Source: a virus
Taxonomy: Duplodnaviria > Caudoviricetes
Reading direction: 5' to 3' (one strand)
Virus record (IMG/VR): IMGVR_UViG_3300021962_000022
Length of the DNA stretch: 64,000 nucleotides
Shown here in pieces: positions 1 through 64,000 of the stretch. How positions within the stretch are numbered: the first letter of the stretch is position 1; each line of letters opens with the position of its first letter. Below the pieces are notes generated by a model. The model saw only the letters and a program-made list of their open reading frames with translations. It was not told the origin of the DNA and did no database searches. Both the position numbers and the translations under genes were made by a program.

Positions 1-1183
1 CGTTTGTCATGTTATATTCTTCACTCTTCCTATTACAATTCAATATCATAGTCTTCAAAGACTTACCGATATCTGAACCAATGATGTAAGATTTTTTACC
101 CTCACTCAATAACCTTACACATAAGGCCACCACAGGAAATGTATTCCTACATAAAACCATGTCACCATCTTGTATATCCTTGTAAGAAAAGTTCTCAACA
201 ACTCTACCCGGTCTATTCTTAGTGTGAGCAATGATTGCCGGATTCAAGTGTCTAACCAAATTAAGAATTTCAGGTGAAACCCTATAGGTATAAGATAGAG
301 GTAGTTCAATGGTATTTGGTAAATCTTTTAATTTCTGATATGACTCGTGGTCGGCACCCGCGAAACCATAAATTGCTTGCTTCGGGTCACCAACTGCAAT
401 GAATCTACCACCATCAGATTTCATAGCCTTCTGCATCAGAAATCTATGACAGGTATTTAAATCCTGACACTCATCGATAAAAACAAAATCATAAGTTTCA
501 CCTTGGTGATTTAAAAGGATTGGTAAAGAAATCATATCAGTATAATCAAGAACCTTAAGATATGACATCCCTAATTTTGAGAGGTACCAAGCAACCGTGG
601 ATTCCCCATCTTGATTATTAATTGAGTGGACTTCGGCAATCTTGTTTATCTCACCAACACCAATTGGTTTTATCTCGAAATTAACTAAATGTTGTCTTGA
701 TAAATTACAGAGGGATACCACATCACTAGCAAATTTATATTTGTCAATATTCTCACCTTGTGATGCATCAAATATGTTTTTAATGTATTTGTATTGTTCT
801 TCATTAAAACCATATTTGTCAAGACCATCAGGTTTCTCCCCATTGAAAAAATTAACTATGTCCCAAAAAAGATTACGGTATTTTAAACTCTTTTCATCTA
901 CAGCACAATCGTACATATTCCTCATGATTGTGTAACCAAAACCATGGACGGTCTTTACGTCGATATTTTTATTTTCAGGAATTCTTTTTTTCAACTCATC
1001 TCTAATACTGACATTGAATGCTAAAAATAATACCGACTTATCTTCAGGTATCAAATCCAATGCTTTCAACAATGTGGTTGTTTTACCACTGCCGGCAACA
1101 GCGGAAACTACCGCGTTGCGATTGTCTTTTAAGATGAAATTAAAAATATCCTTTTGATATTTGCTCGGTACGAATTTAGCCAT
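1..1183 (-). CDS. UvrD/Rep-family SF1 helicase (3' end runs off the window)
   Basis: Read manually (not in ORF track): MAKFVPSKYQKDIF..., Walker A AVAGSGKTT, DECQD, VGDPKQAIYGFAGA, LSYTYR; frame open to position 1. Confidence 0.93.
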   Translation of the reverse strand, partial: MAKFVPSKYQKDIFNFILKDNRNAVVSAVAGSGKTTTLLKALDLIPEDKSVLFLAFNVSIRDELKKRIPENKNIDVKTVHGFGYTIMRNMYDCAVDEKSLKYRNLFWDIVNFFNGEKPDGLDKYGFNEEQYKYIKNIFDASQGENIDKYKFASDVVSLCNLSRQHLVNFEIKPIGVGEINKIAEVHSINNQDGESTVAWYLSKLGMSYLKVLDYTDMISLPILLNHQGETYDFVFIDECQDLNTCHRFLMQKAMKSDGGRFIAVGDPKQAIYGFAGADHESYQKLKDLPNTIELPLSYTYRVSPEILNLVRHLNPAIIAHTKNRPGRVVENFSYKDIQDGDMVLCRNTFPVVALCVRLLSEGKKSYIIGSDIGKSLKTMILNCNRKSEEYNMTN

Positions 1184-1184
1184 T

Positions 1185-1403
1185 TTATTTTTCAATAAAC
1201 ATATTTGTATGTGAAATCGGAACTCTTAAGACGGGTGCATTTTTTTCCTCAACCTCCATTTTTTTCATGACTTCATAATAACCGTTTTCGGATACTCTAA
1301 CGGTTGGTACATTAGTAATAATGTCTAATAATTTGGTGTGACTTTTTTCACCTTCGTAAAGTTTAACTTCTTTGTTTGTTGTGTTAAAAACTAGTGTTTG
1401 CAT
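1185..1403 (-). CDS. Small hypothetical protein
   Basis: 72-aa ORF packed 1 nt before the helicase start. Confidence 0.65.
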   Translation of the reverse strand: MQTLVFNTTNKEVKLYEGEKSHTKLLDIITNVPTVRVSENGYYEVMKKMEVEEKNAPVLRVPISHTNMFIEK

Positions 1404-1409
1404 GTTATT

Positions 1410-2519
1410 TTATTTTATGTTTATTAAATATTTTTTGAATAATTCATGTTGAACGGACACACAGATTCGAGAATATGATGACCACAAATCCTTGTCGTGA
1501 TAAACAAACTTATCAAGACCCACGGCACCGATTCTATGTTGAAACAAATAATCTTCTGATTTATTGATAACAGCAAAAATACCCATGGGTGACGTGTCAC
1601 CATAAATCTCTTTCACCAGTAAATCTTTTTCTTTGAGGTATTCAATATTTTTTCTAATGTTATTTGTGGTAACTTCCTTGAATATGTTGAGTGATGTTCT
1701 TCCCTCGGGAGTTGTTAAAACCTTTTCAATAATCATTTGAGAAGGTGAACAGACTGCATTAAATTCATAGAGTAATCTAATGTTTAGTTCTGAATTAAAG
1801 TCCTTATCCTTACAAAAAATAAAACCCATTCTCAATCCGGATAACCCCACCCATTTTGAAAATGATTCGGTAATGATTATGTTATCCAAATGGGCCACCT
1901 TATCAAAAAAGTCATCATCGTAAAATAATTTTCTGTACGGTGAATCAAAGATGATAATGGCTCCTGTCATAGATATCTCATATATCTTTCTGAATAGTAT
2001 ATTATCATCCATCTTAACTCCCGTAGGGTTATTTGGGTCACAGATAAAAATACAAGAAGACTCACTCAAAGTCGATGGGTCAATGAATTCTAACGATTCG
2101 TAAAAAGAAAAAGACTTCTGTCTTATGGTTGCCATCTTAGAATACGAACCCCAATAAAATTGTGGAAAGTAAATGTTCTCAACATTCAGTAATTGAATTA
2201 CCAAATCTAAAGCCGGCATACCACCCGGTGTAATTGCAATATTGTTAATGAAATTAGGTGAGTTCACAAACGAAGGAAAGTACTCAGAAACTATTGAGTT
2301 TCTAAATGATTCAATACCTAAGTTCGGTGCATATACTTGAAATTCTTTTGAGTTGAAATCAATCTGACTCATAACTTCAGTCAAGTCGATTTCTGTTACC
2401 GCATTAACTCCTCTGTTTAATTCAAGATAAGTGTTACCTGATTCGTTTGCCGCTCTTTTAACTTTTTGACCGATACCAACTATAGAAGAAAAGGTCGCAT
2501 TTGATATGTTTACTTTCAT
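1410..2519 (-). CDS. PLP-dependent aminotransferase class I/II
   Basis: ITPGGM, DPNNPTG, FDSPY, ESFSKWVGLSGLRMGF (Schiff-base Lys motif). Confidence 0.88.
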   Translation of the reverse strand: MKVNISNATFSSIVGIGQKVKRAANESGNTYLELNRGVNAVTEIDLTEVMSQIDFNSKEFQVYAPNLGIESFRNSIVSEYFPSFVNSPNFINNIAITPGGMPALDLVIQLLNVENIYFPQFYWGSYSKMATIRQKSFSFYESLEFIDPSTLSESSCIFICDPNNPTGVKMDDNILFRKIYEISMTGAIIIFDSPYRKLFYDDDFFDKVAHLDNIIITESFSKWVGLSGLRMGFIFCKDKDFNSELNIRLLYEFNAVCSPSQMIIEKVLTTPEGRTSLNIFKEVTTNNIRKNIEYLKEKDLLVKEIYGDTSPMGIFAVINKSEDYLFQHRIGAVGLDKFVYHDKDLWSSYSRICVSVQHELFKKYLINIK

Positions 2520-2624
2520 TATATTCCTTATTAATGTTCATCCATCAATAATAAAATATAATAAAAAGAATTCAGTTTTCCAAAATGTATCTAAAAAAAA
2601 TTCCCCATGGAGGGGAATTTGTTG

Positions 2625-2945
2625 TTATGGTTTTTCAAACACCACAGAATCAATCGTTTTATTTATCCAACATTTTGTGGTGTCACCAATCTTTGCTGGT
2701 TTGTTTGTTAGAATTGTTACACCGTTTTCAAAAGTTACGTGATATTGATTTGTAAAGATTTCTTCGCAACTCATAACAGGAATTGGTTCCCAATTACCGG
2801 TTGGTTGTGTGACCTCTTCATTTACCAATTTATCTTCAACATGAATACTTTCATTATGTGAGTTACTTCTATTTAAAAATAGTATACCACAAAAAACTAA
2901 TATTATTATTAAAACTAATAAAAATTTAATTTGTTTTGATATCAT
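2625..2945 (-). CDS. Membrane-anchored hypothetical protein
   Basis: N-terminal hydrophobic helix; abuts upstream gene. Confidence 0.7.
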   Translation of the reverse strand: MISKQIKFLLVLIIILVFCGILFLNRSNSHNESIHVEDKLVNEEVTQPTGNWEPIPVMSCEEIFTNQYHVTFENGVTILTNKPAKIGDTTKCWINKTIDSVVFEKP

Positions 2946-3512
2946 TTAGAATTTTTCTTTCAGTTTTTCGGTCTCTATTATGTCTTTTACTAATTTGACG
3001 TACCCATCACCAGCTTCGGCATAAGTACTTGATAAATATAAATAGTAATCATTTTCGGTGTTTATTTGACCTAAGTAACGACATTGGTAAAATGCGTAAT
3101 CATACACTGATTGATACCAATTATCATAATATGCGTGACCATTTTGTGTTCCTTTTGCGGTATTGATTCTCACCGTCGCTTGTTTCATACCAAACAAATT
3201 GTGATTCTCTTTGAACACCTGACTTTTATAATGTCCTGTTTCGGCAATTGCCTGTGCCATCACAATATATGGAAACTTAACATTCAACCGTTTTAACTCT
3301 GATATGAATTTTTCTTCAGAGAATTTATTCTTTTCTTTTTCTAAAGAAATAACTATTAGTTCCTTTTCGTAGGTGTCTAAACTTTTGAATCTAATGAATC
3401 GACCCAAAATAAAAGAAGAAATAACCAATACGATTACAACCGAAAGGGCTATCTTAACCTTTTTCCAATCCTTTTTCCAAAGGAGTGAGGAATTATCATA
3501 CTTGTAAAACAT
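2946..3512 (-). CDS. Glucosaminidase (GH73-like) peptidoglycan hydrolase with N-terminal TM anchor
   Basis: AQAIAETG (catalytic Glu), NHNLFGMK, YYDNW..SVYDY. Confidence 0.85.
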   Translation of the reverse strand: MFYKYDNSSLLWKKDWKKVKIALSVVIVLVISSFILGRFIRFKSLDTYEKELIVISLEKEKNKFSEEKFISELKRLNVKFPYIVMAQAIAETGHYKSQVFKENHNLFGMKQATVRINTAKGTQNGHAYYDNWYQSVYDYAFYQCRYLGQINTENDYYLYLSSTYAEAGDGYVKLVKDIIETEKLKEKF

Positions 3513-3553
3513 AATTTTTGTGTTTGAGGATTAGACAATTATTGTTCCAGTTT

Positions 3554-3928
3554 TTACATTTTTGTGAAATGGTCGACAACCATTCTTGCACTTGAGTAAT
3601 TTGTTGCGAGTGCAACTTCATGAACATCACAAACTCTCATTAACATTTGTACATCGGGTTCGTGTGGGTGTTTATCCAACGGGTCTCTAAAAAATATGAC
3701 CGCATCAATTTCTTTCCTTGATACCATGGACGCAATTTCCGCGTCTCCACCCATTGGTCCTGAGTTTACTTGTTCTACTTTGGTTACACCTGCAAACATA
3801 ATTCGTTTACCTGTTGTTCCTGTTGCGACAATGTCAACATCGTTTCGATTGAAGAAATCTAATCTCTTCATTACAAAGGCAACCATGTCTGCCTTTTTTC
3901 CATCGTGTGCTATTAATGCTATTTTCAT
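3554..3928 (-). CDS. mgsA: Methylglyoxal synthase
   Basis: IALIAHDGKK, ATGTTG, SGPMGGD, FFRDPL..HPHEPDV..LMRVCD...ATN. Confidence 0.95.
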   Translation of the reverse strand: MKIALIAHDGKKADMVAFVMKRLDFFNRNDVDIVATGTTGKRIMFAGVTKVEQVNSGPMGGDAEIASMVSRKEIDAVIFFRDPLDKHPHEPDVQMLMRVCDVHEVALATNYSSARMVVDHFTKM

Positions 3929-3930
3929 AA

Positions 3931-4398
3931 TTAAAAAAGGAATAATTTACCACCAACTGTGAAGAATGGTTTTTCTGTTTGATAAAATGAGAATGTGATA
4001 AAGAAGGGATTTGATACTCTTAGATTCGCCGAGGTCTTCAACATAAACTTATTATCATTGTTCATGGAATACCCGACACCACCATTTAAAACTAACCATC
4101 TGTAATCTTTATTAGTGTAAACATAATTTAAACCAACATAAATCTCTTCAGGTCTACCATTAATTGTTAAAATTTTAGGACTAAATAAATTCAATTCGGC
4201 CATTATCTTACCATAACCAACACCGATGTTTGCATTACTTCTATCTTTCGCGAATTCATATCCCACTGAATAGTACATTGAATTGCCTCGGGGTCCATAA
4301 GACAACGTATAATTGAAGATTCTTTCAGGTATTCGTAATCCCTGAGCATATGTGTTGTTCAATAATATCACACACAGTATTGTTAAGATATTTCTCAT
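3931..4398 (-). CDS. Secreted beta-strand-rich protein, outer-membrane-barrel-like
   Basis: Signal peptide MRNILTILCVILLNNTYAQ, alternating Gly/aromatic strands, C-terminal Phe; start moved to ATG at 4398. Confidence 0.55.
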   Translation of the reverse strand: MRNILTILCVILLNNTYAQGLRIPERIFNYTLSYGPRGNSMYYSVGYEFAKDRSNANIGVGYGKIMAELNLFSPKILTINGRPEEIYVGLNYVYTNKDYRWLVLNGGVGYSMNNDNKFMLKTSANLRVSNPFFITFSFYQTEKPFFTVGGKLFLF

Positions 4399-4416
4399 TT
4401 TTTTATGATTTGTATA

Positions 4417-4448
4417 CAAATATATGTACAATATTTGAGATATACAAA
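4417..4448 (-). promoter_or_regulatory. Bacteroidota-type housekeeping promoter
   Basis: TTTG-N20-TATATTTG on minus strand upstream of 4398. Confidence 0.75.
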
Positions 4449-4457
4449 TTTTTTAAT

Positions 4458-4490
4458 AAAAAAAAAGAGGGACCGAAATCCCCCTTATTT
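4458..4490 (-). terminator. Rho-independent terminator
   Basis: AAGGGGGA-tttcgg-TCCCTCTT (one mismatch) followed by a T run. Confidence 0.65.
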
Positions 4491-4510
4491 GTTGATTGAT
4501 TATTAATCAA

Positions 4511-5569
4511 TTACCAATTCACTTCCGCAGATTCAGTTGGTCCGTCGTAATCTGATACTGACGGACCTCTTTCTTCTGATACCATCCCTCCACTCATTTC
4601 ATAATTTCTTCTATCGTACACTCTTTCATCTTGTGGTGCAAACTCTTCAGTGGGTGATTCCATAATAGATTCTTCCCTTTCATCGTCGGTGTCTTCCATA
4701 ATCATTCCTCTTCGAAAATCGGCCATTGGTTGTACCTCATTTACTAGCTCACCCATCTTCTGGTAACTTTTAATCAACGATTCTTCTTTATTTTTATCCT
4801 CGTCGCTAAGTAATGAATAATTAGTATGGGTATTGTTTTTAACTTCATTTCGAATCATATCTAAAATGAAATCTGGAAGTTCACTTTCAAGAGAATCAAT
4901 ACGAGAATCAGTTTGATTCCAAAATGAAAATTCAGGTTCTGAATCAAGTGATTTAAAACAAGCCACTTTCAATCCTGTTATTTTGTTAATCATATAAATC
5001 AAGATACCTCTTTTAGAATATCTTAAAAAGTAATCAGGATTATTTTCTGACGATGTGCACCACTTGGTGGACGAACCATATTTTTTTGATGCGTGAAAAG
5101 TTAGAGGTCTCAAAACAATCCATTCATCAGATGAATAAATAGTTTGGATTTGTTTCTCCAAATCTTTCTCATACGCTTTAATTTCTGCCAAACTCGTTGC
5201 AGTCATTACATCATCAAATCCTTTGAATTTAGATAAATCGTTTTCTTTGATTAGTCCCCTTTCGTTGTAATCACAAAATTTTTGAAAGGTTTTTAAATCC
5301 GAGAAATTGAAGTTCATCTCTAAAAATCTATACGCGGTGTACAGTTGGAAGGGTGTCATCTCCTCAAATTTATCTCTTGTAACTCCTAATTCCCTTTCGA
5401 AGTTTTCACGAATTTCTTCCACATATCTTTCAATATGTTTTGTGTTTTTAGAAAGTCTTAAAAGAAATTCAATGTACTTTGTTTTACCCTCAGGGCATAA
5501 AACTTTAAAGACATCAACCATGTTTATGTTGTTGTCAGGATGTTGTTTAAGTTCTTTAATTCTTGACAT
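4511..5569 (-). CDS. Conserved large-phage hypothetical protein (KYG..TKWCT motif, PcfJ-like C-terminal domain suspected)
   Basis: EWIVLRPLTFHASKKYGSSTKWCTS; acidic tail. Confidence 0.6.
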   Translation of the reverse strand: MSRIKELKQHPDNNINMVDVFKVLCPEGKTKYIEFLLRLSKNTKHIERYVEEIRENFERELGVTRDKFEEMTPFQLYTAYRFLEMNFNFSDLKTFQKFCDYNERGLIKENDLSKFKGFDDVMTATSLAEIKAYEKDLEKQIQTIYSSDEWIVLRPLTFHASKKYGSSTKWCTSSENNPDYFLRYSKRGILIYMINKITGLKVACFKSLDSEPEFSFWNQTDSRIDSLESELPDFILDMIRNEVKNNTHTNYSLLSDEDKNKEESLIKSYQKMGELVNEVQPMADFRRGMIMEDTDDEREESIMESPTEEFAPQDERVYDRRNYEMSGGMVSEERGPSVSDYDGPTESAEVNW

Positions 5570-5595
5570 ATTGATTATTTTTGGTTTGTTATTAA

Positions 5596-6261
5596 TTAAT
5601 AAAATTTACGAAGTAATTCAATTACGTCCCAAGCATCTTCAAGTGCATTGTGTGTAACAATTCCTTCGATGTTTGCCCGTTCTTTACATTTGGTTAATGA
5701 TGGTAAAGCATTATCCTCAGACCAGTTTACAAATAATATTGATGGGTCTATAATCCTCTGACGAGTTCTAATTAATTTTTTCCACCACGGAAGTTCTTCA
5801 AGGAATAACTTATCAAATGTTCCAAAGTTTTTACCAGCAACATTTAATGTAATTGGTGGGGTGTTGCCACCGAATACAGGAAATGGAACACCATCAACAA
5901 TCCTTACTGTCTTTAACATATCAATGTGCATCATATAACCATTAGCCCATAAAAAGTCATAGAACTTTTGGACAACCTCCTCTTCAGTATAAAATACATA
6001 ATCGGTATGATTGTTCATGTTTGCCTTAGTTTCATCGTCACCTTCTAAATAATCCCCCATCATTCCAATGATTTGTTTATTCATTGTTATTGCTCTTGGT
6101 GAACCTTGAATATTGTGTTGAAGAATTATTGCATTGAATTTTGGTAATTCCTCATAGGGTAATTTCTTTTCGGTATCCTCAATAATGGCACCAATAGATA
6201 AGATATTATTCATATCAGGATTCAAACCTGACGTTTCAATATCGATACTTACGTATTTCAT
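5596..6261 (-). CDS. DnaQ-like DEDDh 3'-5' exonuclease
   Basis: SIDIETSG, GKNFGTFD, HNALEDA. Confidence 0.88.
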   Translation of the reverse strand: MKYVSIDIETSGLNPDMNNILSIGAIIEDTEKKLPYEELPKFNAIILQHNIQGSPRAITMNKQIIGMMGDYLEGDDETKANMNNHTDYVFYTEEEVVQKFYDFLWANGYMMHIDMLKTVRIVDGVPFPVFGGNTPPITLNVAGKNFGTFDKLFLEELPWWKKLIRTRQRIIDPSILFVNWSEDNALPSLTKCKERANIEGIVTHNALEDAWDVIELLRKFY

Positions 6262-6449
6262 TAATCAAACATTTTAACAAATACAACAATCAGGGCGATT
6301 AAAAAGATAAGAGCAAAACCTCCCCATAATGGTGCAGTTACCCACCACCAAGACCAATCAATATAATTGGTTAATTTTAAAGTCATTAGAATTAAAAACA
6401 TCAGACCGAAGAATCCTACTCCTCCTGATGATGAACTGTTATCCGACAT
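6261..6449 (-). CDS. Small two-helix membrane protein
   Basis: Hydrophobic, IDWSWWWVTAPLW. Confidence 0.75.
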   Translation of the reverse strand: MSDNSSSSGGVGFFGLMFLILMTLKLTNYIDWSWWWVTAPLWGGFALIFLIALIVVFVKMFD

Positions 6450-6925
6450 TAGTATAAATTATATTTTTCTTTTAATGTTTTGATTGTTTCTGCCGCTGAA
6501 GTGTGAACAATCCCCTCACCACCATTCCCAATCCAACCATCGATATTATCTTTTCTATCATCAATTAGAATAGAGTTGGGTGACGCAAAATCTTTTTTGT
6601 GTTTTGCACTTCTTAAAATCAATGGTACTCCAGGTAACTCACGATTTACCCAATCGACTTTACCAACGCGGGAGTCGTTTTGTCTTGATGGTGCCGATAA
6701 AATTGTTGGGTTGTATTTTGATATGTGGTCCCATAAATCATGTCCATCAGACAACCATTTAAGGTTTATCCAAAAATCATAACCAGCTTTTTCAATTGGT
6801 GACCAAAATTGAGCATCACTACGGTGCTCGTCTTTGTTTAATTCAATACCGGTAAGGTCTTTATAACCTTGATTAAAGTCAACAAGAACTCCGTCTAAAT
6901 CACAAAATATACGATACTCCGTCAT
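6449..6925 (-). CDS. HAD-family 5'(3')-deoxyribonucleotidase
   Basis: CDLDGVLVDF, LSAP, ILIDD, GGEGIVH. Confidence 0.85.
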   Translation of the reverse strand: MTEYRIFCDLDGVLVDFNQGYKDLTGIELNKDEHRSDAQFWSPIEKAGYDFWINLKWLSDGHDLWDHISKYNPTILSAPSRQNDSRVGKVDWVNRELPGVPLILRSAKHKKDFASPNSILIDDRKDNIDGWIGNGGEGIVHTSAAETIKTLKEKYNLY

Positions 6926-6991
6926 ATGAAAGTTTTATATGACAAGTATACAAATAAAATCTAAAAATAAAAAATTTACGAAAAGATATTT

Positions 6992-7330
6992 TTAATAATC
7001 ATCTTCCTCGTTCTCATCATCGATGTCATCCTCATAATAATCATCCTCTTCATCTGTGATTTCATCCTCATCCAATTCATCTAATTCTAACTCACCGTAT
7101 AGTGCTTCGTAAACCATATCTTCGGTTAACCAATTTGGTAATTCATCAACTTCATTGTTTGGTTCATATGACTTAATATCGACCTCGTCGTTATTGATAA
7201 ATAAATTATCCTCATCGTATGAATCGTCTTTATTTATGTGCTCATATGTTACGAATAACTCAAACTCCTCGTCAGTATCAGGATGAAAGACAGTAATAGT
7301 TCGAGTATTTAGTCCTTTTTTGTTTCCCAT
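6992..7330 (-). CDS. Highly acidic hypothetical protein
   Basis: 112 aa, D/E-rich C-terminus. Confidence 0.7.
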   Translation of the reverse strand: MGNKKGLNTRTITVFHPDTDEEFELFVTYEHINKDDSYDEDNLFINNDEVDIKSYEPNNEVDELPNWLTEDMVYEALYGELELDELDEDEITDEEDDYYEDDIDDENEEDDY

Positions 7331-7356
7331 TTTTATTTTGAAATATTTATTATTAT

Positions 7357-7866
7357 ATGTTTAAGTATATATCTGAAATATTATCAAAATTCACACAGAG
7401 GCAAAGAATTGTGGCTCTGTCTATTTTGTTAATATCAATTATAATTATATCGGTTGGACCCAAAATCACCGAGTCATTAACATATAACGACGAAGAACTA
7501 AAACTAAGGATTGAATCACAAAACAATCAGATAGGTGAATTAAATAAAAGGGTTAATGAATTGAATCTACAGGTAATTTCAAATCAAAGAGAGTGTACAA
7601 ACGAGATTGTTAGAAGAGAAACTGAAATATTACAAATGTTGACAGACATTGAAACGCATACCAATAAAATGAAAAACGAGACAAGAATTTTAAATTCAAT
7701 GTCTCGTAGAACAGTTCAAATATCTTCAGAAGATACTTTGGAAAGAGTTATGGCTATGGTTCCTCAATCAAATACCACGACGATTATTGAAAATAAACGT
7801 GATGAGAAGTTGATTGGAATGATTAAGAAATTAAAGAAGAAAGTATCTGACGATATTAAACAATAA
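7357..7866 (+). CDS. Membrane-anchored coiled-coil protein
   Basis: TM helix then heptad region; TATTTAT at 7344-7350. Confidence 0.75.
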   Translation: MFKYISEILSKFTQRQRIVALSILLISIIIISVGPKITESLTYNDEELKLRIESQNNQIGELNKRVNELNLQVISNQRECTNEIVRRETEILQMLTDIETHTNKMKNETRILNSMSRRTVQISSEDTLERVMAMVPQSNTTTIIENKRDEKLIGMIKKLKKKVSDDIKQ

Positions 7867-8091
7867 TTACTTAGTTCCTAAGATTTCACCCGTTTCAATG
7901 TCGGTTACGTAAATTTTACCGTCGTCACCTTTACCAATTGCAATTTTTCTATCAACCTCAACATTATCTTCATCACTTGGTGTAACATCACCTTGCATAT
8001 CGTTATCTAAATTTTCCAACTCAGATTCACTTATTGTTCTTTTTACGATATTTTCTAAATCTTTGATTGATAATTTTACTACTTTTTTCAT
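7867..8091 (-). CDS. Small acidic protein with head-protein-like leader
   Basis: MKKVVKLSIKDLENIVKRTISESE; TATTTATA upstream (8105-8112). Confidence 0.7.
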   Translation of the reverse strand: MKKVVKLSIKDLENIVKRTISESELENLDNDMQGDVTPSDEDNVEVDRKIAIGKGDDGKIYVTDIETGEILGTK

Positions 8092-8124
8092 TTTTTCTTT
8101 TATCTATAAATATCTTATCTAAAC

Positions 8125-8155
8125 AAAAAACCCCTCTTTCGAGGGGTTCCTTTTA
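8125..8155. terminator. Terminator hairpin
   Basis: AAAAAACCCCTC-TTTC-GAGGGGTT-CCTTTT. Confidence 0.75.
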
Positions 8156-8299
8156 TTTAATACCTATCATGGTATTATTCTTATCACCTAACATGGTTTC
8201 GGGTAATCCAGCATCGATTCTCTCACATGAGAAAAATAGTACTGTTAATAAAAGGAATCCTGAGATTCCAAAAATGATTCTTCTAATAAATGGGTCCAT
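8153..8299 (-). pseudogene. Internally deleted SPFH/Band-7 gene remnant (48 aa)
   Basis: Read manually: MDPFIRRIIFGISGFLLLTVLFFSCERIDAG-LPETMLGDKNNTMIGIK; looks like N- and C-termini of an SPFH protein joined. Confidence 0.6.
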
Positions 8300-8302
8300 A
8301 AT

Positions 8303-8632
8303 CTATTTTTTTTGTTTTTTTGTTTCTTTAGGGGTTCTTTTTTTTGTTTGTTTTTTTGGTGGAATATAATCTAGTTCCGTTTCGGGAGTTTTGTTTGGGT
8401 CGGGGGTAAATAACTCAAAAGGTTCGTTATTAAAGTATGCGTATCTGACGTAATAAAACAAGAACATCAAAGTCATCACACCCCACAGGGCGGATAAAAT
8501 ATTGATAATCGTGTTATCAATAGTTAATCCCGGAAAGATTAAAAAATGAAACATGATGACAACAAAGAATCCGATTAAAAAACTCATCATGAGTCTTGAT
8601 TTAATCATGGTTGTAAAAATTTTATTAAACAT
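8303..8632 (-). CDS. Two-TM membrane protein with basic tail
   Basis: Hydrophobic helices then Lys-rich C-terminus. Confidence 0.7.
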   Translation of the reverse strand: MFNKIFTTMIKSRLMMSFLIGFFVVIMFHFLIFPGLTIDNTIINILSALWGVMTLMFLFYYVRYAYFNNEPFELFTPDPNKTPETELDYIPPKKQTKKRTPKETKKQKK

Positions 8633-8677
8633 GTTTAGTGTTATTAAAGTATAAACAATTATTTTTAATTTACAAAA

Positions 8678-9331
8678 TTACCCAACAACATTTTGCATAT
8701 CATCCATGTGATGGTCGAGGGGACCTAACTCAGAACCAATTTCTCGTTTCTTCAACATGTTGATTACCTCAAGTAAATCGTAGGGTGCAAAATCAGGGTT
8801 ACCATCCATACCAATATCCATACGACGACCGTTACTAATCTTGGCGTGGTTAGGTAAGTGACAATGTCCATGTAAGTGAATGCGTCCTTTACGTAGATTA
8901 TTCCAACTTGATATTGGATAATGACAACACTCAATCGTCTCACCCATATATTCAAATTGTTGGAACCATTGAACTGACTGAAACAAACTTTGACATCCTT
9001 GTCGATTCCTATCAATATGGTGGTCGTGGTTTCCTAAAACCAAATGAATGTTCTGACAAACAATTCGATTCCTAAATTCCTCAATATTTTCAAACCCACC
9101 AAACGACCAGTCACCTAAATGAATTAATATATCATCTTGACCAACAAGTCCGTTGATGTTATTAACGATTGATGCGTTCATGGTTTCAATTGTTGGGAAA
9201 TCCCTTGTTTGTTCAATGGGAACTGAACCATCAGGCATTCTCCAATTAGTCACGCCTCGACATATGTTTTTGTGACTGTAATGTGTGTCGGATGTAATCC
9301 AAACTTTTTTATCTTTATCTAACTTTATCAT
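8678..9331 (-). CDS. Calcineurin-like metallophosphoesterase
   Basis: TSDTHYSH, HLGDW, GNHD, HGHCH. Confidence 0.9.
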   Translation of the reverse strand: MIKLDKDKKVWITSDTHYSHKNICRGVTNWRMPDGSVPIEQTRDFPTIETMNASIVNNINGLVGQDDILIHLGDWSFGGFENIEEFRNRIVCQNIHLVLGNHDHHIDRNRQGCQSLFQSVQWFQQFEYMGETIECCHYPISSWNNLRKGRIHLHGHCHLPNHAKISNGRRMDIGMDGNPDFAPYDLLEVINMLKKREIGSELGPLDHHMDDMQNVVG

Positions 9332-9332
9332 A

Positions 9333-9833
9333 TCAACTAAATTCTGTCGATGTACTTACTCTAAGTCCATCAATTATTAAATCATCGTATTTCTCATTAT
9401 CCAACCAAAACATACCGTGACCCTTGGCTCTCTCCGCTCTACGGTATTCTTCATTCACTACTAAACCATCTGGTTGACCCCATTCGAGTGCCATGATAAT
9501 GAATTCTTCAACATCCCACTCTTGACCATATTCATCAACAACTCTACCTGAACGGATAAAAGAAAGGAGTTCTTCCTTATTTGAATAGTGTTTATTCTCA
9601 TGGAAATTCCAACAAAACTTCCAACCACCACTTCGTTTACCTAAATGAATGTTTGTACCTTCAAGAAAATCATCCCACACGGAACTCGATTCCCACGAAT
9701 TTTCTTTGGGGAATGAAAATCTCCTTTCAATATTTGATGGGGTTAACTCAAGTTTAGTAACCTCCTCTATCAATTTTTGTTTACGAGATTCTATTTCACT
9801 CGCCAACGGTATTCTGTAATAATTCGTTCCCAT
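9333..9833 (-). CDS. Conserved phage hypothetical protein
   Basis: MGTNYY...IHLGKRSGGWKF...VVDEYG. Confidence 0.75.
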   Translation of the reverse strand: MGTNYYRIPLASEIESRKQKLIEEVTKLELTPSNIERRFSFPKENSWESSSVWDDFLEGTNIHLGKRSGGWKFCWNFHENKHYSNKEELLSFIRSGRVVDEYGQEWDVEEFIIMALEWGQPDGLVVNEEYRRAERAKGHGMFWLDNEKYDDLIIDGLRVSTSTEFS

Positions 9834-9840
9834 ACGAGAA

Positions 9841-9871
9841 CAAAGATATGAAATATTTTGTGATATACAAA
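9841..9871 (-). promoter_or_regulatory. Bacteroidota-type promoter
   Basis: TTTG-N19-TATCTTTG, 7 nt before ATG at 9833. Confidence 0.8.
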
Positions 9872-9880
9872 AAAATCCAA

Positions 9881-9910
9881 AAAAAAATCCCGATTTCTCG
9901 GGATTCCTTT
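9881..9910. terminator. Terminator hairpin
   Basis: AAAAAAATCCCGA-TTTC-TCGGGATT-CCTTT. Confidence 0.75.
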
Positions 9911-9919
9911 TAATTTCTA

Positions 9920-11110
9920 TTATTTGATTACTTTTTGAACTACTCTCTGAACCAATTTCTTTTTAATAGATTCATTTAGTTCATCACCTCGGTTACCAAT
10001 TTGGTATCTTTTCACGGTTGCTGCTTTTAAAGTATCTTTCGGGTTTAACGCAATAACTTGTGTTTTTAAATCTTCGATTGCTTGTACCAAAGCGTCAACA
10101 ACTTCTTTATTGTCCATCACGGTATAATTTTCATTAAATTCGGTACCCGGTCTAAGTTGGGCGGTTGACGATGATTGTATTAGTTTATCATCTAAAAAAC
10201 CACCTTTCAATCCACTCTCATCTTCAAGTTTTTTACCCAATTTAGAAACCATTCTTACATTCCATGTGTAACTATTATCTCCAATTGGTTCACCTGTGAT
10301 TTGAAAATCCATTCTTATCGTAACATCTAAATTGTCTTGCTCTAACCCATATGCATCTAACATATACTTTTCGGTTTTACCCGCGTATTGTTTTAACATT
10401 TTCTTATCCGCTCTCCAATTGTTGTACGTTGTATTATATTGACGAGCCATGTAGAAAGTTTTCATCTCAGGTGTTTCTTTACCCTGAACACGAGCAATGG
10501 CTGCAGTTAAGAAATCTTTAGCTGACGCGTATGCGTTATTGTTGTGTGTAGAATATTCAATTTTTTGATTTGTAAATTTACCGTACTGGTTCACGTTTGA
10601 CCTATCTCTAGCAATGACCGCGGGAATACTTCTTTTATTTAACTCCTGAGCAAAGGATTCATCTTCTAAATTACGTGCAATAACATCAAAGAATCTTCTT
10701 TTAATCTTTTCAGATTCACCCATTTTTTCACCAGTTGGTTTGTAACCACCCTCAACATATTTCTCAATCGGTCTGTGGTATTTTCCACGTTTACATGCCG
10801 CCAATTGTGGTTCTAAGTTATGAAGGGCTTGAATGCTATCTAACCATGCTTGGTTTGCATTTTTAAAATCCTCCAATTCTTGACAATCTAAAGGTACTAC
10901 TAATATTTCGGCTCCTGGTTGTAAGGTTGGATTTGCAACCCAATAATCGGGAATATCCGTATCATTATCTTCTTTAAAAAATGGTTTGTATTTGACCATT
11001 TTACCCTTATCGTCTCTTACACCCTTTTGTTTGTATGCCATCTCTTCTACGTCAGAAATGTAGGATTCAGAGATTATACGTCTTAAATATTTTTCAGTTA
11101 ATTTATCCAT
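9920..11110 (-). CDS. Putative virion (head-internal) protein
   Basis: Start at ATG 11110 (MDKLTEKYLRRIISE); I/L-x-E motifs at both ends; TATTTATA at 11129-11136. Confidence 0.65.
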   Translation of the reverse strand: MDKLTEKYLRRIISESYISDVEEMAYKQKGVRDDKGKMVKYKPFFKEDNDTDIPDYWVANPTLQPGAEILVVPLDCQELEDFKNANQAWLDSIQALHNLEPQLAACKRGKYHRPIEKYVEGGYKPTGEKMGESEKIKRRFFDVIARNLEDESFAQELNKRSIPAVIARDRSNVNQYGKFTNQKIEYSTHNNNAYASAKDFLTAAIARVQGKETPEMKTFYMARQYNTTYNNWRADKKMLKQYAGKTEKYMLDAYGLEQDNLDVTIRMDFQITGEPIGDNSYTWNVRMVSKLGKKLEDESGLKGGFLDDKLIQSSSTAQLRPGTEFNENYTVMDNKEVVDALVQAIEDLKTQVIALNPKDTLKAATVKRYQIGNRGDELNESIKKKLVQRVVQKVIK

Positions 11111-11154
11111 AAGAATAATTTCTTTACCTATAAATACAAACAAAAACAGAATTG

Positions 11155-11379
11155 TTAATACTTACCTGACAATCTTCTAACTTTTTCACCTAACTCCATA
11201 TTGTTAGGTGTATTCTTAATTAACTCCATTGGGATTAACACAGTTTCGGTACTCTCGTAATCGTGACATTTTCGACACAATTGACCTAATCCTTCAATGT
11301 ATCCAAATCTTAAGTTGATGTTTGTTTCAAAGTCATATGGTGTCTCAACACCACACATTACACAGGTATCTTTAGCCAT
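11155..11379 (-). CDS. Small Zn-finger-like protein
   Basis: CVMC ... CRKC. Confidence 0.65.
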   Translation of the reverse strand: MAKDTCVMCGVETPYDFETNINLRFGYIEGLGQLCRKCHDYESTETVLIPMELIKNTPNNMELGEKVRRLSGKY

Positions 11380-11427
11380 AAAAATTATTTTTATAGAAAG
11401 GTATGTAAAAAAAAGTAAAAAGTAAAA

Positions 11428-12882
11428 TTATGCCAATGCCTTTATTTTAGGGCTAGCACCTCTCTCATATCCATCAACAACCTTAGCAACTAAATCACCG
11501 GTACCCCATGTTTTTAGAGATGGACATTTAGCAATTTCAGCCGCACCAATATCATTAACTAAACCCTCAACAATACAACTATAAAGACCATTTTTCAGTG
11601 TCTTAATGGTCGCGGTCATTCCATCCTCTAATGTTTGGTAGTTTTTAACTCCGACACTATTGGCGTTTGTTGAACCCGGTAAATTCCAAGTGGTATTAAA
11701 TGGATTATACTGTCCACCCGAACCTTCAGATTGTCTCCATGCGTATAGAAATTTTAAATTTTCTTCACTTACAGGTGCACCAAGATTTTCAAGTAACTTA
11801 CTATAGAAATTAATATCTGTTAAACCATCAAGATTTATTTTATCGTTTATAACTGGTCGGTCAATGTATTTTTTTAAATCTTCTGATGTAACACCTTTTT
11901 CTTTTACTTTACCTAATAAGACTTTGACATCTTCAGGTGTCATAACTGAACCCGTTCCCGCAACAAGTGATTCTAATTCCGCATCCGATGCTCCTGAGTT
12001 ATTCGATACGTGAAGGTGATTAAAGTGGTTACCACCAGTGTTAGTTTGCCACAAAACCGCTTTATTGTTACCACTTTCAGTATTCCAAGTGTAACCTAAT
12101 TTAACTAACGCGTCTTTGAGTAAATTACCTTTTTCTCTGAAACTTGGATTTCCATTGGTTTCATTGGATGCTTTATTGGAACCTTGACCATCTAATATTG
12201 AGATGTCTACCGCTGTTTGAGTCATGTGACGACTTTTTCGACCTGATTTTGTAAAAAATCCATGACCTGATTTTGCGGTGGTTATTGTTGCAATTACACC
12301 GGCAGCTTCGGCGGCCTTTTGTAAATCATCTAAAAGTGATTTGTTTACCTCATCGTATTGTGTCCCGTCCGTATCAAATTTCACATTTGGGTACGACGTG
12401 TCATCTAACTGAATCATTTCTAATTTTTCTTTAATTAATTGAAAATCTTCAAGTATTGAAACAAGAATTGATTCGGTAATTGGTTCTGATTTTTTATCTA
12501 ATTTGTTATCTTTTTTGAATTGTGAAATAGCGTTAGCGGTCTCTGGACCATATTTACCGTCCACACCATATTTTGGTAATTCATACCCTAATAGTACTAA
12601 TGCAATTTGAACTGACTCAACCTCTTTTTGGAATTCGTAATTACCTGCGGTCTGTTGATTTAAATTGTCTTTGACATTCTCTAATGTTGAGAAGAATTGT
12701 TTTACATCATCAGAAACCAAATCGGCTTTTTTAGGGTCGTCAACTTTTTTAGTATTTTTCTCATCACCCTTTAGACCGACTTTTTTTAATAAATCATCTA
12801 AAAAATTTTCTGAAATGGCGTTTTTATTACCACTCACTTCATGAAATCTTTTTATTTCCTCAATTAAACTAGGTTTTTTCAT
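11428..12882 (-). CDS. Multidomain peptidoglycan hydrolase: PG-binding domain + M15-like peptidase + lysozyme-like domain
   Basis: VQIALVLLGY..GVDGKYGPETANAI; SRH....AVDIS ... NHFNHLHVS; AWRQSEG..YNPFNTT..VKNY; TATTTATA at 12903-12910. Confidence 0.72.
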   Translation of the reverse strand: MKKPSLIEEIKRFHEVSGNKNAISENFLDDLLKKVGLKGDEKNTKKVDDPKKADLVSDDVKQFFSTLENVKDNLNQQTAGNYEFQKEVESVQIALVLLGYELPKYGVDGKYGPETANAISQFKKDNKLDKKSEPITESILVSILEDFQLIKEKLEMIQLDDTSYPNVKFDTDGTQYDEVNKSLLDDLQKAAEAAGVIATITTAKSGHGFFTKSGRKSRHMTQTAVDISILDGQGSNKASNETNGNPSFREKGNLLKDALVKLGYTWNTESGNNKAVLWQTNTGGNHFNHLHVSNNSGASDAELESLVAGTGSVMTPEDVKVLLGKVKEKGVTSEDLKKYIDRPVINDKINLDGLTDINFYSKLLENLGAPVSEENLKFLYAWRQSEGSGGQYNPFNTTWNLPGSTNANSVGVKNYQTLEDGMTATIKTLKNGLYSCIVEGLVNDIGAAEIAKCPSLKTWGTGDLVAKVVDGYERGASPKIKALA

Positions 12883-12933
12883 TATAAAACATTCTATATT
12901 TTTATAAATATCCCAATCTAATGAAATATGTGG

Positions 12934-13512
12934 TTATAACAGAAGCGATAGTATTTTTTGTTTAATTCCACTTTGTTTTATACCCTCGTTGTCTTTAGGT
13001 GTTAAAACAAAATTATCTAAACCCCAATCATGTTCAAATTTGGTACCTTCATGTGTACCTGTTTTACCCATATCTAAATCATCAATAGAAACCCAATGAG
13101 TTATCTCGGGATGGTCATGTAGGTATTGTTTTATCTCAATTACTCGTGTCATTTCCAAATCCCAAACAGGGGACCAAACCCAAGTTCCATACCAGTTACA
13201 TTGACCTAAATTAGGGGTAAATGCAATTGGTTTTTTAATAATTCCTTTTGAGTCATAATACTCACCCATTTCTTCCACATTCGCCCATCTTTTCCAATCA
13301 GAAGATACAACAATTTCAGCACCTGTTTCTTCTAAGATTTCATTAAGTACTTTAACCGCTTTTTGATTAAAGTTGTCGAAACGATATTCGAGTGGCATCT
13401 CTAAATTCGGTTGCTTATGACTAATATTGGCCTTTTCTCTTTTTTTGTAACGTCCACCCCATTCTGTGGATAAACAAATCACACCATCGTGGTCTAAAAA
13501 TATAACTTTCAT
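12934..13512 (-). CDS. HAD-superfamily protein (Swiss-Army-knife RNA-repair-like type)
   Basis: IFLDHDGV, VVSSDWK, WVSIDD. Confidence 0.8.
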   Translation of the reverse strand: MKVIFLDHDGVICLSTEWGGRYKKREKANISHKQPNLEMPLEYRFDNFNQKAVKVLNEILEETGAEIVVSSDWKRWANVEEMGEYYDSKGIIKKPIAFTPNLGQCNWYGTWVWSPVWDLEMTRVIEIKQYLHDHPEITHWVSIDDLDMGKTGTHEGTKFEHDWGLDNFVLTPKDNEGIKQSGIKQKILSLLL

Positions 13513-13513
13513 C

Positions 13514-13858
13514 TTAATAATTAACTATATGTACCTCCAAACCTTTTTGGGTTGAGGTGTCAATCATGTGTTTCGTCCCTTTACTTTTACCGTCCCAAAA
13601 CGCAATCAATCCATCGGCATAATCGGCCATTTGTGTATTTCTTTTGTAACCTGCTGACTTACCATATTTATTCCAATTAGCGGGAAAAAGAGTTACTCTT
13701 ATTTTATTTTCTGTTGCCCAATTTTCCCCTAAGGAATCGGCGCCACGAGCTTCACCTGAAATAACTTCACTAACTTTTTGAAGTATTAAATCATTACATG
13801 AGTTCTTCAACAACTCATAATTATCAAAATCTCTACCACCGGCAATTATAAATTTCAT
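13514..13858 (-). CDS. SLOG/YspA-like (DUF2493) protein
   Basis: IIAGGRDF, SGEARGAD, YGKSAGYKRN, FWDGKSKGTKHM. Confidence 0.85.
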   Translation of the reverse strand: MKFIIAGGRDFDNYELLKNSCNDLILQKVSEVISGEARGADSLGENWATENKIRVTLFPANWNKYGKSAGYKRNTQMADYADGLIAFWDGKSKGTKHMIDTSTQKGLEVHIVNY

Positions 13859-14206
13859 TTATCTAAAATAAATTTTTATCGGGAAATTACCAAATACGAA
13901 TTTAGTAACATCACATAACCACATTTGTAGTTTGAAATCAATACCGAGATAGTTCTCAAGTTTGTACCAAGCTCCCTCACCAATTTCAGGACCTTCAATT
14001 CTTCCAAGACCTGTAAAGATAAGTTCATAACAACCATCAAAAGGTTCGTCAGATAGTAAAACATGTTTTTCGTTTTCTCCTTGGGACAATATATCCAAAA
14101 ATGAATCTGCACCCATTACCATTTGAAGGTCGTATCGTGAACCTTCCCATTCAGGTAAATCTACAAACCATCCAATGTCATCCCTATAGAATCTAAACAA
14201 TCTCAC
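13859..14206 (-). CDS. Hypothetical protein (DUF6717-like)
   Basis: WFVDLPEW..LQMV.GAD.FLD...MWLCDVTKFVFG.FP. Confidence 0.65.
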   Translation of the reverse strand: MRLFRFYRDDIGWFVDLPEWEGSRYDLQMVMGADSFLDILSQGENEKHVLLSDEPFDGCYELIFTGLGRIEGPEIGEGAWYKLENYLGIDFKLQMWLCDVTKFVFGNFPIKIYFR

Positions 14207-14208
14207 AT

Positions 14209-14892
14209 TTACTTATTAAATTTTTTAAATATTTTTATAAAGTCTTGAGAGTATTTTTGGTAAACCGAATCATTCCACTCAGTATGTTTTCCTGTTGACA
14301 TGTAAGCTTGTATCTCATCGTCGATAATACATTTATCATCTGAATAACCACCCTTTACTAAAATTTTCTTTAGATGTTCATAATCTTTAGTATTGATGTC
14401 GCCTATCAAATAATCCATCTCAACTTTGTAATGGGGATTTGTAAAATAGAAACCATGAGCAATCTCATGATTCATGACACCACTTTTTAATTTATCTACA
14501 CCGATAAGATACCAAGAGTGTTGTTCACCGCGGTTTTGTATTCTTGATTCTCTCTCACAATACTCAATTATCTCATTCATTGTGTAATCGTACTGTGAAA
14601 CGGGAGAACCAAAGGTACTCCTCGCTTCAAGTAAAACTTTAGAAGGTATGTTGTACCCCGTCCAATCACTTTGGTAAGTAAAGTGTAATTTTTTATTCTG
14701 TGTGGTATAAAGTTTCATATACTCCTCGATGGTAAAAAACTTACCCCTTATTTGTGGATAAGGTGATTCGTAAAATTCTTGGTACCTACAAAATAATGAA
14801 GACCTATCATATTGGTTTTTTATTATCGTTGCAAATATGAAAGGTTTGATTTCTCTAACTTCACCCTCAATCAATGAATTTGATATACGCAT
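14209..14892 (-). CDS. Hypothetical protein with HExxH zinc-binding motif
   Basis: NHEIAHG ... DEIQAY. Confidence 0.65.
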   Translation of the reverse strand: MRISNSLIEGEVREIKPFIFATIIKNQYDRSSLFCRYQEFYESPYPQIRGKFFTIEEYMKLYTTQNKKLHFTYQSDWTGYNIPSKVLLEARSTFGSPVSQYDYTMNEIIEYCERESRIQNRGEQHSWYLIGVDKLKSGVMNHEIAHGFYFTNPHYKVEMDYLIGDINTKDYEHLKKILVKGGYSDDKCIIDDEIQAYMSTGKHTEWNDSVYQKYSQDFIKIFKKFNK

Positions 14893-14940
14893 TTACGTTG
14901 TTTTTATAAAAATAAGAACATTTTTAGAAAATACTCTTTT

Positions 14941-15087
14941 TCAATAAAAATGTTGTTCTGTATGTTGTTTGTTATCGTCCCAAGTGTAGTCATCATCTAC
15001 GTTTGGGGTCTCTTGAATGATGTGCTCATTACTAATTGTGTCATCATTGATAATGACTTGATTATTAACCTCTTTTGGACTTTTCAT
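14941..15087 (-). CDS. Small acidic hypothetical protein
   Basis: ATG at 15087 (MKSPKE...) avoids overlap with the upstream gene. Confidence 0.45.
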   Translation of the reverse strand: MKSPKEVNNQVIINDDTISNEHIIQETPNVDDDYTWDDNKQHTEQHFY

Positions 15088-15098
15088 GAAAATAAATA

Positions 15099-15422
15099 TT
15101 AAGGGCCAACAAAATATTTTGACTTCCAAAATTGGTACCATTTTCTTTTTTGAACTGGCTTACAATTTGAAAAAGGGTTATCACCAAAATTAACTCTTCC
15201 TTGATATCGGGCAGATAAAACATTCAAGAATATTTCATGGTATTCTTTTGGGATTGTATTGAAATCCGCGGTGATGTTAACCTTTAGTTGGATGGGTCCA
15301 TCATTATGTTGAACAACCAAATAGTCATTCAAGGTGATTACCGTGGACTTTCTAATGTTAATCCAATCTCCACTAAAACCAATGTCTTGGTTATTTTCAT
15401 TTGAGGGGTCTACGACTACCAT
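15099..15422 (-). CDS. Hypothetical protein
   Basis: 107-aa ORF, ends RKWYQFWKSKYFVGP. Confidence 0.65.
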   Translation of the reverse strand: MVVVDPSNENNQDIGFSGDWINIRKSTVITLNDYLVVQHNDGPIQLKVNITADFNTIPKEYHEIFLNVLSARYQGRVNFGDNPFSNCKPVQKRKWYQFWKSKYFVGP

Positions 15423-15438
15423 ATTTTTTAATTTTTAT

Positions 15439-15603
15439 TTAGAAAATTTCTTCAGCAATTCCCAATATCTCTGCAACGAAAAACAAAATAGCTGCGGTCT
15501 CTAAATTTGTAAAAAATAAAAAATAACAGGCGACTATTCTTAGTCCTGATTTTGCTAAACTTATGTTAAAATGTGAATTAGATTTAGATTCTTTCGGTTC
15601 CAT
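15439..15603 (-). CDS. Small membrane protein (54 aa)
   Basis: Read manually: MEPKESKSNSHFNISLAKSGLRIVACYFLFF...AEILGIAEEIF. Confidence 0.65.
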   Translation of the reverse strand: MEPKESKSNSHFNISLAKSGLRIVACYFLFFTNLETAAILFFVAEILGIAEEIF

Positions 15604-15623
15604 GGTTAATAAATTTTACTGAC

Positions 15624-15654
15624 CAAATATATAAAAAAATTTCGGATTTCCAAA
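15624..15654 (-). promoter_or_regulatory. Bacteroidota-type promoter
   Basis: TTTG-N19-TATATTTG. Confidence 0.8.
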
Positions 15655-15665
15655 AAAATAAAAAT

Positions 15666-17057
15666 TTATTTTGTAATATATTCATATTTTTCTTTAACCC
15701 ACGTTGTACTTGAATGTTTTAACATTCTCTTAGTCAACTCAGAGATTGGAGAATTGAAATGGGGTTCAACCGGACTATTGGCTTTACCATATGACATGAT
15801 TAGGGAACCCTTTTTATATTCCAAGTTGATGTTTGTTCGATTATGTTTCATGGACAAATAGATGTACACAACTCCTTTGTTAAATTGTTTTGATAAACAA
15901 TTCTTCATTGCGTAACCTTCTTTGATGAAGTCCTCTTCACTTTTCAAGACCCTTACCTTAAAAATTTTATCGTCAATCACAATGTCCGACTCAATATCAT
16001 TTAAAAAGTTTTCACTATATGAATACCTTACTTTATATCCCTTTTTAAAGTGATTTTTTATATTTTCTAAATCATTTAAAAGTAATTCTAATGAAATTAA
16101 ATCCCTGACATTAAATCTAGTAACAATACTTTTAGAATCTAAAAATTCTCTTAGTGTTAGTACTTTATTTATTGTCTCAAGTAAATCATATTGTTGAATT
16201 TGATTAATTGATACCTCACCCCAATTTTTAATCACATTAACCAAACAAGCTCTTTCCTTTTCATTATTCAATGAGTGATATTTTTTGAACAGAATCCTAT
16301 TAGATGTTAATTCAACCCAATTAATCTGTCTTAAATAATCAACATACCCCTCACCAAATAATTTACATAAGTAACTGAGTGTTTTTATGTCGACATTTCG
16401 ATTTTGATACTCGTTTAAACTTGCTATTAGGTATTTTGATTTAATACCATAAGAATCCAAAACCGCTGGTAAAAATTTGTTCTCATTTGTTTTTAACCAT
16501 TTTGATTTTGGATAATCCTTAAGAATTGAAATGTATATTGCGTCGTGATGTTTTATCTTTTTTTTGTGGAGATGGAAATCAACCAATAAATCATATAACG
16601 AGTTTATTGAAAAGTTTTTTTGGTAATCTTTTTCTACCGGTTGATTTATTTCTGGTTTAATTTTTGAAACTATAATATTCGTGATTTCCTCAATCATTAA
16701 ATCATATTTCTTACCCCAAAACCCTCTTCTCTTTTCACCTTTATAGAATCCATTTTCTATTAGGTACAAAACCGACTCAAAATTATTCTTCTTAATATTA
16801 TTCCTACCTCGAGCCCTTTCGGTTGGTGATTGGTTGGAGAGTTGGTAATATGTGTTTACGTCCCCATTTTTTAAATTTATTGTGAAACCATGATGTACTG
16901 TTAAAATGTTTTTGGTTCCGTAACGAAGATAGTCAAATGAAAAATCGGCAATATAATGTAACAAATTATCGAATTGATAAAGTTGGATTTCAGAAATTGA
17001 AGTCGTGTTATTAACTTTCGATTTCTTGTTTTGATAATGCCTGAATAACAAATCCAT
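15666..17057 (-). CDS. PcfJ-like domain protein
   Basis: C-terminal LKSEEDFIKEGYAMKNCLSKQ; start taken at MDLLF. Confidence 0.7.
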   Translation of the reverse strand: MDLLFRHYQNKKSKVNNTTSISEIQLYQFDNLLHYIADFSFDYLRYGTKNILTVHHGFTINLKNGDVNTYYQLSNQSPTERARGRNNIKKNNFESVLYLIENGFYKGEKRRGFWGKKYDLMIEEITNIIVSKIKPEINQPVEKDYQKNFSINSLYDLLVDFHLHKKKIKHHDAIYISILKDYPKSKWLKTNENKFLPAVLDSYGIKSKYLIASLNEYQNRNVDIKTLSYLCKLFGEGYVDYLRQINWVELTSNRILFKKYHSLNNEKERACLVNVIKNWGEVSINQIQQYDLLETINKVLTLREFLDSKSIVTRFNVRDLISLELLLNDLENIKNHFKKGYKVRYSYSENFLNDIESDIVIDDKIFKVRVLKSEEDFIKEGYAMKNCLSKQFNKGVVYIYLSMKHNRTNINLEYKKGSLIMSYGKANSPVEPHFNSPISELTKRMLKHSSTTWVKEKYEYITK

Positions 17058-17095
17058 GTATAAAATATACATGGACTAAATTTTATTTTGTAGTA

Positions 17096-18970
17096 TTAAA
17101 AATGAACTTCCTGAATGCCATCCAACAATTGGTTAAATAAATCCATATCGTTTTCTTCCCTGTTAGGAACTTCCTTACCATTAATTTTAATCTTAACTTT
17201 TTTAACATCGATGTGATTCAAAAGTCGTTGGGTTGCAAATTTCTTTATTCTTTTTTTCAATATTTCTAAAGAATCGATAAAATAGGTTGGGGGTAGTTTG
17301 TTACAAAAGTATCTTTCTTGAATACATTCTCCCGATTTTTTATTGAATTCGCAAGTAACTCTATCGGTGTTTTCACCTGACCTCAGTGAAACAATCATAG
17401 ATGATTCTTTATTTGCGTAACTGGCAACACAATGATGCATGAAAGTACCCTCTTCTGAATACTCTTCCTCTCTTTTCAAAATTATTGGGTTGAATGTATG
17501 TTCAACATTTTCAAAAGACGTTTTAATTTGTTCTTGAACCAACCTAACCATTCTGTTGTCATATTGGTATTCAATAGACCACCCTTTCTTAATTAAAGAA
17601 CACATCTTTGTTAATTCCATATGTTCCGTATGAAAGTCAGGGTAATTTGACGCCCTCATTTTCATATTAGGGTCGTAATCCCTAATTTTTTCAATCATAT
17701 CAAAATGGTCTTTAAACAATGAATACAAACCTCTGACTGTTGTGGATTGTGTATCTTGTGATTTTGGATTTATTAATGAATTGACAATTTTAATAAGGTT
17801 TTCTCTATCCGTCTTATCAATATTCAAATGTCTTATACTGTTACCAACACCTCTCATTTCTAGAGGCACCGATGAAGTCATTGTGGCAACCTCATGTGTG
17901 AAAAATTTAATAGATTCCGGTTTCAGTGAACCAAGATATTTTGGATATTCTTTTCCAAGTAATCCACAAAAACATGAAAGTTCTTGTAAATTTAATTTCG
18001 GATTATCATGAAAAAGTTTTTTAACTAATTTAGAATTTATTCCAAAACTATCTAAAATTGATTGAACTAATTTTCTTTCATTTTTCTTGAGAAATTTTTC
18101 AGTTGGGTAATATGATTTAATTAACGGTGTAAAATTATTTGGTACCTTGATTTTCTTTTTCTCAACAAAAAATTTGATGAATTTAGTTATGAACTCATGT
18201 TTATCAAATAAATTCCCACATTGAGAGGGTAACTCTTTGATATACTCCTTAATCACATTTATAAATTCACTGTCGTCAAATACTTTTACATATTCATCAG
18301 CAACTTTTAAATCTTTATTTATACCACTTTTCACATTAAAAATGTAATTTGAATTTAAAAGTATTTCTAAAGTAGAAAATGAATTCTTTCTGAAGGACTT
18401 TCTTTTAGTACTTCCAAATGACATGTCACCAATTGTAAAATCACCTTTAACCAAATCAATAGTCAACGTATGAACTGATGATGATTTCCTAAAGTATTTC
18501 CAATTGAACTCCCTTCTTCTGTTGTTTTGATATAATCGTATGTGGAGTTTATTCTCTTTAATTTGAATTGTTCTCTCTGTTGTTACAATCCGTATTGCTG
18601 CTAAAGGATTCCCGTAATGTCTTTTAAGGTGTTTTTCGTTTGATGTGTAACAAGGTTCCTTTGTTAATTTTTGGAATGCAACATATTCCTTTTGAGTATT
18701 ATTGTAAAAGTATTTCGTTCTTTTCCCTGTCTTTGGGAAAGGTTCTAATTTAATATCAACGTAAGAGGGAATCTTTTTACGAATTACCTGAGAGGTTTGA
18801 ATCTCATTAAGAATCGTATCAATCGAAGGTTCAATTGATTCAAACGGCAAATCGAAATCATCACTAAGAATAACCGGTTTCTTTTCGTTTACTCTCTCAT
18901 TCTCAATAGTACAGTTGTCCCTTATAAGGTCAATTACAGAATATGTAAATCTTTGTTTGATTAGTTCCAT
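17096..18970 (-). CDS. PcfJ-like domain protein (paralog of neighbour)
   Basis: EEYSEEGTFMHHCVASY...RVTCEF...QERYFCNK; KFLKKNERKLVQSILDSFGI paralogous to KWLKTNENKFLPAVLDSYGI. Confidence 0.75.
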   Translation of the reverse strand: MELIKQRFTYSVIDLIRDNCTIENERVNEKKPVILSDDFDLPFESIEPSIDTILNEIQTSQVIRKKIPSYVDIKLEPFPKTGKRTKYFYNNTQKEYVAFQKLTKEPCYTSNEKHLKRHYGNPLAAIRIVTTERTIQIKENKLHIRLYQNNRRREFNWKYFRKSSSVHTLTIDLVKGDFTIGDMSFGSTKRKSFRKNSFSTLEILLNSNYIFNVKSGINKDLKVADEYVKVFDDSEFINVIKEYIKELPSQCGNLFDKHEFITKFIKFFVEKKKIKVPNNFTPLIKSYYPTEKFLKKNERKLVQSILDSFGINSKLVKKLFHDNPKLNLQELSCFCGLLGKEYPKYLGSLKPESIKFFTHEVATMTSSVPLEMRGVGNSIRHLNIDKTDRENLIKIVNSLINPKSQDTQSTTVRGLYSLFKDHFDMIEKIRDYDPNMKMRASNYPDFHTEHMELTKMCSLIKKGWSIEYQYDNRMVRLVQEQIKTSFENVEHTFNPIILKREEEYSEEGTFMHHCVASYANKESSMIVSLRSGENTDRVTCEFNKKSGECIQERYFCNKLPPTYFIDSLEILKKRIKKFATQRLLNHIDVKKVKIKINGKEVPNREENDMDLFNQLLDGIQEVHF

Positions 18971-19037
18971 TGTGACGTTTTTACAAATATATTACTTTTT
19001 TTGTGATATCCATATTTATCTTTATAAAATTATTAAC

Positions 19038-19181
19038 ATGGCAGCAGGAAAAAGTTCAAAAGGTAAATCGTCTAATGCTTCAGTAAAAGTAAACTTCGGT
19101 AAAAGACGTATCGGTAAAGCTAAAAAATCTTTTAACAAACACGATAAAAGAGAAAAGAATTACAGAGGGCAGGGTCGTTAA
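19038..19181 (+). CDS. Small basic peptide (47 aa)
   Basis: MAAGKSSKGK...KNYRGQGR; ATG 19038; TATTTAT at 19013-19019. Confidence 0.7.
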   Translation: MAAGKSSKGKSSNASVKVNFGKRRIGKAKKSFNKHDKREKNYRGQGR

Positions 19182-19489
19182 TACAAATTTTGAAAAAATT
19201 GTATTAAGGTATACGAAAGTTTATATCCTGTAAATGCACCTAACGCCGAGGGTATTGGAAAGACTATTAATTTGCCTAAATCTGTAACATATTTTGGTCG
19301 ATTTACAATTCGACCCATGTAATAATAGTAGACAATGTAACCCAAAAGAACAGCAATATCTGTTCTTGTTGCAATAAAAACAACCAAGGTTGCACCAATG
19401 AATCCGAAAGTAAAGTTATCTCTAATTCCTTCCCAAATTTCATAAGTTGTCGCATTCTTATATTCTTTTACAATTTTCTTGAGTTTCAC
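19178..19489 (-). CDS. Membrane protein
   Basis: Three hydrophobic segments. Confidence 0.7.
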   Translation of the reverse strand: MKLKKIVKEYKNATTYEIWEGIRDNFTFGFIGATLVVFIATRTDIAVLLGYIVYYYYMGRIVNRPKYVTDLGKLIVFPIPSALGAFTGYKLSYTLIQFFQNLY

Positions 19490-20029
19490 TTATTCTAAAT
19501 TTAAATCAATACGTGTTTTTTCTCCACTTGGATGTGAGTAAATTCCATGAGTTGGTTTCAACATGTAATTCATATTAGTTAGTTTTCTAACATAACGTGG
19601 TCCCATTCCTGGTTTTAAATATGCAATAGTTAAGTGAGGATGGTAATCAGGAAAATTATTGGTGTGTGGGAATTTTCTAAGTTCACCATTGGCATCATGT
19701 AAATTTGGTCCATTCACATCAAACTTTAAAACATCGTACATTTCATTTTGAAACAATGATGGGTTATGTACTCGACACGTGTTAAATGTAAACCCGTTTA
19801 ATGTGTTCTTTATATCATCTACTGTTACGTCGTCGTGGGTACCGAACAATAAAGTTGTGTGTGGTTCATTCTCTAAACCATATGAATCATCATACTCGTT
19901 AACATAGAGATGATTGGGGTCGATTAATTTATGGATGTGATTAATTTCAGGGAAATTAAAATATAACATAGTACAACCAAAGTCGTACCTCCTGTTTTGT
20001 GATTCTTTTAGTAACGACATAAACTTCAT
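19490..20029 (-). CDS. 2H phosphoesterase, T4 57B/Acb1-like
   Basis: Two HxT motifs: EPHTTLLFG and YHPHLTIAY. Confidence 0.75.
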   Translation of the reverse strand: MKFMSLLKESQNRRYDFGCTMLYFNFPEINHIHKLIDPNHLYVNEYDDSYGLENEPHTTLLFGTHDDVTVDDIKNTLNGFTFNTCRVHNPSLFQNEMYDVLKFDVNGPNLHDANGELRKFPHTNNFPDYHPHLTIAYLKPGMGPRYVRKLTNMNYMLKPTHGIYSHPSGEKTRIDLNLE

Positions 20030-20033
20030 AAAA

Positions 20034-21410
20034 TTATTTATCAGAATTTATGTTACCTTGGATGGACCATGTGAAATCTAATTTGACATCATTTTTAAAT
20101 AACGATGTATCCATCATATCGATATACTGGTTTGTTGAATATCCATTTTTACCTGTCATGGTTGATAACGCGTGACAGGACATACAATTGGTTTGCATAC
20201 CATACACAAAATCAGGTCTAAATTTATTAGGTAAACTGAAGACTTTTGGTCCGAATCCCCCTTCAAGATAAGGATTGAATGCTAAAATAGGTCTAGCATT
20301 GTCATCAGACCCACCTGTTACAGGTTGATTTGGCCAAACCATAGCATATGCCGTACTAACAGCGTAATGTGATGCCGCACCTTTAAGTTCTTTAGGTCTC
20401 AAACCCGCTTCAAATTTAGAACTTGGTGAAGGTGGATTCGACGGGTCAGGACACCAAAAATAAGTTTGCCATGTCCAATTCTTAAATTCTTTTGTTGTCA
20501 CATGCATTGCAACCAATAATACATAATCACCCTCGATAAATTGTCTACTTGGTGTAGTTCCAACGTCCTGATGACTATTAAGATAATCGGCACCCACTCT
20601 ATCAATTTTATAGTTAATGAAATCATTTACGTTACATGTTGCCGCTTTGATTTGTTCTTGTGTTGGGTTAGATGTGGTAACAGGAACTAATTTTTTATTT
20701 GGTTCTTGGTTGTTGTTAACATCAGCATATACCCACTGTTGCCATTCTGTGTATTTGAAAGCTTTGGCAGGATTTGGTGAGACCCAAACAGGTACTCTAA
20801 TTAAACCATTTTTACTTGGTACACCAGCATAATATGTTGGTTTAGTTGTGATTGATGTGTTAGGGAATTCAGGTACCGCACCAATACCATTTTTAACTGT
20901 ATATCCATTTAACACAGATTGATTAAACAATCTATTAGATGTTGCAAAGTGTGCCGCGGATGGGTCATAAGATACCGTCTCTAATACTGTAAAATTCGTA
21001 TCAACTTTCTGTCCTGCAAATAGTCTACCGTGAACAAATTGTTTTGGTATACTTAATTGTGTTCTATTTGTTTTCTCAACATCACTTGATACTTGACCTT
21101 GAGCAGACATCGCGGCCAATTCTTGAACACCCATCCAAGTTTCAAAAACCAATAGGGGTTGTCCATTATATTTTTGTTTTGTTGGTTCTGTTAAACCAGC
21201 CCAAATACCCCAAGCGTGACTTACGATACTTGTTGTATCTTGATTTTCTAACCAAGTATAAATTTTGTTAGAATCTTCTGGGAAGTTAAAATCTTTAATA
21301 CCCAAATGTGTTGGAAACTCCGCGGGTTTAATTGTGTTACTTGTATCAGAACAAGAATAAATTAGGGTAAATAATCCTAAAATTACTAATAGTGTTTTTG
21401 TTAATTTCAT
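20034..21410 (-). CDS. Lipoprotein with C-terminal CxxCH heme-c motif
   Basis: Signal ending LIYSC; NWTWQTYFW; TNCMSCH. Confidence 0.65.
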   Translation of the reverse strand: MKLTKTLLVILGLFTLIYSCSDTSNTIKPAEFPTHLGIKDFNFPEDSNKIYTWLENQDTTSIVSHAWGIWAGLTEPTKQKYNGQPLLVFETWMGVQELAAMSAQGQVSSDVEKTNRTQLSIPKQFVHGRLFAGQKVDTNFTVLETVSYDPSAAHFATSNRLFNQSVLNGYTVKNGIGAVPEFPNTSITTKPTYYAGVPSKNGLIRVPVWVSPNPAKAFKYTEWQQWVYADVNNNQEPNKKLVPVTTSNPTQEQIKAATCNVNDFINYKIDRVGADYLNSHQDVGTTPSRQFIEGDYVLLVAMHVTTKEFKNWTWQTYFWCPDPSNPPSPSSKFEAGLRPKELKGAASHYAVSTAYAMVWPNQPVTGGSDDNARPILAFNPYLEGGFGPKVFSLPNKFRPDFVYGMQTNCMSCHALSTMTGKNGYSTNQYIDMMDTSLFKNDVKLDFTWSIQGNINSDK

Positions 21411-21673
21411 TTTTGGTTGTTTTTATTTTCTTTTATTATAAACTTATTTATTTCGTGAAGAACTTCGGTAGAATCAAATCTTGGTGAGTAGACCACATCC
21501 CATATACTTCTATATTTTTCACCGGGATATAATCTACACTGTGCCCATTTTTTTCCATTCTCAAAATCAATCACGGACCACAATAACGGTTTTGTTAGAG
21601 TAGGTGAATTCAATTTTCTAATATTAATCAGTAATAACTTAAATAAATTTTTTAATTTTTTAAATAACTTCAT
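21407..21673 (-). CDS. Hypothetical protein
   Basis: 88-aa ORF coupled to neighbours. Confidence 0.6.
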   Translation of the reverse strand: MKLFKKLKNLFKLLLINIRKLNSPTLTKPLLWSVIDFENGKKWAQCRLYPGEKYRSIWDVVYSPRFDSTEVLHEINKFIIKENKNNQK

Positions 21674-21825
21674 ATATTTTTAGGTGTATATCCAATTACG
21701 AATTGGTAATTAAACCAACCGATTATTAATTCATAGTCTCCATTTAACCATTTATTGTGTGTGACCTTAATGTAAGGTAAAATATATGTTTGGTACATGA
21801 CTTTGTCAATACTAATTTTCATCAT
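21670..21825 (-). CDS. Small hypothetical protein (51 aa)
   Basis: Read manually: MMKISIDKVMYQTYILPYIKVTHNKWLNG...; TGA overlaps next ATG. Confidence 0.6.
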   Translation of the reverse strand: MMKISIDKVMYQTYILPYIKVTHNKWLNGDYELIIGWFNYQFVIGYTPKNI

Positions 21826-21832
21826 ATCTTAA

Positions 21833-22102
21833 TTACTTAGTGGTGCTTTTATTGATGGGTGTGATTCCTAACTCTTTAAGTTGTTTTTTTGATAAAGGTT
21901 TAATTGGTTTAGGTTCTACAAACTTTTGATATGTTCTTTTAATAGGGTCTTTCTTAAAAAAATAACCTGTTACATCTACATAACGAAGTAGTTCTTTATC
22001 ACCTTCAATTGTAGTTGTTCCATTTGATGCTTTAAGCATAACAATTTTGTATCCGAATTTATTGGATAACCATTTGATAAATTTTACGTGTAGTCTTTTC
22101 AT
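21833..22102 (-). CDS. Hypothetical protein
   Basis: 89-aa basic ORF. Confidence 0.65.
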   Translation of the reverse strand: MKRLHVKFIKWLSNKFGYKIVMLKASNGTTTIEGDKELLRYVDVTGYFFKKDPIKRTYQKFVEPKPIKPLSKKQLKELGITPINKSTTK

Positions 22103-22115
22103 AATTTTATATTTT

Positions 22116-23414
22116 TTAATTTGATAAAGGTGCTTTAATTGATGGGTGTGATTGGTATCCTTCCACCGAAAAATCCTCTGTATTTAAATGTCCGAACAAC
22201 GATGTTGACTCAGATAATGATTTGTAAAATTCATCAGTTTTACCGTGAACTAATTTAGGTAACTGAAAAGGTTGTCTTGTACGATTTGGTATTTTATAAA
22301 TTTCATAGTATTCGGACATACCTCCACCAAATGGTGCCAAGTCATTTAACGCGTCTCTGTACCCTTTTGGTCCCATCGCATTCTTTAACATTTCTTCTCT
22401 TTCTTCAAAAGTATATCTACGACCTATTTGTTCTTTTGCCTGTTCAATATGATTTGAATACAGGTGTACATCACCCAAGTTACCAATCAATTCATCAGGA
22501 ACCATGTTTACTTCTTTAGCAATGATTTCAAGTAATAAACCGTATGATGCTATGTTGAATGGTAAACCAAGAAATGTATCTACTGAACGTTGATTCCACA
22601 TTAAAGAGATTGTTCTAGTTGGAATATTTTCCCAATCAATTTTAGTATCACTTCCTTTTAGTGCTTGATGTAAGTTATTCTTTAGGTATTGCATATCTCT
22701 AATTTCATTTCTTTCATCTTCACTCAACTCTCTTGTATAAACTTGAAATCCATAATGACAGGGTGGTAAAGTCATTTTATCCAATTCACCTACATTCCAA
22801 GCATTAACCATTAATCGTCTTGAGTCTGGATTTGTTTTAAGGTCGTTGATTAGATTCCAGATTTGGTCTTTACCAACTAAATAATCTTTATGTTGTTCAA
22901 CTCCATTTACCACTTTCAAAATATCGTGCTGTCCTTCGTGGAAACCCATCCAGTTTCTCCATTGTTTACCATAAATTGGTCCTAACTCACCCCATTTCTT
23001 AGCAAACTCATCATCGGTTTTGATTTTGTCAATGAATTCTTCTATTGTAAATGGTTCAGTTAATGTTCTATTTTTCTTAGAATTCTCTAATAATTTGGTT
23101 TTACCAACATATTCACCTTTATTATATCTTTTAATATAGGCTTGATAAGCATCACCATCCCAAATATGACAACCATTATCAACAAGATATTTGATGTTGG
23201 TGTCACCTTTTAAAAACCATAGTAATTCAGTCACCATTGTCTTCCAGGCCATTTTCTTGGTTGTAAGTAACGGAAATCCCTCACTCATTTTATGACGTAT
23301 TTGTCTACCAAATACCGAAATGGTACCTGTACCTGTTCTATCTTTTTTCTCTATACCATTATCCAAGATATCTTGAAGTAACTTTTGGTATTGTATATCA
23401 ATGTTATTCATCAT
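22116..23414 (-). CDS. thyA: Thymidylate synthase with large insertions
   Basis: DRTGTGT, ELLWF, LGPIYGKQWR, LPPCH, NQRSVDTFLGLPFNIASY, GDVHLY. Confidence 0.96.
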   Translation of the reverse strand: MMNNIDIQYQKLLQDILDNGIEKKDRTGTGTISVFGRQIRHKMSEGFPLLTTKKMAWKTMVTELLWFLKGDTNIKYLVDNGCHIWDGDAYQAYIKRYNKGEYVGKTKLLENSKKNRTLTEPFTIEEFIDKIKTDDEFAKKWGELGPIYGKQWRNWMGFHEGQHDILKVVNGVEQHKDYLVGKDQIWNLINDLKTNPDSRRLMVNAWNVGELDKMTLPPCHYGFQVYTRELSEDERNEIRDMQYLKNNLHQALKGSDTKIDWENIPTRTISLMWNQRSVDTFLGLPFNIASYGLLLEIIAKEVNMVPDELIGNLGDVHLYSNHIEQAKEQIGRRYTFEEREEMLKNAMGPKGYRDALNDLAPFGGGMSEYYEIYKIPNRTRQPFQLPKLVHGKTDEFYKSLSESTSLFGHLNTEDFSVEGYQSHPSIKAPLSN

Positions 23415-24028
23415 TCAAATGTTTGTATTTTAGCATCTACTTCTTTTAATTCTGACCATGTTCCAAGATATGTGATTGCCCTAACTTTCCTGTTATCAAT
23501 CCACACATACTCTTGTCCGTCTTTGATTCTTGGTTTGTCCATAACCAATCCATGGTATTTAAAACCTTTTTCTTTTAACCACGTTTCGGTAACTTCTCTG
23601 TCCTTACTCTCACGTGCGGTAAAGAAGGTAATGATATGACCTTCATCATACCATTTATTGATTATATCCAATGCTTTTGGGAAATGATTTGCATTTGGGT
23701 ACAAATGTGATTCTTCGTTCTTTATATCATCACAAACTGTACCGTCAATATCAATTAAAAATACTTTACTCACCGGTTTTTGATTTAATATCAAATGGGC
23801 AACCGTACTGTGAGTTGTCTCACCTTGTTCCGTTGAAAAACAATGTGGTTCTATTTTATATTCTACAATATCCCCTGATTTAATATCATATTCACCACTC
23901 TCAATTTTATCAACAGATTCTTTTGATAATACGATTGATGAAGAACTTTCATCATTATTAATAAACCAACCTTCTACACTGTTGTAGAAATATGGGTCAG
24001 CGGTTTGATATTTTATTTTACCTTTCAT
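23411..24028 (-). CDS. HAD phosphatase (PseT-like C-terminal domain) with N-terminal extension
   Basis: FLIDIDGTVCD, FFTAR, MDKPR, WIDN. Confidence 0.78.
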   Translation of the reverse strand: MKGKIKYQTADPYFYNSVEGWFINNDESSSSIVLSKESVDKIESGEYDIKSGDIVEYKIEPHCFSTEQGETTHSTVAHLILNQKPVSKVFLIDIDGTVCDDIKNEESHLYPNANHFPKALDIINKWYDEGHIITFFTARESKDREVTETWLKEKGFKYHGLVMDKPRIKDGQEYVWIDNRKVRAITYLGTWSELKEVDAKIQTFE

Positions 24029-24428
24029 TAATTCTTAACCATTTATTTTCCGAATTTAATGTGAATCCACCTAAAAAACAATCTTGTTTATTCCATTCAT
24101 TTGGTGAAAGTAGACTTAATGTCTTAACCTCATTAAAATTGTATAGGTAATATGTTTTACCAACTATTGGTTCAAAGGGTATTTTAGATTCCCATACCAT
24201 CAATGAGTCATTAAATTCTTTACTTAATTTTTCCGCCCTTATTATTAATTCTTCTCTTTCTCTTTCAAAAACTGACATCATTTTTTTAGATGCCTCGGTT
24301 CTTATTAAAGAAACATTTGGAAGTTGGAAAGATGGTGCTCCAATGTTTGTTGGGTATTCTTTTATATTTGAATTATAACCGTTTTCTTCATCCCAAACAA
24401 CCAAATCCGGTTTCTTTTTCTCGTTCAT
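24018..24428 (-). CDS. DUF2452-family protein
   Basis: YPTNIGAPSF, FEPIVGKTYYLY, LLSPNEW. Confidence 0.75.
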   Translation of the reverse strand: MNEKKKPDLVVWDEENGYNSNIKEYPTNIGAPSFQLPNVSLIRTEASKKMMSVFEREREELIIRAEKLSKEFNDSLMVWESKIPFEPIVGKTYYLYNFNEVKTLSLLSPNEWNKQDCFLGGFTLNSENKWLRINER

Positions 24429-24838
24429 TATTCAGTAGGTTGTGTATCAATTAATTTTTGTATTCGGCTTCTACCTTTTTCACCGATTGGAACGGGGTTA
24501 CCTTCTTCATCTATACGAACAAATCTGATGTTTGTTTTTAAAATAACAACCTGATTACCTGTGTATACATTATGTGCTCTCGCTTCCATGTACAAAGTAA
24601 CCGAGGTGTTACCTAATTTACTCGGTAATCCGTAAATTTTTATTAATTGACCTTCCTTAGCTGGTTTTTCAAAATAACATTTATCTATTGAAACTGTAAC
24701 CATTCTTGGTGAATCACACAACTGCATCGAATATCCCGCAGCCGCAGCATCAATCCAAGCGAGTAACTTCCCACCGAATAAATTTCCGTGAAATCCTAAG
24801 TCAGATTTTTTTATTGGGTGGGAATTTAGAAACTCCAT
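24428..24838 (-). CDS. Acyl-CoA thioesterase (HotDog fold)
   Basis: HGNLFGGKLLAWIDAAA, VTVSID, GNTSV, FVRIDEEGNPVP. Confidence 0.9.
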   Translation of the reverse strand: MEFLNSHPIKKSDLGFHGNLFGGKLLAWIDAAAAGYSMQLCDSPRMVTVSIDKCYFEKPAKEGQLIKIYGLPSKLGNTSVTLYMEARAHNVYTGNQVVILKTNIRFVRIDEEGNPVPIGEKGRSRIQKLIDTQPTE

Positions 24839-25008
24839 TATTCAAATATTATTTCTTCTCTTGTAATGTATTCTTTTAATGCGTTTTCAGCTTCAATTTT
24901 CGTGTTATAGTAACCAATAACTTGGTCAAATTCTGTTGGGTCAGAAACACCGAATTGACCATTCAATGTTTCAAATACAAATGTGTCTAAAATTTGTTGG
25001 TTTATCAT
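24838..25008 (-). CDS. Small hypothetical protein (56 aa)
   Basis: Read manually: MINQQILDTFVFETLNGQFG...; TAATG overlap. Confidence 0.6.
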   Translation of the reverse strand: MINQQILDTFVFETLNGQFGVSDPTEFDQVIGYYNTKIEAENALKEYITREEIIFE

Positions 25009-25009
25009 T

Positions 25010-25162
25010 TTAATCGTTTTTAACTTGGTTTTTATTTTCGGTTTCAGTTTTTTTCGACTCTTCTAATTTTTTAAAAAGATTAATCAACGTTGATTCTTCT
25101 CTTTTTAGTCTTTGATTACGAGCTTGAACTTTTTTTCTATGTTCCTTATCTTTTTTTCCCAT
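25010..25162 (-). CDS. Small basic protein (50 aa)
   Basis: Read manually: MGKKDKEHRKKVQARNQRLK... Confidence 0.6.
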   Translation of the reverse strand: MGKKDKEHRKKVQARNQRLKREESTLINLFKKLEESKKTETENKNQVKND

Positions 25163-25174
25163 AAATTTTAATTT

Positions 25175-26305
25175 TTATTCTTCGTCTTTTCTATAATTTT
25201 CCAATAGTTCGTCATTTGAAAGTGCTCCGTATTTTGATGCAATACTTTCAACATCAACTTCGACGTTCATCATGTGAATTGTATTATTTAATTCTTCTGC
25301 CAATCTTAAAGTATCTGAAATAACTTTTACAATTCTATATGGGTCAGCGTGAGATGCTGGTCTTCTATCCTCAAGATATCCCACCCAAGTATCTGCAACC
25401 GATTTAGGGACCCTAATCGACGCTCCTCTGTCTGAGAATCCCCAACTAAATGTGTCAATTGACTGTGTTTCAAATTTACCTGTTAATCGTAAATGATTAT
25501 CGGAACCATAATTTTCAATATGTTCTTTGGTTCTTGATTCAAACGCCCTAAAAATCGAATTGAAGTATTCTTCTCCACCCGTAGTTCTCATTTTTTCATT
25601 TGAGAAGTTGGTATGCATTCCTGAACCGTTCCATTCACCGTGTTGAATTGGTTTAGGGTGTAACTCAATTTGATAACCGTACTTTTCAGCAATTAGAAAC
25701 AAGAAGTATCGTGACATCCACAAATCATCTGATGCTTTAAGTTTACCCTTTTCAAAAATTTGGTATTCCCATTGTCCCATGGCAACTTCCGCATTCGTTC
25801 CCTCGATGTTTATGTTATATTTCAAACACATATTCAAATGGTCTGTACTTACTTCTCTACCATACATTTGACCACCGACACCACAATAATACTTACCTTG
25901 TGGGTCAATCATTGTTCCTGAATCAAACCCCAATATATTTTTGTTATGTCCTGAACGTATAAAGTATTCTTGTTCGAGTCCTACCCAAAAATTTGTATCC
26001 TCTTTACCAACTTTCGCTCGAGTATTTGACTCGTGAATTTGATTATTACCATCTAAAACTTCGCACAACACATATATTGTATCACTGTAATTCTCTGTTG
26101 CATAAAATCTAACAGGTTTCAAATAACAATCTGAGAAATTACCTTCAGCTTGTTTTGTTGAACTGCCATCAAAACCCCAATTAGGAAAGTCGGAAATATT
26201 TAATTCACTTACTGATTTGTTTAAATCAATTATTTTAATTTTACTTCTAAGGTTTGGTTCTGGTGTATACCCATCTAACCAAACATACTCTACTATTCTT
26301 TTCAT
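25175..26305 (-). CDS. glnII: Glutamine synthetase type II
   Basis: YVWLDG, WGFDGSST, EQEY, NAEVAMGQWEYQI, WNGSGMHTNFS, RGASIR, GYLEDRRP. Confidence 0.93.
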   Translation of the reverse strand: MKRIVEYVWLDGYTPEPNLRSKIKIIDLNKSVSELNISDFPNWGFDGSSTKQAEGNFSDCYLKPVRFYATENYSDTIYVLCEVLDGNNQIHESNTRAKVGKEDTNFWVGLEQEYFIRSGHNKNILGFDSGTMIDPQGKYYCGVGGQMYGREVSTDHLNMCLKYNINIEGTNAEVAMGQWEYQIFEKGKLKASDDLWMSRYFLFLIAEKYGYQIELHPKPIQHGEWNGSGMHTNFSNEKMRTTGGEEYFNSIFRAFESRTKEHIENYGSDNHLRLTGKFETQSIDTFSWGFSDRGASIRVPKSVADTWVGYLEDRRPASHADPYRIVKVISDTLRLAEELNNTIHMMNVEVDVESIASKYGALSNDELLENYRKDEE

Positions 26306-26514
26306 TTTTTATAATATATATTTTTTTGTGCTTGGACACCAATCATGAAAATTAAAAACCTTAAACTAAAACCAATAGATGGTGAGGTAAGACCGGTTTC
26401 AAAAAATTCATATTTGTTATAAGAAAAAATTGGTGTCGGTAATAAAAACCAATGGTGTTTTTTCTTTATTATAAAGAAATCAATAAAATATTTTTTTTCT
26501 TTTTGATTACCCAT
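26302..26514 (-). CDS. Hypothetical protein
   Basis: 70-aa ORF coupled to glnII. Confidence 0.6.
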   Translation of the reverse strand: MGNQKEKKYFIDFFIIKKKHHWFLLPTPIFSYNKYEFFETGLTSPSIGFSLRFLIFMIGVQAQKNIYYKK

Positions 26515-26680
26515 TTTTCTTCTTTTTTAAATAGTCCAAAACGATGTTGAACGAACCCAACGAAATTATACCAAAACCAAAATACTTTTCAAGGTCGGGG
26601 TTAGTTGTGTTCATACCGTATCTCTCAATTAGGATTCCCGTTAGAATCATCATCACGTAGATTATTGTCCGTATATTCAT
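26507..26680 (-). CDS. Small two-helix membrane protein (57 aa)
   Basis: Read manually: MNIRTIIYVMMILTGILIERYG... Confidence 0.55.
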   Translation of the reverse strand: MNIRTIIYVMMILTGILIERYGMNTTNPDLEKYFGFGIISLGSFNIVLDYLKKKKNG

Positions 26681-26870
26681 ATGTTTTTAAATGTTGTATC
26701 GATTTATACAAAGAATGTGTTTCCATCAAATTGAAAACACCTGAATTTAATGCGTGTTCTAACCCAATTTCAATAATTTGAATTGACATTTTTAGATTTA
26801 AATTATCTAAAACTAATTCCAATTCTTCCGTACTATCAAAATTCAATTGATTATTAAACAGTGCTTTCAT
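26625..26870 (-). CDS. Hypothetical protein
   Basis: 81-aa ORF behind a sigma-70-like promoter. Confidence 0.65.
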   Translation of the reverse strand: MKALFNNQLNFDSTEELELVLDNLNLKMSIQIIEIGLEHALNSGVFNLMETHSLYKSIQHLKTYEYTDNNLRDDDSNGNPN

Positions 26871-26878
26871 GGTAATAA

Positions 26879-26916
26879 AATATAATAAAGAAATACGATA
26901 AAGTCAAATATTTATA
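26879..26916. promoter_or_regulatory. Back-to-back promoters
   Basis: Minus: TTGACT-N17-TATATT (26907-26879); plus: TATTTATA (26909-26916). Confidence 0.65.
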
Positions 26917-26921
26917 GAAAT

Positions 26922-27290
26922 ATGTCAGTGATTATAAACAATAATAGATTTCCCGCCGAGTATTTATCGGGCCCTGAAGAAATAAGTAAAGGTATGATGG
27001 GAAGAGATAAATTAGACGGTTGTATGGTCTTTAATATGGGTAATATTGGTCACCATTCTTTTTGGATGAAAAACTGTCTAATTCCCTTGGATATTGTTTT
27101 TGTTTTAAAGAATAAAATAAGTAGGATACACCGAAATTGTGAACCTGCGGGGCAGAATGAGTTAAACCCAAAAAGATACACGGGTATTGCTGACCATGTA
27201 ATAGAATTTCCGGTAGGTGTGACCTCGAACTTTAAAGAAGGTGACCGAGTTAATATGTACTTAGGTACACCACTTAACCCTATGGTTTAA
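26922..27290 (+). CDS. DUF192-family protein
   Basis: KGMMGR, GCMVF, FWMKNCLIPLDIVF, HVIEF. Confidence 0.88.
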   Translation: MSVIINNNRFPAEYLSGPEEISKGMMGRDKLDGCMVFNMGNIGHHSFWMKNCLIPLDIVFVLKNKISRIHRNCEPAGQNELNPKRYTGIADHVIEFPVGVTSNFKEGDRVNMYLGTPLNPMV

Positions 27291-28141
27291 TTTTCTTCTT
27301 CAAACAATAATAATTGTTTCTTTTGATTATCGTAATCGATTAATCTTTGTTGAGATATCTTAGCATAGTTCTCAGATAATTCAAACCCAATATAGTTTCT
27401 ATCTAATTTCTTGGCGGCTAGTGCAGTTGTACCACTACCCGAAAAACAATCAACAACTAAATCATTTTTGTAAGATAGGATTTTTATCGCTTTCATTGGG
27501 ATGTCCATTGAGAAGGTTGCTTTGGTTAATGACTTGGTATCATTAAAATATTTCCATTGACCAAAAACTAATTCCATGAATTCACTCTTGTCTTTATCTG
27601 AATAAACCCTTTTGTTTTTGATAACACCCTCTTCATTTTCCATTTCAACCTCATTATATGACCATTGAGAAATACCCTTTTCTTTTTTCTTATAATCCTT
27701 CTTATATGCAAGAATTACACATTCTTTTGGATTATATATGTAAGGTGATGAAGGTGACATCCATGAACCCCATGCGGTTGTTTTTGAACGGTGTGGTGAG
27801 TCTTCTTCCAAATCAACAACACCAAAAAATCCAAAACCAATTTCTTTCATCATCTGCCAGTATTCGGAAACCAAAAAGATTCTACCACCTCTTTCTCTCA
27901 CATTGATTTCATAAGGAATGTTCAGAGCGATTCTTCCATCATCTTTTAACGTTCTATAAACTTCAGATAACCATTTCTTACACCAAGCAAGATAATCTTC
28001 CATTGGTTCGTCATCTTTGTGAACATCGTAACTAATACCCACATTGTACGGTGGACTTGTTACATACAGGTCAACCACGTTGTTATTCAACTCTTTAAAA
28101 AGTTCTAAACAATCTCCTTGATAAATTTTATTCGTTTCCAT
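27287..28141 (-). CDS. Beta-class N4-C/N6-A DNA methyltransferase (orphan)
   Basis: GDCLE, VTSPPYN precedes VVDCFSGSGTT; start at ATG 28141. Confidence 0.92.
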   Translation of the reverse strand: METNKIYQGDCLELFKELNNNVVDLYVTSPPYNVGISYDVHKDDEPMEDYLAWCKKWLSEVYRTLKDDGRIALNIPYEINVRERGGRIFLVSEYWQMMKEIGFGFFGVVDLEEDSPHRSKTTAWGSWMSPSSPYIYNPKECVILAYKKDYKKKEKGISQWSYNEVEMENEEGVIKNKRVYSDKDKSEFMELVFGQWKYFNDTKSLTKATFSMDIPMKAIKILSYKNDLVVDCFSGSGTTALAAKKLDRNYIGFELSENYAKISQQRLIDYDNQKKQLLLFEEEN

Positions 28142-28213
28142 TGACAAATTCTTTTTTGTTTACTATCATTACAAATGATAACGAATAAAAAACAATAAAC
28201 CAAAATATTTATA
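28141..28213. promoter_or_regulatory. Divergent promoter region with inverted repeat
   Basis: Plus TTGACA-N17-TATCAT (28141-28169); IR TATCATT-ACA-AATGATA; TATTTATA at 28206-28213. Confidence 0.6.
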
Positions 28214-28228
28214 AAAAAACTTAAAATC

Positions 28229-28417
28229 ATGGGATGCGGATGTAAAAAAAGAAATCAACCTGTTAGTAATCCAACAGTAAACATTCAATTAACTGAGGGT
28301 AGTTCTTCAACTTCACCTCAAGAAATTAGTATTATGGAGCAACAAATCGACCAAATCATTAAAAAGGTTGAGGAGATTAACAATCAAACAAACGAAGAAA
28401 ACACTGAAGGACAATAA
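28229..28417 (+). CDS. Small protein with Cys-rich N-terminus
   Basis: MGCGCKKR..., acidic helix. Confidence 0.7.
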   Translation: MGCGCKKRNQPVSNPTVNIQLTEGSSSTSPQEISIMEQQIDQIIKKVEEINNQTNEENTEGQ

Positions 28418-28420
28418 ATA

Positions 28421-28457
28421 ATATCGGACAGTCTTATAAATTGTCCGATATTTTTTG
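28421..28457 (+). terminator. 10-bp inverted repeat (terminator or operator)
   Basis: ATATCGGACA-N11-TGTCCGATAT followed by a T run. Confidence 0.6.
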
Positions 28458-28493
28458 TCTTTTATAATATATATAAATTTATATACTTATATT

Positions 28494-28694
28494 ATGCCTA
28501 AACAACAAACAAAACTGACAAGTGTTAATATTATAGACGATGTTTATAAGAGATTCAAGATTAAAACAATTGATGGGTCGATTAACTTACAAAAATTAGT
28601 AAACAGGTCTCTCGACCTTTATAACTCAAGAGAAGATTTTAGAAAACAAATAGATAATCACAATGGTTTGGCACCAAATGGTTCTAAATTTTAA
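28494..28694 (+). CDS. Ribbon-helix-helix-like DNA-binding protein
   Basis: KLTSVNI strand, helix DDVYKRFK, helix LQKLVNRSLDLY; ATG 28494. Confidence 0.6.
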   Translation: MPKQQTKLTSVNIIDDVYKRFKIKTIDGSINLQKLVNRSLDLYNSREDFRKQIDNHNGLAPNGSKF

Positions 28695-28723
28695 TTTGTG
28701 ATTACTTTTTCTTATATTTTGGT

Positions 28724-29074
28724 ATGCACTTATCTAAATTCTTACTTTTAAGAGGTAGTGATTATTTTTTAACGAACACTGTCGAAGTTAGACATGGTAT
28801 TCGTAGAATTAATGCTCAATGGTCTCCTGAATTAGCTCAGGATATTGAAGAGTATCACGGTATCAATGTGGAAGAAGAATTAGTAAGATTATTATCAGAA
28901 GAACTTGCAAGGGAAATCGATTCACAAATTATTAATACATTAAGACAGGGAGTAACAATTGCTCAGGACTTAGTTCCGATACAACCAATGAACGAACCTG
29001 TTGGACATCTTTTTTGTTTCGATTATTCCTACAACAATTACACATTCAAAAATTTCAAATTATTAAGAGGATGA
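28724..29074 (+). CDS. Miniature, order-reversed T4 gp23-type major-capsid-protein derivative
   Basis: RRINAQWSPELAQDIEEYHGINVEEELVRLLSEELAREIDSQII followed by IAQDLVPIQPMNEPVGHLF. Confidence 0.8.
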   Translation: MHLSKFLLLRGSDYFLTNTVEVRHGIRRINAQWSPELAQDIEEYHGINVEEELVRLLSEELAREIDSQIINTLRQGVTIAQDLVPIQPMNEPVGHLFCFDYSYNNYTFKNFKLLRG

Positions 29075-30531
29075 TAACAATAGGTTACAGCACAAGAGAA
29101 TCAAATCCCAAGTTTCAAGAATACTTAAAGAAAACTTGTGGTCACCCAAAAGTTCAGGTTATTGAAAAGGTGAACAATGGTGAAAAAAGTTTGTCACAAA
29201 CATACAATGAAATAATAAATGAATCAGAACATGACATTGTAGTTTTTTGTCACGATGACATTTATTTTGAAACCAGTTCTTGGGGTCGAAAATTAATGAA
29301 ACACTTTGAAGAAAGTGAGTATGGTATTTTAGGTGTTGCTGGTACAACCAACATTCATGAAAGTGGTAGATGGTGGACAGACAATACCAAAATGGTTGGT
29401 ATTGTTAACCACGAGAACGAAGGTAAAAAATGGGAATCTAGATATGCGAACGGTATACCAAATTCAATTCATCAAGTTTGTTTGGTCGATGGTTTGTTTA
29501 TTGCAATCTATAAGAATAGAATTAAACACACTTTCAATGAATCGGTACCCGGATTCCACTTCTACGATATGACTTTCTGTACTGAAAATCATTTAAGTGG
29601 TGTTCAGATTGGTGTGATATATAATATCAGATTAACCCATAAGTCTATTGGGATGACTAATGAATCTTGGGAGAAGAATAGGGAAGAATATATTGAGAGA
29701 TTCAAGAATGAATTACCTATATCCATAACACCGAAGATTAATTACGATGTGATTAAACCAAAACAAGTTAAGGAGAAATATAATCTGATTGTTCAAACAT
29801 CTAACAACAGTGAGAAACTCGTAAACTTTTTTGAGAGAATTAAAGAATTACCAGTTTACGATAATCTATTAATCTCATTGATTTCAACCGATAGTAACAT
29901 TGAGGATGTAAGAAAGTATGAATCTGAAAATGTTTTAATTTATGAAGGGTTTTTTGAAACATTAAATAAAAACCTATCTGTATTAAAGTGGGATGACTCG
30001 TTCATGAATTCTAAATCGGATTTACTTTTCTTTTCAACTGACGCGGTAACCATTCTCAATGACGTTTTTTCAAGTATGTATGGTATCTTCAAAAATGAAA
30101 GAAGTAGTTTTGGATGTGCATTCCCATCAGTTTTGGAATCTGATGGAACCATCTTCTCAAATGGTTTGGATATCATCCAAAATAAAGAAGAACAGTTTAA
30201 TTTAATCTTTAAAAATAAGTCATCATATTTCAACATACTTCACGGACATTTTCCAATTAATTTTGGCAGTATCAGTGATTTTTTCGCAACAACATCATCA
30301 AATTTAAAGATGATAGATTGGTTTGATATTAATTTAGAAACATCAATCTATAATTTAGATTTTGCTTTGAAATCATTCCTTAAAAAACGTAAAGTTTATG
30401 TTGATACGAATAGTGTCGTTATGATTGACATGGCGTCTCAATTTGAAAAGATAGATGGTGAATTAAAACAAGTTTTAGGTCAATACATGAACGCGCCTGA
30501 AATAAGAAAAAATGTGAAACAAATAAGATGA
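29071..30531 (+). CDS. Two-domain GT-A glycosyltransferase
   Basis: SLSQTYN, FCHDDIYF, LVDGLFIAI, FHFYD; ATG overlaps TGA of the upstream gene. Confidence 0.85.
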   Translation: MITIGYSTRESNPKFQEYLKKTCGHPKVQVIEKVNNGEKSLSQTYNEIINESEHDIVVFCHDDIYFETSSWGRKLMKHFEESEYGILGVAGTTNIHESGRWWTDNTKMVGIVNHENEGKKWESRYANGIPNSIHQVCLVDGLFIAIYKNRIKHTFNESVPGFHFYDMTFCTENHLSGVQIGVIYNIRLTHKSIGMTNESWEKNREEYIERFKNELPISITPKINYDVIKPKQVKEKYNLIVQTSNNSEKLVNFFERIKELPVYDNLLISLISTDSNIEDVRKYESENVLIYEGFFETLNKNLSVLKWDDSFMNSKSDLLFFSTDAVTILNDVFSSMYGIFKNERSSFGCAFPSVLESDGTIFSNGLDIIQNKEEQFNLIFKNKSSYFNILHGHFPINFGSISDFFATTSSNLKMIDWFDINLETSIYNLDFALKSFLKKRKVYVDTNSVVMIDMASQFEKIDGELKQVLGQYMNAPEIRKNVKQIR

Positions 30532-31307
30532 TAAAAATAATATCAGGATTTACAGAAAAAGGTGGCTCGACCACTTTTTTTATAAACTTAACTAATTTTC
30601 TAAACGAAAACGGTATTGACTGCACATTTTATGGTAATCAGAATTACCATATGGATAAATGTAAATCAGGTAATATCGATAAGGATTTAAAGTACGAACC
30701 CGATGATGTAATCATTACTCATTTCCTACAACTACAAGAAAGACCACCGGTAAAAAAAGTGATTTTATCTTGTCATGAGAAGTGGTGGTTTCCCGTTGGG
30801 AAAATAAAACAGTATTGGGATGTCTGTGTTTTTTTACATGATGAACACAGAAAATATCATTCAGATTATCGAGGTGATTATGTAATCATACCGAATATCA
30901 AAGAGAGTTTATTGAACTCCGATAAAGAATCTGTAAAAAACATTGCGGGTATAATTGGAACAATCGAAGATAGAAAACAAACACATGTGTCAATACAAAG
31001 AGCACTGAAAGACAGGTGTGAAAAAATTTACTTATTCGGTCATATCGGTGACCAAGGTTACTTTGACAGGTTTGTAAAGCCATTAATGAATCCAAGAGTG
31101 ATTCACTATGGTCACACAAATAATAAACAAGAGATGTACGATATGATTGGTAAAGTTTATCATTCATCTAAAGGTGAGGTTGCATGTTTGGTTAAAGATG
31201 AATGTTACCTAACCGGTACTGAATTTTATGGAAATGAAGAAACTATGAATGAGGTTTCTAAATTAAATAACGATGAGATATTAACACTTTGGAAAAATAT
31301 ATTTTAA
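30528..31307 (+). CDS. GT-B (GT4-like) glycosyltransferase
   Basis: GGST, GIIGTIEDRKQTH, VYHSSKGE. Confidence 0.7.
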   Translation: MIKIISGFTEKGGSTTFFINLTNFLNENGIDCTFYGNQNYHMDKCKSGNIDKDLKYEPDDVIITHFLQLQERPPVKKVILSCHEKWWFPVGKIKQYWDVCVFLHDEHRKYHSDYRGDYVIIPNIKESLLNSDKESVKNIAGIIGTIEDRKQTHVSIQRALKDRCEKIYLFGHIGDQGYFDRFVKPLMNPRVIHYGHTNNKQEMYDMIGKVYHSSKGEVACLVKDECYLTGTEFYGNEETMNEVSKLNNDEILTLWKNIF

Positions 31308-32030
31308 ATGAAAATACACGCACATATATTAGCTTGGAATGAGGAAAGAATACTTCCATTTACATTAGATTATTACAGCACCATTTGTGAGAAAATATTC
31401 ATCTACGATAATATGTCAACAGACTCGTCAGATGAGATTTATAAAAAGTACCCAAAAGTAGAAGTCACTAAATGGGACAGTGGTAATGAAATAAATGAGA
31501 TTAATTACGTCAATATAAAATCCGAAGAATATAAAAAACGAAGCAGAGGTCAAGGTGTTGACTGGGTTATTGTTTGTGACTGTGATGAATTTATTTATCA
31601 TGAAAATCTATTGGATAAATTAAACGAGTACAAACAATTAGGTATAACCGTACCGAGAATTGATGGTCACGATATGGTGAGCACGGAATTTCCAAAATAT
31701 GACGGGGAATTGATTACAACTAAAATAAAAACCGGTTCTAAAACATATGAACCTATGTGTAAAAACATAATATTCCATCCTGATTTGGATATCAAATACG
31801 GAATTGGTGGTCACAGTTTTAATTCCGTAGATGGAAAATTCTCAGATGAGAGAGAAATAAAACTTTTACATTATAAATTTTTAGGTAAGGAGTATGTAAA
31901 AAACATTTATATCTCGAGAGCTAAGAGATTGTCTTCTTTCAACAAGCAACATAAATTTGGTGAACATTATTTCAATCTACCTTTCAATTATATGGATACC
32001 ATGTTAAAAGAAAACTACCAAGTAATATGA
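31308..32030 (+). CDS. GT2-like glycosyltransferase
   Basis: WNEERILPFTLDYY, YDNMSTD, WVIVCDCDEF, LLHYK. Confidence 0.85.
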   Translation: MKIHAHILAWNEERILPFTLDYYSTICEKIFIYDNMSTDSSDEIYKKYPKVEVTKWDSGNEINEINYVNIKSEEYKKRSRGQGVDWVIVCDCDEFIYHENLLDKLNEYKQLGITVPRIDGHDMVSTEFPKYDGELITTKIKTGSKTYEPMCKNIIFHPDLDIKYGIGGHSFNSVDGKFSDEREIKLLHYKFLGKEYVKNIYISRAKRLSSFNKQHKFGEHYFNLPFNYMDTMLKENYQVI

Positions 32031-32848
32031 AAAAAATTTTAATTTCTGATTTTACAATAAAGGAAGTGCCACACGGTGGTTCTGAATGGGTAAACCAAGT
32101 TTTAATTGATAAGTTTAATCTTGATTTTCAATACTCAAATCAAGTCACTTCATTTGATTATAATAATCTATACATCATATCAAATATTTCATTGATGAAT
32201 CCAAATTTGGTAAGTCAAATACCTAATTTGAATTATATTATAATTGAAAACGATTACAAGATTTGTCCGAGTCGTCATCCATGGAGATATCCTGATAATA
32301 TTATTCCGAATGAAGACAGAATTAATTATTCAATTTATAAGAATGCAAAGGCGGTATTCGTTCAAACAACAGACCACATGAATGTGTATTTGAAAAATGA
32401 TGTGGTCGCCAATTTTATAAATTTAAATAGTTCAATATGGTCTGATAATGACTTAGAACTTTTAAGAGAATTGAATAAAAATAATTCAGTAAAGAATGAT
32501 AAATACTCAGTTTACTACACCAATAATTGGATTAAAAATACACAGGGTAGTTTAAAATATTGTTCTGAAAATAAATTACCAGTTTACATTTTAAAAGAAT
32601 CAAAAGATAGAGTTGAGTTTTTAACTAACCTTTCAAAATGTAAGGGTATTGTGTTTTTTCCAATTGCAAGAGAAACGTTTTGTAGGTTAGTTGTGGAATC
32701 TAAATGTTTAGGTTTAGATGTAATCACAACACAAAATTATGGTGCTAGTTTAGAAGATTGGTTCCATCAATTTTCAGGTGAAGAACTTATAAATTTCTTA
32801 GAATCTAACACCTCTAAGAACTTAGATATTATTTCAAATTATTTATGA
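32027..32848 (+). CDS. GT-B (GT4-like) glycosyltransferase
   Basis: PHGGSE, FFPIARETFCRLVVESKCLG. Confidence 0.75.
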   Translation: MKKILISDFTIKEVPHGGSEWVNQVLIDKFNLDFQYSNQVTSFDYNNLYIISNISLMNPNLVSQIPNLNYIIIENDYKICPSRHPWRYPDNIIPNEDRINYSIYKNAKAVFVQTTDHMNVYLKNDVVANFINLNSSIWSDNDLELLRELNKNNSVKNDKYSVYYTNNWIKNTQGSLKYCSENKLPVYILKESKDRVEFLTNLSKCKGIVFFPIARETFCRLVVESKCLGLDVITTQNYGASLEDWFHQFSGEELINFLESNTSKNLDIISNYL

Positions 32849-33837
32849 TACTTTTCTGTTACGGGACTAGACCCGAATATATAAAAATTAAAAAATTAAT
32901 TGAATCATGTGAAGGTGTTATACCGTATAAAGTATTGTACGTAACCCAACACAAAGACATAGTATTGGGTGATTTCGATTACAAATTAGTCATTGATGAC
33001 CTTTGTGATAATAGGTTAAACAGTATAATGGCGTCAGTCTTTTTAAACTTTAAAGAAGAATTTTTAAAAGATGTGACCCACATACTTGTTCAAGGGGATA
33101 CGGCAACCGCATTGTCACTTTCTTTAATTGGTTTACATTACAAAAAAGAAGTCATTCATTTAGAAGCTGGTCTTAGGACATATGATTACAATCATCCTTA
33201 TCCCGAAGAAATGTATCGACAACTAATAAGTCGAGTGTCAAATTATAACTTGTGTCCAACAGAAAGTAACAAACTTAATTTGGAAAATGAGAAAGTACAA
33301 GGACAAAATTTTGTAGTCGGTAACACCGTTTTAGATAATTTAGATAGAGACAATATTTCTTACGAGGATAAAGTTTTAATTACTTTACACAGACGAGAGA
33401 ATCATGAACAAATGTCCGAATGGTTTAATGAAATCAATCAACTCGCAATAGAGAATCCACAATTAGTTTTTATATTACCGATACACCCAAATCCAAATGT
33501 CCTAAAACACAAACACATACTATCACACGTTAATGTTGTTGACCCGATGAACCATGTTGATTTCATAAAGGAATTCAAATCTTCTAAAATTTTGATATCA
33601 GACAGTGGTGGGGTTCAAGAGGAAGCTGCGTTTTTAAATAAGAAAGTAATTGTCTGTCGAGAAAAAACTGAAAGACCTGAGTCAGTTGGTAAAACATCTT
33701 TTATTTGTAGAAAACCCATTGACTTAAAGGGTATTTTTTACGATATTATTAACGATTTTGACACACAGTATGAATGTCCTTATGGTGACGGTAATTCCTG
33801 TGATAAAATCGTAGAAATATTTAAAAAAATCATATGA
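32845..33837 (+). CDS. wecB: UDP-N-acetylglucosamine 2-epimerase
   Basis: GTRPEYIK, VQGDT, HLEAGLRT, PYPEE, HRREN, SDSGGVQEE, R..TERPE, YGDG. Confidence 0.95.
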   Translation: MILFCYGTRPEYIKIKKLIESCEGVIPYKVLYVTQHKDIVLGDFDYKLVIDDLCDNRLNSIMASVFLNFKEEFLKDVTHILVQGDTATALSLSLIGLHYKKEVIHLEAGLRTYDYNHPYPEEMYRQLISRVSNYNLCPTESNKLNLENEKVQGQNFVVGNTVLDNLDRDNISYEDKVLITLHRRENHEQMSEWFNEINQLAIENPQLVFILPIHPNPNVLKHKHILSHVNVVDPMNHVDFIKEFKSSKILISDSGGVQEEAAFLNKKVIVCREKTERPESVGKTSFICRKPIDLKGIFYDIINDFDTQYECPYGDGNSCDKIVEIFKKII

Positions 33838-34562
33838 GTATAACAGTAATATTAAATGGTTATAAAAGACCTCACGTTCTTGCAAAACAATTAGAAAGTA
33901 TTAGAAATCAAAGTGTTCAACCTGAGTCAATTTTATTTTGGCAAAACTCAGGTGCCGAATTTGATTCTAATTTAACTAAGGACTTAATTCACGCGTCATC
34001 TAATCACAACTTTGGTGTTTGGGCTAGATTTGCATACGCTTTAAACGCAACAACAGAATACATTTGTGTATTTGATGATGATACCATTCCCGGTCCATTA
34101 TGGTTAGAAAATTGTTTGAATACCATGAAAATTCAAGAGGGATTATTGGGAACAATTGGTGTTAAATTTCACACAAAAAACACATATTGGCCAGCAACAA
34201 GAATTGGTTGGGATGGTCCAAATGAACAGATAGAACAAGTGGACATCGTTGGTCATTCTTGGTTTTTTAAAAGAGAATGGTTATCTATTTTTTGGAGGGA
34301 GTTACCCGAAATCAATCAAAGTAAATTGGTTGGTGAGGACATGCACTTTTCTTATACCCTACAGAAATACGCCAACATAGGTACATTCGTCCCTCCACAT
34401 CCAAAAAATAATATGGATATGTGGGGAAGCATTCCTGAACATGCTTGGAAACACGGAACCGATTCTAATGCAATTTCAGTTCACAATTCAAATATGAATT
34501 TAATGAGTGAAGTATACCGTGGTTATATCGATAAAGGTTTTAAAACCATTTTAAATCGTTAA
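33834..34562 (+). CDS. GT2-like glycosyltransferase
   Basis: NFGVWARF, CVFDDDTIPG, GEDMHFS. Confidence 0.82.
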   Translation: MSITVILNGYKRPHVLAKQLESIRNQSVQPESILFWQNSGAEFDSNLTKDLIHASSNHNFGVWARFAYALNATTEYICVFDDDTIPGPLWLENCLNTMKIQEGLLGTIGVKFHTKNTYWPATRIGWDGPNEQIEQVDIVGHSWFFKREWLSIFWRELPEINQSKLVGEDMHFSYTLQKYANIGTFVPPHPKNNMDMWGSIPEHAWKHGTDSNAISVHNSNMNLMSEVYRGYIDKGFKTILNR

Positions 34563-34567
34563 TTCAT

Positions 34568-35164
34568 ATGATTAATAAAAACGAAATAACGATTATTATA
34601 CAGGGACCATCAGTAAATGTTGGGGAATTAAGGCAACGATGGGATGGTTTTAATGTAATATGGTCAACGTGGGTTGGGGAAGAGGCAAAATACAATCAAG
34701 ATGACATTGTAATTTTCAATAATATACCATTCGATAAAGGTATCCAAAACATTGCGCTACAAAAAGAGTCAACATTAAATGGAATAAGAAAAGCAAAAGA
34801 ATTAGGTTTTAGTTGGGTTTTAAAATGGAGAAGTGATATGTTACCAAATGACTCTGAAAGTTTAATTAATTGTTTCAAAAAAGATTCAATTAACTTCTTG
34901 GCGTGGCATAATGGAGGAAAATATTTTGTTGATTACTTTGTCGGTGGTAATATCGATGACGTTTATAAAATATGGGACATTCCTCAGATATGGTCGTCCC
35001 ATTCAGAAAAAATAACAACTGATAATATTTTTTCATTAGGGTATGATAATTTTAACTTTATTGGTGATAAATTAAACACCAATAATGAAATATATTGGTC
35101 CAAATATAAAATCAATCTATCCACATATAAAGATGAGAAATGTTATACTATGGAGGTAAAATAA
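34568..35164 (+). CDS. WavE-like polysaccharide synthesis protein
   Basis: IIIQGP, IWSTW, NIALQ..STLNGI, LKWRSD. Confidence 0.7.
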   Translation: MINKNEITIIIQGPSVNVGELRQRWDGFNVIWSTWVGEEAKYNQDDIVIFNNIPFDKGIQNIALQKESTLNGIRKAKELGFSWVLKWRSDMLPNDSESLINCFKKDSINFLAWHNGGKYFVDYFVGGNIDDVYKIWDIPQIWSSHSEKITTDNIFSLGYDNFNFIGDKLNTNNEIYWSKYKINLSTYKDEKCYTMEVK

Positions 35165-35171
35165 TAATTAA

Positions 35172-35903
35172 ATGTACGATAATTCAAAATTTATTAATAA
35201 CGCTTTTACCGAAGACGAATATAATCTTGGGGTGTTTGTCGATTTAAATGGTAAGTGTCCTTTATGGACAAAAAAATTGATATCTAATATTAAAGATAAA
35301 ATTGATTTCAATTCCATAAACACAATATTGGATATTGGTTCAAGAGATGGGTGTCAAAGTTTAGAATTAAATCGGTGGTTTCCACATGCAAAGATTTACG
35401 CATTCGAACCCGTACCAAATAACTATGAGTTTACCGTAAAAAATGTTCAAGGTGTTGATAATATCAGAGCACTTCCATACGCAATAAATTCATTTCATGG
35501 TAAGACTAAATTTTATGAGGTATACAATGGGAACGTAGGTGCTAGTTCATTGTTAAAAACAACGAACCACTGGCGTTCATCACAATGGGCACAAAAAGAA
35601 ATTGAAGTTGAATGTATAGTCCTATCTGATTGGTTAAAAGAAAATGATGTTAACCAAGTGGATTTAATATGGATGGATGTACAAGGTGCTGAAAAAATTG
35701 TCATAGATAGTTTGGGTGATTACTTAAATGAAGTTAAAGTAATCGCAACTGAAGTCGGATTACAAGAGTTATATGTTAATTCAACTACTAAAAACGAACT
35801 TGATAAATTATTAGATGGGTTTATCGCTTTAGATGAATCACCCGAATCGTCAATGACCGAAATGGACATTATCTATATCAACAAGAAAAATGGAACAATT
35901 TAA
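35172..35903 (+). CDS. FkbM-family methyltransferase
   Basis: LDIGSRDG, YAFEP, WMDVQGAE. Confidence 0.9.
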   Translation: MYDNSKFINNAFTEDEYNLGVFVDLNGKCPLWTKKLISNIKDKIDFNSINTILDIGSRDGCQSLELNRWFPHAKIYAFEPVPNNYEFTVKNVQGVDNIRALPYAINSFHGKTKFYEVYNGNVGASSLLKTTNHWRSSQWAQKEIEVECIVLSDWLKENDVNQVDLIWMDVQGAEKIVIDSLGDYLNEVKVIATEVGLQELYVNSTTKNELDKLLDGFIALDESPESSMTEMDIIYINKKNGTI

Positions 35904-36609
35904 AAGTGATTTTGTAAGGTTCACCGAAAAAATAAAAAATGGTGAGAATTTTGCATACGCAAGATATGCGGATGGTGAAGTATTGTTAATGAAAGGTAAT
36001 GAGGTGGGTCAAAATACACAAGCTTTTAAAATCGATAATTGGAGTTCACCAAATCAATTAACTACCGTAGGTAATGAATTACTTGAGAGTTTATCACATA
36101 CCGAATCTAATTATTACTATGCAATTTCATCCGTATCTGACAATATTTCAGACTATAGATTTTTGACGGATAGAATTAAATCAAAAAAAGAGAATATAAC
36201 ATTCGCCAACCTATGGATAAATTCAAATTACCAGCAGATGAAAGATTTTTACATGGGGTTGGATAAGGAGTGTTTCGTTATATGTAATCATCGGGCTAAT
36301 ATCAATAATTTTCCTTTTAAAATAAAAGAATTTTTTCCATTTCCTGATAATTGTGTTGAGTTTTGGGAATCCTCAGGGTCCGACTATATGACACAAATTA
36401 ATCAAAAAATACAACAATTAAATAATGAAACTTTCTTTATATCAGCTGGACCAATTTCTGAAATAATAATACATAAACTGTACTCTTTGAACCCAAACAA
36501 TCAATATATTGATGTTGGTTCCTCAATGGATGAATTTGTCCACGGTAAAAAGACAAGACCATATATGGAACCAAATTCATTTTATTCTAAACAAATATCA
36601 GTATTCTAA
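35890..36609 (+). CDS. GT-D-fold-like (DUF1792-like) protein
   Basis: YARYADGE, ISAGP, IDVGS. Confidence 0.65.
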   Translation: MEQFKSDFVRFTEKIKNGENFAYARYADGEVLLMKGNEVGQNTQAFKIDNWSSPNQLTTVGNELLESLSHTESNYYYAISSVSDNISDYRFLTDRIKSKKENITFANLWINSNYQQMKDFYMGLDKECFVICNHRANINNFPFKIKEFFPFPDNCVEFWESSGSDYMTQINQKIQQLNNETFFISAGPISEIIIHKLYSLNPNNQYIDVGSSMDEFVHGKKTRPYMEPNSFYSKQISVF

Positions 36610-37286
36610 TGATTAATATTGTATACACAAATAGTAAATGTCAAGATGTTTTTAATATTTTTAAATCACAGCACGACACATACTCAAAATTACCACTTTT
36701 TGTAATATCCGATAATGGTGGGGATTTTACTTATAGAAACGAAGACCCATATTACAAACATTGGTTAGATGCATTAAAATTGGTGAATGATGATTTTTTC
36801 ATTTACAACCAAGAGGATTTCATTCTTTATGATTCAGTAAATCATGATATTTTAAATAGATTAGAAAACTTTTTAATAGAAAATCCTGAATATTCATTTG
36901 TTAGATTAATTAAAAGTGGTCAAAATTTATCAAGAGAAGAATTGGTTGAAGACATATACCCGATTGGTGACGATTCTTTTCCACTTTATTCGATGCAGGC
37001 AACAATTTGGAATAAAAATAAATTTATCGAACTGTATGAAAATACTAAACAAGAAAAGTGGTTTGAGTCTCAATCATATGAAGATGCGTGTAAAAAATTA
37101 AATATAAGAGGCGTTTATTATTACAATGGTGAACCAAAAAGAGGTGGTCATCATGACTCATCAATTTATCCTTATATCGCAACCGCGGTTGTAAAAGGTA
37201 AATGGAATTTAAGTGAGTATAAAAATGAATTATTACCTCTACTTAACGAACATAATATAGTTATAGAAAATAGAGGTATATTTTAA
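36609..37286 (+). CDS. Putative glycosyltransferase
   Basis: YNQEDF, YSMQATIWNK, AVVKGKW; cluster context. Confidence 0.55.
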   Translation: MINIVYTNSKCQDVFNIFKSQHDTYSKLPLFVISDNGGDFTYRNEDPYYKHWLDALKLVNDDFFIYNQEDFILYDSVNHDILNRLENFLIENPEYSFVRLIKSGQNLSREELVEDIYPIGDDSFPLYSMQATIWNKNKFIELYENTKQEKWFESQSYEDACKKLNIRGVYYYNGEPKRGGHHDSSIYPYIATAVVKGKWNLSEYKNELLPLLNEHNIVIENRGIF

Positions 37287-37287
37287 T

Positions 37288-37899
37288 ATGTTACTTGATT
37301 TAATTAGTCTATCAAAAAAATACAACATGAATATTAGTGGCATTATTCACATAGGTGCCCATTTCGGTGAAGAACATTCAACTTATAAGAGTTTAGGTGT
37401 AAACAATATTGTTTATTTTGAACCGGTTAAAAAAACATTTGATGTTTTAAATGAAAGAGTAACGGATGCAAAATTATATAATTACGCTTTAGGTAATGAA
37501 AATAAAATGATTGAAATGTATATTGAAGATAACGATACATATGGGTGCTCTTCAATACTTCAACCAAGTTCAAATTATGCAAACATCGCTTTTAGTCCAA
37601 ATGAATTAGTTGAAATGAAACGATTAGATGATTTTAATTTTAATGGTTTTAATCTATTAAATATAGATGTCCAAGGTTACGAATATGAAGTTTTAAAAGG
37701 TGCTGAAAAAACATTAGAAAATGTAGATTTTATTTTATGTGAAATAAATCGAGATACCCCAAATAAACAACTAGATTATATCGGCTCAAAAACGATAGAT
37801 AAAATAATAGAACTATTAACACCTTACGGTTTCAAATTGAGTGAAGAAAATTGGGCTGGAATATCGTGGGGTGATGGTTTTTTTGTAAAACAAAAATGA
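37288..37899 (+). CDS. FkbM-family methyltransferase
   Basis: IHIGAHFGEE, YFEP, LNIDVQGYEYEVLKGA, WGDGFF. Confidence 0.9.
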   Translation: MLLDLISLSKKYNMNISGIIHIGAHFGEEHSTYKSLGVNNIVYFEPVKKTFDVLNERVTDAKLYNYALGNENKMIEMYIEDNDTYGCSSILQPSSNYANIAFSPNELVEMKRLDDFNFNGFNLLNIDVQGYEYEVLKGAEKTLENVDFILCEINRDTPNKQLDYIGSKTIDKIIELLTPYGFKLSEENWAGISWGDGFFVKQK

Positions 37900-38573
37900 T
37901 TGTAGGTAAAGGGTTAATATCATCCGGGTTTCAGTCATCAAAAAATGACTATACCAATTACATCATATTTGCATCAGGAGTTTCGAATTCAAAAGAAACG
38001 AATGATAGTGAATATAATCGTGAAAAAGAACTGATATTAAAAACCATAAATGAAAACAAACAATTAAAAATAATTTATTTTAGTAGTGTTTTAGTTGAAA
38101 CAACCAAAAATAAGTACTATCAAAACAAATTAGATATTGAAAATCTAATCAAAACTAATTCAGATAACTATATTATTTTTAGAATTCCTCAGGTTATTGG
38201 ATACAATGGAAATCCTAAAAATTTGTTCAATTTTATAAAAAATTCTATAGTAAACGAAACCGAAATAACAATCGATAAAAACATAGAAAGGTCTCTATTA
38301 GATATTGATTATTTGGTAGATATTGTTGATTACTGTAAAGATAAAGTATCTTGCGAGATACTGACAATTTCAGGTGTAAAAAAAATAAAAGTATTTACTT
38401 TATGTAATCTAATTGGTAAAATTTTAAATAAAAAACCTATTTTAAAAATAGTCGATGATGTCGAATATAAAAATTGGTTTACCAAAAACTCTAAGATTAT
38501 TAATCAATCAATAATCAATATCAATAAACTAACTTATTATGAAACTCTTCTAAAAAAATATATTTCTCAATGA
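37896..38573 (+). CDS. Short NAD-dependent epimerase/dehydratase-like protein
   Basis: IVGKGLIS, IFASGVSNS, YFSS, Y...K, IFRIPQVIG. Confidence 0.75.
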   Translation: MIVGKGLISSGFQSSKNDYTNYIIFASGVSNSKETNDSEYNREKELILKTINENKQLKIIYFSSVLVETTKNKYYQNKLDIENLIKTNSDNYIIFRIPQVIGYNGNPKNLFNFIKNSIVNETEITIDKNIERSLLDIDYLVDIVDYCKDKVSCEILTISGVKKIKVFTLCNLIGKILNKKPILKIVDDVEYKNWFTKNSKIINQSIININKLTYYETLLKKYISQ

Positions 38574-39337
38574 AAGTTATAACTTTAACATTCGCCTATG
38601 ATATAAGCAAATTATTTGAAATTGGTAGATTTTGGGCCAAAGATGTTTATATCGATAAAGATTTTATATCTGATTATTCTGCCGCATCTTATGCTACTTT
38701 TTTACATACAAATCCGGATTTACAACTTCATTTATATACCGATGACATTGATTTAATTAGAGAAAAATTAAACCAATACAATGTAAATTTAAAAAATGTT
38801 GTTTATCATGATTATTCTGAAAAATTAAAATCATATGAAGGTAAATTAAAATATAGTTTTGATATTTTACATGATTTTATTATTGAGCAGAGAAGTAATA
38901 GTGAATACACGGTTAAAATTGATTGTGATTTATCATTTCGTAACAAGATACCAATGATGGATAATACAAGTAAAGATATTTTAGTTTGGAAATATGAAAG
39001 AATGTTATTTAACGGTGACCCTAGAATGGGTGAAATTAAATCATCAACGTTAAGTGTTGGTAACATTAATTATAAAATATTTAATGTTGGCTTATTGGGG
39101 ATACCACCAACATTTGAAATCGATGAATTGGATGGTGTGTATCGAAAAATGTCCGACGTTAATATTATGGATGTTTCAGATATAAAAGTAAATTCTTGGC
39201 ATTGTGCTGAACAAACATCTAAAAATTGGATTTTTCATAAATACAATTACAATGTCATTGAATCATATAACTTTGTTAATCATCATTTTGAAACCAAAAA
39301 AAAATGTATCGATGACGCCAAATATTTATTAAAATGA
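38570..39337 (+). CDS. Putative GT-A glycosyltransferase
   Basis: LYTDD, KIDCD, FNVGLLG, AEQ. Confidence 0.55.
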   Translation: MKVITLTFAYDISKLFEIGRFWAKDVYIDKDFISDYSAASYATFLHTNPDLQLHLYTDDIDLIREKLNQYNVNLKNVVYHDYSEKLKSYEGKLKYSFDILHDFIIEQRSNSEYTVKIDCDLSFRNKIPMMDNTSKDILVWKYERMLFNGDPRMGEIKSSTLSVGNINYKIFNVGLLGIPPTFEIDELDGVYRKMSDVNIMDVSDIKVNSWHCAEQTSKNWIFHKYNYNVIESYNFVNHHFETKKKCIDDAKYLLK

Positions 39338-40152
39338 TTACAATAATAACTACAGGTAGAGATGATGATTACGGACATGGATTTTTAGATAGACTGTATT
39401 CGTCAATAAAAAATAATATAGAAATACTGCACAGTTACAGTATCGAATACGAATATATTATTTGTGAATGGAATCCGGTAAAAGAACCCCTTTTGTACCA
39501 CGAAAAATTTAAAGAATTATTTGAAAAATATAATTTAAGAGAAGTAATAATTACAAATAGTGTTGTCGAAGAAGAACGGTTAAATCATAATATTTTTTAT
39601 GAATATTTTGCAAAAAACGTCGGTGTTAGAAACGCCAAATATGAAAATATATTAATAATTAATTCAGATATTGTTATTCCTTCAGAATCCTTTTCAATTA
39701 TCATCGATAACATTAAAAATGGTTTAGAAAAAGATAAATTTTATAGATTAGAGTTCAGAGAACAAATAGATAATGATTTTAATTTTATTAAGATAGAATC
39801 TGTTTATCACCCGTCTAATCCTGATTCAGTAATATGTGGATATTGTTCTGGTGATTTTTTACTAACAAATAAAAATAGCTTTGTTGAATTTGGGATGGGA
39901 TATGACGAAACAAATTTTGCTCATAGAACCATTTCACAAACAGGTATGGATGGTGAAATATTATGGAATATGTACAATAATGGTATGAGAATAAAATTAA
40001 TTCCGACTAAGTATATGCACATAAATCACGGTAAACCTAACCCATATGATAATTACTATAATGATAAAGGATATATAAATAAGAGTAATTGGGGGTTTAT
40101 TGATTATGAACATGATGAAGTTTCAAATAAATTAATGATTATAAAAAAATGA
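39334..40152 (+). CDS. GT2-like glycosyltransferase
   Basis: TTGRDDDYG, KNVGVRNA, NSDIV, GDF, HINH. Confidence 0.75.
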   Translation: MITIITTGRDDDYGHGFLDRLYSSIKNNIEILHSYSIEYEYIICEWNPVKEPLLYHEKFKELFEKYNLREVIITNSVVEEERLNHNIFYEYFAKNVGVRNAKYENILIINSDIVIPSESFSIIIDNIKNGLEKDKFYRLEFREQIDNDFNFIKIESVYHPSNPDSVICGYCSGDFLLTNKNSFVEFGMGYDETNFAHRTISQTGMDGEILWNMYNNGMRIKLIPTKYMHINHGKPNPYDNYYNDKGYINKSNWGFIDYEHDEVSNKLMIIKK

Positions 40153-41078
40153 AAAAATTTATAGTAACAACAACAATTAATAAACCTACCGTAGCGACCT
40201 TAAAATTTGCGGAAATATCAGACAGAGATAATTGGACTTTTGTAATTGTAGGTGACACAAAGACCCCACATGATGAGTATGAGAAATTAGTTTCATCACA
40301 TAAAAATGTTGTTTATTTATCACCAAATCAACAAGAGAAGTTGTATCCCGAAATCAGTAAATTAATTGGTTGGGGTACAATACAAAGGAGAAACATTGGG
40401 TTTATTTATTCATACCACAACGGCGCAGACATTATGTCGACCATAGATGATGACAACATACCATATGATAATTGGGGTCAAAATAATGTGGGTAAGGAAA
40501 TTGAAGTTGACCTTTATGAACCCCAATTAAATGTATTTGACCCATTGTCAATTACCCGAGATAACTATCTGTGGCATCGAGGTTACCCAATCGAATACTT
40601 ACAAAAAAGATTTCAAGTTGAGTACAAGGGTAAAATAAAAAGAAAAGTATTGGTTCAAGCGGATTTGTGGGATGGTGACCCTGATATTGATGCATTAGCA
40701 AGACTAACATATAAACCAATCGTTAAATATTCTGACGTGGTTCACCCATATTGTTCGAATAAAATATCACCATTTAATTCTCAAAATACGTTTCTTGATA
40801 GGTCTGTGATTCCCGTTTATTCGGTTTTACCATTTATTGGTAGAATGGATGATATTTGGGGGGCTTACATACTCCAACACTATTTTCCCAATTCTGTGAT
40901 TTATTCACCCGCCAGTGTTTATCAAGACAGAAATTCTCAGGATTTAATTACCAACTTAGAAAAAGAAATCATTGGGTATAGAGATACTTTAAACCTGATT
41001 AATAATTTAGAGAATTTTGAAAAAATAATACCAAAAGAGACACTTAATTTTTATAATTTATACAAAAAACAATTTTAA
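40149..41078 (+). CDS. STELLO/DUF288 (RGP/GT75-related) protein
   Basis: IVTTTIN, VGDTKTP, RRNIGF, IDDDN, DGDPDIDA, FNSQNT, RMDDIW. Confidence 0.75.
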   Translation: MKKFIVTTTINKPTVATLKFAEISDRDNWTFVIVGDTKTPHDEYEKLVSSHKNVVYLSPNQQEKLYPEISKLIGWGTIQRRNIGFIYSYHNGADIMSTIDDDNIPYDNWGQNNVGKEIEVDLYEPQLNVFDPLSITRDNYLWHRGYPIEYLQKRFQVEYKGKIKRKVLVQADLWDGDPDIDALARLTYKPIVKYSDVVHPYCSNKISPFNSQNTFLDRSVIPVYSVLPFIGRMDDIWGAYILQHYFPNSVIYSPASVYQDRNSQDLITNLEKEIIGYRDTLNLINNLENFEKIIPKETLNFYNLYKKQF

Positions 41079-42080
41079 ATGAAAAAAGTATTAGTACTAG
41101 GAGGTGGAGGTTTTATTGGTGGTCACCTTGCAAAAAGATTAAAGAATGAAGGAAACTATGTTAGAGTAGTTGACATAAAAAGACACGAATACTTTGACGA
41201 GAAGGACTTTTGTGATGAATTCATAGTTGGAGACCTAAGAGACCCTAAAGTTGTCTCAGAATCAATTGATGAGGGTATGGATGAAGTTTATCAACTTGCT
41301 GCTGACATGGGTGGTGCTGGGTATATTTTTACCGGTGATAATGACGCGAATGTGATGCACAACTCATCGTTAATTAATTTAAATGTTGTCCATGAGTGTG
41401 CTAAGAAAAATGTAAAGAAAGTTTTTTACTCATCATCGGCATGTATGTACCCCGAACACAACCAACTTGACCCTGATAACCCAAATTGTGAAGAATCTTC
41501 GGCTTATCCCGCGAATCCCGATTCGGAATATGGATGGGAAAAATTGTTCTCTGAAAGGTTGTTTTTAGCGTTTAATAGGAACTATGGATTGGATGTCCGT
41601 ATTGGTAGATTCCACAATATCTTTGGTCCTTATGGTACTTGGAAAGGTGGTAAGGAGAAAGCACCAGCAGCAATGTGTAGGAAAGTTTCCGAAATGTTGG
41701 ATGGTGGTGAAATTGAAGTGTGGGGTGACGGTCAACAAACTCGTTCATTTTTATATGTTGACGAATGTGTTGAAGCGGTGCTAAGACTAATGAATCAAAA
41801 TGAATTTTTAGGACCTGTTAATATTGGTTCGGAAGAAAAGATTACCATAAATGATTTAGCACAAATGGCAATAGATATCTCAGGAAAAGAGATTTATATA
41901 AGAAACATTGGTGGGGAAGAATTTAAGGAAAAGTATGGTTACAAATGTCCTGTCGGTGTACGTGGACGAAACTCAGATAACAAACTTTATTTAGAAAAAA
42001 TAGGATGGGTTGTTAATGAACCATTATACAATGGTATGGTAAAAACCTACGAATGGATTCAAACAATGGTTGAGAAATAA
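41079..42080 (+). CDS. GDP-mannose 3,5-epimerase-like SDR
   Basis: GGGGFIG, LAADMGGAGYI, SSSACMYP, AYPANPDSEYGWEK, EKAPAAMCRK, GVRGRNSDN. Confidence 0.88.
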   Translation: MKKVLVLGGGGFIGGHLAKRLKNEGNYVRVVDIKRHEYFDEKDFCDEFIVGDLRDPKVVSESIDEGMDEVYQLAADMGGAGYIFTGDNDANVMHNSSLINLNVVHECAKKNVKKVFYSSSACMYPEHNQLDPDNPNCEESSAYPANPDSEYGWEKLFSERLFLAFNRNYGLDVRIGRFHNIFGPYGTWKGGKEKAPAAMCRKVSEMLDGGEIEVWGDGQQTRSFLYVDECVEAVLRLMNQNEFLGPVNIGSEEKITINDLAQMAIDISGKEIYIRNIGGEEFKEKYGYKCPVGVRGRNSDNKLYLEKIGWVVNEPLYNGMVKTYEWIQTMVEK

Positions 42081-42110
42081 AAAAGGGGGTTATTGACCCC
42101 CTTCTTCTTT
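42081..42110. terminator. Convergent terminator
   Basis: AAGGGGGT-TATTG-ACCCCCTT between convergent genes. Confidence 0.7.
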
Positions 42111-42383
42111 TTGAATGTATTTTAATATTATCTCCACCGCTTCGTTATCATCTTTGAAATCTTTCTGTGGTGCGAAAAAAGGTCCCTTACCAGTATCATC
42201 TTTTTTAATGTAGAAAGCCGGAAGATACTCGTTACCTGTTTGGTCGATAACTTTATTCCATAATTCTTTATTTTTACCAACCTCAACTTCTCTATATGGT
42301 AGTGATTCTTTTTGTAATCTTTCTTTGAGGTTCTTACAACTACCACATCCCTCTAATGTAAACAATAATAATTCGTTTGCCAT
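42090..42383 (-). CDS. Glutaredoxin-like protein
   Basis: LEGCGSC, LPAF. Confidence 0.8.
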   Translation of the reverse strand: MANELLLFTLEGCGSCKNLKERLQKESLPYREVEVGKNKELWNKVIDQTGNEYLPAFYIKKDDTGKGPFFAPQKDFKDDNEAVEIILKYIQKEEGGQ

Positions 42384-42384
42384 A

Positions 42385-42690
42385 TTATAAAGAATTTAAT
42401 GTTTCCTTGTAAAAAGAATCAGGTCTGACACCTGAAGTTCTCGATACTTCGTTATCCCCATTAAAAATTATCACTGTGGGTACAGAACGAACACCATATT
42501 CTTGTGAACCTTGTTGGTTCGAATCAACGTCAACTTTGACAAATTTAACGTCAGGGTACTCGTGTTGTAAAAGTTCTAATCTTGGTAATAACATTTTACA
42601 TGGTCCACACCAAGACGCGTAAAAATCGGCAAGTACTTTCTCACCATTTTGTTTCATTTCATTTAATTTTTCTACTGTAATTAATTCCAT
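42385..42690 (-). CDS. trxA: Thioredoxin
   Basis: DFYASWCGPC, VRSVPT. Confidence 0.92.
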   Translation of the reverse strand: MELITVEKLNEMKQNGEKVLADFYASWCGPCKMLLPRLELLQHEYPDVKFVKVDVDSNQQGSQEYGVRSVPTVIIFNGDNEVSRTSGVRPDSFYKETLNSL

Positions 42691-42694
42691 TTTT

Positions 42695-43771
42695 TTAATT
42701 GTTTTTAAATCCTATTTGTGTTTTATTTTCAACTCGAGCTAAATCCTCGTCGATATGATAAATATCTGCAAGACTTGTCGGTTTGTCAACTGTTTTTGTT
42801 TTACCTAAGTGTTTTAATAGTTTGTTTGAATTCTCAACACTAAGTGGTGTGAATTTATGTTCACAGATTAACCTACCTTTCCTTAAAAGTGCCTTATCAA
42901 TTTTCTCTTTTTTCATATTGAACGTGGCAACAATTTGAATGTTTAGACAGTCACCTAAAATTCCATCGGTTATGTTTAATATATTTGATACACCAGCGGA
43001 AGAACCGTTTATCTCTCTGTCAGAAATTACTTTTTCGGCGTCCTCAATAATTAAAATGGAATTTTTATGTTCCATTAAAAATGGTATAATTGAGGGTTCT
43101 GATAAAGATTCCGCCATAGAAGGTGGTATGAACAAAATCTCTTTTTCTTTTATTAGTCTTGTGAGGTATTTTATATAGGATGTTTTTCCTGTACCTGGGT
43201 CTCCGTGAAAAAGAATAATACCTTTATCATTCATGTTGTTCAATCTTTTAACTATGGTTTCGTGAATTTTAGAAAATTCTTGACCATAATTTAATTCCAC
43301 ATCAACATCAGGTACGTTCAGTTCATAATCTTCAGTGTCCATGTGACCATGCTCGGACTTAACCAAACTAATACCACTTTTCTTCAAAACCACTTCAAAC
43401 TCCGATATTTTTTGTACATCAAAATTTGATTCAAAACTACCGTTTATGAGTGTATAATAACATTCGATTTCGAAAAGTAAGGTGTCTTTTTCGTATTTTG
43501 ATTTTAACAATACTCCGGTTTTATTCTTATCATTGAATAAAAGAGTCTCAGTATTTAATTTTTGTGCTCTTCTTCTGTTTACCGTATTTACTTCGGTCAA
43601 TAGTGTAAAGCCATTTGATATCAAATATTCTTTGATATCAAGTTTATAGGTCTTCTCCATCTTATATAATGAAGGTATTTCATCAAACATGTGTAAAAAC
43701 AATTGATGAACTGGCATGTCATTACCATAAGAGGTTTCATAAATAAAATAATTTTCTGGCGTCTTTCTCAT
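42695..43771 (-). CDS. AAA+ ATPase
   Basis: HGDPGTGKT, LIIEDAE, ATFN, ALLRKGRL. Confidence 0.9.
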   Translation of the reverse strand: MRKTPENYFIYETSYGNDMPVHQLFLHMFDEIPSLYKMEKTYKLDIKEYLISNGFTLLTEVNTVNRRRAQKLNTETLLFNDKNKTGVLLKSKYEKDTLLFEIECYYTLINGSFESNFDVQKISEFEVVLKKSGISLVKSEHGHMDTEDYELNVPDVDVELNYGQEFSKIHETIVKRLNNMNDKGIILFHGDPGTGKTSYIKYLTRLIKEKEILFIPPSMAESLSEPSIIPFLMEHKNSILIIEDAEKVISDREINGSSAGVSNILNITDGILGDCLNIQIVATFNMKKEKIDKALLRKGRLICEHKFTPLSVENSNKLLKHLGKTKTVDKPTSLADIYHIDEDLARVENKTQIGFKNN

Positions 43772-44061
43772 TTCTTAAATATAAATTTCAAATCAGTTGA
43801 TTCATAAAAATAAATTCCCTCGTACTCACTATCCTCAACTTTTTTGAAAATCATCAGTGATATTCTTAAAAACTCAAGTTGTTCTTGTGTTAATTGTGGT
43901 TCCCCCATTTTTCTAAAATTGTTTTCCGCAACTTTTAAAATACCACTATAAAATTCATCTTCATTTAATTCAGACAAAAAGTATTTTCTGGCATCTTCAT
44001 TATTTTGAAAATAATTTTTTATTGTTTGCAAATATATTAAACTTTCAGGGGAAAATTCCAT
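43768..44061 (-). CDS. Hypothetical protein
   Basis: 97-aa ORF coupled to the AAA gene. Confidence 0.7.
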   Translation of the reverse strand: MEFSPESLIYLQTIKNYFQNNEDARKYFLSELNEDEFYSGILKVAENNFRKMGEPQLTQEQLEFLRISLMIFKKVEDSEYEGIYFYESTDLKFIFKK

Positions 44062-44063
44062 TT

Positions 44064-44954
44064 TTAATAATTCATAATCAGTAATTCAATACCCTCATTT
44101 TGAGTTCCGTCTTTCTTCGCAGCTGCGGCCTTTTTAAATGTTTCTTTGGCCCATTTAAAACCAGTTGGTTCAAACATCAATAACTGTCCGTTTTTACCGA
44201 CCCCAACCCCATTTTCGGGAAACCATTCGTGTAGTTGTTTAAACTCGTAATATGATAAACTAAACTTACCTTGTATACCTTTAAGAGTGTTTGCTAATCT
44301 TTCGTGGTCGTTACTATCAAAATCGTGATTGGAGTAATAGTTTTCTGTTTTCCAATATGGTGGGTCCATATAAAAATAAGTTTTCGGTGAGTCATATTTC
44401 TCAACGACTTTTTGGAAATCCATATTTTCTACAAATGTGATTCTATCTAAATGTGCCCTATATTCAGGATGTTTTAATTTATCCATGAATATGAGGACCT
44501 TACATCTATACTTACCCTTGTAATCGGTGTAACTAGATGTTTCGGGTTTTGAACCTGAGAATACTTGGGTTAATACATAAACATACTTAGCAGCAACATC
44601 AAAATTTGGTTCGTCACCAATGACAAGTTCATTATCAAAGACTTCTTTTTGATAAGTTCGAAACATTTGTTCATACTCAGGTGGTGTGTCTTCAACCCCC
44701 AATTGTTGACAAGGGTATTTTGATAACTCTTCCCACAACCTATCATAGTGTTTTGCACATTTAAAAAGATTTGCGTTCAAACGATTAAAGTCATTATAAA
44801 CCACGGTTTTAAGATTAGGGTACTTTTTAAGGTCCATATTAAAAAAGACCCAGAACATACCCGAAAACCCCTCTACGTAGGTTTCAATGTCGTTAGGTAT
44901 GAATGGAACAATCCATTTACCAATTCTAGCTTTTCCTCCGATGTATGATATCAT
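44064..44954 (-). CDS. Dam-family (alpha-class) DNA adenine methyltransferase (orphan)
   Basis: YIGGKA, YVEGFSG, VYND, YMDPPY, LSYY, ELLIMNY. Confidence 0.92.
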   Translation of the reverse strand: MISYIGGKARIGKWIVPFIPNDIETYVEGFSGMFWVFFNMDLKKYPNLKTVVYNDFNRLNANLFKCAKHYDRLWEELSKYPCQQLGVEDTPPEYEQMFRTYQKEVFDNELVIGDEPNFDVAAKYVYVLTQVFSGSKPETSSYTDYKGKYRCKVLIFMDKLKHPEYRAHLDRITFVENMDFQKVVEKYDSPKTYFYMDPPYWKTENYYSNHDFDSNDHERLANTLKGIQGKFSLSYYEFKQLHEWFPENGVGVGKNGQLLMFEPTGFKWAKETFKKAAAAKKDGTQNEGIELLIMNY

Positions 44955-45040
44955 TTATTGTTTTAAATTTTGCGTTATTCTTCCTCTAACTATAAAAATA
45001 TAAGAAACTTTTTTTGAAAATGGAAATCTGGCTCAAACTT

Positions 45041-45208
45041 TTATTTTACCGGTTCAGATTTGGTTTTACCACCCTTCTGTCTTTTTCTTCTTGCGGCACA
45101 GTGTGCTTTTTGAGAAAAACCTTTTGGGTTACTACAATCAATGGTCTTCTTATATTTCATTGACCATTTTTCCACCACTAAGTCTTCCAATAATTCCATT
45201 AATTTCAT
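45041..45208 (-). CDS. Small basic Cys/His protein (55 aa)
   Basis: Read manually: MKLMELLEDLVVEKWSMKYKKTIDCSNPKGFSQKAHCAARRKR...; TATTTAT at 45213-45219. Confidence 0.75.
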   Translation of the reverse strand: MKLMELLEDLVVEKWSMKYKKTIDCSNPKGFSQKAHCAARRKRQKGGKTKSEPVK

Positions 45209-45245
45209 ATTGATAAATACTTATTTATTACTTATTTTTTATATT

Positions 45246-45410
45246 ATGGGATGTTCAAGTTGTAAACAAAAGAAAGAAACAGTGGCACCAACAAAGGAGT
45301 CGTTGGAGAGATTGGCGCAGAAAACTGAGAAGGTTGTATATTGGTCATTTGTTGTGTGGAGTGTCTTCGCTGTTTATGGTATATACAGTTTCATTAAACT
45401 CTTTCTATGA
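45246..45410 (+). CDS. Small membrane protein with Cys-rich N-terminus
   Basis: MGCSSCKQKK... C-terminal TM; ATG 45246; TATTTAT at 45222-45228. Confidence 0.7.
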   Translation: MGCSSCKQKKETVAPTKESLERLAQKTEKVVYWSFVVWSVFAVYGIYSFIKLFL

Positions 45411-46045
45411 AGAATGGGAAATATTTTATAGTTCTTTTTTGTAATAAAAAAAGAGTCAAGATTTTATACAGGTGTCAGAAAAAGGCAACTGTGTACGATT
45501 ATTGGCATGAATATAAAACAGAAAAGAAACCAAGGTTTGTTAAAACACAAAACAGAAAAAGAAACAATGAGGTTGTTTACGAGTTGGCGTTAATTTTCCC
45601 AAATAATAGGTGGGCAACAAAGACTTTTGTAAAAGATAGTTTAGGTCGTTTGATTGAGGCCAAATACGAGGATGATAAATTCAGGATAAAAGAAATAATT
45701 CCGTATTGGAAAGAGGAACTAATATACGACCTACAGAAAAAGACAAGAGTTCGTTATCATGAAATATTGGAACAAATAATGTCTATAAATGAGATTGGTC
45801 AAATATTCACATTGAACAATAAATTATTTGTTCAAAACGACGACAATATACTTTTGTTTGGAAATAAAAATATACGTGATTCAAAAAGACTGTTTGAATT
45901 AATCAGAGAAGATGTTCTGAGAAAGAAGAAGGGTAATTTTATTTTTGTGAAGGATGTGTCAACAGCTCAAAGAAAAATACTTTATCAATTACTTGAATCG
46001 AAAGGGTTTAAAAAATCAGAATTGTTTAGGCACTATTCTTATTAA
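45407..46045 (+). CDS. Basic hypothetical protein
   Basis: 212-aa Lys-rich ORF, ATGA-coupled. Confidence 0.75.
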   Translation: MKNGKYFIVLFCNKKRVKILYRCQKKATVYDYWHEYKTEKKPRFVKTQNRKRNNEVVYELALIFPNNRWATKTFVKDSLGRLIEAKYEDDKFRIKEIIPYWKEELIYDLQKKTRVRYHEILEQIMSINEIGQIFTLNNKLFVQNDDNILLFGNKNIRDSKRLFELIREDVLRKKKGNFIFVKDVSTAQRKILYQLLESKGFKKSELFRHYSY

Positions 46046-46265
46046 AGATAATGTCCACTTCCCCAATCTTTATTGTAAAAGTTTTATCGGGTTTTGACAT
46101 CCTACCATTTTGTTTTCTTGATATGTAATCAAAGGTTTCAAAAAAGGCATCCTTATTCAACTCAAAAACTAACGTATTTGATGTTGCATCCAAATTCATT
46201 TTTTCAATTAAATCGGATATAATGGCTAATTGATTTATTAAATCACCCTTTTTTTCCATATCCAA
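46026..46265 (-). CDS. Hypothetical protein
   Basis: 79-aa ORF. Confidence 0.65.
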   Translation of the reverse strand: MDMEKKGDLINQLAIISDLIEKMNLDATSNTLVFELNKDAFFETFDYISRKQNGRMSKPDKTFTIKIGEVDIIFNKNSA

Positions 46266-46449
46266 AAATTATCGATAACTTTTTAAAAAATGTAAGTTTT
46301 TCTTTTTTTGGGGCTTCAAACATTTTGGTTTTATCCAACTTTTTGATTTCCTCAATCATTTGATTCTTGTGGGACTGTATCTCCTTGGAGTCCTTCTCCG
46401 ATTCTCTCTTCAACCAATCTAATCCCTGTTGTATTCTCTTGTTTTGCAT
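46243..46449 (-). CDS. Hypothetical coiled-coil protein
   Basis: 68 aa, overlaps 3' end of upstream ORF. Confidence 0.55.
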   Translation of the reverse strand: MQNKRIQQGLDWLKRESEKDSKEIQSHKNQMIEEIKKLDKTKMFEAPKKEKLTFFKKLSIIFGYGKKG

Positions 46450-46807
46450 CCTTAATAAATGATATATCTTTTAACTTATCAAGTGACTGGTGTTGAAACA
46501 ATACTTCCAACTCTTTAATTTTTTGTTGTAGTAGTTTTTGTTTCTCCTCCATTTCTTTATTCGTTGTGATTATTTCTTTAGCGCAAGAAAAAACTACATC
46601 GTATCCATCTGCAGTTGCGTTACTTATCAAAGAAACTAAAGTGAACTTCTCATTCTTGTCTTGTACTTTGTATTTAATGGATTTATATAACGAAATAATT
46701 GACTCGATTTTCCAAGTTGCAGGAAGTTTAATGTCTAAACTTACGTTATTATCTATTTCCCTTAAGGAAAAAAAATACGGTCTTAGATGTCTTATATTAT
46801 CAAACAT
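46352..46807 (-). CDS. Hypothetical protein
   Basis: 151 aa, SLDIKLPATW, coiled-coil tail. Confidence 0.7.
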   Translation of the reverse strand: MFDNIRHLRPYFFSLREIDNNVSLDIKLPATWKIESIISLYKSIKYKVQDKNEKFTLVSLISNATADGYDVVFSCAKEIITTNKEMEEKQKLLQQKIKELEVLFQHQSLDKLKDISFIKDAKQENTTGIRLVEERIGEGLQGDTVPQESND

Positions 46808-46991
46808 TTGGCCACCTGATTATGAATGTTATTATATATGATATTGATAGATAAAGAAAAGTCTTATCTACCTGTGAAAGTTGCATTATAGATGGTTCAT
46901 CAGAGAATAGTTTAATCACAAACTCTGAAACAAATCTAAGTAAGTATACTATACTTAAAACCATTAAAAATACTAAAATATTAAGCATCAT
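46800..46991 (-). CDS. Small two-TM membrane protein
   Basis: Hydrophobic 63 aa. Confidence 0.65.
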   Translation of the reverse strand: MMLNILVFLMVLSIVYLLRFVSEFVIKLFSDEPSIMQLSQVDKTFLYLSISYIITFIIRWPNV

Positions 46992-47163
46992 GTTTTTTTA
47001 TTTCTTGTAAAAGTTCTTTTCTGTAAAGAGGAATGAGCTCCTTTATTTCTTGAGCATATTTTCTTGCTCTAATAGATGCACTCCTGTTACCTTTTTCGAA
47101 AACTTTAGTAGTGTCAACAGACATTCTTTCTACCAAGTCTTTGATTTTTTTAAGTGTGTCCAT
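46981..47163 (-). CDS. Histone-H1-like (Hc1/Bacteroides type) DNA-binding protein
   Basis: EKGNRSASIRARK resembles the GNKAAGxRARK signature. Confidence 0.72.
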   Translation of the reverse strand: MDTLKKIKDLVERMSVDTTKVFEKGNRSASIRARKYAQEIKELIPLYRKELLQEIKKHDA

Positions 47164-47181
47164 TTTTCCGATTTTATATAT

Positions 47182-47210
47182 AGTATACGGAAAATAAACT
47201 ACTTTTTCAA
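47182..47210 (-). promoter_or_regulatory. Sigma-70-consensus promoter
   Basis: TTGAAA-N17-TATACT. Confidence 0.75.
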
Positions 47211-47663
47211 GTTTTGTTCGAATAATTTATAAATTTCAGTTAGGATGTCTAATTCAGACCTTGACTTACGATATCTGAAATCAAATAATTTGTAAAAATA
47301 TTCAGATATTCTTGTTTCTTTTTCTTCGAATTTCACAAAATAATATGCCTCAAAGAAAAAGTTCCACATGTACTCATAGTGGGTACCCTTCTCCTTGAAG
47401 AATATTTTTTCTTTATCAAAATTTGTGATTATTCTATTCCAACACCAATTAAAGTGATTTCTTTGGTCCAATTCGTCATAAAGAACGTCGGCACCCAAAA
47501 AGGTATCATCAACTAAATTGTATAAAGAGGATAAGAAATCATAAAATAATATAATCTTATCTCTGTTGATGTTGTAGGTTCTATACCAAATGTCTATTTG
47601 ATGTCTATATTTTTCAGATATATCTGACTCAATATATTCTTCTCTATTTTCCATAATCCTCAT
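47199..47663 (-). CDS. Hypothetical aromatic-rich protein
   Basis: 154-aa ORF. Confidence 0.75.
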   Translation of the reverse strand: MRIMENREEYIESDISEKYRHQIDIWYRTYNINRDKIILFYDFLSSLYNLVDDTFLGADVLYDELDQRNHFNWCWNRIITNFDKEKIFFKEKGTHYEYMWNFFFEAYYFVKFEEKETRISEYFYKLFDFRYRKSRSELDILTEIYKLFEQNLKK

Positions 47664-47705
47664 TAATTATAATATAAGGATAAAAGAAAATAAAAAAAAG
47701 AAAAA

Positions 47706-49031
47706 TTACTGAGTACTTTCGTCGTATCCTATGATTTTTTTCATTCTCGAGATTTCCTCATTCACAATTGAAGTCATAGTGGTTTTAGATTCGTTCACCG
47801 TTTTAACTTTTAATGGTTGAACTCCTCTTGCTCCGTAGAATGCTTCAGGTGTGTCTTTCTCTTTTTGTTTTTTTCTTCCAGCCGATTTACTTAAATTCTC
47901 TCCCGTTTTTGTTTTAATTACATTTGCAGCATCTTGAGAGTTACCCATAGTTGGGTCACCTTCTAATGCCATTTTTAATCTTTTCTTAAATCCTTCAGAT
48001 GGTTCAAAATCGTAATCTAAATCCAATAATGTACCACCTTTCATGTTATCGTCAATATATTCTTCTTCCTCTTTATTTGGGTTCACAGCCATCTTATCAC
48101 CCTTACTAATTTGATTAGGGAATTTTGGATTGTCATTACCATCAAAAGAAGATGCTTTTTTCAATTTATCTTTAACTAATTTCATTGCGTCATCACCATC
48201 TTTTTTAGTACCACTTTGAGCTTTTTTGGTAACTTCTATACCTGGTATTGCCTCACTCAAATTTTTCTTAGAGTTCACAACCATTTTTTTAATCAATGAA
48301 ACTAATTCATTTTCATTAAGTCTAAGAACTGGTTTTTTAGATTCATACATACCTGTTCCACATTCGTTACACATACCTTCTTCATTCATTGGTGAACCAC
48401 ATTCATTACATGTTTTCATTTCACCCTCATTAGTGTCAATATCTTTGGTTAGAGTCACTTTGTGCATTTTACCACTTCCTTTTGGGAATTCAAACTCTTT
48501 TTTACCAGCATCTTTGGCTTTATCGGCCGCTAATATGAAAGCGTTAGATTCTTCGATATCGGAATCCTCTTCCATGTAACCTTGACCACACTCCTCACAA
48601 GAACCTTCCATTTCTTCAAGTTCTGACCATGATTCGTCAACATTATATTTTTTACCGTTAAATTTAAATTCTTTTAAACCTTTATCTTTAGCGGATAAAA
48701 TGGCCTCTGCCATACCTGATACTGTAGTTTTTTTCATTTTGTTTGTTTCTTTGTTTTTTTCTAATTCTTCACCCATTTGGTCTAATTTATCAATCATTTC
48801 ATTTGGTGAACCATATTTTACTTTTTCGATGATAAACTCCTTTTTAGGGTGTTTCTTCTTATAAATATCCAAATGTTTCATTGCAATCTCCTCGGATTCG
48901 AATGATTCAACAGGTTCTCCTTCACAAGTGATTTGGAACATCTCTTTAGAATCCTTATTCTCATTAATGATGGCTCTTTTAACCTCATTAAATAATGATT
49001 CTTCTATTATATTGGATATATTCATTTTCAT
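47706..49031 (-). CDS. Putative head-internal protein with CxxC repeats
   Basis: Many I/L/V-x-E motifs, CEECG, CNECG x2, two A.D.G.KEF.F..K repeats; TATTTAT at 49039-49045. Confidence 0.7.
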   Translation of the reverse strand: MKMNISNIIEESLFNEVKRAIINENKDSKEMFQITCEGEPVESFESEEIAMKHLDIYKKKHPKKEFIIEKVKYGSPNEMIDKLDQMGEELEKNKETNKMKKTTVSGMAEAILSAKDKGLKEFKFNGKKYNVDESWSELEEMEGSCEECGQGYMEEDSDIEESNAFILAADKAKDAGKKEFEFPKGSGKMHKVTLTKDIDTNEGEMKTCNECGSPMNEEGMCNECGTGMYESKKPVLRLNENELVSLIKKMVVNSKKNLSEAIPGIEVTKKAQSGTKKDGDDAMKLVKDKLKKASSFDGNDNPKFPNQISKGDKMAVNPNKEEEEYIDDNMKGGTLLDLDYDFEPSEGFKKRLKMALEGDPTMGNSQDAANVIKTKTGENLSKSAGRKKQKEKDTPEAFYGARGVQPLKVKTVNESKTTMTSIVNEEISRMKKIIGYDESTQ

Positions 49032-49724
49032 TTACTTAATAAATATCTTATTTATTTCATTTATTACTAATTTTTCTACCTCAGAGTATGGTAAACCTAA
49101 TTTATTAGATACTTTTTTAACTGATTCTTTTAATTCCTCGGATTCAAAAAAATCTAAACTCTTGATATCCCCTTGATTACAATATGGGTATCTTTTACAT
49201 TTCTCTTTTACTTTAACATACACTCCACCAGGACCACCCCATTTAGGGAAATTTTTGTCCTTAACGGCGCGGCTTTTTAAAATACTTTTAGGTCCATTAA
49301 TTTTCAATGGATTTGACCTACCCGAACTAAATGAAACATCGTATTGTCCTGAAGAGCTAGCGTCGGTAATTTCACTTAAATCACCCTCAAAATTGTGTAT
49401 TTTATTGATTTTTCTTTTTACGATTGGCCCACTACTAAATGCACCCTCAAAAGAACCTGATGCTCCCGCATCCATAGCTTCTTTAGTTTCAATTTGTTTT
49501 AATTTAATATAGTAATTTGGGTCCTCACTTAGATGGTCCATAGCTATTTCTTTAGCCATTAACTCATTATTGGTGTGTTCCTTCTCTACTTTAATTCCTT
49601 TATCTAATTGTTTTTTTAAGAACTTAACCATATCCTCGATATGGTAATATCCTTTCTTATCATGTTTTTTTGCAATGTCTTCTAAGGACATTTTATCCGA
49701 TATTCCACCTTTTAGTTTTTCCAT
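49032..49724 (-). CDS. DUF5661-like putative virion protein
   Basis: KGIKVEKEHT...EIAMDHLSEDPNYY; KVKEKCKRYPYCNQGD; start at TAATG overlap 49724. Confidence 0.7.
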   Translation of the reverse strand: MEKLKGGISDKMSLEDIAKKHDKKGYYHIEDMVKFLKKQLDKGIKVEKEHTNNELMAKEIAMDHLSEDPNYYIKLKQIETKEAMDAGASGSFEGAFSSGPIVKRKINKIHNFEGDLSEITDASSSGQYDVSFSSGRSNPLKINGPKSILKSRAVKDKNFPKWGGPGGVYVKVKEKCKRYPYCNQGDIKSLDFFESEELKESVKKVSNKLGLPYSEVEKLVINEINKIFIK

Positions 49725-49963
49725 TATCTCACACTTTTTAGTGGGGTTTCCCAAAAAGATTTACGTTGCCATAGAGTTTTAAATAACTCAACAACAACCT
49801 TTGATGATAGGTCAACTATTCTTTCATCTACTGACCTAGCACCAATTTCTTTTTGTATTATTTTCATAACAATATTATGTGCTTGAGTGGTTTCAAGAAA
49901 GTCTTTCATTTCCTTTCTCGCGATTTTCTCAATTTCTTTTATGTCAGTATTTGATAAAGCCAT
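49724..49963 (-). CDS. Hypothetical protein
   Basis: 79 aa, coupled. Confidence 0.7.
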   Translation of the reverse strand: MALSNTDIKEIEKIARKEMKDFLETTQAHNIVMKIIQKEIGARSVDERIVDLSSKVVVELFKTLWQRKSFWETPLKSVR

Positions 49964-50508
49964 TATGCACTCATTCTATCTCTAATTAATGGCTCCATAG
50001 CCGTGATGAAAGTAGGTTCAAATTTTCTAAGTTTTTCCAACATATCCATTGTTTCATCATCAAGAAGTAACATATCACCATTTAGATATAAACCACTTCC
50101 CTCACCTGAAATTAATACAAAATTTATTTCTAAATCCGGTATCTCACCATCGAATCTGATTTCAGTTTCTGTTATGGTAATCCCTGGTTTCAAATTTGCA
50201 ATTTGTGAAACTTGTTGTCTAAAAGAATCAACTATTTGTGAAATACTTGTTTTTTCTTCTTGTTTCAGTTGGGTATCTTCTTTGTCCGTAGATAATAATT
50301 TTACGTCCACATCATTTACGACCTCAATATTGTCATATTGTTTCTTTTCCGCGGAATTGTCAACACTTTGTGTGTTATCAGTCGGTTGTTGAACCTCCTC
50401 TGTTTCTTCGGTAAGTGATTTTTTAGCGTATACCGTTTCATTAAGAGACCTTAATGTTTTCAACATACCTTTTATATCATCGTACCCTGTATTTTTACTA
50501 TTGTTCAT
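49963..50508 (-). CDS. Putative virion protein
   Basis: DIKGMLKTLRSLNE...LTEE; TATTTATA at 50551-50558. Confidence 0.7.
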   Translation of the reverse strand: MNNSKNTGYDDIKGMLKTLRSLNETVYAKKSLTEETEEVQQPTDNTQSVDNSAEKKQYDNIEVVNDVDVKLLSTDKEDTQLKQEEKTSISQIVDSFRQQVSQIANLKPGITITETEIRFDGEIPDLEINFVLISGEGSGLYLNGDMLLLDDETMDMLEKLRKFEPTFITAMEPLIRDRMSA

Positions 50509-51103
50509 TTTTAAAAATTAGTCTAAAATTAAATGATGGGTTTATATCTGTATAAATATTTGAGAAATTGGATTTACACACAACACCATTAAATTTAATA
50601 GCACTTTCTAAATATCCCTGAGAGGGTACAATTTGTTTTGGGATGTTATGTAAATCACAAATGTGTTCACATAGTTTGGATATTACCGATACTTGGTCAT
50701 CGTTATACTTGTCCCAGAAATAGTAGTTTCTCCAATTTCTAAAGAACGGTTCGCAACGATATGGGTCACCAATCCAATTGTGCATGAAACCGGTAACCGT
50801 GTTTTTATTCAACCAACCAAGATTTTCGACCGCAATCTTTATGAATTGCTTATCGATATATGGTTCGTCAAATGTATTTGAATAATAATTGGTGTCAAAA
50901 AGTTGGTAGACTGTACCTAACTTAGTTACAATAAAATGTGGAATTTCATCATACTTACCACATTTGCGGTATTTTAGTTTATTGATGAAATCGTCGGTTC
51001 TTCTACTTGTATCGTAAAGTAATATTTGACTTTTTTTCGTTTTCCGACGAACAACATTTAGAGTTTTACTATCTAAACCTTCTACGTTGTGTATTTCCAA
51101 CAT
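50498..51103 (-). CDS. N-acetylmuramoyl-L-alanine amidase-like protein (possibly inactive)
   Basis: PHFIVTKLGTVYQLFD, IAVENLGWL, DINPSF. Confidence 0.65.
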   Translation of the reverse strand: MLEIHNVEGLDSKTLNVVRRKTKKSQILLYDTSRRTDDFINKLKYRKCGKYDEIPHFIVTKLGTVYQLFDTNYYSNTFDEPYIDKQFIKIAVENLGWLNKNTVTGFMHNWIGDPYRCEPFFRNWRNYYFWDKYNDDQVSVISKLCEHICDLHNIPKQIVPSQGYLESAIKFNGVVCKSNFSNIYTDINPSFNFRLIFKNEQ

Positions 51104-51232
51104 TTCTAGTTAACTTTTTACTGATAACAGAAGAAATGTCGTTGTCTTCTGTATTATTTATTTCCGAATTGTCCGAACCATAGTTTTCCAACGAGTCCAC
51201 CTCTGGTTGGAATTCTTCTAATTTTTTTTTTC
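51069..51232 (-). other. Candidate -1 frameshift site plus 50-codon extension
   Basis: A10 run ending at the TAG of the upstream gene, 9-nt spacer, hairpin TTCCAAC-ca-GAG-gtgga-CTC-GTTGGAA; -1 frame open to TAG at 51071-51069. Confidence 0.65.
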
Positions 51233-52411
51233 TTCCTCATTGGGAAGTTCTTCTATTGGTTCGTCAATAACTTGTAGTTCTTCCACAACTTGTGGTTCAT
51301 CGATAACAGGTTCTTCGTTGTGTAAAGATATCTCTTCAGTGTATTCTTGTACCTCCGTTGGTGTTACAATTGTTTCTTCAACAATATGTTCTTCCTCAAC
51401 AACTTGAATTTCTTCTATTGGTTGCTGTGGTTCAACAACTTGTGGTTCTTCAATGACTTCAGGTTCATTGACCACTAACACCTGCTCAGGTTGTGGTTCT
51501 TCTATAACTTGTAGTTCATCAATAACAGGTTGTGGTTCTTCGATAATTTGAGGTTCCTCTATTACTTGTGGCTCTTCAACAATCTGTGGTTCTTCGATAA
51601 TTTGAGGTTCCTCTATTACTTGTGGCTCTTCAACAATCTGTGGTTCTTCAACGGGTTGAGGTTCCTCTATTACTTGTGGTTTTGAATCGTTATTTATTAA
51701 ATGGTCCTCAATCAAAAAAACATCATCAATTTCATTTTTATCCTCTTCTTCAGTAATTTCAGGTTCATTATCTTTAGGTTGTATATTTCTGTTAAGGTAC
51801 TTCTCAAGTAAATCTAAATCTTCCTGTTTTAATCTCACTCGAGAAACTTCACCCACAATATCTTTAGCGTCTACAACCGGTGTTTCTTCACCAACGGGTT
51901 CGGGAGATTCTTTCACCACAGGTATTTCCCCTACATTAGTGTTTTTTTCAGTCTGTGTGAATTTCACTAACATGTGTAAGAATGAAAGCGATATAATTGG
52001 TAACATACCTCCAGCGAAAAACGCTAAGAATCTCTTATGACCAACCATATCTGCAGGGTCAACACCAATGTATTCTAAGAGTGGTGAAACTAACTCAACC
52101 CAAGAGATAAACGCTTGACTTGTTATGTCTATATAAGAATACGCAAAATAAATGTTACCAATAAATTGAATCAAGGTAACAATACCAAATGGGAAGTAAA
52201 CTTTTTTTCCCATATCGGCAGAAATGGCAGCAAGTGCCGATAATGCGGCAATCTCAATACCGATTGAAAGGTAAATTGCCCAACTCAATGGGTTTGAAAT
52301 ACCATACCATTTAGTTACGTGTGAAATTGAAACTAATGCAACAGTTACAATCGGAATTAAAAACGCAGATATTATTAATGTTTTATAATTTTTACTGAAC
52401 CAATTTTTCAT
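51218..52411 (-). CDS. Multi-TM membrane protein with long acidic EEPQ-repeat tail
   Basis: About four N-terminal TM helices; (V/I)(I/V)EEPQ repeats. Confidence 0.8.
   Translation of the reverse strand: MKNWFSKNYKTLIISAFLIPIVTVALVSISHVTKWYGISNPLSWAIYLSIGIEIAALSALAAISADMGKKVYFPFGIVTLIQFIGNIYFAYSYIDITSQAFISWVELVSPLLEYIGVDPADMVGHKRFLAFFAGGMLPIISLSFLHMLVKFTQTEKNTNVGEIPVVKESPEPVGEETPVVDAKDIVGEVSRVRLKQEDLDLLEKYLNRNIQPKDNEPEITEEEDKNEIDDVFLIEDHLINNDSKPQVIEEPQPVEEPQIVEEPQVIEEPQIIEEPQIVEEPQVIEEPQIIEEPQPVIDELQVIEEPQPEQVLVVNEPEVIEEPQVVEPQQPIEEIQVVEEEHIVEETIVTPTEVQEYTEEISLHNEEPVIDEPQVVEELQVIDEPIEELPNEEEKKN
51531..51649. repeat. Intragenic tandem repeat, 54 bp x 2.2 (18-bp subunit)
   Basis: TGTGGTTCTTCGATAATTTGAGGTTCCTCTATTACTTGTGGCTCTTCAACAATC exact twice. 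Confidence 0.9.
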
Positions 52412-52695
52412 TTAATACTATTTTCCAACTTTGTTATTTCATTGTCAATTTGTGTTTGACGAGTTACGTCTAATATTTTTCTATCAGTCGCTTGAATCAT
52501 TCTTTTTTCAGATTTCAATCCTTCAATTCTCAATCTAACATCCATTTCTTCTTTTGTGTAAGTTGAGTCTTTGATTGATTCAATTTCTTTTCTCATTTTT
52601 GAGAGTTCTCTTCCGTCACCGCAACTTTTGAATAAACCTAAAAGTGCAATAACTAAAACGATAATTGTGAAATTTTTTTGAATAAAATTTTTCAT
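52408..52695 (-). CDS. Putative lipoprotein (spanin-like)
   Basis: Signal ending LGLFKSC, coiled coil; TATTTATA at 52710-52717. Confidence 0.6.
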   Translation of the reverse strand: MKNFIQKNFTIIVLVIALLGLFKSCGDGRELSKMRKEIESIKDSTYTKEEMDVRLRIEGLKSEKRMIQATDRKILDVTRQTQIDNEITKLENSIK

Positions 52696-52708
52696 GTCTT
52701 TTTTTTAT

Positions 52709-53521
52709 TTATAAATAGTTTAATAATCCGTAACTGTCGTTACGCAATTTCTTTAAAGCCTTATCACGTAGTTGTCTAATCCTCTCTTTAGTACAACCAA
52801 ACTCATCACCTAAATCCTCCAAGTTCATCTCAATACCATTTAACCCGTAAGATTTTTCAATAATTACTTTTTCCCTGTCATCTAATATCGACAACATCAT
52901 TGATACTCTTTTCTTGATTTCCTCAGCTGTGTTTAAGATATCTTCAGGGTTATCAGCGTTTACATTTATGATTGTGTCAATAAGTTGGTCTCCTTCTTCA
53001 TTAATCTCATCATTAAGGTTTACACAGTGAGGTAGAACAATTTCTGAACCATTGTCTTCATAGTTGATGAAGAATTGGTCGTCAGCAATTATTTGTTCAT
53101 TTTTTCTCCTCTTTTGATTTTCCTGAATGATGTTAGATGGTAAACGTATCATCCTTGAATTTTCATTCAATGATGCCATGATAGATTGTTTTACCCACCA
53201 AACAGCATAAGAAATAAATTTGTACCCACTGTTTGGGTCAAATCTTTCGGCTGCACGAATAAGTCCGATGTTACCCTCTGAAATCAAGTCAATCAAATCC
53301 ATACCATTATTTTGATAGGACTTAGCGACAGTGATTACGAAACGTAGATTTCCAACTACGAGTTCGTTAAGTAAATCTTCTTTTTGTTTCTTCGGGAGAT
53401 TCTTATTTTTTAGCTGTTCAAAGATTTCATCCTGTCTTTGGTGGGTGATTACCTTTATTTTGCGGATGTCCTTGATGTAGTTCTGAATTTCTTCAGTGTT
53501 GATTAGTAATGTTTTGGCCAT
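52709..53521 (-). CDS. Phage-encoded sigma-70 family RNA polymerase sigma factor
   Basis: NLRFVITVAKSY, DLISEGNIGL, ERFD...YKFISYAVWW, TKERIRQLRDKALKKLR. Confidence 0.95.
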   Translation of the reverse strand: MAKTLLINTEEIQNYIKDIRKIKVITHQRQDEIFEQLKNKNLPKKQKEDLLNELVVGNLRFVITVAKSYQNNGMDLIDLISEGNIGLIRAAERFDPNSGYKFISYAVWWVKQSIMASLNENSRMIRLPSNIIQENQKRRKNEQIIADDQFFINYEDNGSEIVLPHCVNLNDEINEEGDQLIDTIINVNADNPEDILNTAEEIKKRVSMMLSILDDREKVIIEKSYGLNGIEMNLEDLGDEFGCTKERIRQLRDKALKKLRNDSYGLLNYL

Positions 53522-53565
53522 GAATGTTCGGTTTGTTGTTCATGGGTAAAAATAAGGAAAAAATT

Positions 53566-54027
53566 TCAATTTTCAAAGCTATCCAAAAACTTTTTTTCGT
53601 CAGGTGTTAAACTTTCCAATCCTTGTTGTTCTATTTTTTCTAAAATATTGTCGAGGTCCATGGTTTCATCGGGCTCCCCGTTTTTACCCTTCTTTTCGTA
53701 TTCTAATCTTAGAGAACTGTGTTCCTCACTTGGTTTGAACATGAAGTCCTTCATCTGTATTGGTAGATTTGCGCTGTATATACTTTCTCTTTCAAAAAGG
53801 AAATAAAATTTTACATCCTCCATAGAAATGATATTGTGCAATTCTTCAGAAAGTTCTTTTCTTGTAGATTCAGATTCAAATATAACAATTATACTTTTAG
53901 ATGTATCTTCAATCACAAACCTAACCTTTGAAACCTTGGGGCTAACACCAAGAACTTCCAAACAAAAAAATTCAATGTCTTCGTGGTCTTCGAAATTGGC
54001 AAATAAAAATAAAAGATATGTCTTCAT
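53566..54027 (-). CDS. Hypothetical protein with DUF6576-like C-terminus
   Basis: DLDNILEKI...GLESLTPDEKKFL. Confidence 0.7.
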   Translation of the reverse strand: MKTYLLFLFANFEDHEDIEFFCLEVLGVSPKVSKVRFVIEDTSKSIIVIFESESTRKELSEELHNIISMEDVKFYFLFERESIYSANLPIQMKDFMFKPSEEHSSLRLEYEKKGKNGEPDETMDLDNILEKIEQQGLESLTPDEKKFLDSFEN

Positions 54028-54036
54028 TAAATAAAA

Positions 54037-54465
54037 TTACTGTATTAGTAAAAATACGGATAATATCGCAATTAGTCCACCCCCTACGAAATTTTTAAAC
54101 TTGTTTTTTACCTTTTCTTTCTTGAGTTGTGTTTCCAAGTTTTTAGTGTGGTTTTCTAAGACCTGATATTTCTCATCTTGGGATTTAATTATCGTCAAGT
54201 AATTTTCTTCTTTCTTTTGCATTGTAACAATTACACTGTCCTTCAAAGAAACTTTTTCTTCTAACTTGATGATTTGTTCGTTCGTTAATTTAAGTTCTGC
54301 CATTGCAGAATCTCCCTTTAATAAATCTTTAGCAATAGATTTAAATGTTGAAACCGGTAAACATTTTACAGGTTCAGGAGTATTATTCTTTTTACTTGTA
54401 TCTGTCTGAGAAAAAGCTATCAAGCTCTGGCTCAGTAAAATTAGAAACACGATTAATTTTTTCAT
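54037..54465 (-). CDS. Secreted coiled-coil protein with C-terminal TM (spanin-like)
   Basis: Signal peptide, heptads, GGGLIAILSVFLL. Confidence 0.65.
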   Translation of the reverse strand: MKKLIVFLILLSQSLIAFSQTDTSKKNNTPEPVKCLPVSTFKSIAKDLLKGDSAMAELKLTNEQIIKLEEKVSLKDSVIVTMQKKEENYLTIIKSQDEKYQVLENHTKNLETQLKKEKVKNKFKNFVGGGLIAILSVFLLIQ

Positions 54466-54784
54466 GATATATTTCTTTAACGATTGTCTTTTGATTTTTT
54501 ATTTTATCGATGCCATTATCCACCTCAATGATTTCCTTATTCAAGTCATCTATTTTGTCATCTAATAATTCTTGTTCCTTATACATCGTATTGATAACAA
54601 CATTCAATGAATCAATCTTAGCCCTATCTTCGGGTGACATCCCAACTTTTGGTGTTAGAATAAACATCATCCAATATAGAATGAAAAGACCGAATAAAAA
54701 TCCAAAAATAATTTTATAATTTGTTTTTACAAATTCAACAATCTTATTACTATTTTCTTTTGCGTTTATAAGTCTTTGGTCCAT
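54392..54784 (-). CDS. N-anchored coiled-coil protein (i-spanin-like)
   Basis: TM helix then heptads; overlaps next gene; TATTTAT directly upstream. Confidence 0.65.
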   Translation of the reverse strand: MDQRLINAKENSNKIVEFVKTNYKIIFGFLFGLFILYWMMFILTPKVGMSPEDRAKIDSLNVVINTMYKEQELLDDKIDDLNKEIIEVDNGIDKIKNQKTIVKEIYHEKINRVSNFTEPELDSFFSDRYK

Positions 54785-54805
54785 ATAAATAAATATAGGT
54801 ATTCA

Positions 54806-55480
54806 TTATTTTTTCTTTCTGATTATTTCGTCGATAATCCCATAATTTAGGGCATCTTCAGATGATAACCATAAATCTCTCGAAGCATCTTCCATAACAA
54901 CTTCAGATGGTTTGTTACAGTATTCACCCAATAAGTCAAACAACAATTTATTCAATTTCTCCCATTCTTTCATATTGATTTTAGCGTCCTGAATGTTACC
55001 TTCGAATCCACCTGATGACTGATGTAACATTGTTCTACTAAATCTAAGTGAACATCTTTTTCCCTTGGTACCCGCACCAAGAAGAACAGAACCCATAGAA
55101 GCTGCCATACCTGTATTAATGGTTCTTATGTCTGAGTTTATGTAATCCATTACGTCAACCATAGATAGTCCACTCTTAACCGAACCACCTGGACTATCAA
55201 TGTGCATCGTGATATCTGTATTGTCGAGACTGTCTAAAAACATGAGTTGAGCTTGAACCACGGTAGACATGTTGTCATTTACCACACCAGCAACCCATAT
55301 AATCCTTTCCATCATCAATCGAGAAAAAACGTCCATGACCGTAACGTTCATTTGTCTTTCTTCTAAGATGTATGGAGTTAGACTATCCTCAACTTGTTTG
55401 TTGTAGTGGTGTAAATTCAACCCACTAATACCTTTGTCCTTCGCGAACAAACCAAAATCTTTATATAATTTAGAGCTCAT
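54806..55480 (-). CDS. clpP: ClpP protease subunit
   Basis: DVFSRLMMERII, IDSPGGSV, GMAASMGS, MLHQ, RDLWL. Confidence 0.95.
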   Translation of the reverse strand: MSSKLYKDFGLFAKDKGISGLNLHHYNKQVEDSLTPYILEERQMNVTVMDVFSRLMMERIIWVAGVVNDNMSTVVQAQLMFLDSLDNTDITMHIDSPGGSVKSGLSMVDVMDYINSDIRTINTGMAASMGSVLLGAGTKGKRCSLRFSRTMLHQSSGGFEGNIQDAKINMKEWEKLNKLLFDLLGEYCNKPSEVVMEDASRDLWLSSEDALNYGIIDEIIRKKK

Positions 55481-55518
55481 ATTGTTAATTTGTTTAAATC
55501 TAAGAAATAAAATTGATA

Positions 55519-57864
55519 TTACGAAATTTTAGGTGTGACAAAATCCACAGAACTTATGTTGTTCTCTTTTTTAACCATAACCAAGTTATCAGACCAGTTT
55601 CTGATTAAAGGGTTGTGTGATATTACAAAAATGTGTTCGAAGTAGTCTTTGATTTTCTTAAAGAATTCACCAACCATTTCTAAATTTTCATCAGCAATTT
55701 TACCAAATACCTCATCCATCACAACGATGTTTGGTTTAGGTAATGATGATATTTTAGTAAGTACACTTCTCAAAGCCAAAGACGATATAGTTCTTTCATA
55801 TCCTGAACCCGAAGCGAGAGGTTTAACTACCCTTGTTTCCGTGTCAATCATAATGAACTCAACTTCATTCCTTTCATTTATATTAAGTTCTAAGATGAAA
55901 TGACAACTATCCACCAACAACCTATATAACTCTTGATTTATTAATGGTACCATGTTTTTCAAAATAACTTTTGAGATACCGTTTTTACCAAAAACTGTTA
56001 GGTATACCTTAAAAATAGATTGTGTTTCGTTTTCAACCTTTATCTTGCGAATCAACTCTTTGTTTGTTTCAATTTTTTCTAAGAGTGTTTGGTTTTGATT
56101 TTTCAAACGCTCCACACCACTTGAAAAAGTTCTGATGTTAGCGTTTAAGGTCTCAATTTGCGACCTTAAACCAATTAACTCTCCATCTATTTTTTGGTTC
56201 TCATCTAACTTTTGTTTGTTGCGGTCAAAATTATCAAGTTTGACTTGTAACTTATCGATTTCCAACGTTTTTTGTTCTGACTCTAAATCGTATTTAGTTT
56301 TACGAAGTTTGTTTTTTTCGTATTCGTCAAATTCTTTCTTTAGATTGGAGTATACTTTCTCAGATTCAGTTAAATCATCGTATTTTTTTCTATTTGCAAT
56401 CTGAATATCTTTAATAGACGTAACTAAATCTTTTAATTTTTGAATCTCACCGCTGTGGTCAACGTCCTCTAATGCTCTGTTACAAGTTGGACATATTTGA
56501 CCATCCTCCAATTGTTTAATTAACTTCTCGTTTCTCTCAATTGATTCCGCGTTAACCCTACCTTCAACAATAAAACCATTCATTTCGTCCTTTAATGTTT
56601 GGTGTTCATCCTCTAAATAATATTTGGATGGTTCTTTAACATCAACCGACTTTGAGTTTTCAATTGCAAGTTGCTTTTGTTTATTTAACTTGTCAATATC
56701 ATATTTTATTTGGTCGACATTGGTTCGTATTAAATCTTGGTCAATGTCCGTATTTCTTTTTGATAACAATTCATCTCTTTTATTTTCGGAAGCCTTTAAG
56801 GTAGTTTGTGATTTTTGTGTTTCACTTTCCAATCTCAATATTTCCAATTTGTTTTCCTCAATACCCTCTTGAAACGAAGTATTTTCAGTCTCTAAATCAT
56901 TTATATTATATTGATTTGAAATTAATTTTTTACTCCATTCACTCTGAATTGTTTTACAAATTTCTTCCTTCTCTTTTAGAATTTCTAATCCTAAAAATTT
57001 CGTTAGTATTAATCCTCGAGCCGTTGGTTTAGATTCAATTAATTCTTCTAAATTATAGCCGGTTGTAAGGATAGTAGAAAGGAAATCTTCCTCAGTTCCG
57101 ATTGCCTTAGTTATGAAATCTTCGGTCTCTCTACGTTGTTCACCCGTTAGGTTTTCAACGGTACCGTCTTGATTTACTTTGTAAAATTCTAATTTATTGG
57201 TGACATTATAGTCCCCACTTTTTGTCTTTTTACGAAAACTTGACCTTTCAATTACATACTCCTCATTATCGATTGTAATGTAACCCTTAACCCTAACCTC
57301 GTCATTATCACTAAATCTGTTGAATATCTCTGAATTGGTTTTAGTTTTTGTTGTTTTATTGAAAAACAAATACATCATTAAATCAACTGTAGCTGTTGAC
57401 TTACCACCAAAATTTTTGGGTGTTGATTCTACAACAGTAATGCCGGGTAAATTAGTAAAATCAATTTCATTATTTTCACCGTAGGAAAGAAAATTAGAAA
57501 ATTCAACCTTTTTAATGTACCATTTGGTGTATTTTATTCTGTCTCCATTTTTACGTATAAATTCTTCATTTACTTTGTTGTCGAGATTATACAGTCTATC
57601 CAAAGAAACGTTGATTTCATTTTCCTCAACGAAATCCTTCATTAATGTTTTTTGGTATTGGAAATCAGATATGTTCTCGGTTATATCTAACGACGCCAGT
57701 TTGGTTTGGTCCTCGTTTGTGATAACCTTGGTAATGAGTTGAACATACTTTGTATTATATTTTTTTTGGAAATATGACTTAACTCTGTTTAATTTTTCAG
57801 GTGTAAAATTTTCATGAGTATCCTGCCATGTTACTTTGATGTACGGATTTTTAAAGTCCGTCAT
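55519..57864 (-). CDS. Rad50/SbcC/gp46-type ATPase with extra N-terminal domain
   Basis: IKKVEFSNFLSYG, NFGGKST, Zn hook CPTC, ASGSGYE, VVMDE, VISH; start at MTDFK. Confidence 0.93.
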   Translation of the reverse strand: MTDFKNPYIKVTWQDTHENFTPEKLNRVKSYFQKKYNTKYVQLITKVITNEDQTKLASLDITENISDFQYQKTLMKDFVEENEINVSLDRLYNLDNKVNEEFIRKNGDRIKYTKWYIKKVEFSNFLSYGENNEIDFTNLPGITVVESTPKNFGGKSTATVDLMMYLFFNKTTKTKTNSEIFNRFSDNDEVRVKGYITIDNEEYVIERSSFRKKTKSGDYNVTNKLEFYKVNQDGTVENLTGEQRRETEDFITKAIGTEEDFLSTILTTGYNLEELIESKPTARGLILTKFLGLEILKEKEEICKTIQSEWSKKLISNQYNINDLETENTSFQEGIEENKLEILRLESETQKSQTTLKASENKRDELLSKRNTDIDQDLIRTNVDQIKYDIDKLNKQKQLAIENSKSVDVKEPSKYYLEDEHQTLKDEMNGFIVEGRVNAESIERNEKLIKQLEDGQICPTCNRALEDVDHSGEIQKLKDLVTSIKDIQIANRKKYDDLTESEKVYSNLKKEFDEYEKNKLRKTKYDLESEQKTLEIDKLQVKLDNFDRNKQKLDENQKIDGELIGLRSQIETLNANIRTFSSGVERLKNQNQTLLEKIETNKELIRKIKVENETQSIFKVYLTVFGKNGISKVILKNMVPLINQELYRLLVDSCHFILELNINERNEVEFIMIDTETRVVKPLASGSGYERTISSLALRSVLTKISSLPKPNIVVMDEVFGKIADENLEMVGEFFKKIKDYFEHIFVISHNPLIRNWSDNLVMVKKENNISSVDFVTPKIS

Positions 57865-58367
57865 TTTTTTCTTTGTAGTATCCATTTGTTGTTCTTTAGA
57901 TTATAGGTTTGAACGTGTTCTTTTCTAAATGACATCCACTTCTCAATCTCCTCACTATTGTTTGGTTTAAATTCTGTGAAAAGTATTTTGTTTTTATTCT
58001 TTATTGATGTTGGTTTTATTAGTATAACTTGAGTGAAGTCCCTATTTGTCCTAAGAAACCAATGTTTGTTTTTGTTAGGTACCAGTGAATCTCCAACTTT
58101 ATCATACCAATATTTTGATTTACGTATTGGTATGTTAACAGTCCTAAACTCTTCCCCACTTATAAAAGAATACTCATTTTCCCAAAAATCACCAATCCAA
58201 CCACCTCTTTCCAATTCTACACCAAATGAATTATCATCGATGCAAATTAAATCAATTGCTCTCAAATTTGGATGTGATTCGAATAAAATGTTAAAAACTT
58301 CTTTTATAAAAATCTTCGCAAAGTTTCTTACTTCGGTGTCATCGAAATTTCTTTTTATATAACCCAT
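57861..58367 (-). CDS. Hypothetical protein, possible PD-(D/E)xK fold
   Basis: AIDLI.....GVELE; weak. Confidence 0.55.
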   Translation of the reverse strand: MGYIKRNFDDTEVRNFAKIFIKEVFNILFESHPNLRAIDLICIDDNSFGVELERGGWIGDFWENEYSFISGEEFRTVNIPIRKSKYWYDKVGDSLVPNKNKHWFLRTNRDFTQVILIKPTSIKNKNKILFTEFKPNNSEEIEKWMSFRKEHVQTYNLKNNKWILQRKK

Positions 58368-58395
58368 TTAAAATTTTTGAACTACCCATACGGGT

Positions 58396-58740
58396 TTATT
58401 TGTTGAATCTATTCTCTTCGAAAAATTCAACTATAGAGTTTATTGCCCAAACACTTCCGGCAGTAAACATACCGTCAAAAAATATTGATGGTAACCAATG
58501 CATTCCGAATTGTGATGTCAATCCACCAATACAGATTGAAAAGAAAAATCCAACCCATGTCGATGTACACAACATGCAACTTATTAATCCTGAAATAAAT
58601 TTTCCTAATCCTTGAAAAGGGGCGAAATCATTTTGTCCCCAACGGTGAATGGAATCTCTGACCGAATCAAAAATTGAACCGTAAACAATAATTGTGCTCA
58701 TTCCATAAGCAGCCATAATCCAAATAAAAACGTTTGTCAT
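58396..58740 (-). CDS. DUF1360-like membrane protein
   Basis: LISCMLCTSTWVG. Confidence 0.7.
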   Translation of the reverse strand: MTNVFIWIMAAYGMSTIIVYGSIFDSVRDSIHRWGQNDFAPFQGLGKFISGLISCMLCTSTWVGFFFSICIGGLTSQFGMHWLPSIFFDGMFTAGSVWAINSIVEFFEENRFNK

Positions 58741-58788
58741 TTGTTAATGTATTTTATAAAATATAGGAAAAAAAAATCAATAAAAAAA

Positions 58789-59361
58789 TTATTCATCATA
58801 TAAAGACGACAAGTTACTATCTTTCATTAGTTTGCCCTTTTTACCTAAACCTTCAAGCGATTTTGTAATCGTATTTAGTTCGTCTTTTAATTTTTGGTTT
58901 TCTTCTTTTAATTGAGTAATCTCATCATCTTTAATTTTTAGGTCTTTTTGGAAAATATTTTCCATTTCTTGGGTTTTAGTGGAAAATTTTCTCTTTTCCT
59001 CCTCAAATTCTTGTTTTTGCTGGAAAATTTTTTGCTCGGTCTCCTCTTCATTGGTTATGTATACAACCTTTTCAACCGGCACTTCTTTAATTACCTCAAC
59101 AACTTTTTCAATCGGTACTTCTTTGATTACCTCAACCACTTTCTCCACGATTGTCTCAACAGGAATCTCTTTGATTATTTCTTTCTCAATTATCCTTTCT
59201 CTACTGTTAAAACCAGGAGGTGATTCTCCATATTTTGTGATATTAAATCCCGTCCCAAAAACTTTTTTTGCAAATTTTTCGGTGTCGGTTATTTTGTTTA
59301 ATTCACAATATCTTATGAATTCATCATCTAATGTTAAGTAGTTTTTCTGACTCATTTTCAA
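58789..59361 (-). CDS. Coiled-coil protein with EKVVEVIKEVP repeats
   Basis: Tandem peptide repeats. Confidence 0.75.
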   Translation of the reverse strand: MKMSQKNYLTLDDEFIRYCELNKITDTEKFAKKVFGTGFNITKYGESPPGFNSRERIIEKEIIKEIPVETIVEKVVEVIKEVPIEKVVEVIKEVPVEKVVYITNEEETEQKIFQQKQEFEEEKRKFSTKTQEMENIFQKDLKIKDDEITQLKEENQKLKDELNTITKSLEGLGKKGKLMKDSNLSSLYDE

Positions 59362-60130
59362 TGTCTAATATATCAGATATGGAGAAGTGTAAAAATGGTT
59401 GTTCATTCTCTATATCGTAAGTATGGTACTCATTATTCTCGACATCGTAAATACCATATCCGTGGTAATTAATTGTCTCACCAAAATTTTGTTGAATTAA
59501 CGAACCAATCATCACCGCCTTTCCTCCATTTGGTAACTCAAACATTTGTCTTTTATGAATATCTCCACAGAGTAGAAGGTCCAACCCAACGAAATTTAAA
59601 GGTGAGTATGCGTTCTCAAATTCAAATCCCAAATCGGTTGATAAACCTTGTATTGGTCCATGGAATAACCCCACCTGTAATTTGTTTTCATCCCTTTCAA
59701 AATCCGGTTTTTGATTGTGTTGATACAAAGAGTAAACTACCCAATTAATGTTATCATCCTCATATACACCCGAGTTTTTATAGTATCTAATGTTATCACT
59801 ATCCAACATCTCAACGATTGGGGTGATACTGTCTAAACGACTTACATTATTTTCTAAGAAATCGTGATTACCGGGGATTAAAATAACAGGTCCTAACTTT
59901 TCATTAAGTTGGGTTAAGAACCATGATGTTAACATCATTTGTTCATTTGAAATATTAATTTTTTGATGTGCAATATCACCTGTAATTACAACTCTAACCT
60001 CATTATAGTCATAATCACCAATTCTCTCTTTAACATCATCAATAAACAATTTGAATTGTCTTTTGTACATGTCATGTAACTGAAAAGTTCTGATATGTAA
60101 ATCAGATACGTGTATAATCTTCTTTATCAT
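59324..60130 (-). CDS. Mre11/SbcD/gp47-type nuclease (nuclease domain only)
   Basis: HVSDLH, TGDIAH, PGNHD, FHG, GDIH, GSLIQQNFGE. Confidence 0.92.
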   Translation of the reverse strand: MIKKIIHVSDLHIRTFQLHDMYKRQFKLFIDDVKERIGDYDYNEVRVVITGDIAHQKINISNEQMMLTSWFLTQLNEKLGPVILIPGNHDFLENNVSRLDSITPIVEMLDSDNIRYYKNSGVYEDDNINWVVYSLYQHNQKPDFERDENKLQVGLFHGPIQGLSTDLGFEFENAYSPLNFVGLDLLLCGDIHKRQMFELPNGGKAVMIGSLIQQNFGETINYHGYGIYDVENNEYHTYDIENEQPFLHFSISDILDIENESEKLLNIR

Positions 60131-60981
60131 TTTAAATATTTTTTAACGTCCATTTGTAAAATTGAATTGGTCATGTCAGGTGGTACTTTATACTCGGTAA
60201 ATGTACCATTATCCTTCAAATGTGTAATAACACACCCAAGTAACTTAACATCAGAAAATTTACTACCCTCTAACATCTTTAATAGTAGTTTACCATACAA
60301 TGGTAACTGTATGAAATAATGACTTAAAGCAGTGTCATAATAATTTTCAAACGGATGTAACATTTTTGATGTGTATGAGTGGATTTGAAAACTTTTTTCT
60401 TGGTTTGTCTTCCAATCTGTAACCACTATACCAAAACCATTTTTCATTTTATTCATCATCAACCACATTTTATCTGGTTGACCAACAAAACCTAAAAGTG
60501 GGTCCCCTAAAACCATCTCAGTATCTAATAAAACAGCACCTCTTTCGTGCATCAAGTCAATGAACTCATTACCCGCGGAAATCATATTGTCACCACGAGA
60601 AATTTGTTCATCATCACACTCAAAAATTGGTTGTCTAATCTCTTTGTAGTTCCCATACTTGTCAACCAAATCACTTTCCAACATGTAGTGAACTCTACTA
60701 CCTAAGTTGGTGGAGTAATCTCCCGCCATTTTCCATTTTTCCAATAATAATTTGGTCTCATGTTCATCACCACCAGTCATCTGAGACGCTTTCGTCTCAG
60801 CATCAAATGGGATATAAAAGTTTTTAATCACTTTAGACACGGACGGAAAGTTGTTTCGTAATTTTCCATCAGAATCTCTCATAAAATAAATGTGTTCGTC
60901 TTCATAGAACGTTAATTCTAATTCTTTTTTTCTTTGTTCAACACATTCTCTAATTTCTTGTGCAATTTCTGTTAAATTCAT
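60127..60981 (-). CDS. PD-(D/E)xK exonuclease (RecB/lambda-exo-like)
   Basis: PSVS, GSRVH, GQPD, TDWKT, IQLPLY. Confidence 0.85.
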   Translation of the reverse strand: MNLTEIAQEIRECVEQRKKELELTFYEDEHIYFMRDSDGKLRNNFPSVSKVIKNFYIPFDAETKASQMTGGDEHETKLLLEKWKMAGDYSTNLGSRVHYMLESDLVDKYGNYKEIRQPIFECDDEQISRGDNMISAGNEFIDLMHERGAVLLDTEMVLGDPLLGFVGQPDKMWLMMNKMKNGFGIVVTDWKTNQEKSFQIHSYTSKMLHPFENYYDTALSHYFIQLPLYGKLLLKMLEGSKFSDVKLLGCVITHLKDNGTFTEYKVPPDMTNSILQMDVKKYLK

Positions 60982-60982
60982 T

Positions 60983-61921
60983 CTAATCTAATTTAAATTC
61001 TTGATATACTTCTAAATTACCTTGTAAATCTGCGATGTCCTTGTCCTTTGGAAGTTTGACAATATTGACCCGACCTAATAGTTTACCACAATTAAGTCGA
61101 TGGTATAGTTTTTCGGCGTCATCCCACGCATCACCATCCAAAACGATTGTTAGTTCACACCTTAAGTCATAAATTTTGTTGAAAAGTAAATCACTTATGT
61201 ATTTACCTAACATTGGTATTGAGTTATCTAAAAATATTGAGTCAAAAGCACCCTCTACTAAATAAATTTTCTTACTCCAATCAATCAAACTCTCATTAAA
61301 AATTATGGTCTCTTTTTGAATATCGGGATTTTTATATTTTAACTTGGTTTTGGATAAAAATGAACGAGCGACAAAATAATTGATTTGTCTCCATTCATTG
61401 TAAGAAGGAATAATAATTCTATTTTCATACGGTCCACTAAACGCAAATCCTATGTTGTATTTTCTTATAATTTTATCGGTAACATTCCGTTTTTTAAGAT
61501 AATACATCGCTTGTCTATATTGGGGGAGTAGTTTTACACCTTCACTCACATTGTTCAGTGGAATAAATTCCTTTGGTAACTCAACTTGTTTGTATTGTTT
61601 GACGGCTAACTCAACCTCATCAGGTTTTAAGAGTTCGTATCTTTTCAAGTGTTTCTCGTTTCCATACTTTTTTATCAGTTTGTAAACCGACCCGTGTGTG
61701 TTGTACATTTCTGAACAAGACCAACACTTATAAACCAACATCTTATAATTGATTTCTAAATTACCTTTACCATCACCGTGGTCTAATCCCTTAATTTCGT
61801 AGGAACATACGGGACAATCAAAAGCCAATTGACCTTTGTAATCATTGTGCATTCTACAATCACCAAGAATATCTTCGAGGATGTCTATTATAGGTTTATA
61901 TTCTACAGCAAGTGATGACAT
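60983..61921 (-). CDS. DNA primase
   Basis: CPVC...CWSC Zn finger, RIIIP, KYKNP, TOPRIM VEGAFD and LDGDA; start at MSSLAVE. Confidence 0.93.
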   Translation of the reverse strand: MSSLAVEYKPIIDILEDILGDCRMHNDYKGQLAFDCPVCSYEIKGLDHGDGKGNLEINYKMLVYKCWSCSEMYNTHGSVYKLIKKYGNEKHLKRYELLKPDEVELAVKQYKQVELPKEFIPLNNVSEGVKLLPQYRQAMYYLKKRNVTDKIIRKYNIGFAFSGPYENRIIIPSYNEWRQINYFVARSFLSKTKLKYKNPDIQKETIIFNESLIDWSKKIYLVEGAFDSIFLDNSIPMLGKYISDLLFNKIYDLRCELTIVLDGDAWDDAEKLYHRLNCGKLLGRVNIVKLPKDKDIADLQGNLEVYQEFKLD

Positions 61922-61964
61922 AGATAAAGTATACGAAATAAAAGTTAAAAAAACAAAATGGCAT

Positions 61965-62002
61965 AAAAAAGGTGGGGGTTGTACACCATAACCACCCACC
62001 TT
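61965..62002 (-). terminator. Rho-independent terminator
   Basis: AAGGTGGGTGGTT-atggtgtac-AACCCCCACCTT followed by T run. Confidence 0.75.
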
Positions 62003-62091
62003 ATGTCAGAATACAAATGCTATTTTGACACTACTATTTATTGAATGAAATTCTTATTCAAAGTATAAGAAAACTTTTTTAAAAAACAAAA

Positions 62092-62700
62092 TCAACTCTT
62101 TTGATTTTCGTTTTGCATGTTGACAAAACCAATTACCGCGGTTGCGGCATCACTCATGTCATAATTTTCTTTTTTCAATTGTCCATTTTTACCATACAAC
62201 CATTTAACTTCGGGACATACCGTGTTTACGTTCTCCCAAATTATATGTTTTTTGTCGATGTCTTTTGGTAATCCACCAAAGAGTACATTTTTACCTTTGT
62301 CGTTTTTACCAACTAAACTTGGAAAAGCGTACTTCCTGGCATTGTATGTACTAATAAATGTTGGTACAAGACCCAAAATCTCATAACAAGATTTTAAAAT
62401 CATTGTATTGTACCTTAATAAGGTACCAACGGTGTAAATGTTATTTGAATTTAGAAGTGGTTCTTCGATAACTACTCTAGTGATACCCACGTCTTTGTAA
62501 TCCTCTAAGTGTTTTTTGAAGGCCTCGGCTTTCTTCAAGAGTTCTTCAATTTTATCCTCAGGTTGTGGTTTTATTTTAGGTGAGAAATGTGTCAATTCTA
62601 AAAGTTTAGAAGAATTAACATCAAAAAGCGCCCATCCGATGGTCTTAGTTGAAATGTCTAACCCCAAAATTTTGGGTGCATTCTTAAATTTTGTACTCAT
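62092..62700 (-). CDS. RuvC-like Holliday junction resolvase
   Basis: ILGLDISTKTIG, VIEEP, YDMSDA. Confidence 0.85.
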   Translation of the reverse strand: MSTKFKNAPKILGLDISTKTIGWALFDVNSSKLLELTHFSPKIKPQPEDKIEELLKKAEAFKKHLEDYKDVGITRVVIEEPLLNSNNIYTVGTLLRYNTMILKSCYEILGLVPTFISTYNARKYAFPSLVGKNDKGKNVLFGGLPKDIDKKHIIWENVNTVCPEVKWLYGKNGQLKKENYDMSDAATAVIGFVNMQNENQKS

Positions 62701-62739
62701 ATAAAAATATATACGAGATATTCTTTGAATTGTAAAGCC

Positions 62740-64000
62740 TTAAAAATCTATTTTGACTGCAAACACTTGAGTTCCGCTTCTTTTTACAGGATTTGCGGTT
62801 TTACCAATAGCAAGAACTTCTTTATTCTCATTCAATAAAGCTACCTCGGTAATTCTCTTATCTTGTCCTGTGGTATATGTAGGGTTCTGTGTCACATTAA
62901 ATTGACTAGCCGGTAAGTTGACCAAGAAATTCATTTTTTCAATGTCCATGGCTCTAACTAATTTAATACTACCAGGGAATGGTTGTTCGTCACCAAACTG
63001 TGGTGATGTCGATGGTTGGTTTGGAATATCTCCGATATATGATTCTAAGTCAAATATTGTAGTATCATTATCGTACATGTCAAATGTCACTTGGAAAGAA
63101 TAATCAACCAAATTTGATGGGTTAATTATGTTACCTACAGTGTGATTAGGTATGTACGATGTCATGTTCAATAACTTCCATAGATTTGGTTCAGGTAAAT
63201 CTCCGTAATTGGTTATTTGTATTAATAATTGAAATTGATTTGCAATGAATCCATTACTAAAATTACAAGTACTACCTGTTACCATGTTACCAAAATATCC
63301 GTTGGCGAACTTAACATAAAGTTGACACGGTGTTGTAAAGTAGGTACTACCTGTTGTTGTTTCAAATTTGGTGTAGTAGTTACATGGTAATCCATTCATT
63401 TGAGTACCACCCGTATAGTTTAACATATATGTTAACCATATTGTCTGTTCTGTTGAACCACTGTAAAATGACTGTGCTGCGGGTAAATCACTCGGTAATA
63501 GATTAATTTTAGGTGATGGTAAGGTATATTTTCTATTTGATTTATAGTCCATTACTGCAACCAATTCTTGGTCGTCGATTACGATTGTTTTATTGTTTAC
63601 AAATACTTTACCAACGTTATTACCAAATTCGTCTAATAGATATCTAAACTTCACCTTTTGGTATGCGTTTTTCTTTGAACTAACAAAATAATCAACGGTA
63701 TCCATGGTAAGTAACGCACCAATGGTTGTACCTGTGTTTCTATGATATTGTATAAATGGAATATAAACTTCGAAGTACTCTAAATCAGTAATTGAGTTAC
63801 CAAGAGAGTCTTCTAATAACGCTTGTGATTCCACGTTATTTGTACTCAAATAATCATCGTATTTATAAAACCTTTCGGGGTCATTCTTCAAATCACCTAA
63901 CTCAGAATAGTGAATCACGGCGATACATCTTTGTTCCTCAGGTGTAACATTAATTAATTCGTTGTATGAATTACGATAAGCCGTGGGGTTATCAATTGTG
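62740..64000 (-). CDS. Large putative structural protein (5' end beyond window)
   Basis: Frame open past 64000; Thr/Asn-rich; C-terminal RITEVALLNENKEVLAIGK. Confidence 0.65.
   Translation of the reverse strand, partial: TIDNPTAYRNSYNELINVTPEEQRCIAVIHYSELGDLKNDPERFYKYDDYLSTNNVESQALLEDSLGNSITDLEYFEVYIPFIQYHRNTGTTIGALLTMDTVDYFVSSKKNAYQKVKFRYLLDEFGNNVGKVFVNNKTIVIDDQELVAVMDYKSNRKYTLPSPKINLLPSDLPAAQSFYSGSTEQTIWLTYMLNYTGGTQMNGLPCNYYTKFETTTGSTYFTTPCQLYVKFANGYFGNMVTGSTCNFSNGFIANQFQLLIQITNYGDLPEPNLWKLLNMTSYIPNHTVGNIINPSNLVDYSFQVTFDMYDNDTTIFDLESYIGDIPNQPSTSPQFGDEQPFPGSIKLVRAMDIEKMNFLVNLPASQFNVTQNPTYTTGQDKRITEVALLNENKEVLAIGKTANPVKRSGTQVFAVKIDF

What the first reader, a model, noticed from the sequence alone, without database searches (positions are those of the whole stretch)
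28494..42080. Candidate capsid-glycosylation system: RHH regulator + mini-capsid protein coupled to a 13-kb glycan operon
Seen: the TGA of the mini-gp23 gene overlaps the ATG of the first glycosyltransferase (ATGA, 29071-29074). Sixteen same-strand genes then follow with overlaps or gaps of about 0-7 nt up to a convergent terminator at 42081. The block is inverted relative to the flanking genes. Inference: a capsid-fold fragment at the head of a glycan operon suggests the glycan's acceptor is the virion (glycan shielding), with the mini-protein as scaffold, primer or targeting adaptor. This is the best candidate here for an undescribed system.
Basis: partly seen in the sequence, partly recalled or inferred. 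Interest (0 to 1): 0.82.

Follow-up and report, generated by a model that had tools for sequence, protein, structure and literature searches.

The report
Capsid-mimic mini-protein in phage sugar island
A large freshwater T4-like phage carries a 13-kb sugar-building operon whose second gene is a 116-residue cut-down, rearranged copy of its own capsid protein; such capsid mimics recur in the otherwise ever-changing sugar islands of many related phages, which hints, without proving it, that the sugars go onto the virus shell.

Summary
One plus-strand unit runs from a promoter-like site and a 16-bp palindrome (28441-28485) through a 66-aa RHH-like gene, a 116-aa gp23 fragment and 16 tightly packed sugar genes to a hairpin terminator at 42083-42103. 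The fragment's stop overlaps the first glycosyltransferase's ATG (29071-29074).

The new result is comparative. Mini-gp23 belongs to a diverse family of 70-130-aa proteins built from the gp23 P-domain core. I found 23 sequence clusters, all inside RHH-headed glycan islands at the same site of related 290-330-kb phages. The enzyme genes of these islands share almost no homology between lineages.

The fragment is not essential. The window's sister lineage has the same operon without it, 23 of 80 surveyed islands lack it, and three more loci were too short to tell. It is also not always the first gene after the RHH-like gene. It evolves several-fold faster than its neighbours.

No island protein has a membrane segment, so the glycan is probably built on a soluble acceptor. 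The acceptor is unknown. Capsid targeting is my best reading (about 0.4). A capsid decoy or interference role is the main rival. Fold and complex predictions gave nothing usable. I found no publication describing this family.

The parts
28420..28452 (+). Hairpin terminator of the preceding 62-aa gene; marks the left border of the unit
   Evidence: 13-pair stem followed by a T run. The hairpin is conserved in relatives.
28441..28468 (+). Sigma-70-like promoter candidate (TTGTCC, 16 nt, TATAAT)
   Evidence: 10 of 12 consensus positions match. This is a consensus match only. The region as a whole has no more such sites than shuffled sequence.
28470..28485 (.). Perfect 16-bp AT palindrome 8 nt upstream of the RHH-like start; candidate operator
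   Evidence: One of 5 perfect 16-bp palindromes in the window, against 2.8 expected. Other lineages have palindromes of different sequence at the same place. Binding is inferred.
28494..28694 (+). 66-aa RHH-like protein, conserved head gene of the island
   Evidence: Heads the island in all full-length contexts read, at 43-98% identity; L008 keeps only its 3' end and L074 starts downstream of it. 272 confirmed stretches in IMG/VR. Pfam RHH_10 E 0.023, below cut-off. Atlas neighbours include RHH families at 0.92. dN/dS 0.02.
28724..29074 (+). Mini-gp23: a 116-aa permuted fragment of the major capsid protein. It contains a strand, the spine helix and the N-terminal conserved strand, and carries F-K/L-L-L-R-G motifs at both ends.
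   Evidence: Pfam Gp23 3e-20. Residues 11-76 align to residues 340-405 of a relative's true gp23, and residues 79-99 to residues 86-106. Family found. dN/dS 0.59.
29071..30531 (+). 486-aa glycosyltransferase: GT2 (Glyco_tranf_2_5) N-terminal half and an unassigned C-terminal half; translationally coupled to mini-gp23
   Evidence: Pfam 1e-27. ATGA overlap. More than 2900 homologues, most with no mini-gp23 nearby.
30528..31307 (+). 259-aa protein, no family assigned
   Evidence: No Pfam, PHROG or NCBIfam match. dN/dS 0.01 against L002.
31308..32030 (+). GT2 glycosyltransferase (Glyco_tranf_2_4)
   Evidence: Pfam 1.6e-14.
32027..32848 (+). 273-aa protein with a weak GT1-like signal
   Evidence: Pfam Glycos_transf_1 E 0.054, below cut-off.
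32845..33837 (+). Non-hydrolysing UDP-GlcNAc 2-epimerase (WecB type), which makes UDP-ManNAc
   Evidence: Pfam Epimerase_2 3.5e-58. TIGR00236 212.4 bits against a cut-off of 210.15.
33834..34562 (+). GT2 glycosyltransferase
   Evidence: Pfam Glycos_transf_2 1.2e-7.
34568..35164 (+). 198-aa protein with a weak WavE-like signal
   Evidence: Pfam WavE E 0.001, below cut-off.
35172..35903 (+). FkbM-type methyltransferase
   Evidence: Pfam Methyltransf_21 6e-17.
35890..36609 (+). 239-aa protein, unassigned
   Evidence: Only sub-threshold hits.
36609..37286 (+). 225-aa protein with a weak glycosyltransferase-like signal
   Evidence: NCBIfam TIGR04440 3e-5, below cut-off.
37288..37899 (+). Second FkbM-type methyltransferase; this allele is strongly diverged from that of the close relative L002
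   Evidence: Pfam 7e-20. dN 0.225 and dS 1.28 against L002.
37896..38573 (+). 225-aa protein with a weak RmlD-like (sugar reductase) signal
   Evidence: Pfam RmlD_sub_bind E 0.014, below cut-off.
38570..41078 (+). Three unassigned proteins (255, 272 and 309 aa); this is the lowest-GC part of the operon
   Evidence: No significant family. GC 0.248 at 38-40 kb.
41079..42080 (+). GDP-mannose 3,5-epimerase homologue, last gene of the operon
   Evidence: phmmer 1.3e-96 to PDB 2c59. Pfam Epimerase 8e-47.
42083..42103 (.). Hairpin terminator shared with the convergent glutaredoxin-like gene
   Evidence: 9-pair stem with 5 GC pairs, followed by a T run.

Best explanation
The block is the local version of a hypervariable glycan-building island that sits at one fixed site in a large clade of freshwater T4-like jumbo phages. 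The site lies between a DNA methyltransferase with two small genes on the left and a glutaredoxin gene on the right. The island is probably one operon. It starts with a small RHH-like protein that I infer represses its own promoter through the palindrome just upstream. It encodes only soluble enzymes: at least four recognisable glycosyltransferases and several weaker candidates, two FkbM methyltransferases, a UDP-GlcNAc 2-epimerase and a GDP-mannose 3,5-epimerase. This points to stepwise assembly of a methylated heteroglycan on an acceptor inside the cell. Mini-gp23 is a real, selected protein. It belongs to a fast-evolving family made from the conserved P-domain core of the major capsid protein. 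Apart from the RHH-like gene and, in one island layout, a second small protein (type B), this family is the only recurrent non-enzyme gene of these islands. My best reading is that it is the constant protein 'handle' of a variable glycan system. It would be a capsid-surface mimic made in step with the neighbouring transferase, and it would serve either as a surrogate or primer acceptor or as an adaptor that points the enzymes at gp23. The glycan would then end up on the capsid. Shown: the gene structure, the homology, the permutation, the family, the synteny, the selection and the absence of membrane proteins. Inferred: co-transcription, RHH function, the acceptor, and any binding of mini-gp23 to a transferase or to gp23.
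For: Gene structure and coupling.
Homology to two separated gp23 segments in reversed order.
Family: an exhaustive profile search returned about 35 small proteins (69-165 aa) that match the query end to end.
Context: every FKLLRG-type member whose context was read lies in a glycan island. These are the window and L002; L008 and L092; L068; L075; L070; L073; L074; the minimal 3-kb island of the complete genome G006 (L155); and 38 further IMG/VR loci. Together they form 23 clusters at 70% identity.
Island content: enzyme genes share almost no homology between lineages, whereas the RHH-like gene and mini-gp23 persist.
Selection: the ORF is intact at 33-55% identity, and dN/dS is 0.26-0.47 in six comparisons with dS of 0.5 or more.
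No membrane components: no 19-residue window reaches transmembrane-like hydrophobicity except one borderline value of 1.66, and there is no Pfam hit to an initiating transferase, flippase, polymerase or transporter.
Precedents: virus-encoded soluble GTs and methyltransferases build the capsid glycan of chlorovirus PBCV-1 (PMC9614988). Mycobacteriophage capsid and tail-tube proteins carry glycans, as cited in PMC12619734.
Against: The sister lineage (14 contigs, GT 84% identical) keeps the whole operon without mini-gp23, and its 92%-complete genome has none elsewhere. Of 80 RHH-headed loci, 23 lack a gp23-type gene and three more were too short downstream to judge. It cannot therefore be the sole acceptor or an obligatory adaptor.
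It evolves much faster than its neighbours: dN/dS is 0.59 against 0.01-0.19 for them, and the true gp23 is nearly invariant between G003 and G006. That is not what one expects of a partner of a static capsid protein.
A second subfamily of gp23-derived mini-proteins lies in a non-glycan context, next to TROVE-like, Mom-like and YAcAr genes.
The family has no conserved Ser, Thr, Tyr or Asn beyond residues inherited from gp23.
GT clusters in aquatic T4-like phages are usually read as host O-chain modification (PMC7029224).
That is an obvious alternative acceptor, and I did not test it.
Confidence: 0.4

Rival explanations
1. Mini-gp23 works independently of the sugars, as a capsid-protein mimic in a conflict. 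It could be a decoy for host immune sensors that recognise the conserved part of the major capsid protein. It could instead be a dominant-negative fragment that disturbs head assembly of co-infecting relatives. It sits in the island because the island is the genome's hot spot for fast-turnover conflict genes. The glycan itself modifies the host envelope or another acceptor, such as the giant Ser/Thr-rich protein.
For: Evolution is fast relative to neighbours, with dN/dS 0.26-0.6. The gene is dispensable in a sister lineage. A second gp23-derived subfamily lies in a non-glycan region with Mom-like DNA-modification genes. The second block of the fragment covers the most conserved stretch of gp23. 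This stretch lies within the first quarter of gp23, and in T4 that quarter contains the Gol peptide, which binds EF-Tu and triggers the Lit protease (PMC3014915; alignment; the exact Gol residue numbers are from my memory). Capsid-protein homologues used for interference exist, for example Ccm of SaPIbov5 (PMC8569155). Published work reads such GT clusters as host-surface modification.
Against: All 23 clusters of this mini-gp23 type are embedded in glycan operons, often overlapping both neighbours by 1-4 nt. The gene persists even in a minimal island with two GTs and one methyltransferase. Chance co-location would not predict such constant linkage through wholesale enzyme replacement. No defence system or competitor target is known for these uncultured phages. 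The islands lack the membrane-bound enzymes typical of phage O-antigen modification.
Confidence: 0.3
2. Mini-gp23 is itself the main glycan carrier. It would be a small glycoprotein that is either released or added to the head as a decoration. In other lineages the unrelated 'type B' small protein would do the same job.
For: Glycosyltransferase genes often sit beside the gene of their protein substrate (general knowledge, not tested here). Two unrelated small proteins in these islands share N- and C-terminal F-K-L-L-R-G-like motifs, as if both were recognised by the same machinery. AlphaFold confidence for the isolated protein is low, which would fit a protein that needs a partner.
Against: The sister lineage and the L134-L136 lineage keep full operons with neither small protein. 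No conserved acceptor residue is apparent. Low model confidence may simply reflect the shallow alignment.
Confidence: 0.15
3. The ORF is a non-functional remnant of a recombination event involving gene 23.
For: In the closest pair (window against L002) the 19 non-synonymous and 8 synonymous changes cannot be told apart from neutrality. The fragment is permuted and incomplete.
Against: Intact ORFs persist at 33-55% identity across 23 clusters, with conserved end motifs, gene overlaps and dN/dS near 0.3 at larger distances. An Atlas cluster of 118-aa Gp23-domain proteins has 483 members.
Confidence: 0.03

Closest known systems
Hypervariable glycosyltransferase / 'LPS' gene islands of aquatic T4-like myophages (pelagimyophages, cyanomyophages; PMC7029224)
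   Same: T4-like aquatic phages. Clusters of GTs and nucleotide-sugar enzymes that are non-syntenic between relatives at a conserved genomic site. Function never demonstrated.
   Different: Those islands lie in the tail-fibre 'host recognition cluster' and are read as host O-chain modification. Here the island lies among metabolic genes. It is headed by an RHH-like gene and carries capsid-derived mini-proteins, and that paper mentions neither feature.
Virion glycosylation in mycobacteriophages (Freeman et al. 2023, as cited in PMC12619734)
   Same: Phage-encoded glycosyltransferases. Capsid and tail-tube proteins as acceptors. The proposed role is shielding.
   Different: Those phages have two or three GT genes, with no capsid-mimic protein and no dedicated regulator reported. 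I could not read the paper itself, so the comparison rests on the citing text.
Chlorovirus PBCV-1 capsid glycosylation (A064R, A061L; PMC9614988)
   Same: Virus-encoded soluble GTs and sugar methyltransferases build a methylated glycan on the major capsid protein. Changes in the enzymes change the antigenic type.
   Different: A eukaryotic giant virus with a double-jelly-roll capsid protein, scattered genes and no capsid-derived helper protein.
Gol peptide of T4 gp23 (Gol-Lit exclusion; PMC3014915)
   Same: A short stretch from the most conserved, N-terminal quarter of gp23 has a biological activity of its own, outside the capsid. The second block of mini-gp23 is homologous to a stretch within the N-terminal quarter of gp23, the part that contains Gol.
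   Different: Gol is part of full-length gp23, not a separate gene. It triggers a host defence and has no link to sugars.
Ccm of SaPIbov5, a capsid-protein homologue that redirects helper-phage head assembly (PMC8569155)
   Same: A capsid-protein-derived gene used for something other than being the main shell subunit.
   Different: Ccm is a full HK97-fold protein encoded by a satellite. Mini-gp23 is a 70-130-aa permuted fragment encoded by the phage itself.

Membership tests
T4-type major capsid protein (Pfam PF07068 Gp23) | Sequence match above the curated threshold | tested here: met
   73.3 bits against a cut-off of 24.4. PHROG 138 at 5e-19.
T4-type major capsid protein (Pfam PF07068 Gp23) | Full-length, collinear HK97-type subunit (about 450-590 aa with N-arm, insertion, P and A domains) | tested here: not met
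   116 aa. Only profile positions 143-195 plus one N-terminal block are matched, and they are in reversed order. It is a homologous fragment, not a capsid subunit.
T4-type major capsid protein (Pfam PF07068 Gp23) | Located in the head-morphogenesis module beside the portal, protease and scaffold genes | tested here: not met
   In relatives the true gp23 lies more than 100 kb away from the island. Head-module context is seen only for true gp23 genes.
Ribbon-helix-helix DNA-binding proteins | Profile match above threshold | tested here: not met
   Best hit is PF23807 RHH_10 at 15.4 bits against a cut-off of 27. A PDB profile search gave no RHH. Atlas neighbours from RHH families appear at 0.92, which is a lead only.
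Ribbon-helix-helix DNA-binding proteins | Strand-helix-helix core of about 45 residues that dimerises | not tested
   The sequence pattern is compatible.
Ribbon-helix-helix DNA-binding proteins | Repeat or palindromic operator at its own promoter | tested here: inconclusive
   A perfect 16-bp palindrome lies 8 nt upstream, and palindromes occur at the same place in other lineages. Binding cannot be tested here.
Undecaprenyl-phosphate-dependent O-antigen or capsule gene cluster | Initiating phosphoglycosyl transferase plus a flippase/polymerase or ABC exporter (integral membrane proteins) | tested here: not met
   None of the 18 proteins has a clear hydrophobic segment, and there are no such Pfam families.
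Undecaprenyl-phosphate-dependent O-antigen or capsule gene cluster | Nucleotide-sugar enzymes with several glycosyltransferases in one operon | tested here: met
   WecB, GDP-mannose 3,5-epimerase and four clear GT2 proteins.
Phage virion glycosylation systems | Glycan covalently attached to capsid or tail proteins | not testable with these tools
   Needs virions. No cultured relative was found.
Hypervariable GT islands of aquatic T4-like myophages | GT-rich cluster at a conserved site with non-homologous content between related genomes | tested here: met
   Flanks are conserved and enzyme genes are mostly unrelated between lineages.
Hypervariable GT islands of aquatic T4-like myophages | Position inside the tail-fibre host-recognition cluster | tested here: not met
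   The flanks are thymidylate synthase, glutamine synthetase, a DNA methyltransferase and glutaredoxin.

The most novel reading that the evidence does not exclude
A family of permuted, P-domain-only capsid-protein mimics is the dedicated acceptor-mimic or adaptor of a cytoplasmic, serotype-like glycosylation system that coats T4-like capsids. Its shared end motifs (F-K-L-L-R-G) would be the docking handles for the enzymes. No viral or bacterial glycosylation pathway that I know of has such a component.
Probability: 0.25. Interest if true: 0.8.

Novelty: new variant of a known kind. Interest (0 to 1): 0.62.

Why it matters
Sugar-gene islands are among the most common unexplained features of aquatic T4-like phages. 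They are usually written off as host lipopolysaccharide modification. A capsid-derived protein that stays in these islands while every enzyme is swapped is the first sequence-level clue to what the sugars are for.

It also gives a small, easily expressed handle for experiments: is it glycosylated, and what does it bind? If the capsid is the target, these islands would be phage 'serotype' loci, comparable to bacterial O-antigen loci. That has consequences for grazing, adsorption to particles and recognition by host defences. If the decoy reading is right instead, the family would be a widespread mimic of a conserved capsid epitope.

Natural sister lineages with and without the gene offer a ready-made comparison.

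Tried and rejected
- **Cultured phages.** Megablast of 28400-33000 and tblastn of mini-gp23 against 50,697 phage records gave no match.
- **Pattern search in IMG/VR.** A peptide-pattern search with the single mini-gp23 sequence found nothing. The family only appeared through the exhaustive profile search and through RHH-anchored loci.
- **False 'small gp23' hits.** P0005-P0007 looked like small gp23 proteins. They are frameshifted pieces of true gp23 genes in 2.6-4x long-read assemblies, sitting in head modules. I excluded them.
- **Structure of mini-gp23.** AlphaFold2 with 5 and then 33 sequences gave mean pLDDT 47 and 57.5. Only the two helices were modelled with any confidence. The models were too poor for fold searches, so none was run.
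- **Complex prediction.** Mini-gp23 against the true gp23 of sister genome G003 returned 'no answer'. I count this neither for nor against binding.
- **Late-promoter test.** No T4-type TATAAATA motif lies upstream of the relative's gp23 or of most window genes. Promoter class could not be used to time the operon.
- **End motif as a genome-wide tag.** In the complete genome G006 only the mini-protein carries the motif at its N-terminus. G003 has two further small ORFs with it, which is too few to call a system.
- **Type B small protein as a virion fragment.** A profile search of G006 found no match, and there is no profile-profile similarity to mini-gp23 apart from the end motif.
- **RHH fold.** A PDB sequence-profile search gave no support.
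- **End motifs as DNA repeats.** The two copies in the window use different synonymous codons, so the conservation looks protein-level. However, the Arg-Gly codons at the C-terminus also form a purine-rich stretch just before the next start codon. An RNA-level contribution cannot be excluded.


Full report
**1. What is in the sequence**

The window is low-GC DNA (about 31%) of a T4-like phage. Most genes are on the minus strand, but between 28.2 and 42.1 kb both the coding strand and the GC and AT skew flip.

A 62-aa gene (28229-28417) ends in a strong hairpin terminator (28420-28452). A promoter-like site follows at 28441-28468, then a perfect 16-bp palindrome at 28470-28485. The palindrome is one of five in the window, against 2.8 expected in shuffles.

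Next come three coupled genes:
- a 66-aa ORF (28494-28694);
- the 116-aa ORF (28724-29074);
- a 486-aa glycosyltransferase whose ATG overlaps the previous stop, as ATGA at 29071-29074.

Fifteen more genes follow with spacings of -14 to +7 nt, ending at 42080. A hairpin terminator at 42083-42103 is shared with a convergent glutaredoxin-like gene.

**2. Enzymes of the operon**

Clear assignments:
- GT2-type transferases at 29071, 31308 and 33834, plus a further GT2-like N-terminal domain;
- a WecB-type UDP-GlcNAc 2-epimerase at 32845;
- two FkbM methyltransferases at 35172 and 37288;
- a GDP-mannose 3,5-epimerase at 41079, with E 1e-96 to the plant enzyme structures.

Several other proteins give only sub-threshold transferase or reductase signals. 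None of the 18 proteins has a convincing membrane segment. There is no initiating phosphoglycosyl transferase, flippase, polymerase or exporter. This looks like stepwise assembly of a methylated heteroglycan on something soluble. Peripheral enzymes acting on a host lipid carrier cannot be excluded.

**3. The mini-gp23**

The ORF matches Pfam Gp23 at 3e-20. I compared it with the true 587-aa gp23 of a sister genome (G003). Residues 11-76 align with gp23 residues 340-405, which form a strand, a short helix and the long spine helix, at 47% identity. Residues 79-99 align with gp23 residues 86-106, the conserved strand near the N-terminus, at 52% identity. The order is reversed relative to gp23, so the permutation noted by the first stage is real.

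The C-terminal motif (F-K-N-F-K-L-L-R-G) resembles the conserved gp23 stretch near residue 550. A similar motif is repeated at the N-terminus.

**4. It is a family, and it lives in sugar islands**

A word-based search found only close copies and one 54%-identical protein. The exhaustive profile search found about 35 small proteins that match from end to end.

Their contexts are consistent: thymidylate synthase, glutamine synthetase, DUF192, a DNA methyltransferase, a small 55-62-aa gene, a 65/66-aa RHH-like gene, then a run of plus-strand sugar genes ending at a glutaredoxin gene.

There are two layouts:
- **Layout (i):** RHH, mini-gp23, then a GT2_5 transferase. Seen in the window, L008/L092, L068, L075 and the minimal 3-kb island of the complete 310-kb genome G006.
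- **Layout (ii):** RHH, a GT4 protein, a 415-aa GT-B-like protein, a 77-97-aa 'type B' protein, a gp23-type mini or 'micro' protein, then a GT2-like protein. Seen in L070, L073, L074 and many IMG/VR contigs.

I anchored a survey on the RHH-like gene, which gave 272 confirmed stretches; 80 were fetched. The 80 loci break down as follows:

| Content of the island | Loci |
|---|---|
| gp23-type small gene inside the island | 39 |
| gp23-type gene elsewhere on the contig | 1 |
| only the type B protein | 20 |
| window's sister lineage, with neither | 14 |
| another lineage (L134-L136), with neither | 3 |
| too short downstream to judge | 3 |

Together with the other contexts, the island-borne minis form 23 clusters at 70% identity. 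Apart from RHH and the minis, island proteins share almost no homology between lineages.

**5. Dispensable and fast-evolving**

The sister lineage (GT 84% and RHH 94% identical) joins RHH to the GT through a 49-nt spacer. Its 92%-complete genome has no mini-gp23 elsewhere. More distant layout-(i) relatives have the gene, so this is most simply a loss.

Against the close relative L002, mini-gp23 has dN/dS 0.59 (19 non-synonymous and 8 synonymous changes), while its neighbours have 0.01-0.19. Over larger distances the family shows dN/dS of 0.26-0.47. That is purifying but relaxed selection.

The true gp23 is almost unchanged between G003 and G006. L068 and L075 share 81% in the adjacent transferase and 94% in RHH, but only 50% in the mini.

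**6. Things that complicate a simple capsid-adaptor story**

- 'Micro' forms of 69-104 aa keep only the N-terminal motif, a strand and the spine helix.
- A second subfamily with a different C-terminus lies in a different conserved neighbourhood with no sugar genes. That neighbourhood holds a TROVE-like gene, Mom-like genes and YAcAr.
- The unrelated type B protein shares the N-terminal F-K-L-L-R-G and a C-terminal F-K-I/L-F-A-R-E motif. Within-protein similarity of the two end motifs exceeds that of shuffled pairings (p about 0.005, not corrected for relatedness). I cannot explain these motifs.

**7. Predictions that gave nothing**

AlphaFold2 models of mini-gp23 were of low confidence. The single complex job, against a sister phage's gp23, returned no answer.

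**8. Reading**

Constant linkage through wholesale enzyme replacement, tight gene overlaps and retention in a minimal island all argue that the mini-protein is part of the glycan system. Its capsid origin makes the capsid the most economical guess for the target. Virus-encoded capsid glycosylation has precedents in chloroviruses (PMC9614988) and mycobacteriophages (cited in PMC12619734).

On the other side stand dispensability, rapid evolution against an invariant gp23, and the non-glycan subfamily. These keep alive the rival that these are capsid mimics used in conflicts with host sensors or with competing phages. The activity of the T4 Gol peptide (PMC3014915) and the capsid homologue Ccm (PMC8569155) show that capsid-derived sequences can have such roles.

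I put the capsid-linked glycosylation reading at about 0.4, the independent decoy or interference reading at about 0.3, 'mini-protein as the main carrier' at about 0.15, and a dead remnant at about 0.03.

**9. Novelty**

GT-rich hypervariable islands in aquatic T4-like phages are known (PMC7029224). A recently named group of 200-307-kb freshwater phages with glutamine synthetase and core glycosyltransferases (PMC12619734) may include this clade; I did not test that. I found no description of capsid-derived mini-proteins or of an RHH-headed island.

Earlier first-stage notes of this scan had already flagged the permuted mini-protein and the operon on this same DNA. I did not find it flagged on other DNA.

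Noticed in passing
window 28229-28417: A 62-aa protein that starts M-G-C-G-C-K-K and has a Ser/Thr-rich middle. It has its own terminator and precedes the RHH-like gene in most lineages (41-97% identity). Function unknown. It could belong to the island's control region.
   Followed up: partly
L111:11803-12045, L112:12548-12781, L090:11800-12081, L132:11816-12106: 'Type B' small proteins (77-97 aa) sit in the same island slot as, or just before, the gp23-type minis. They are unrelated in sequence but share the N-terminal F-K-L-L-R-G and a C-terminal F-K-I/L-F-A-R-E motif. No family match.
   Followed up: partly
L071:5075-5521 and L178:6867-7289: A second subfamily of gp23-derived mini-proteins (about 135-165 aa, with a C-terminal D-D-G-S-W ... 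K-x-H-x-F-I tail). It lies in a different conserved neighbourhood between a DUF2828/TROVE-like gene and a YAcAr gene, in one case with Mom-like genes. No sugar genes are nearby.
   Followed up: partly
window 35172-38573 compared with L002:12314-15796: Divergence between the window and its close relative is strongly mosaic along the operon. dS runs from 0 (gene 35890) to 1.28 (methyltransferase 37288), and GC drops to 0.248 at 38-40 kb. This suggests cassette-wise recombination inside the island.
   Followed up: partly
L157:1746-1907 and L157:2851-3204 (genome G003): Two small ORFs (53 and 117 aa) in a run of small genes start with D-F-K-L-L-R-G-Y and N-F-T-L-L-R-G-I. This is the mini-gp23 N-terminal motif, in a genome that lacks mini-gp23.
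   Followed up: no
L153:539-2837: The thymidylate synthase gene appears split into two ORFs by a 316-aa ORF with a GIY-YIG-like N-terminus. This looks like a homing-endonuclease insertion.
   Followed up: no
L006:9010-10844, L007:8911-10746, L010:6304-7088: In 2.6-4x long-read metagenome assemblies, true gp23 genes are broken into two or three called ORFs. These show up in protein databases as 'small Gp23-domain proteins' and can be mistaken for mini-gp23.
   Followed up: yes
window 25175-26305 (minus strand) and the syntenic genes in L002-L005, L068, L075: A phage-encoded glutamine synthetase, a 4HBT thioesterase, DUF2452 and an acid-phosphatase-like gene form a conserved block just upstream of the island (Pfam labels).
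   Followed up: no

What the first reader, a model, noticed from the sequence alone, without database searches (positions are those of the whole stretch)
28724..29074. Circularly permuted 'mini major-capsid protein'
Seen: a 116-aa ORF built from two short blocks. Knowledge (recalled, needs confirmation): block 1 (RRINAQWSPELAQDIEEYHGINVEEELVRLLSEELAREIDSQII) aligns with T4 gp23 SRQLKAAYSIELAQDLRAVHGMDADAELSGILATEIMLEINREVV; block 2 (IAQDLVPIQPMNEPVGHLFCFDY) aligns with IAFDICGVQPMNSPTGQVFALRA. In gp23 the QPMN block lies roughly 200 residues BEFORE the ELAQD block; here the order is reversed and the blocks are joined directly. Inference: these two P-domain elements neighbour each other in the HK97 fold, so a clean permutation with its own start and promoter-like motif suggests a selected stand-alone domain, not debris. 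It could be a capsid mimic: a decoy for capsid-sensing defences, an assembly modulator, or a glycosylation adaptor.
Basis: partly seen in the sequence, partly recalled or inferred. Interest (0 to 1): 0.9.

Follow-up and report, generated by a model that had tools for sequence, protein, structure and literature searches.

The report
Permuted mini capsid-protein gene, accessory cassette
A 116-residue phage gene is built from two conserved pieces of the T4-type major capsid protein joined in swapped order; it belongs to a large, uncharacterised family seen so far only in metagenomes, evolves fast, is missing from close relatives, and its function is still unknown.

Summary
ORF 28724-29074 (+) matches Pfam Gp23 (E 3e-20) in two stretches in swapped order. 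Residues about 20-76 match T4 gp23 257-313, which I take to be the E-loop base and spine helix. Residues 78-106 match gp23 106-134, the QPMN strand.

It is not debris. A profile search found dozens of 50%-identity clusters of 80-230-aa proteins with the same order. 143 of the short proteins I fetched show it. On a tree they separate from full-length gp23, though support for that exact split is weak.

Three natural-order minis group with them, which fits a true permutation. An FKLLRG-like motif is repeated at both ends of the protein and co-varies between them.

The gene is accessory. Thirteen contigs about 80% identical on both flanks carry 25 nt in its place. One 92%-complete relative has only a normal 587-aa gp23. 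Its dN/dS is 0.59, against 0.01-0.08 for its neighbours.

All nine distinct loci of its subfamily that I examined lie in a variable glycan operon. Two other subfamilies lie beside Mom-like genes. AlphaFold gave only a helical hairpin (pLDDT about 56).

My best guess (about 0.35) is a capsid-protein mimic that engages a partner of unassembled gp23. The main rival (about 0.25) is a capsid-docking adaptor for the glycan operon. I found no description of the family in papers or in about 50,000 deposited phage genomes.

The parts
28724..29074 (+). Mini-gp23 ORF, 116 aa (P0001), including the stop codon
   Evidence: ORF listing and translation. Pfam Gp23 E=3.3e-20. Homologues at 97%, 93%, 86% and 54% identity cover its full length.
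28736..28756 (+). N-terminal motif KFLLLRG (residues 5-11), repeated at the C-terminus
   Evidence: The family-wide F-K-[FL]-[FL]-R-G motif occurs at both termini. Within-protein N/C identity is 0.67 against 0.53 for shuffled partners, 0 of 5000 shuffles reaching it. Relatedness of the sequences was not controlled for.
28781..28951 (+). Block B (residues 20-76), homologous to T4 gp23 257-313. The E-loop and spine-helix assignment comes from my knowledge of the HK97 fold.
   Evidence: Full-length gp23 HMM, i-E 1.2e-20. PDB phmmer, query 26-88 on gp23 263-325. AlphaFold predicts helices at 35-45 and 49-81.
28955..29041 (+). Block A (residues 78-106), homologous to T4 gp23 106-134. This is the QPMN strand, which I take to be the Gol region of T4 gp23.
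   Evidence: Full-length gp23 HMM, i-E 2e-8; in relatives down to 1e-17. PDB phmmer, query 64-103 on gp23 90-131. The Gol region is described as the most conserved part of gp23, in its first quarter (PMC3014915). The exact Gol coordinates are from memory.
29045..29071 (+). C-terminal motif FKNFKLLRG (residues 108-116)
   Evidence: The DNA here is nearly identical between the window and L006, although the proteins are only 54% identical.
28709..28718 (+). TTCTTATATT motif 5 nt before the ATG. It may be a promoter or an initiation element.
   Evidence: 43 matches at up to 1 mismatch against 23.8 expected; 0 of 100 shuffles reached 43. Several copies lie just upstream of start codons, including the 66-aa ORF at 28494. 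The motif is conserved in L001, L006 and the mini-less L119.
28719..29070 (+). Exact extent of the presence/absence cassette
   Evidence: L119 1704-5975 aligns to window 24447-28718 and L119 6001-11484 to window 29071-34556, at about 80% identity. L119 has 25 nt in place of this stretch.
29071..30531 (+). Downstream glycosyltransferase (Glyco_tranf_2_5). Its ATG overlaps the mini's TGA (ATGA).
   Evidence: Pfam PF13712, E=9.6e-28. The overlap is seen in the sequence. The same tight stop/start overlap occurs with different downstream genes in L006, L008, L010, L014 and L015.
28494..28694 (+). Conserved 66-aa ORF upstream (context; no family found)
   Evidence: A similarly sized small ORF lies in the same position in all subfamily I loci where that side is held. 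No Pfam or NCBIfam hit.

Best explanation
Shown. The ORF encodes a stand-alone derivative of the T4-type major capsid protein gp23. It keeps only two gp23 segments: the part matching T4 gp23 257-313 and the conserved QPMN segment. They are joined in permuted order and capped at both ends by a co-varying FKLLRG-like motif.

It belongs to an old, diverse, fast-evolving family found in uncultured T4-like jumbo phages. It is an accessory gene that sits as a precise cassette at the head of a glycan operon.

Inferred. It lacks the A-domain and the C-terminal P-domain strands, and it is not predicted to fold alone. So it cannot build a capsid. It most likely works by mimicry. It would present the most conserved gp23 surfaces to a partner that normally engages newly made, unassembled gp23. 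That surface includes what I take to be the T4 Gol peptide, which binds EF-Tu and is sensed by the Lit protease.

The partner I think most likely is a host capsid-sensing or gp23-binding factor. On this reading the protein is a decoy or modulator in phage-host conflict, or in conflict between phages, and not a structural part.
For: Identity and permutation.

Family size and spread: 1584 profile hits, with dozens of 50%-identity clusters of short proteins matching in one stretch. 298 clusters at 90% identity reach E<=1e-5. 143 permuted minis are among the short proteins I fetched.

Separate group: all 131 permuted minis and 3 natural-order minis lie on one side of the tree, and all 56 full-length gp23 on the other.

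Old paralogue: it is 50% (block B) and 39% (block A) identical to the near-cognate gp23. It keeps QPMNEPVG where that gp23 has QAMNLPIG.

No gp23 A-domain or C-terminal piece is found anywhere in the window.

No autonomous fold: pLDDT 56.5 and 55.7, with only helices at 35-45 and 49-81.

Accessory: there is a clean indel against 13 contigs about 80% identical on both flanks. A 92%-complete relative has one gp23 and no mini.

Fast evolution: dN/dS is 0.59, against 0.01-0.08 for 11 neighbouring genes in the same genome pair.

Hypervariable setting beside DNA-modification genes: an N6/N4 methylase in subfamily I, and Mom-like genes in subfamilies II and III.

Against: No partner has been identified and no binding has been tested.

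All nine distinct subfamily I loci that I examined lie inside a glycan operon with tight stop/start overlaps. A pure decoy model does not explain that.

A Gol-like segment would be expected to activate a Lit-type sensor, not to block one.

The dN/dS of 0.59 rests on only 27 substitutions and could reflect relaxed constraint.

Expression timing is unknown. The sigma-70-like sites upstream are no more frequent than chance.

The window phage's own gp23 was not available.
Confidence: 0.35

Rival explanations
1. Capsid-docking adaptor or minor decoration protein of the glycan operon. The gp23-derived strands and E-loop dock onto the gp23 lattice by strand complementation. The terminal FKLLRG-like strands tie in glycosyltransferases or similarly tagged small proteins rich in N-x-S/T motifs, so that glycans end up on the capsid.
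For: All nine distinct subfamily I loci that I examined (window, L001, L006, L008, L010, L011, L014, L015, L018) lie in the same syntenic island. Glycan genes are annotated there wherever enough flank is held; the L011 contig is too short to show any, and L018 was checked only for the mini ORF. The glycosyltransferase content turns over while the mini stays.

Tight stop/start overlaps occur with whichever gene follows.

In L008, L010 and L015 an adjacent 80-97-aa gene carries the same N-terminal tag and many N-x-S/T motifs.

Against: The same operon, about 80% identical, exists without the gene in 13 contigs, and a 92%-complete relative lacks it entirely.

0 of 52 loci with a GT2_5 homologue carry a mini.

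Subfamilies II and III lie in settings without annotated glycan genes.

No Shine-Dalgarno sequence or strong expression signal of the kind expected for a structural protein is present.

Tight overlaps are common in phage operons whatever the function.
Confidence: 0.25
2. Assembly modulator or dominant-negative capsid fragment. It would cap or perturb gp23 polymerisation, either to tune the phage's own jumbo-head assembly or to poison the capsids of co-infecting T4-like competitors.
For: It keeps gp23 segments that, from my knowledge of HK97-fold capsids, make contacts between subunits.

Its block A resembles other phages' gp23 (up to 57% identity) more than the near-cognate gp23 (39%).

It is accessory and fast-evolving.

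Some subfamily II loci also encode a separate piece matching the gp23 C-terminus, E 1e-13 to 4e-15.
Against: There is no direct evidence. The near-cognate gp23 comes from a relative that lacks the mini, so self-resistance cannot be judged. This model does not explain the position in the glycan operon.
Confidence: 0.15
3. A decaying or neutral remnant of a capsid-gene rearrangement, with no function of its own.
For: It is dispensable in close relatives. dN/dS is high in the closest pair. No fold is predicted.
Against: The frame is intact and the architecture is the same in 143 fetched proteins spanning below 40% identity. The terminal motifs are conserved and co-vary. dN/dS is 0.14-0.42 in distant pairs although dS is saturated. 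The minis group apart from full-length gp23.
Confidence: 0.05

Closest known systems
T4 gp23 major capsid protein (Pfam PF07068, HK97 fold; PDB 5VF3, 6UZC, 8T9R)
   Same: Two segments are clearly homologous: mini 20-76 to gp23 257-313 and mini 78-106 to gp23 106-134. The Pfam score is above the gathering threshold.
   Different: It covers only about 95 of 376 profile positions, and in swapped order. There is no A-domain, no insertion domain, no propeptide and no C-terminal P-domain strands. It carries family-specific terminal motifs. It cannot be a shell-forming subunit.
T4 gp24 vertex protein (a gp23 paralogue)
   Same: It is a second gp23-derived gene kept in the same genome. There is weak similarity over the same helix region (E about 0.2).
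   Different: gp24 is a full-length, collinear HK97-fold protein with a known structural role. The mini is a 116-aa permuted fragment.
Gol peptide of T4 gp23, the EF-Tu-binding trigger of the e14 Lit protease
   Same: Block A matches the most conserved stretch in the first quarter of gp23, which is how the Gol region is described (PMC3014915).
   Different: Gol is a region of the full capsid protein, not a separate gene. Binding to EF-Tu or Lit was not tested for the mini. The exact Gol coordinates are recalled from memory.
T4 internal proteins (IPI, IPII, IPIII) with a shared capsid-targeting sequence
   Same: These are small, fast-evolving accessory proteins in hyperplastic loci. In L008, L010 and L015 the mini and an adjacent small gene share one N-terminal tag.
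   Different: There is no sequence similarity and no LxE-type protease site. The tag is also repeated at the C-terminus. No second tagged gene is present in this window. The link to T4 rests on my own knowledge.
Phage-encoded virion glycosylation operons (mycobacteriophages, chloroviruses)
   Same: Both involve a phage operon of glycosyltransferases, methyltransferases and sugar epimerases with a link to a capsid protein.
   Different: To my knowledge those systems act on the full capsid protein and include no capsid-derived mini gene. Here the operon also exists without the mini.

Membership tests
Pfam PF07068 Gp23 / T4-type major capsid protein | Sequence match above the curated gathering score | tested here: met
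   73.3 bits against a cut-off of 24.4, E=3.3e-20
Pfam PF07068 Gp23 / T4-type major capsid protein | Collinear coverage of the capsid fold, from N-arm through E-loop and P-domain to A-domain and C-terminal strands | tested here: not met
   Only profile 143-195 and about 19-61 are covered, in swapped order. There is no match to the A-domain or C-terminal part anywhere in the window.
Pfam PF07068 Gp23 / T4-type major capsid protein | Forms the capsid shell, or is present in virions | not testable with these tools
   No virion proteomics is available. The homodimer prediction gave no verdict and is not counted.
Circularly permuted protein | The same homologous segments occur in cyclically shifted order, and each matches significantly on its own | tested here: met
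   Block B then block A in every mini inspected, and in 143 of the fetched short proteins. i-E values are 1e-14 to 1e-28 for B and 1e-6 to 1e-17 for A.
Circularly permuted protein | Relatives with the unpermuted order exist in the same group | tested here: met
   P0022, P0033 and P0197 have A, then a linker, then B, and group with the permuted minis apart from full-length gp23. Support for the exact split is only 0.46; neighbouring splits have 0.88-0.89.
Circularly permuted protein | The parental three-dimensional fold is kept | tested here: inconclusive
   AlphaFold2 with 47 and with 72 sequences gave pLDDT 56.5 and 55.7. Helices were predicted but the strands did not form.
Gol-type EF-Tu-binding peptide (Lit trigger) | Homology to the conserved gp23 segment in the first quarter of the protein | tested here: met
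   Mini 78-106 matches T4 gp23 106-134. The Gol region is described in PMC3014915.
Gol-type EF-Tu-binding peptide (Lit trigger) | Binds EF-Tu and activates, or blocks, a Lit-type protease | not testable with these tools
   This needs biochemistry or an infection assay.
T4-type internal proteins with a capsid-targeting sequence | One N-terminal tag shared by several small genes of the same phage | tested here: inconclusive
   Met in L008, L010 and L015. No second tagged ORF is present in this window.
T4-type internal proteins with a capsid-targeting sequence | The tag derives from, or resembles, a capsid or scaffold-binding propeptide and ends in a prohead-protease site | tested here: not met
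   A profile of the gp23 propeptide motif scores the tags no better than shuffled sequences. There is no LxE-type site.

The most novel reading that the evidence does not exclude
The minis, together with the separately encoded gp23 C-terminal piece and the similarly tagged small proteins beside them, form a new class of capsid-protein mimics in jumbo T4-like phages. On this reading they are modular fragments of the gp23 P-domain and E-loop. They carry a shared, co-evolving terminal tag. They are deployed as swappable cassettes to neutralise or redirect factors that recognise the most conserved capsid surfaces, such as capsid-sensing abortive-infection systems, EF-Tu or competing phages.
Probability: 0.25. 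Interest if true: 0.85.

Novelty: new variant of a known kind. Interest (0 to 1): 0.66.

Why it matters
Capsid proteins are among the main triggers of bacterial abortive-infection immunity. Their most conserved surfaces are hard for a phage to change. A widespread, fast-evolving, dispensable gene made only of those surfaces would be a natural counter-measure or modulator, and it offers a compact probe for whatever binds unassembled gp23.

Whatever the function, the family is a clear natural example of permutation and fragmentation of the HK97-fold capsid protein into stand-alone modules. It marks a hypervariable island in an uncultured group of freshwater and estuarine jumbo phages. Natural variants with and without the gene already exist, so a direct comparison is possible.

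Tried and rejected
- Third gp23 block at the N-terminus. I tried matching LLRGSD to T4 PLRGSD. 168 of 1000 shuffles scored as well, so this is rejected.

- One collinear gp23 fragment. BLAST aligns the mini in one piece to cyanophage S-SSM4 gp23 197-299. The full-length gp23 HMM splits every mini into B then A. The subfamily II C-terminal tail shows no similarity to gp23. The collinear reading is an extension artefact.

- Tag derived from the gp23 propeptide motif KWxxTGLLxGL. Scores were no better than for shuffled sequences.

- Homodimer prediction with complex prediction: no verdict, not used as evidence.

- Two AlphaFold2 monomer runs had low confidence. I therefore ran no fold search.

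- RNA evidence.

- The window's own genome is not held. Loci from metagenome contigs could not be extended, so the phage's own gp23 was not obtained. A near-cognate gp23 from G007 was used instead.

- tblastn of four minis against about 50,000 deposited phage genomes. P0001 gave no match at all. For the other three every listed match lay on an annotated capsid or vertex gene, on an unannotated record, or, in Ralstonia phage RsoM2USA, inside a 411-aa hypothetical protein. None was a short permuted ORF.

- T4 late-promoter consensus TATAAATA is not enriched in the window. Sigma-70-like sites are at chance level.

- No direct repeats flank the indel, so there is no sign of transposition.

- A first IMG/VR scan with the single protein found nothing.

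Full report
**Observation**

It matches Pfam Gp23 (PF07068) at E=3.3e-20, 73.3 bits against a cut-off of 24.4, in two stretches. It also matches PHROG 138, major head protein.

Against solved T4 gp23 chains, residues 26-88 align to gp23 263-325 and residues 64-103 to gp23 90-131. I fetched T4 gp23 from NC_000866. In shuffle tests neither block's score was reached in 1000 shuffles.

I built an HMM from 56 full-length gp23 sequences. It places residues 20-76 on T4 257-313 (i-E 1.2e-20) and residues 78-106 on T4 106-134 (i-E 2e-8). So the swapped order is real.

From my knowledge of the HK97 fold, block B is the base of the E-loop, a short helix and the spine helix. Block A is the end of the N-arm helix plus the first P-domain strand.

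**Not a collinear fragment**

BLAST aligns the mini in one piece to cyanophage S-SSM4 gp23 197-299. That suggested an ordinary internal fragment. However, the full-length gp23 HMM splits every mini into B followed by A. Block A scores independently, down to 1e-17. The tails beyond block A have no detectable gp23 similarity. I therefore treat the one-piece alignment as an extension artefact.

**A large family**

- The word-indexed search found homologues at 97%, 93%, 86% and 54% identity that keep both blocks and both termini.
- A profile search of 1.84 billion cluster representatives gave 1584 hits. Dozens of 50%-identity clusters of 80-230-aa proteins match the whole mini in a single stretch. 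Full-length gp23 (400-670 aa) match in two stretches.
- A second indexed search returned 298 clusters at 90% identity with E<=1e-5.
- Of the short proteins I fetched, 143 show the order B then A.
- On a FastTree of the concatenated blocks, all 131 permuted minis and three natural-order minis (P0022, P0033, P0197) lie on one side. All 56 full-length gp23 lie on the other. Support is 0.46 for that split and 0.88-0.89 for neighbouring splits.

Both topologies in one group fit a genuine permutation of an ancestral shortened gp23.

The ESM Atlas holds clusters of 64 to 483 such short proteins, labelled only as Gp23-domain proteins. Pfam gave only the Gp23 match, and NCBIfam gave nothing. My paper searches found no description of the family.

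tblastn of four minis against about 50,000 deposited phage genomes found no short permuted ORF. P0001 gave no match. The others matched capsid or vertex genes, unannotated records, or one 411-aa hypothetical protein.

**Subfamilies and terminal motifs**

- Subfamily I includes the window. Members are about 105-128 aa, with an F-K-[FL]-[FL]-R-G motif near the N-terminus and again at the C-terminus.
- Subfamily II members are about 134-147 aa. Subfamily III members are about 185-220 aa. Both have other termini that are again similar to each other, plus extra C-terminal sequence.

In subfamily I the two motifs co-vary. Examples are FKFGR with FKFGR, FKYFHD with FKYFHD, and FKLL with FKLL. Within-protein identity is 0.67 against 0.53 for shuffled partners, with 0 of 5000 shuffles reaching it. 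Shared ancestry of the sequences is not controlled for in that test.

The codons differ at synonymous sites, so the constraint acts on the protein and not on a DNA repeat. Full-length gp23 sequences lack the motif.

**Genomic setting**

All nine distinct subfamily I loci that I examined lie in one syntenic island: window, L001 (L002-L004 encode the same protein), L006, L008, L010, L011, L014, L015 and L018. Where both flanks are held, the island has DUF192, a divergently transcribed N6/N4 DNA methylase and two small ORFs. A plus-strand operon of changing content follows, with glycosyltransferases, methyltransferases, epimerases and GLF.

The mini is the first gene of that operon or sits a few genes in. 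Its stop overlaps the next gene's start, whichever gene follows. L006, L011 and L018 are less complete. L006 starts at the mini, L011 is only 1.8 kb, and L018 was checked only for the mini ORF.

The carriers are jumbo phages. Contigs reach 213 and 310 kb, and CheckV estimates for the fragments imply about 300 kb. Near-identical DNA occurs in freshwater, estuarine and marine metagenomes from several studies.

Subfamilies II and III sit elsewhere, next to Mom-like genes. In two subfamily II loci the gene just upstream of the mini is itself a gp23 piece. It matches the last 65 or so residues of gp23 at E 1e-13 to 4e-15. No such piece is found in the window or in the subfamily I loci scanned.

**The gene is accessory**

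A scan for homologues of the downstream GT2_5 returned 52 IMG/VR loci, and none has a mini within 6 kb. Thirteen of them (L108-L120) encode a GT2_5 84% identical to the window's, a sign of close kinship.

L119 aligns at about 80% nucleotide identity on both sides. L119 1704-5975 matches window 24447-28718, and L119 6001-11484 matches window 29071-34556. It carries 25 nt where the window has 28719-29070. There are no flanking direct repeats.

The 288-kb record that holds L119 is 92% complete. It has one 587-aa gp23 and no mini. Against that near-cognate gp23 the mini is 50% identical in block B and 39% in block A. It keeps QPMNEPVG where the capsid gene has QAMNLPIG. It is therefore an old paralogue, not a recent fragment.

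**Selection**

Between the window and L001, dN/dS of the mini is 0.59 (8 synonymous and 19 non-synonymous changes). Eleven neighbouring genes give 0.01-0.08. Distant pairs give 0.14-0.42, with dS saturated.

So the gene is constrained over long spans but evolves much faster than its neighbours. That fits either conflict or partly relaxed constraint.

**Structure**

AlphaFold2 with 47 and then 72 aligned sequences gave mean pLDDT 56.5 and 55.7. It predicted helices at 35-45 and 49-76/81, and no confident sheet. I read this as a protein whose strands need a partner, but that is an inference.

**Signals**

A TTCTTATATT-like motif is enriched in the window: 43 matches against 23.8 expected, and 0 of 100 shuffles reached 43. 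It lies 5 nt before the mini's ATG and directly before the ATG of the 66-aa ORF. It persists upstream of the GT gene in the relatives that lack the mini. A terminator-like hairpin follows the 62-aa ORF.

**Mechanism**

The identity is well supported: a stand-alone, permuted, accessory gp23 derivative. The function is not.

I favour mimicry of unassembled gp23 toward a gp23-binding partner, at about 0.35. The reasons:
- The protein consists of the most conserved capsid segments. One of them I take to be the Gol region, which binds EF-Tu and triggers Lit in T4 (PMC3014915).
- It cannot form a shell.
- It is dispensable and fast-evolving.
- It lies in hypervariable islands beside DNA-modification genes.

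The main rival, at about 0.25, is a capsid-docking adaptor for the glycan operon. The strict synteny supports it. So do the adjacent, similarly tagged small genes rich in N-x-S/T motifs in L008, L010 and L015. The same operon existing without the gene weakens it.

Assembly interference (0.15) and a neutral remnant (0.05) follow.

**Verdict**

The reading as a selected stand-alone permuted domain is supported, and the specific functions are open.

As far as my searches show, this is a new variant of a known protein kind, not described in the literature and not found in deposited phage genomes. Natural variants with and without the gene make it directly testable.

Noticed in passing
L016:5760-6014 and L012:5790-6014: In subfamily II loci the 74-84-aa gene just upstream of the mini matches the last 65 or so residues of gp23 (custom HMM E 1e-13 to 4e-15; Pfam Gp23 304-356 at E 0.0024). 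Two adjacent small genes may therefore together carry most P-domain segments of gp23.
   Followed up: partly
L008:4966-5241, L010:5762-6004, L015:7760-8053: Small genes (80-97 aa) next to the mini start with the same tag as that phage's mini, for example MGLLDTFKFG beside MGLLDDFKFGR. They end in a tag-like F-x-[IL]-[FI]-x-R and are rich in N-x-S/T motifs. They show no gp23 similarity.
   Followed up: partly
window 28709-28718, 28484-28493 and about 40 other sites: A TTCTTATATT-like motif is enriched: 43 matches against 23.8 expected, and 0 of 100 shuffles reached 43. It often lies a few to 40 nt upstream of start codons. It may be a promoter or initiation element of this phage group.
   Followed up: partly
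window 28420-28452 (+): A 13-bp terminator-like hairpin with a T-run follows the 62-aa ORF. It overlaps a sigma-70-like site (TTGTCC, 16 nt, TATAAT) ahead of the 66-aa ORF.
   Followed up: no
L008:3369-4616, L010:4512-5762, L015:6513-7763: The 415-416-aa gene upstream of these minis has weak Glycos_transf_1 matches. It begins MSKPFLLLRGP or MSKQFLLFRGP, strikingly like the window mini's N-terminus MHLSKFLLLRG. This may be chance or a recombination joint between gene starts.
   Followed up: no
window 22116-23414 (-) and 25175-26305 (-): A thymidylate-synthase-like protein with a long insertion (432 aa) and a glutamine-synthetase-like gene lie beside the DNA methylase. This may be a set for DNA base hypermodification. 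That reading is from my own knowledge and was not tested.
   Followed up: no
P0022, P0033, P0197 (proteins from metagenomes): Natural-order minis of 158-190 aa group with the permuted minis. They have block A, then a short linker, then block B. They begin with a gp23-like N-terminus (MGxKNVGLxxNIGL, compare MGALLESGMVGNIGL in the G007 gp23).
   Followed up: partly
L016:2678-3736, L012:3016-4089, L017:4018-6813: Neighbours of subfamily II and III minis have signal peptides and share a C-terminal segment (such as DYKGMVILVYSDGTT). It resembles a type IX secretion sorting domain, which would hint at Bacteroidota hosts. This comes from memory and was not tested.
   Followed up: no

Follow-up and report, generated by a model that had tools for sequence, protein, structure and literature searches.

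RNA polymerase slips efficiently at A/T runs of nine or more, and its RNA:DNA hybrid is 9-10 bp long (PMC5009743). In Citrobacter, an A11 tract leads to two length variants of TssM (PMC4256274). In the IS630 elements of Roseiflexus, a nascent stem-loop immediately 5' of the slip motif stimulates slippage by the polymerase (PMC5009743). Ribosomes can also change frame, and according to the rule of Antonov et al. a single direction of frameshifting among orthologues favours the ribosomal route (PMC3711429).

Here we describe a site of this sort in the DNA of a large freshwater phage. The window, meaning the whole stretch that was analysed, is 64,000 nucleotides long, and one of its genes encodes a membrane protein that ends one codon past a run of ten A's. 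The recoding site is genuine and conserved. It is of a known kind and lies in a family of phage genes that had not been annotated before. It is very probable that some form of programmed recoding makes two isoforms here. Our main reading, to which we assign a probability of about 0.6, is that the slip site does so by programmed transcriptional slippage.

The probable slip site in the window

All features of the slip locus are on the minus strand:

52709..53521, minus strand: Sigma-70-family gene, first of a five-gene module, with Sigma70_r2 and Sigma70_r4 matches
52408..52695, minus strand: upstream 95-aa gene, an N-terminal hydrophobic segment and a predicted helical remainder
51218..52411, minus strand: zero-frame ORF, short isoform of 397 aa, ending GAG GAA GAA AAA AAA AAT TAG
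51232..51247, minus strand: 5' stem-loop CTTCC-CAATGA-GGAAG, its 3' arm ending on the base that precedes the A run
51222..51231, minus strand: A10 run, the candidate slip site (T10 on the plus strand), with an in-phase A_AAA_AAA
51218..51220, minus strand: zero-frame stop TAG, one codon past the A10 run
51069..51221, minus strand: -1 frame extension, 50 codons plus stop, ending SSVISKKLTRNVGNTQRRRFR
51186..51212, minus strand: downstream hairpin TTCCAAC/GTTGGAA with a 2-nt bulge, GAG/CTC and a 5-nt loop, 9 nt past the run
51069..51103, minus strand: 35-nt dual-coding overlap of the long-isoform tail with the downstream gene, from ORF coordinates and relatives
50498..51103, minus strand: downstream Amidase_2-like gene, 201 aa (PF01510, E = 7.7e-7, 29.9 bits against a cut-off of 26)

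The original prediction had described the end of the ORF, the A10 tract with its A_AAA_AAA heptamer, a hairpin 9 nt further on and the 35-nt overlap, and all of these are present, on the minus strand. It had also claimed a -1 frame open for 50 codons, and the exact peptide was reproduced; the stop codon of this frame is at 51069-51071. Joined together, the ORF and the -1 extension give a predicted long isoform of 447 aa. The short isoform consists of a membrane domain of four to five helices, a short conserved cytoplasmic segment, an acidic linker of EEPQ-type repeats and an EEEKKN end.

How unusual is such a site? No homopolymer in the window is longer than the A10 run, and no other reaches 10. 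Five KKK triplets occur in other long ORFs of the window, and AAG breaks each of them. An off-frame of 50 codons would be open by chance about 1.4% of the time, as calculated from base composition. Neither the rarity of the homopolymer nor the open frame is compelling alone. The site is lifted above chance because run, frame and extension are conserved in relatives.

Conservation of the run and the extension

Related loci were fetched via the downstream amidase-like gene (28 loci) and via alignment of the membrane domain (80 loci), and these were reduced to 46 distinct run-bearing sequences. The loci are phylogenetically related, so p-values overstate their independence. The A run and the -1 frame are kept in the 46 distinct relatives. 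The run is A10 in 40 of them, A11 in four and A9 in two, at the same position throughout. Elsewhere in the same genes 20% of Lys codons are AAG, and yet AAG interrupts the run in no lineage. The nearest relative among the records searched is a 43-kb IMG/VR contig, 97% identical over 2.4 kb, that has the same A10, stop and extension; in its acidic linker, indels of repeat copies account for a difference of 48 nt. When the best 120 of 4,397 database matches to the membrane domain were inspected, nearly all were found to end E-E-K-K-N or E-E-K-K-K, which corresponds to a stop right after such a run. A nucleotide search for relatives among cultured phages gave no match, and a protein search gave a sole match, to one uncultured 462-kb phage at 31% identity.

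Could the run be a product of events at the level of the DNA, that is a homopolymer error of sequencing or assembly, a recent pseudogenising indel, or a phase-variable on/off tract? A10 tracts are prone to indels in both replication and sequencing, and rare lineages with A11 or an extra T put the extension in frame. However, the identical A10 recurs in dozens of assemblies that were made independently, and their samples and sequencing centres differ. Over 15 separately assembled, near-identical proteins share an identical N-terminus and all end EEKKN, and 13 identical IMG/VR haplotypes all have the A10 configuration. The original prediction had raised the worry of an A11 misread as A10; the many independent assemblies have A10. 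Near-identical genomes do not vary in tract length at the consensus level, where a phase-variable locus would vary. Purifying selection acts on the extension even between lineages that share no more than 56-65% identity in the amidase-like protein, which would not be so for a dead or rarely expressed segment. An explanation at the DNA level is therefore very unlikely, and judged from the sequences compared the A10 run is real, conserved and no sequencing error.

Most relatives are out of frame (type I). In these the zero frame stops one to four codons past the run and the +1 frame soon closes, whereas the -1 frame continues for 50-155 codons. Between divergent pairs of relatives the extension has a dN/dS of about 0.2-0.6. 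In relatives it carries the motif LYWExDDxNPNQVIYDLENNxTIIP, which is absent from the shortened version in the window, and a tail motif, (K/R)K-x-x-x-RNVGNxxRRRFR. The 35-nt overlap with the amidase-like gene has the same length in nearly all relatives. On this comparative evidence the extension is genuine coding sequence under purifying selection.

Genuine coding sequence might still belong to a separate small gene with its own start (e.g., GTG at 51200, 43 aa) that is never joined to the membrane protein. Gene callers do call ORFs of 41-124 aa here in many metagenomes, and in the window GTG and TTG codons lie 8 and 11 codons into the frame. However, no start is conserved. There is no ATG in the extension of 36 of the 46 loci, 15 of the 46 have no ATG, GTG or TTG in its first half, and several type I loci have none of these at all. 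It is exactly at the run that the frame opens in every case. A search of 1.8 billion representatives with a profile of the extension found 76 clusters, most of which are start-poor ORF fragments of 41-124 aa while a minority are fused proteins. In the 115-nt gap between the zero-frame ORF and the amidase-like gene the gene strand showed no promoter-like site, and the sole terminator-like call there is the same inverted repeat that forms the downstream hairpin, on the opposite strand and at about chance frequency. The in-frame fusions, together with the clade of short proteins described next, mark the tail as the C-terminus of the membrane protein. A separate gene is thus the least credible of the readings, and even if it is pooled with the DNA-level explanations the two together remain highly improbable.

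The clade in question consists of sister proteins of 233-284 aa that lack the A run and have the same synteny. They end K-R-L-S-Y-T-R-R-N-V (or ...RRDA) in frame, across the same amidase start, which they overlap by 8 nt. The basic tail of the extension is homologous to this in-frame C-terminus of run-less relatives. Since the short clade ends in the same tail without a run, the long isoform is the ancestral full-length protein. By the same comparison, the run and the expanded acidic linker are a derived feature that adds a tail-less form.

There are also lineages in which the extension is in the zero frame and the run is kept nevertheless. There are five of these (L027/L049, L058, L098/99, L030 and L111). 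L030 has A11, and its protein is carried by three contigs, whereas L111 has an extra T beside its A10. In four of these lineages the loss of one A (or the gain of two) would give a short form that stops one or two codons past the run. In L058 both alternative frames continue for at least 20 codons. The original prediction would have been undermined by homologues that encode the extension in frame without a conserved slippery site; the homologues that encode it in frame still carry the run. Its proposal of two membrane-protein isoforms is likewise upheld, on a sequence basis, by the conserved recoding site and the coding extension.

RNA structure and the mode of slippage

If the site is recoded, is it the polymerase or the ribosome that slips? 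We infer that the slip occurs at transcription rather than translation, and that both isoforms are needed. The main rival, a distinctly less probable one, is programmed -1 ribosomal frameshifting (or ribosome sliding) on A_AAA_AAA, which would make the same long isoform from unedited mRNA. One attraction of this idea is that the X_XXY_YYZ heptamer expected of canonical -1 frameshifting is present in the zero-frame phase, in the window and in every relative. Another is that the zero-frame stop just behind the site could slow ribosomes. In addition, ribosomes are known to slide on iterated AAA codons (PMC4363877). The direction of the shift also has to be considered. A shift of -1 is what every out-of-frame member requires, none requires +1, and five lineages that retain the run are in frame. 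This uniform -1 direction, which corresponds to +1 A in the transcript, agrees with the criterion of Antonov et al. for ribosomal frameshifting (PMC3711429) and may count against transcriptional slippage.

The RNA structures beside the run point the other way. The window does have a modest hairpin 9 nt downstream, with a folding energy of -10.8 kcal/mol and z = -2.0 (8 of 200 shuffles fold as well). However, when the 60 nt after the run were folded in the 46 loci, the mean z was -0.5, which is about the level of shuffles. The window's hairpin is lost in close relatives (it is destroyed in L032), even where the amidase-like protein is 92% identical. The downstream hairpin was therefore rejected as a conserved stimulator. 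A conserved stimulatory structure 5-9 nt downstream belongs to canonical -1 frameshifting, and the original prediction had relied on this layout. That part of it fails: the downstream hairpin is not conserved, and the structure that is conserved lies 5' of the run and abuts it.

In the window this 5' stem-loop (CTTCC/GGAAG, 51232-51247) has an energy of -4.3 kcal/mol and is weak alone, in that two of ten control positions in the same gene equal it. Its presence in nearly all type I loci is more telling, as is the fact that the stem sequences differ between lineages. Other examples are CATCATC/GATGATG, CTTTATCTG/CAGATGAAG, CAATTAACTC/GAGTTAGTTG and CTTCGTCA/TGACGAAG. Of 31 type I cluster representatives, 20 have a 3' arm that touches the run, and in the others the arm comes within 3 nt of it. 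For the best terminal hairpin the mean over these 31 representatives is -6.0 kcal/mol, whereas control positions within the same genes, 310 in all, average -2.76 (Mann-Whitney p = 1.2e-9, although the loci are related and their independence is overstated). There is hardly any 5' hairpin in two in-frame loci, L049 and L098. The stem-loop, which looks like that of a terminator, is a candidate nascent-RNA stimulator of polymerase slippage. A stem-loop directly 5' of the slip motif is the arrangement of the IS630 type, and it is present here with a putative effect on slippage.

Such a structure is awkward for the ribosomal explanation, because a stem that abuts the 5' side of the run would sit inside the translating ribosome. 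Upstream hairpins are reported to weaken -1 frameshifting and not to stimulate it. Other observations that do not fit are that the three A's past the heptamer are conserved without being needed for it, and that the SD-like GAGG is only 4 nt upstream of the run and is missing from many lineages. Finally, in-frame variants could obtain the short form with its immediate stop through the +1 frame only.

Transcriptional slippage is favoured by the strict A10 length and the abutting 5' hairpin. It also fits best with two other observations: no structure 3' of the run is conserved, and in-frame lineages have kept the run. Two features of slippage by the polymerase are found here: an A/T run of about nine or more that matches the hybrid, and a run kept beyond what coding or the heptamer needs, with no AAG and with in-frame variants that keep it. 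How might it work? A faithful mRNA would give the 397-aa membrane protein, with a stop one codon past the A10. While making some of the transcripts, the host RNA polymerase would slip on the ten rA:dT pairs, which are about the length of the RNA:DNA hybrid. A small nascent-RNA hairpin directly behind the hybrid would probably aid the slip. The slipped polymerase would add one extra A, and ordinary translation of the +1 A mRNA would run through 50 further codons to produce the 447-aa protein. This long form would carry the ancestral basic C-terminal tail, KKLTRNVGNTQRRRFR, and would stop 35 nt inside the Amidase_2-like gene. RNA contigs from two metatranscriptomes cover 51002-51141 and 51242-51420, and none spans the run; since DNA can occur in RNA libraries, no expression is claimed from them. 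Nothing from one RNA run or from a raw-read DNA run matched the window. Perhaps the choice is not exclusive, and transcriptional and ribosomal slippage may both contribute.

A bolder version of the transcriptional reading is that the hairpin and A10 form a terminator-like, tunable device for polymerase slippage, long kept in a large clade of freshwater T4-like phages, which are abundant. We consider this rather unlikely. If it were true, the short:long ratio would be set by the state of transcription, which could include NTP pools, elongation rate or the phage's adjacent sigma factor. Ribosomes translating the long form would be brought to the start of the overlapping amidase-like gene. In this way a single slip would govern the stoichiometry of a regulatory or envelope module tethered to the membrane. 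The flips between in-frame and out-of-frame states that lineages tolerate would then mean near-balanced slippage, in the tens of percent.

The membrane protein, its module and the described systems

What does the protein do? Relatives share about 80% identity over the N-terminal 150 residues, and 19 diverse sequences share about 90 invariant columns in this domain. An AlphaFold model has helices at 2-35, 41-64, 68-93, 99-114 and 122-159, four of which are long and hydrophobic. The basic N-terminus and four membrane passes would place the linker and tail in the cytoplasm. The membrane domain matches no Pfam family, and a fold search of the PDB with it found nothing at E <= 0.001. Its neighbours in the Atlas are all unnamed viral clusters, and the only PHROG match of the protein is a weak one, to a family of unknown function. 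Just past the last helix, relatives match Pfam TacA1, a family of ribbon-helix-helix antitoxins; the window's own membrane protein has no TacA1 match at E <= 0.01.

The gene belongs to a module of five, in the order sigma-70-like, 95-aa membrane protein, slip-site protein, amidase-like and 181-aa acidic protein. The stop of the 95-aa gene overlaps the start of the membrane-protein gene, and the synteny, including the 95-aa gene, is kept in all relatives examined. Genes in the neighbourhood include the sigma factor, ClpP and Rad50- and Mre11-like genes. The amidase-like protein has no sequence relative among solved structures. One speculation is that the long-form stop, 35 nt inside the amidase-like gene, allows translational coupling.

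The original prediction had placed the membrane protein in a lysis region, and this assignment is not established. A holin/antiholin pair fails on every feature that was compared, in that there is no match to a holin family, that 397/447 aa is far larger than the roughly 60-150 aa of holins, and that the Amidase_2 match is weak, just above its cut-off. A holin/antiholin role of the membrane protein is possible, but the locus is not an evident lysis cassette.

The site has some practical consequences. Gene callers split or truncate the slip-site gene in thousands of metagenomic phage contigs, and recognising the slip site restores the full-length protein, with two isoforms intended. The slip site also flags a conserved five-gene module beside a phage sigma factor. 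Few natural cases combine a 5' stem-loop with a homopolymer slip site outside IS elements and a few bacterial genes. The family comprises dozens of natural variants of stem, run length and frame state, a comparative series for the study of slippage by RNA polymerase.

How does the locus compare with described systems? It shares with the -1 frameshifting sites of E. coli dnaX and phage lambda G/GT an in-phase slippery heptamer and two C-terminal isoforms, which those systems make in a fixed ratio from a viral or compact genome. However, E. coli dnaX relies on an upstream SD-like element and a downstream stem-loop, and in the phage family no conserved equivalent of either was found.

The dnaX genes of Thermus thermophilus (A9) and Chlorobi (A10) are alike in that a homopolymer of roughly the length of the RNA:DNA hybrid, which is soon followed by stops in the alternative frames, sets a short/long ratio from one gene (PMC5009743; PMC3711429). 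In these genes the genomic frame encodes the long form and slippage produces the short one, whereas in most phage members the arrangement is reversed. Only the rare in-frame phage variants resemble the Thermus and Chlorobi genes.

The Roseiflexus IS630 site of Penno et al. (2015), for which PMC5009743 is the source here, resembles the phage site in having a terminator-like nascent stem-loop directly 5' of the slip motif. It differs in its T5C5 motif, in the deletion of one base and, by the same account, in a strict need for a GC-rich stem (PMC5009743). In contrast, the A10 of the phage site is long enough to slip unaided and its stems are weak and AT-rich, so the phage hairpin may only tune efficiency.

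The last comparison is with Citrobacter rodentium tssM1 and Yersinia pseudotuberculosis tssM3. These differ from the phage site in having A11, in being bacterial secretion genes and in having been proven by experiment (PMC4256274), whereas the phage site has A10 and a conserved 5' hairpin and belongs to a phage family known here from sequence alone. The likeness is that in both cases a poly-A tract lies directly before a premature stop in a gene for a membrane protein (PMC4256274). In tssM, extra A's in the mRNA yield proteins of two lengths, of which the long one is the canonical full-length protein (PMC4256274), and the phage site would resemble it in this as well.

A shared five-gene module with a variable membrane protein

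The membrane protein that carries the A10 run (the slip site) belongs to a block of genes with conserved order:

49963-53521, - strand: five-gene module, identified by synteny

It runs from a sigma-70-like gene through genes for a 95-aa membrane protein, the 4-TM protein and an Amidase_2-like protein to one for a 181-aa acidic protein. In adjacent genes, the stop of one overlaps the start of the next. This synteny is common to the clade that bears the run and to the short clade that lacks it.

Within the 4-TM protein gene, the length of the acidic linker evolves fast, as a comparison with the relative L001 shows. L001 is 97% identical, and in the EEPQ-type repeat region (51420-51700, - strand) indels of repeat units, all of them in frame, add up to a 48-nt difference. 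Relative L111 (protein P0125, 557 aa) has another N-terminal membrane and coiled-coil domain in front of a module with the same linker, A10 run and tail. Its gene comes straight after the sigma gene and the separate 95-aa gene is missing. Together, the different N-terminus and the missing gene suggest a domain replacement or fusion.

The tail of the -1 frame extension is also seen elsewhere. The metagenomic protein P0180 (331 aa), which is unrelated and made of Cys-rich repeats, ends with the last ~40 extension residues (ENNKTIIP...VISRNVSTKRRNFR). This could reflect a chimeric assembly or recombination.

Other A runs and the inverted repeat

Upstream of the slip site, the acidic linker of some relatives holds another run of A8-A10 that is in frame:

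L049, codon 264: second linker run
L058, codon 255: second linker run
L052, L053 and L069, codons 163-220: second linker run

Both alternative frames at these runs close within a few codons, and slippage there would yield an isoform that is shorter still. The window's membrane-protein gene has no second linker run of this kind. Within the long ORFs of the window, the sole other sense-strand run of at least 9 lies in the sugar-operon region:

39296-39304, + strand: in-frame A9 run, 11 codons before the end of gene 38570-39337 (+)

The inverted repeat at 51232-51247, next to the A10 run, also scored as terminator-like on the + strand (a stem, then TTCTTCTATT). No + strand gene converges on it, and the scan found 3 terminator-like matches against 1.4 expected, which is close to chance.

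A conserved segment past the last helix

Directly past the last membrane helix is a conserved segment, predicted to be cytoplasmic:

51791-51871, - strand: DAKDIVGEVSRVRLKQEDLDLLEKYLN, residues ~181-207

The window's own membrane protein has no Pfam match to TacA1 at E <= 0.01. In the relatives P0120 and P0125, the segment passes the Pfam cut-off for this family of ribbon-helix-helix antitoxins. This match hints that the segment, encoded near a sigma-factor gene, is a membrane-tethered DNA-binding or dimerisation element.
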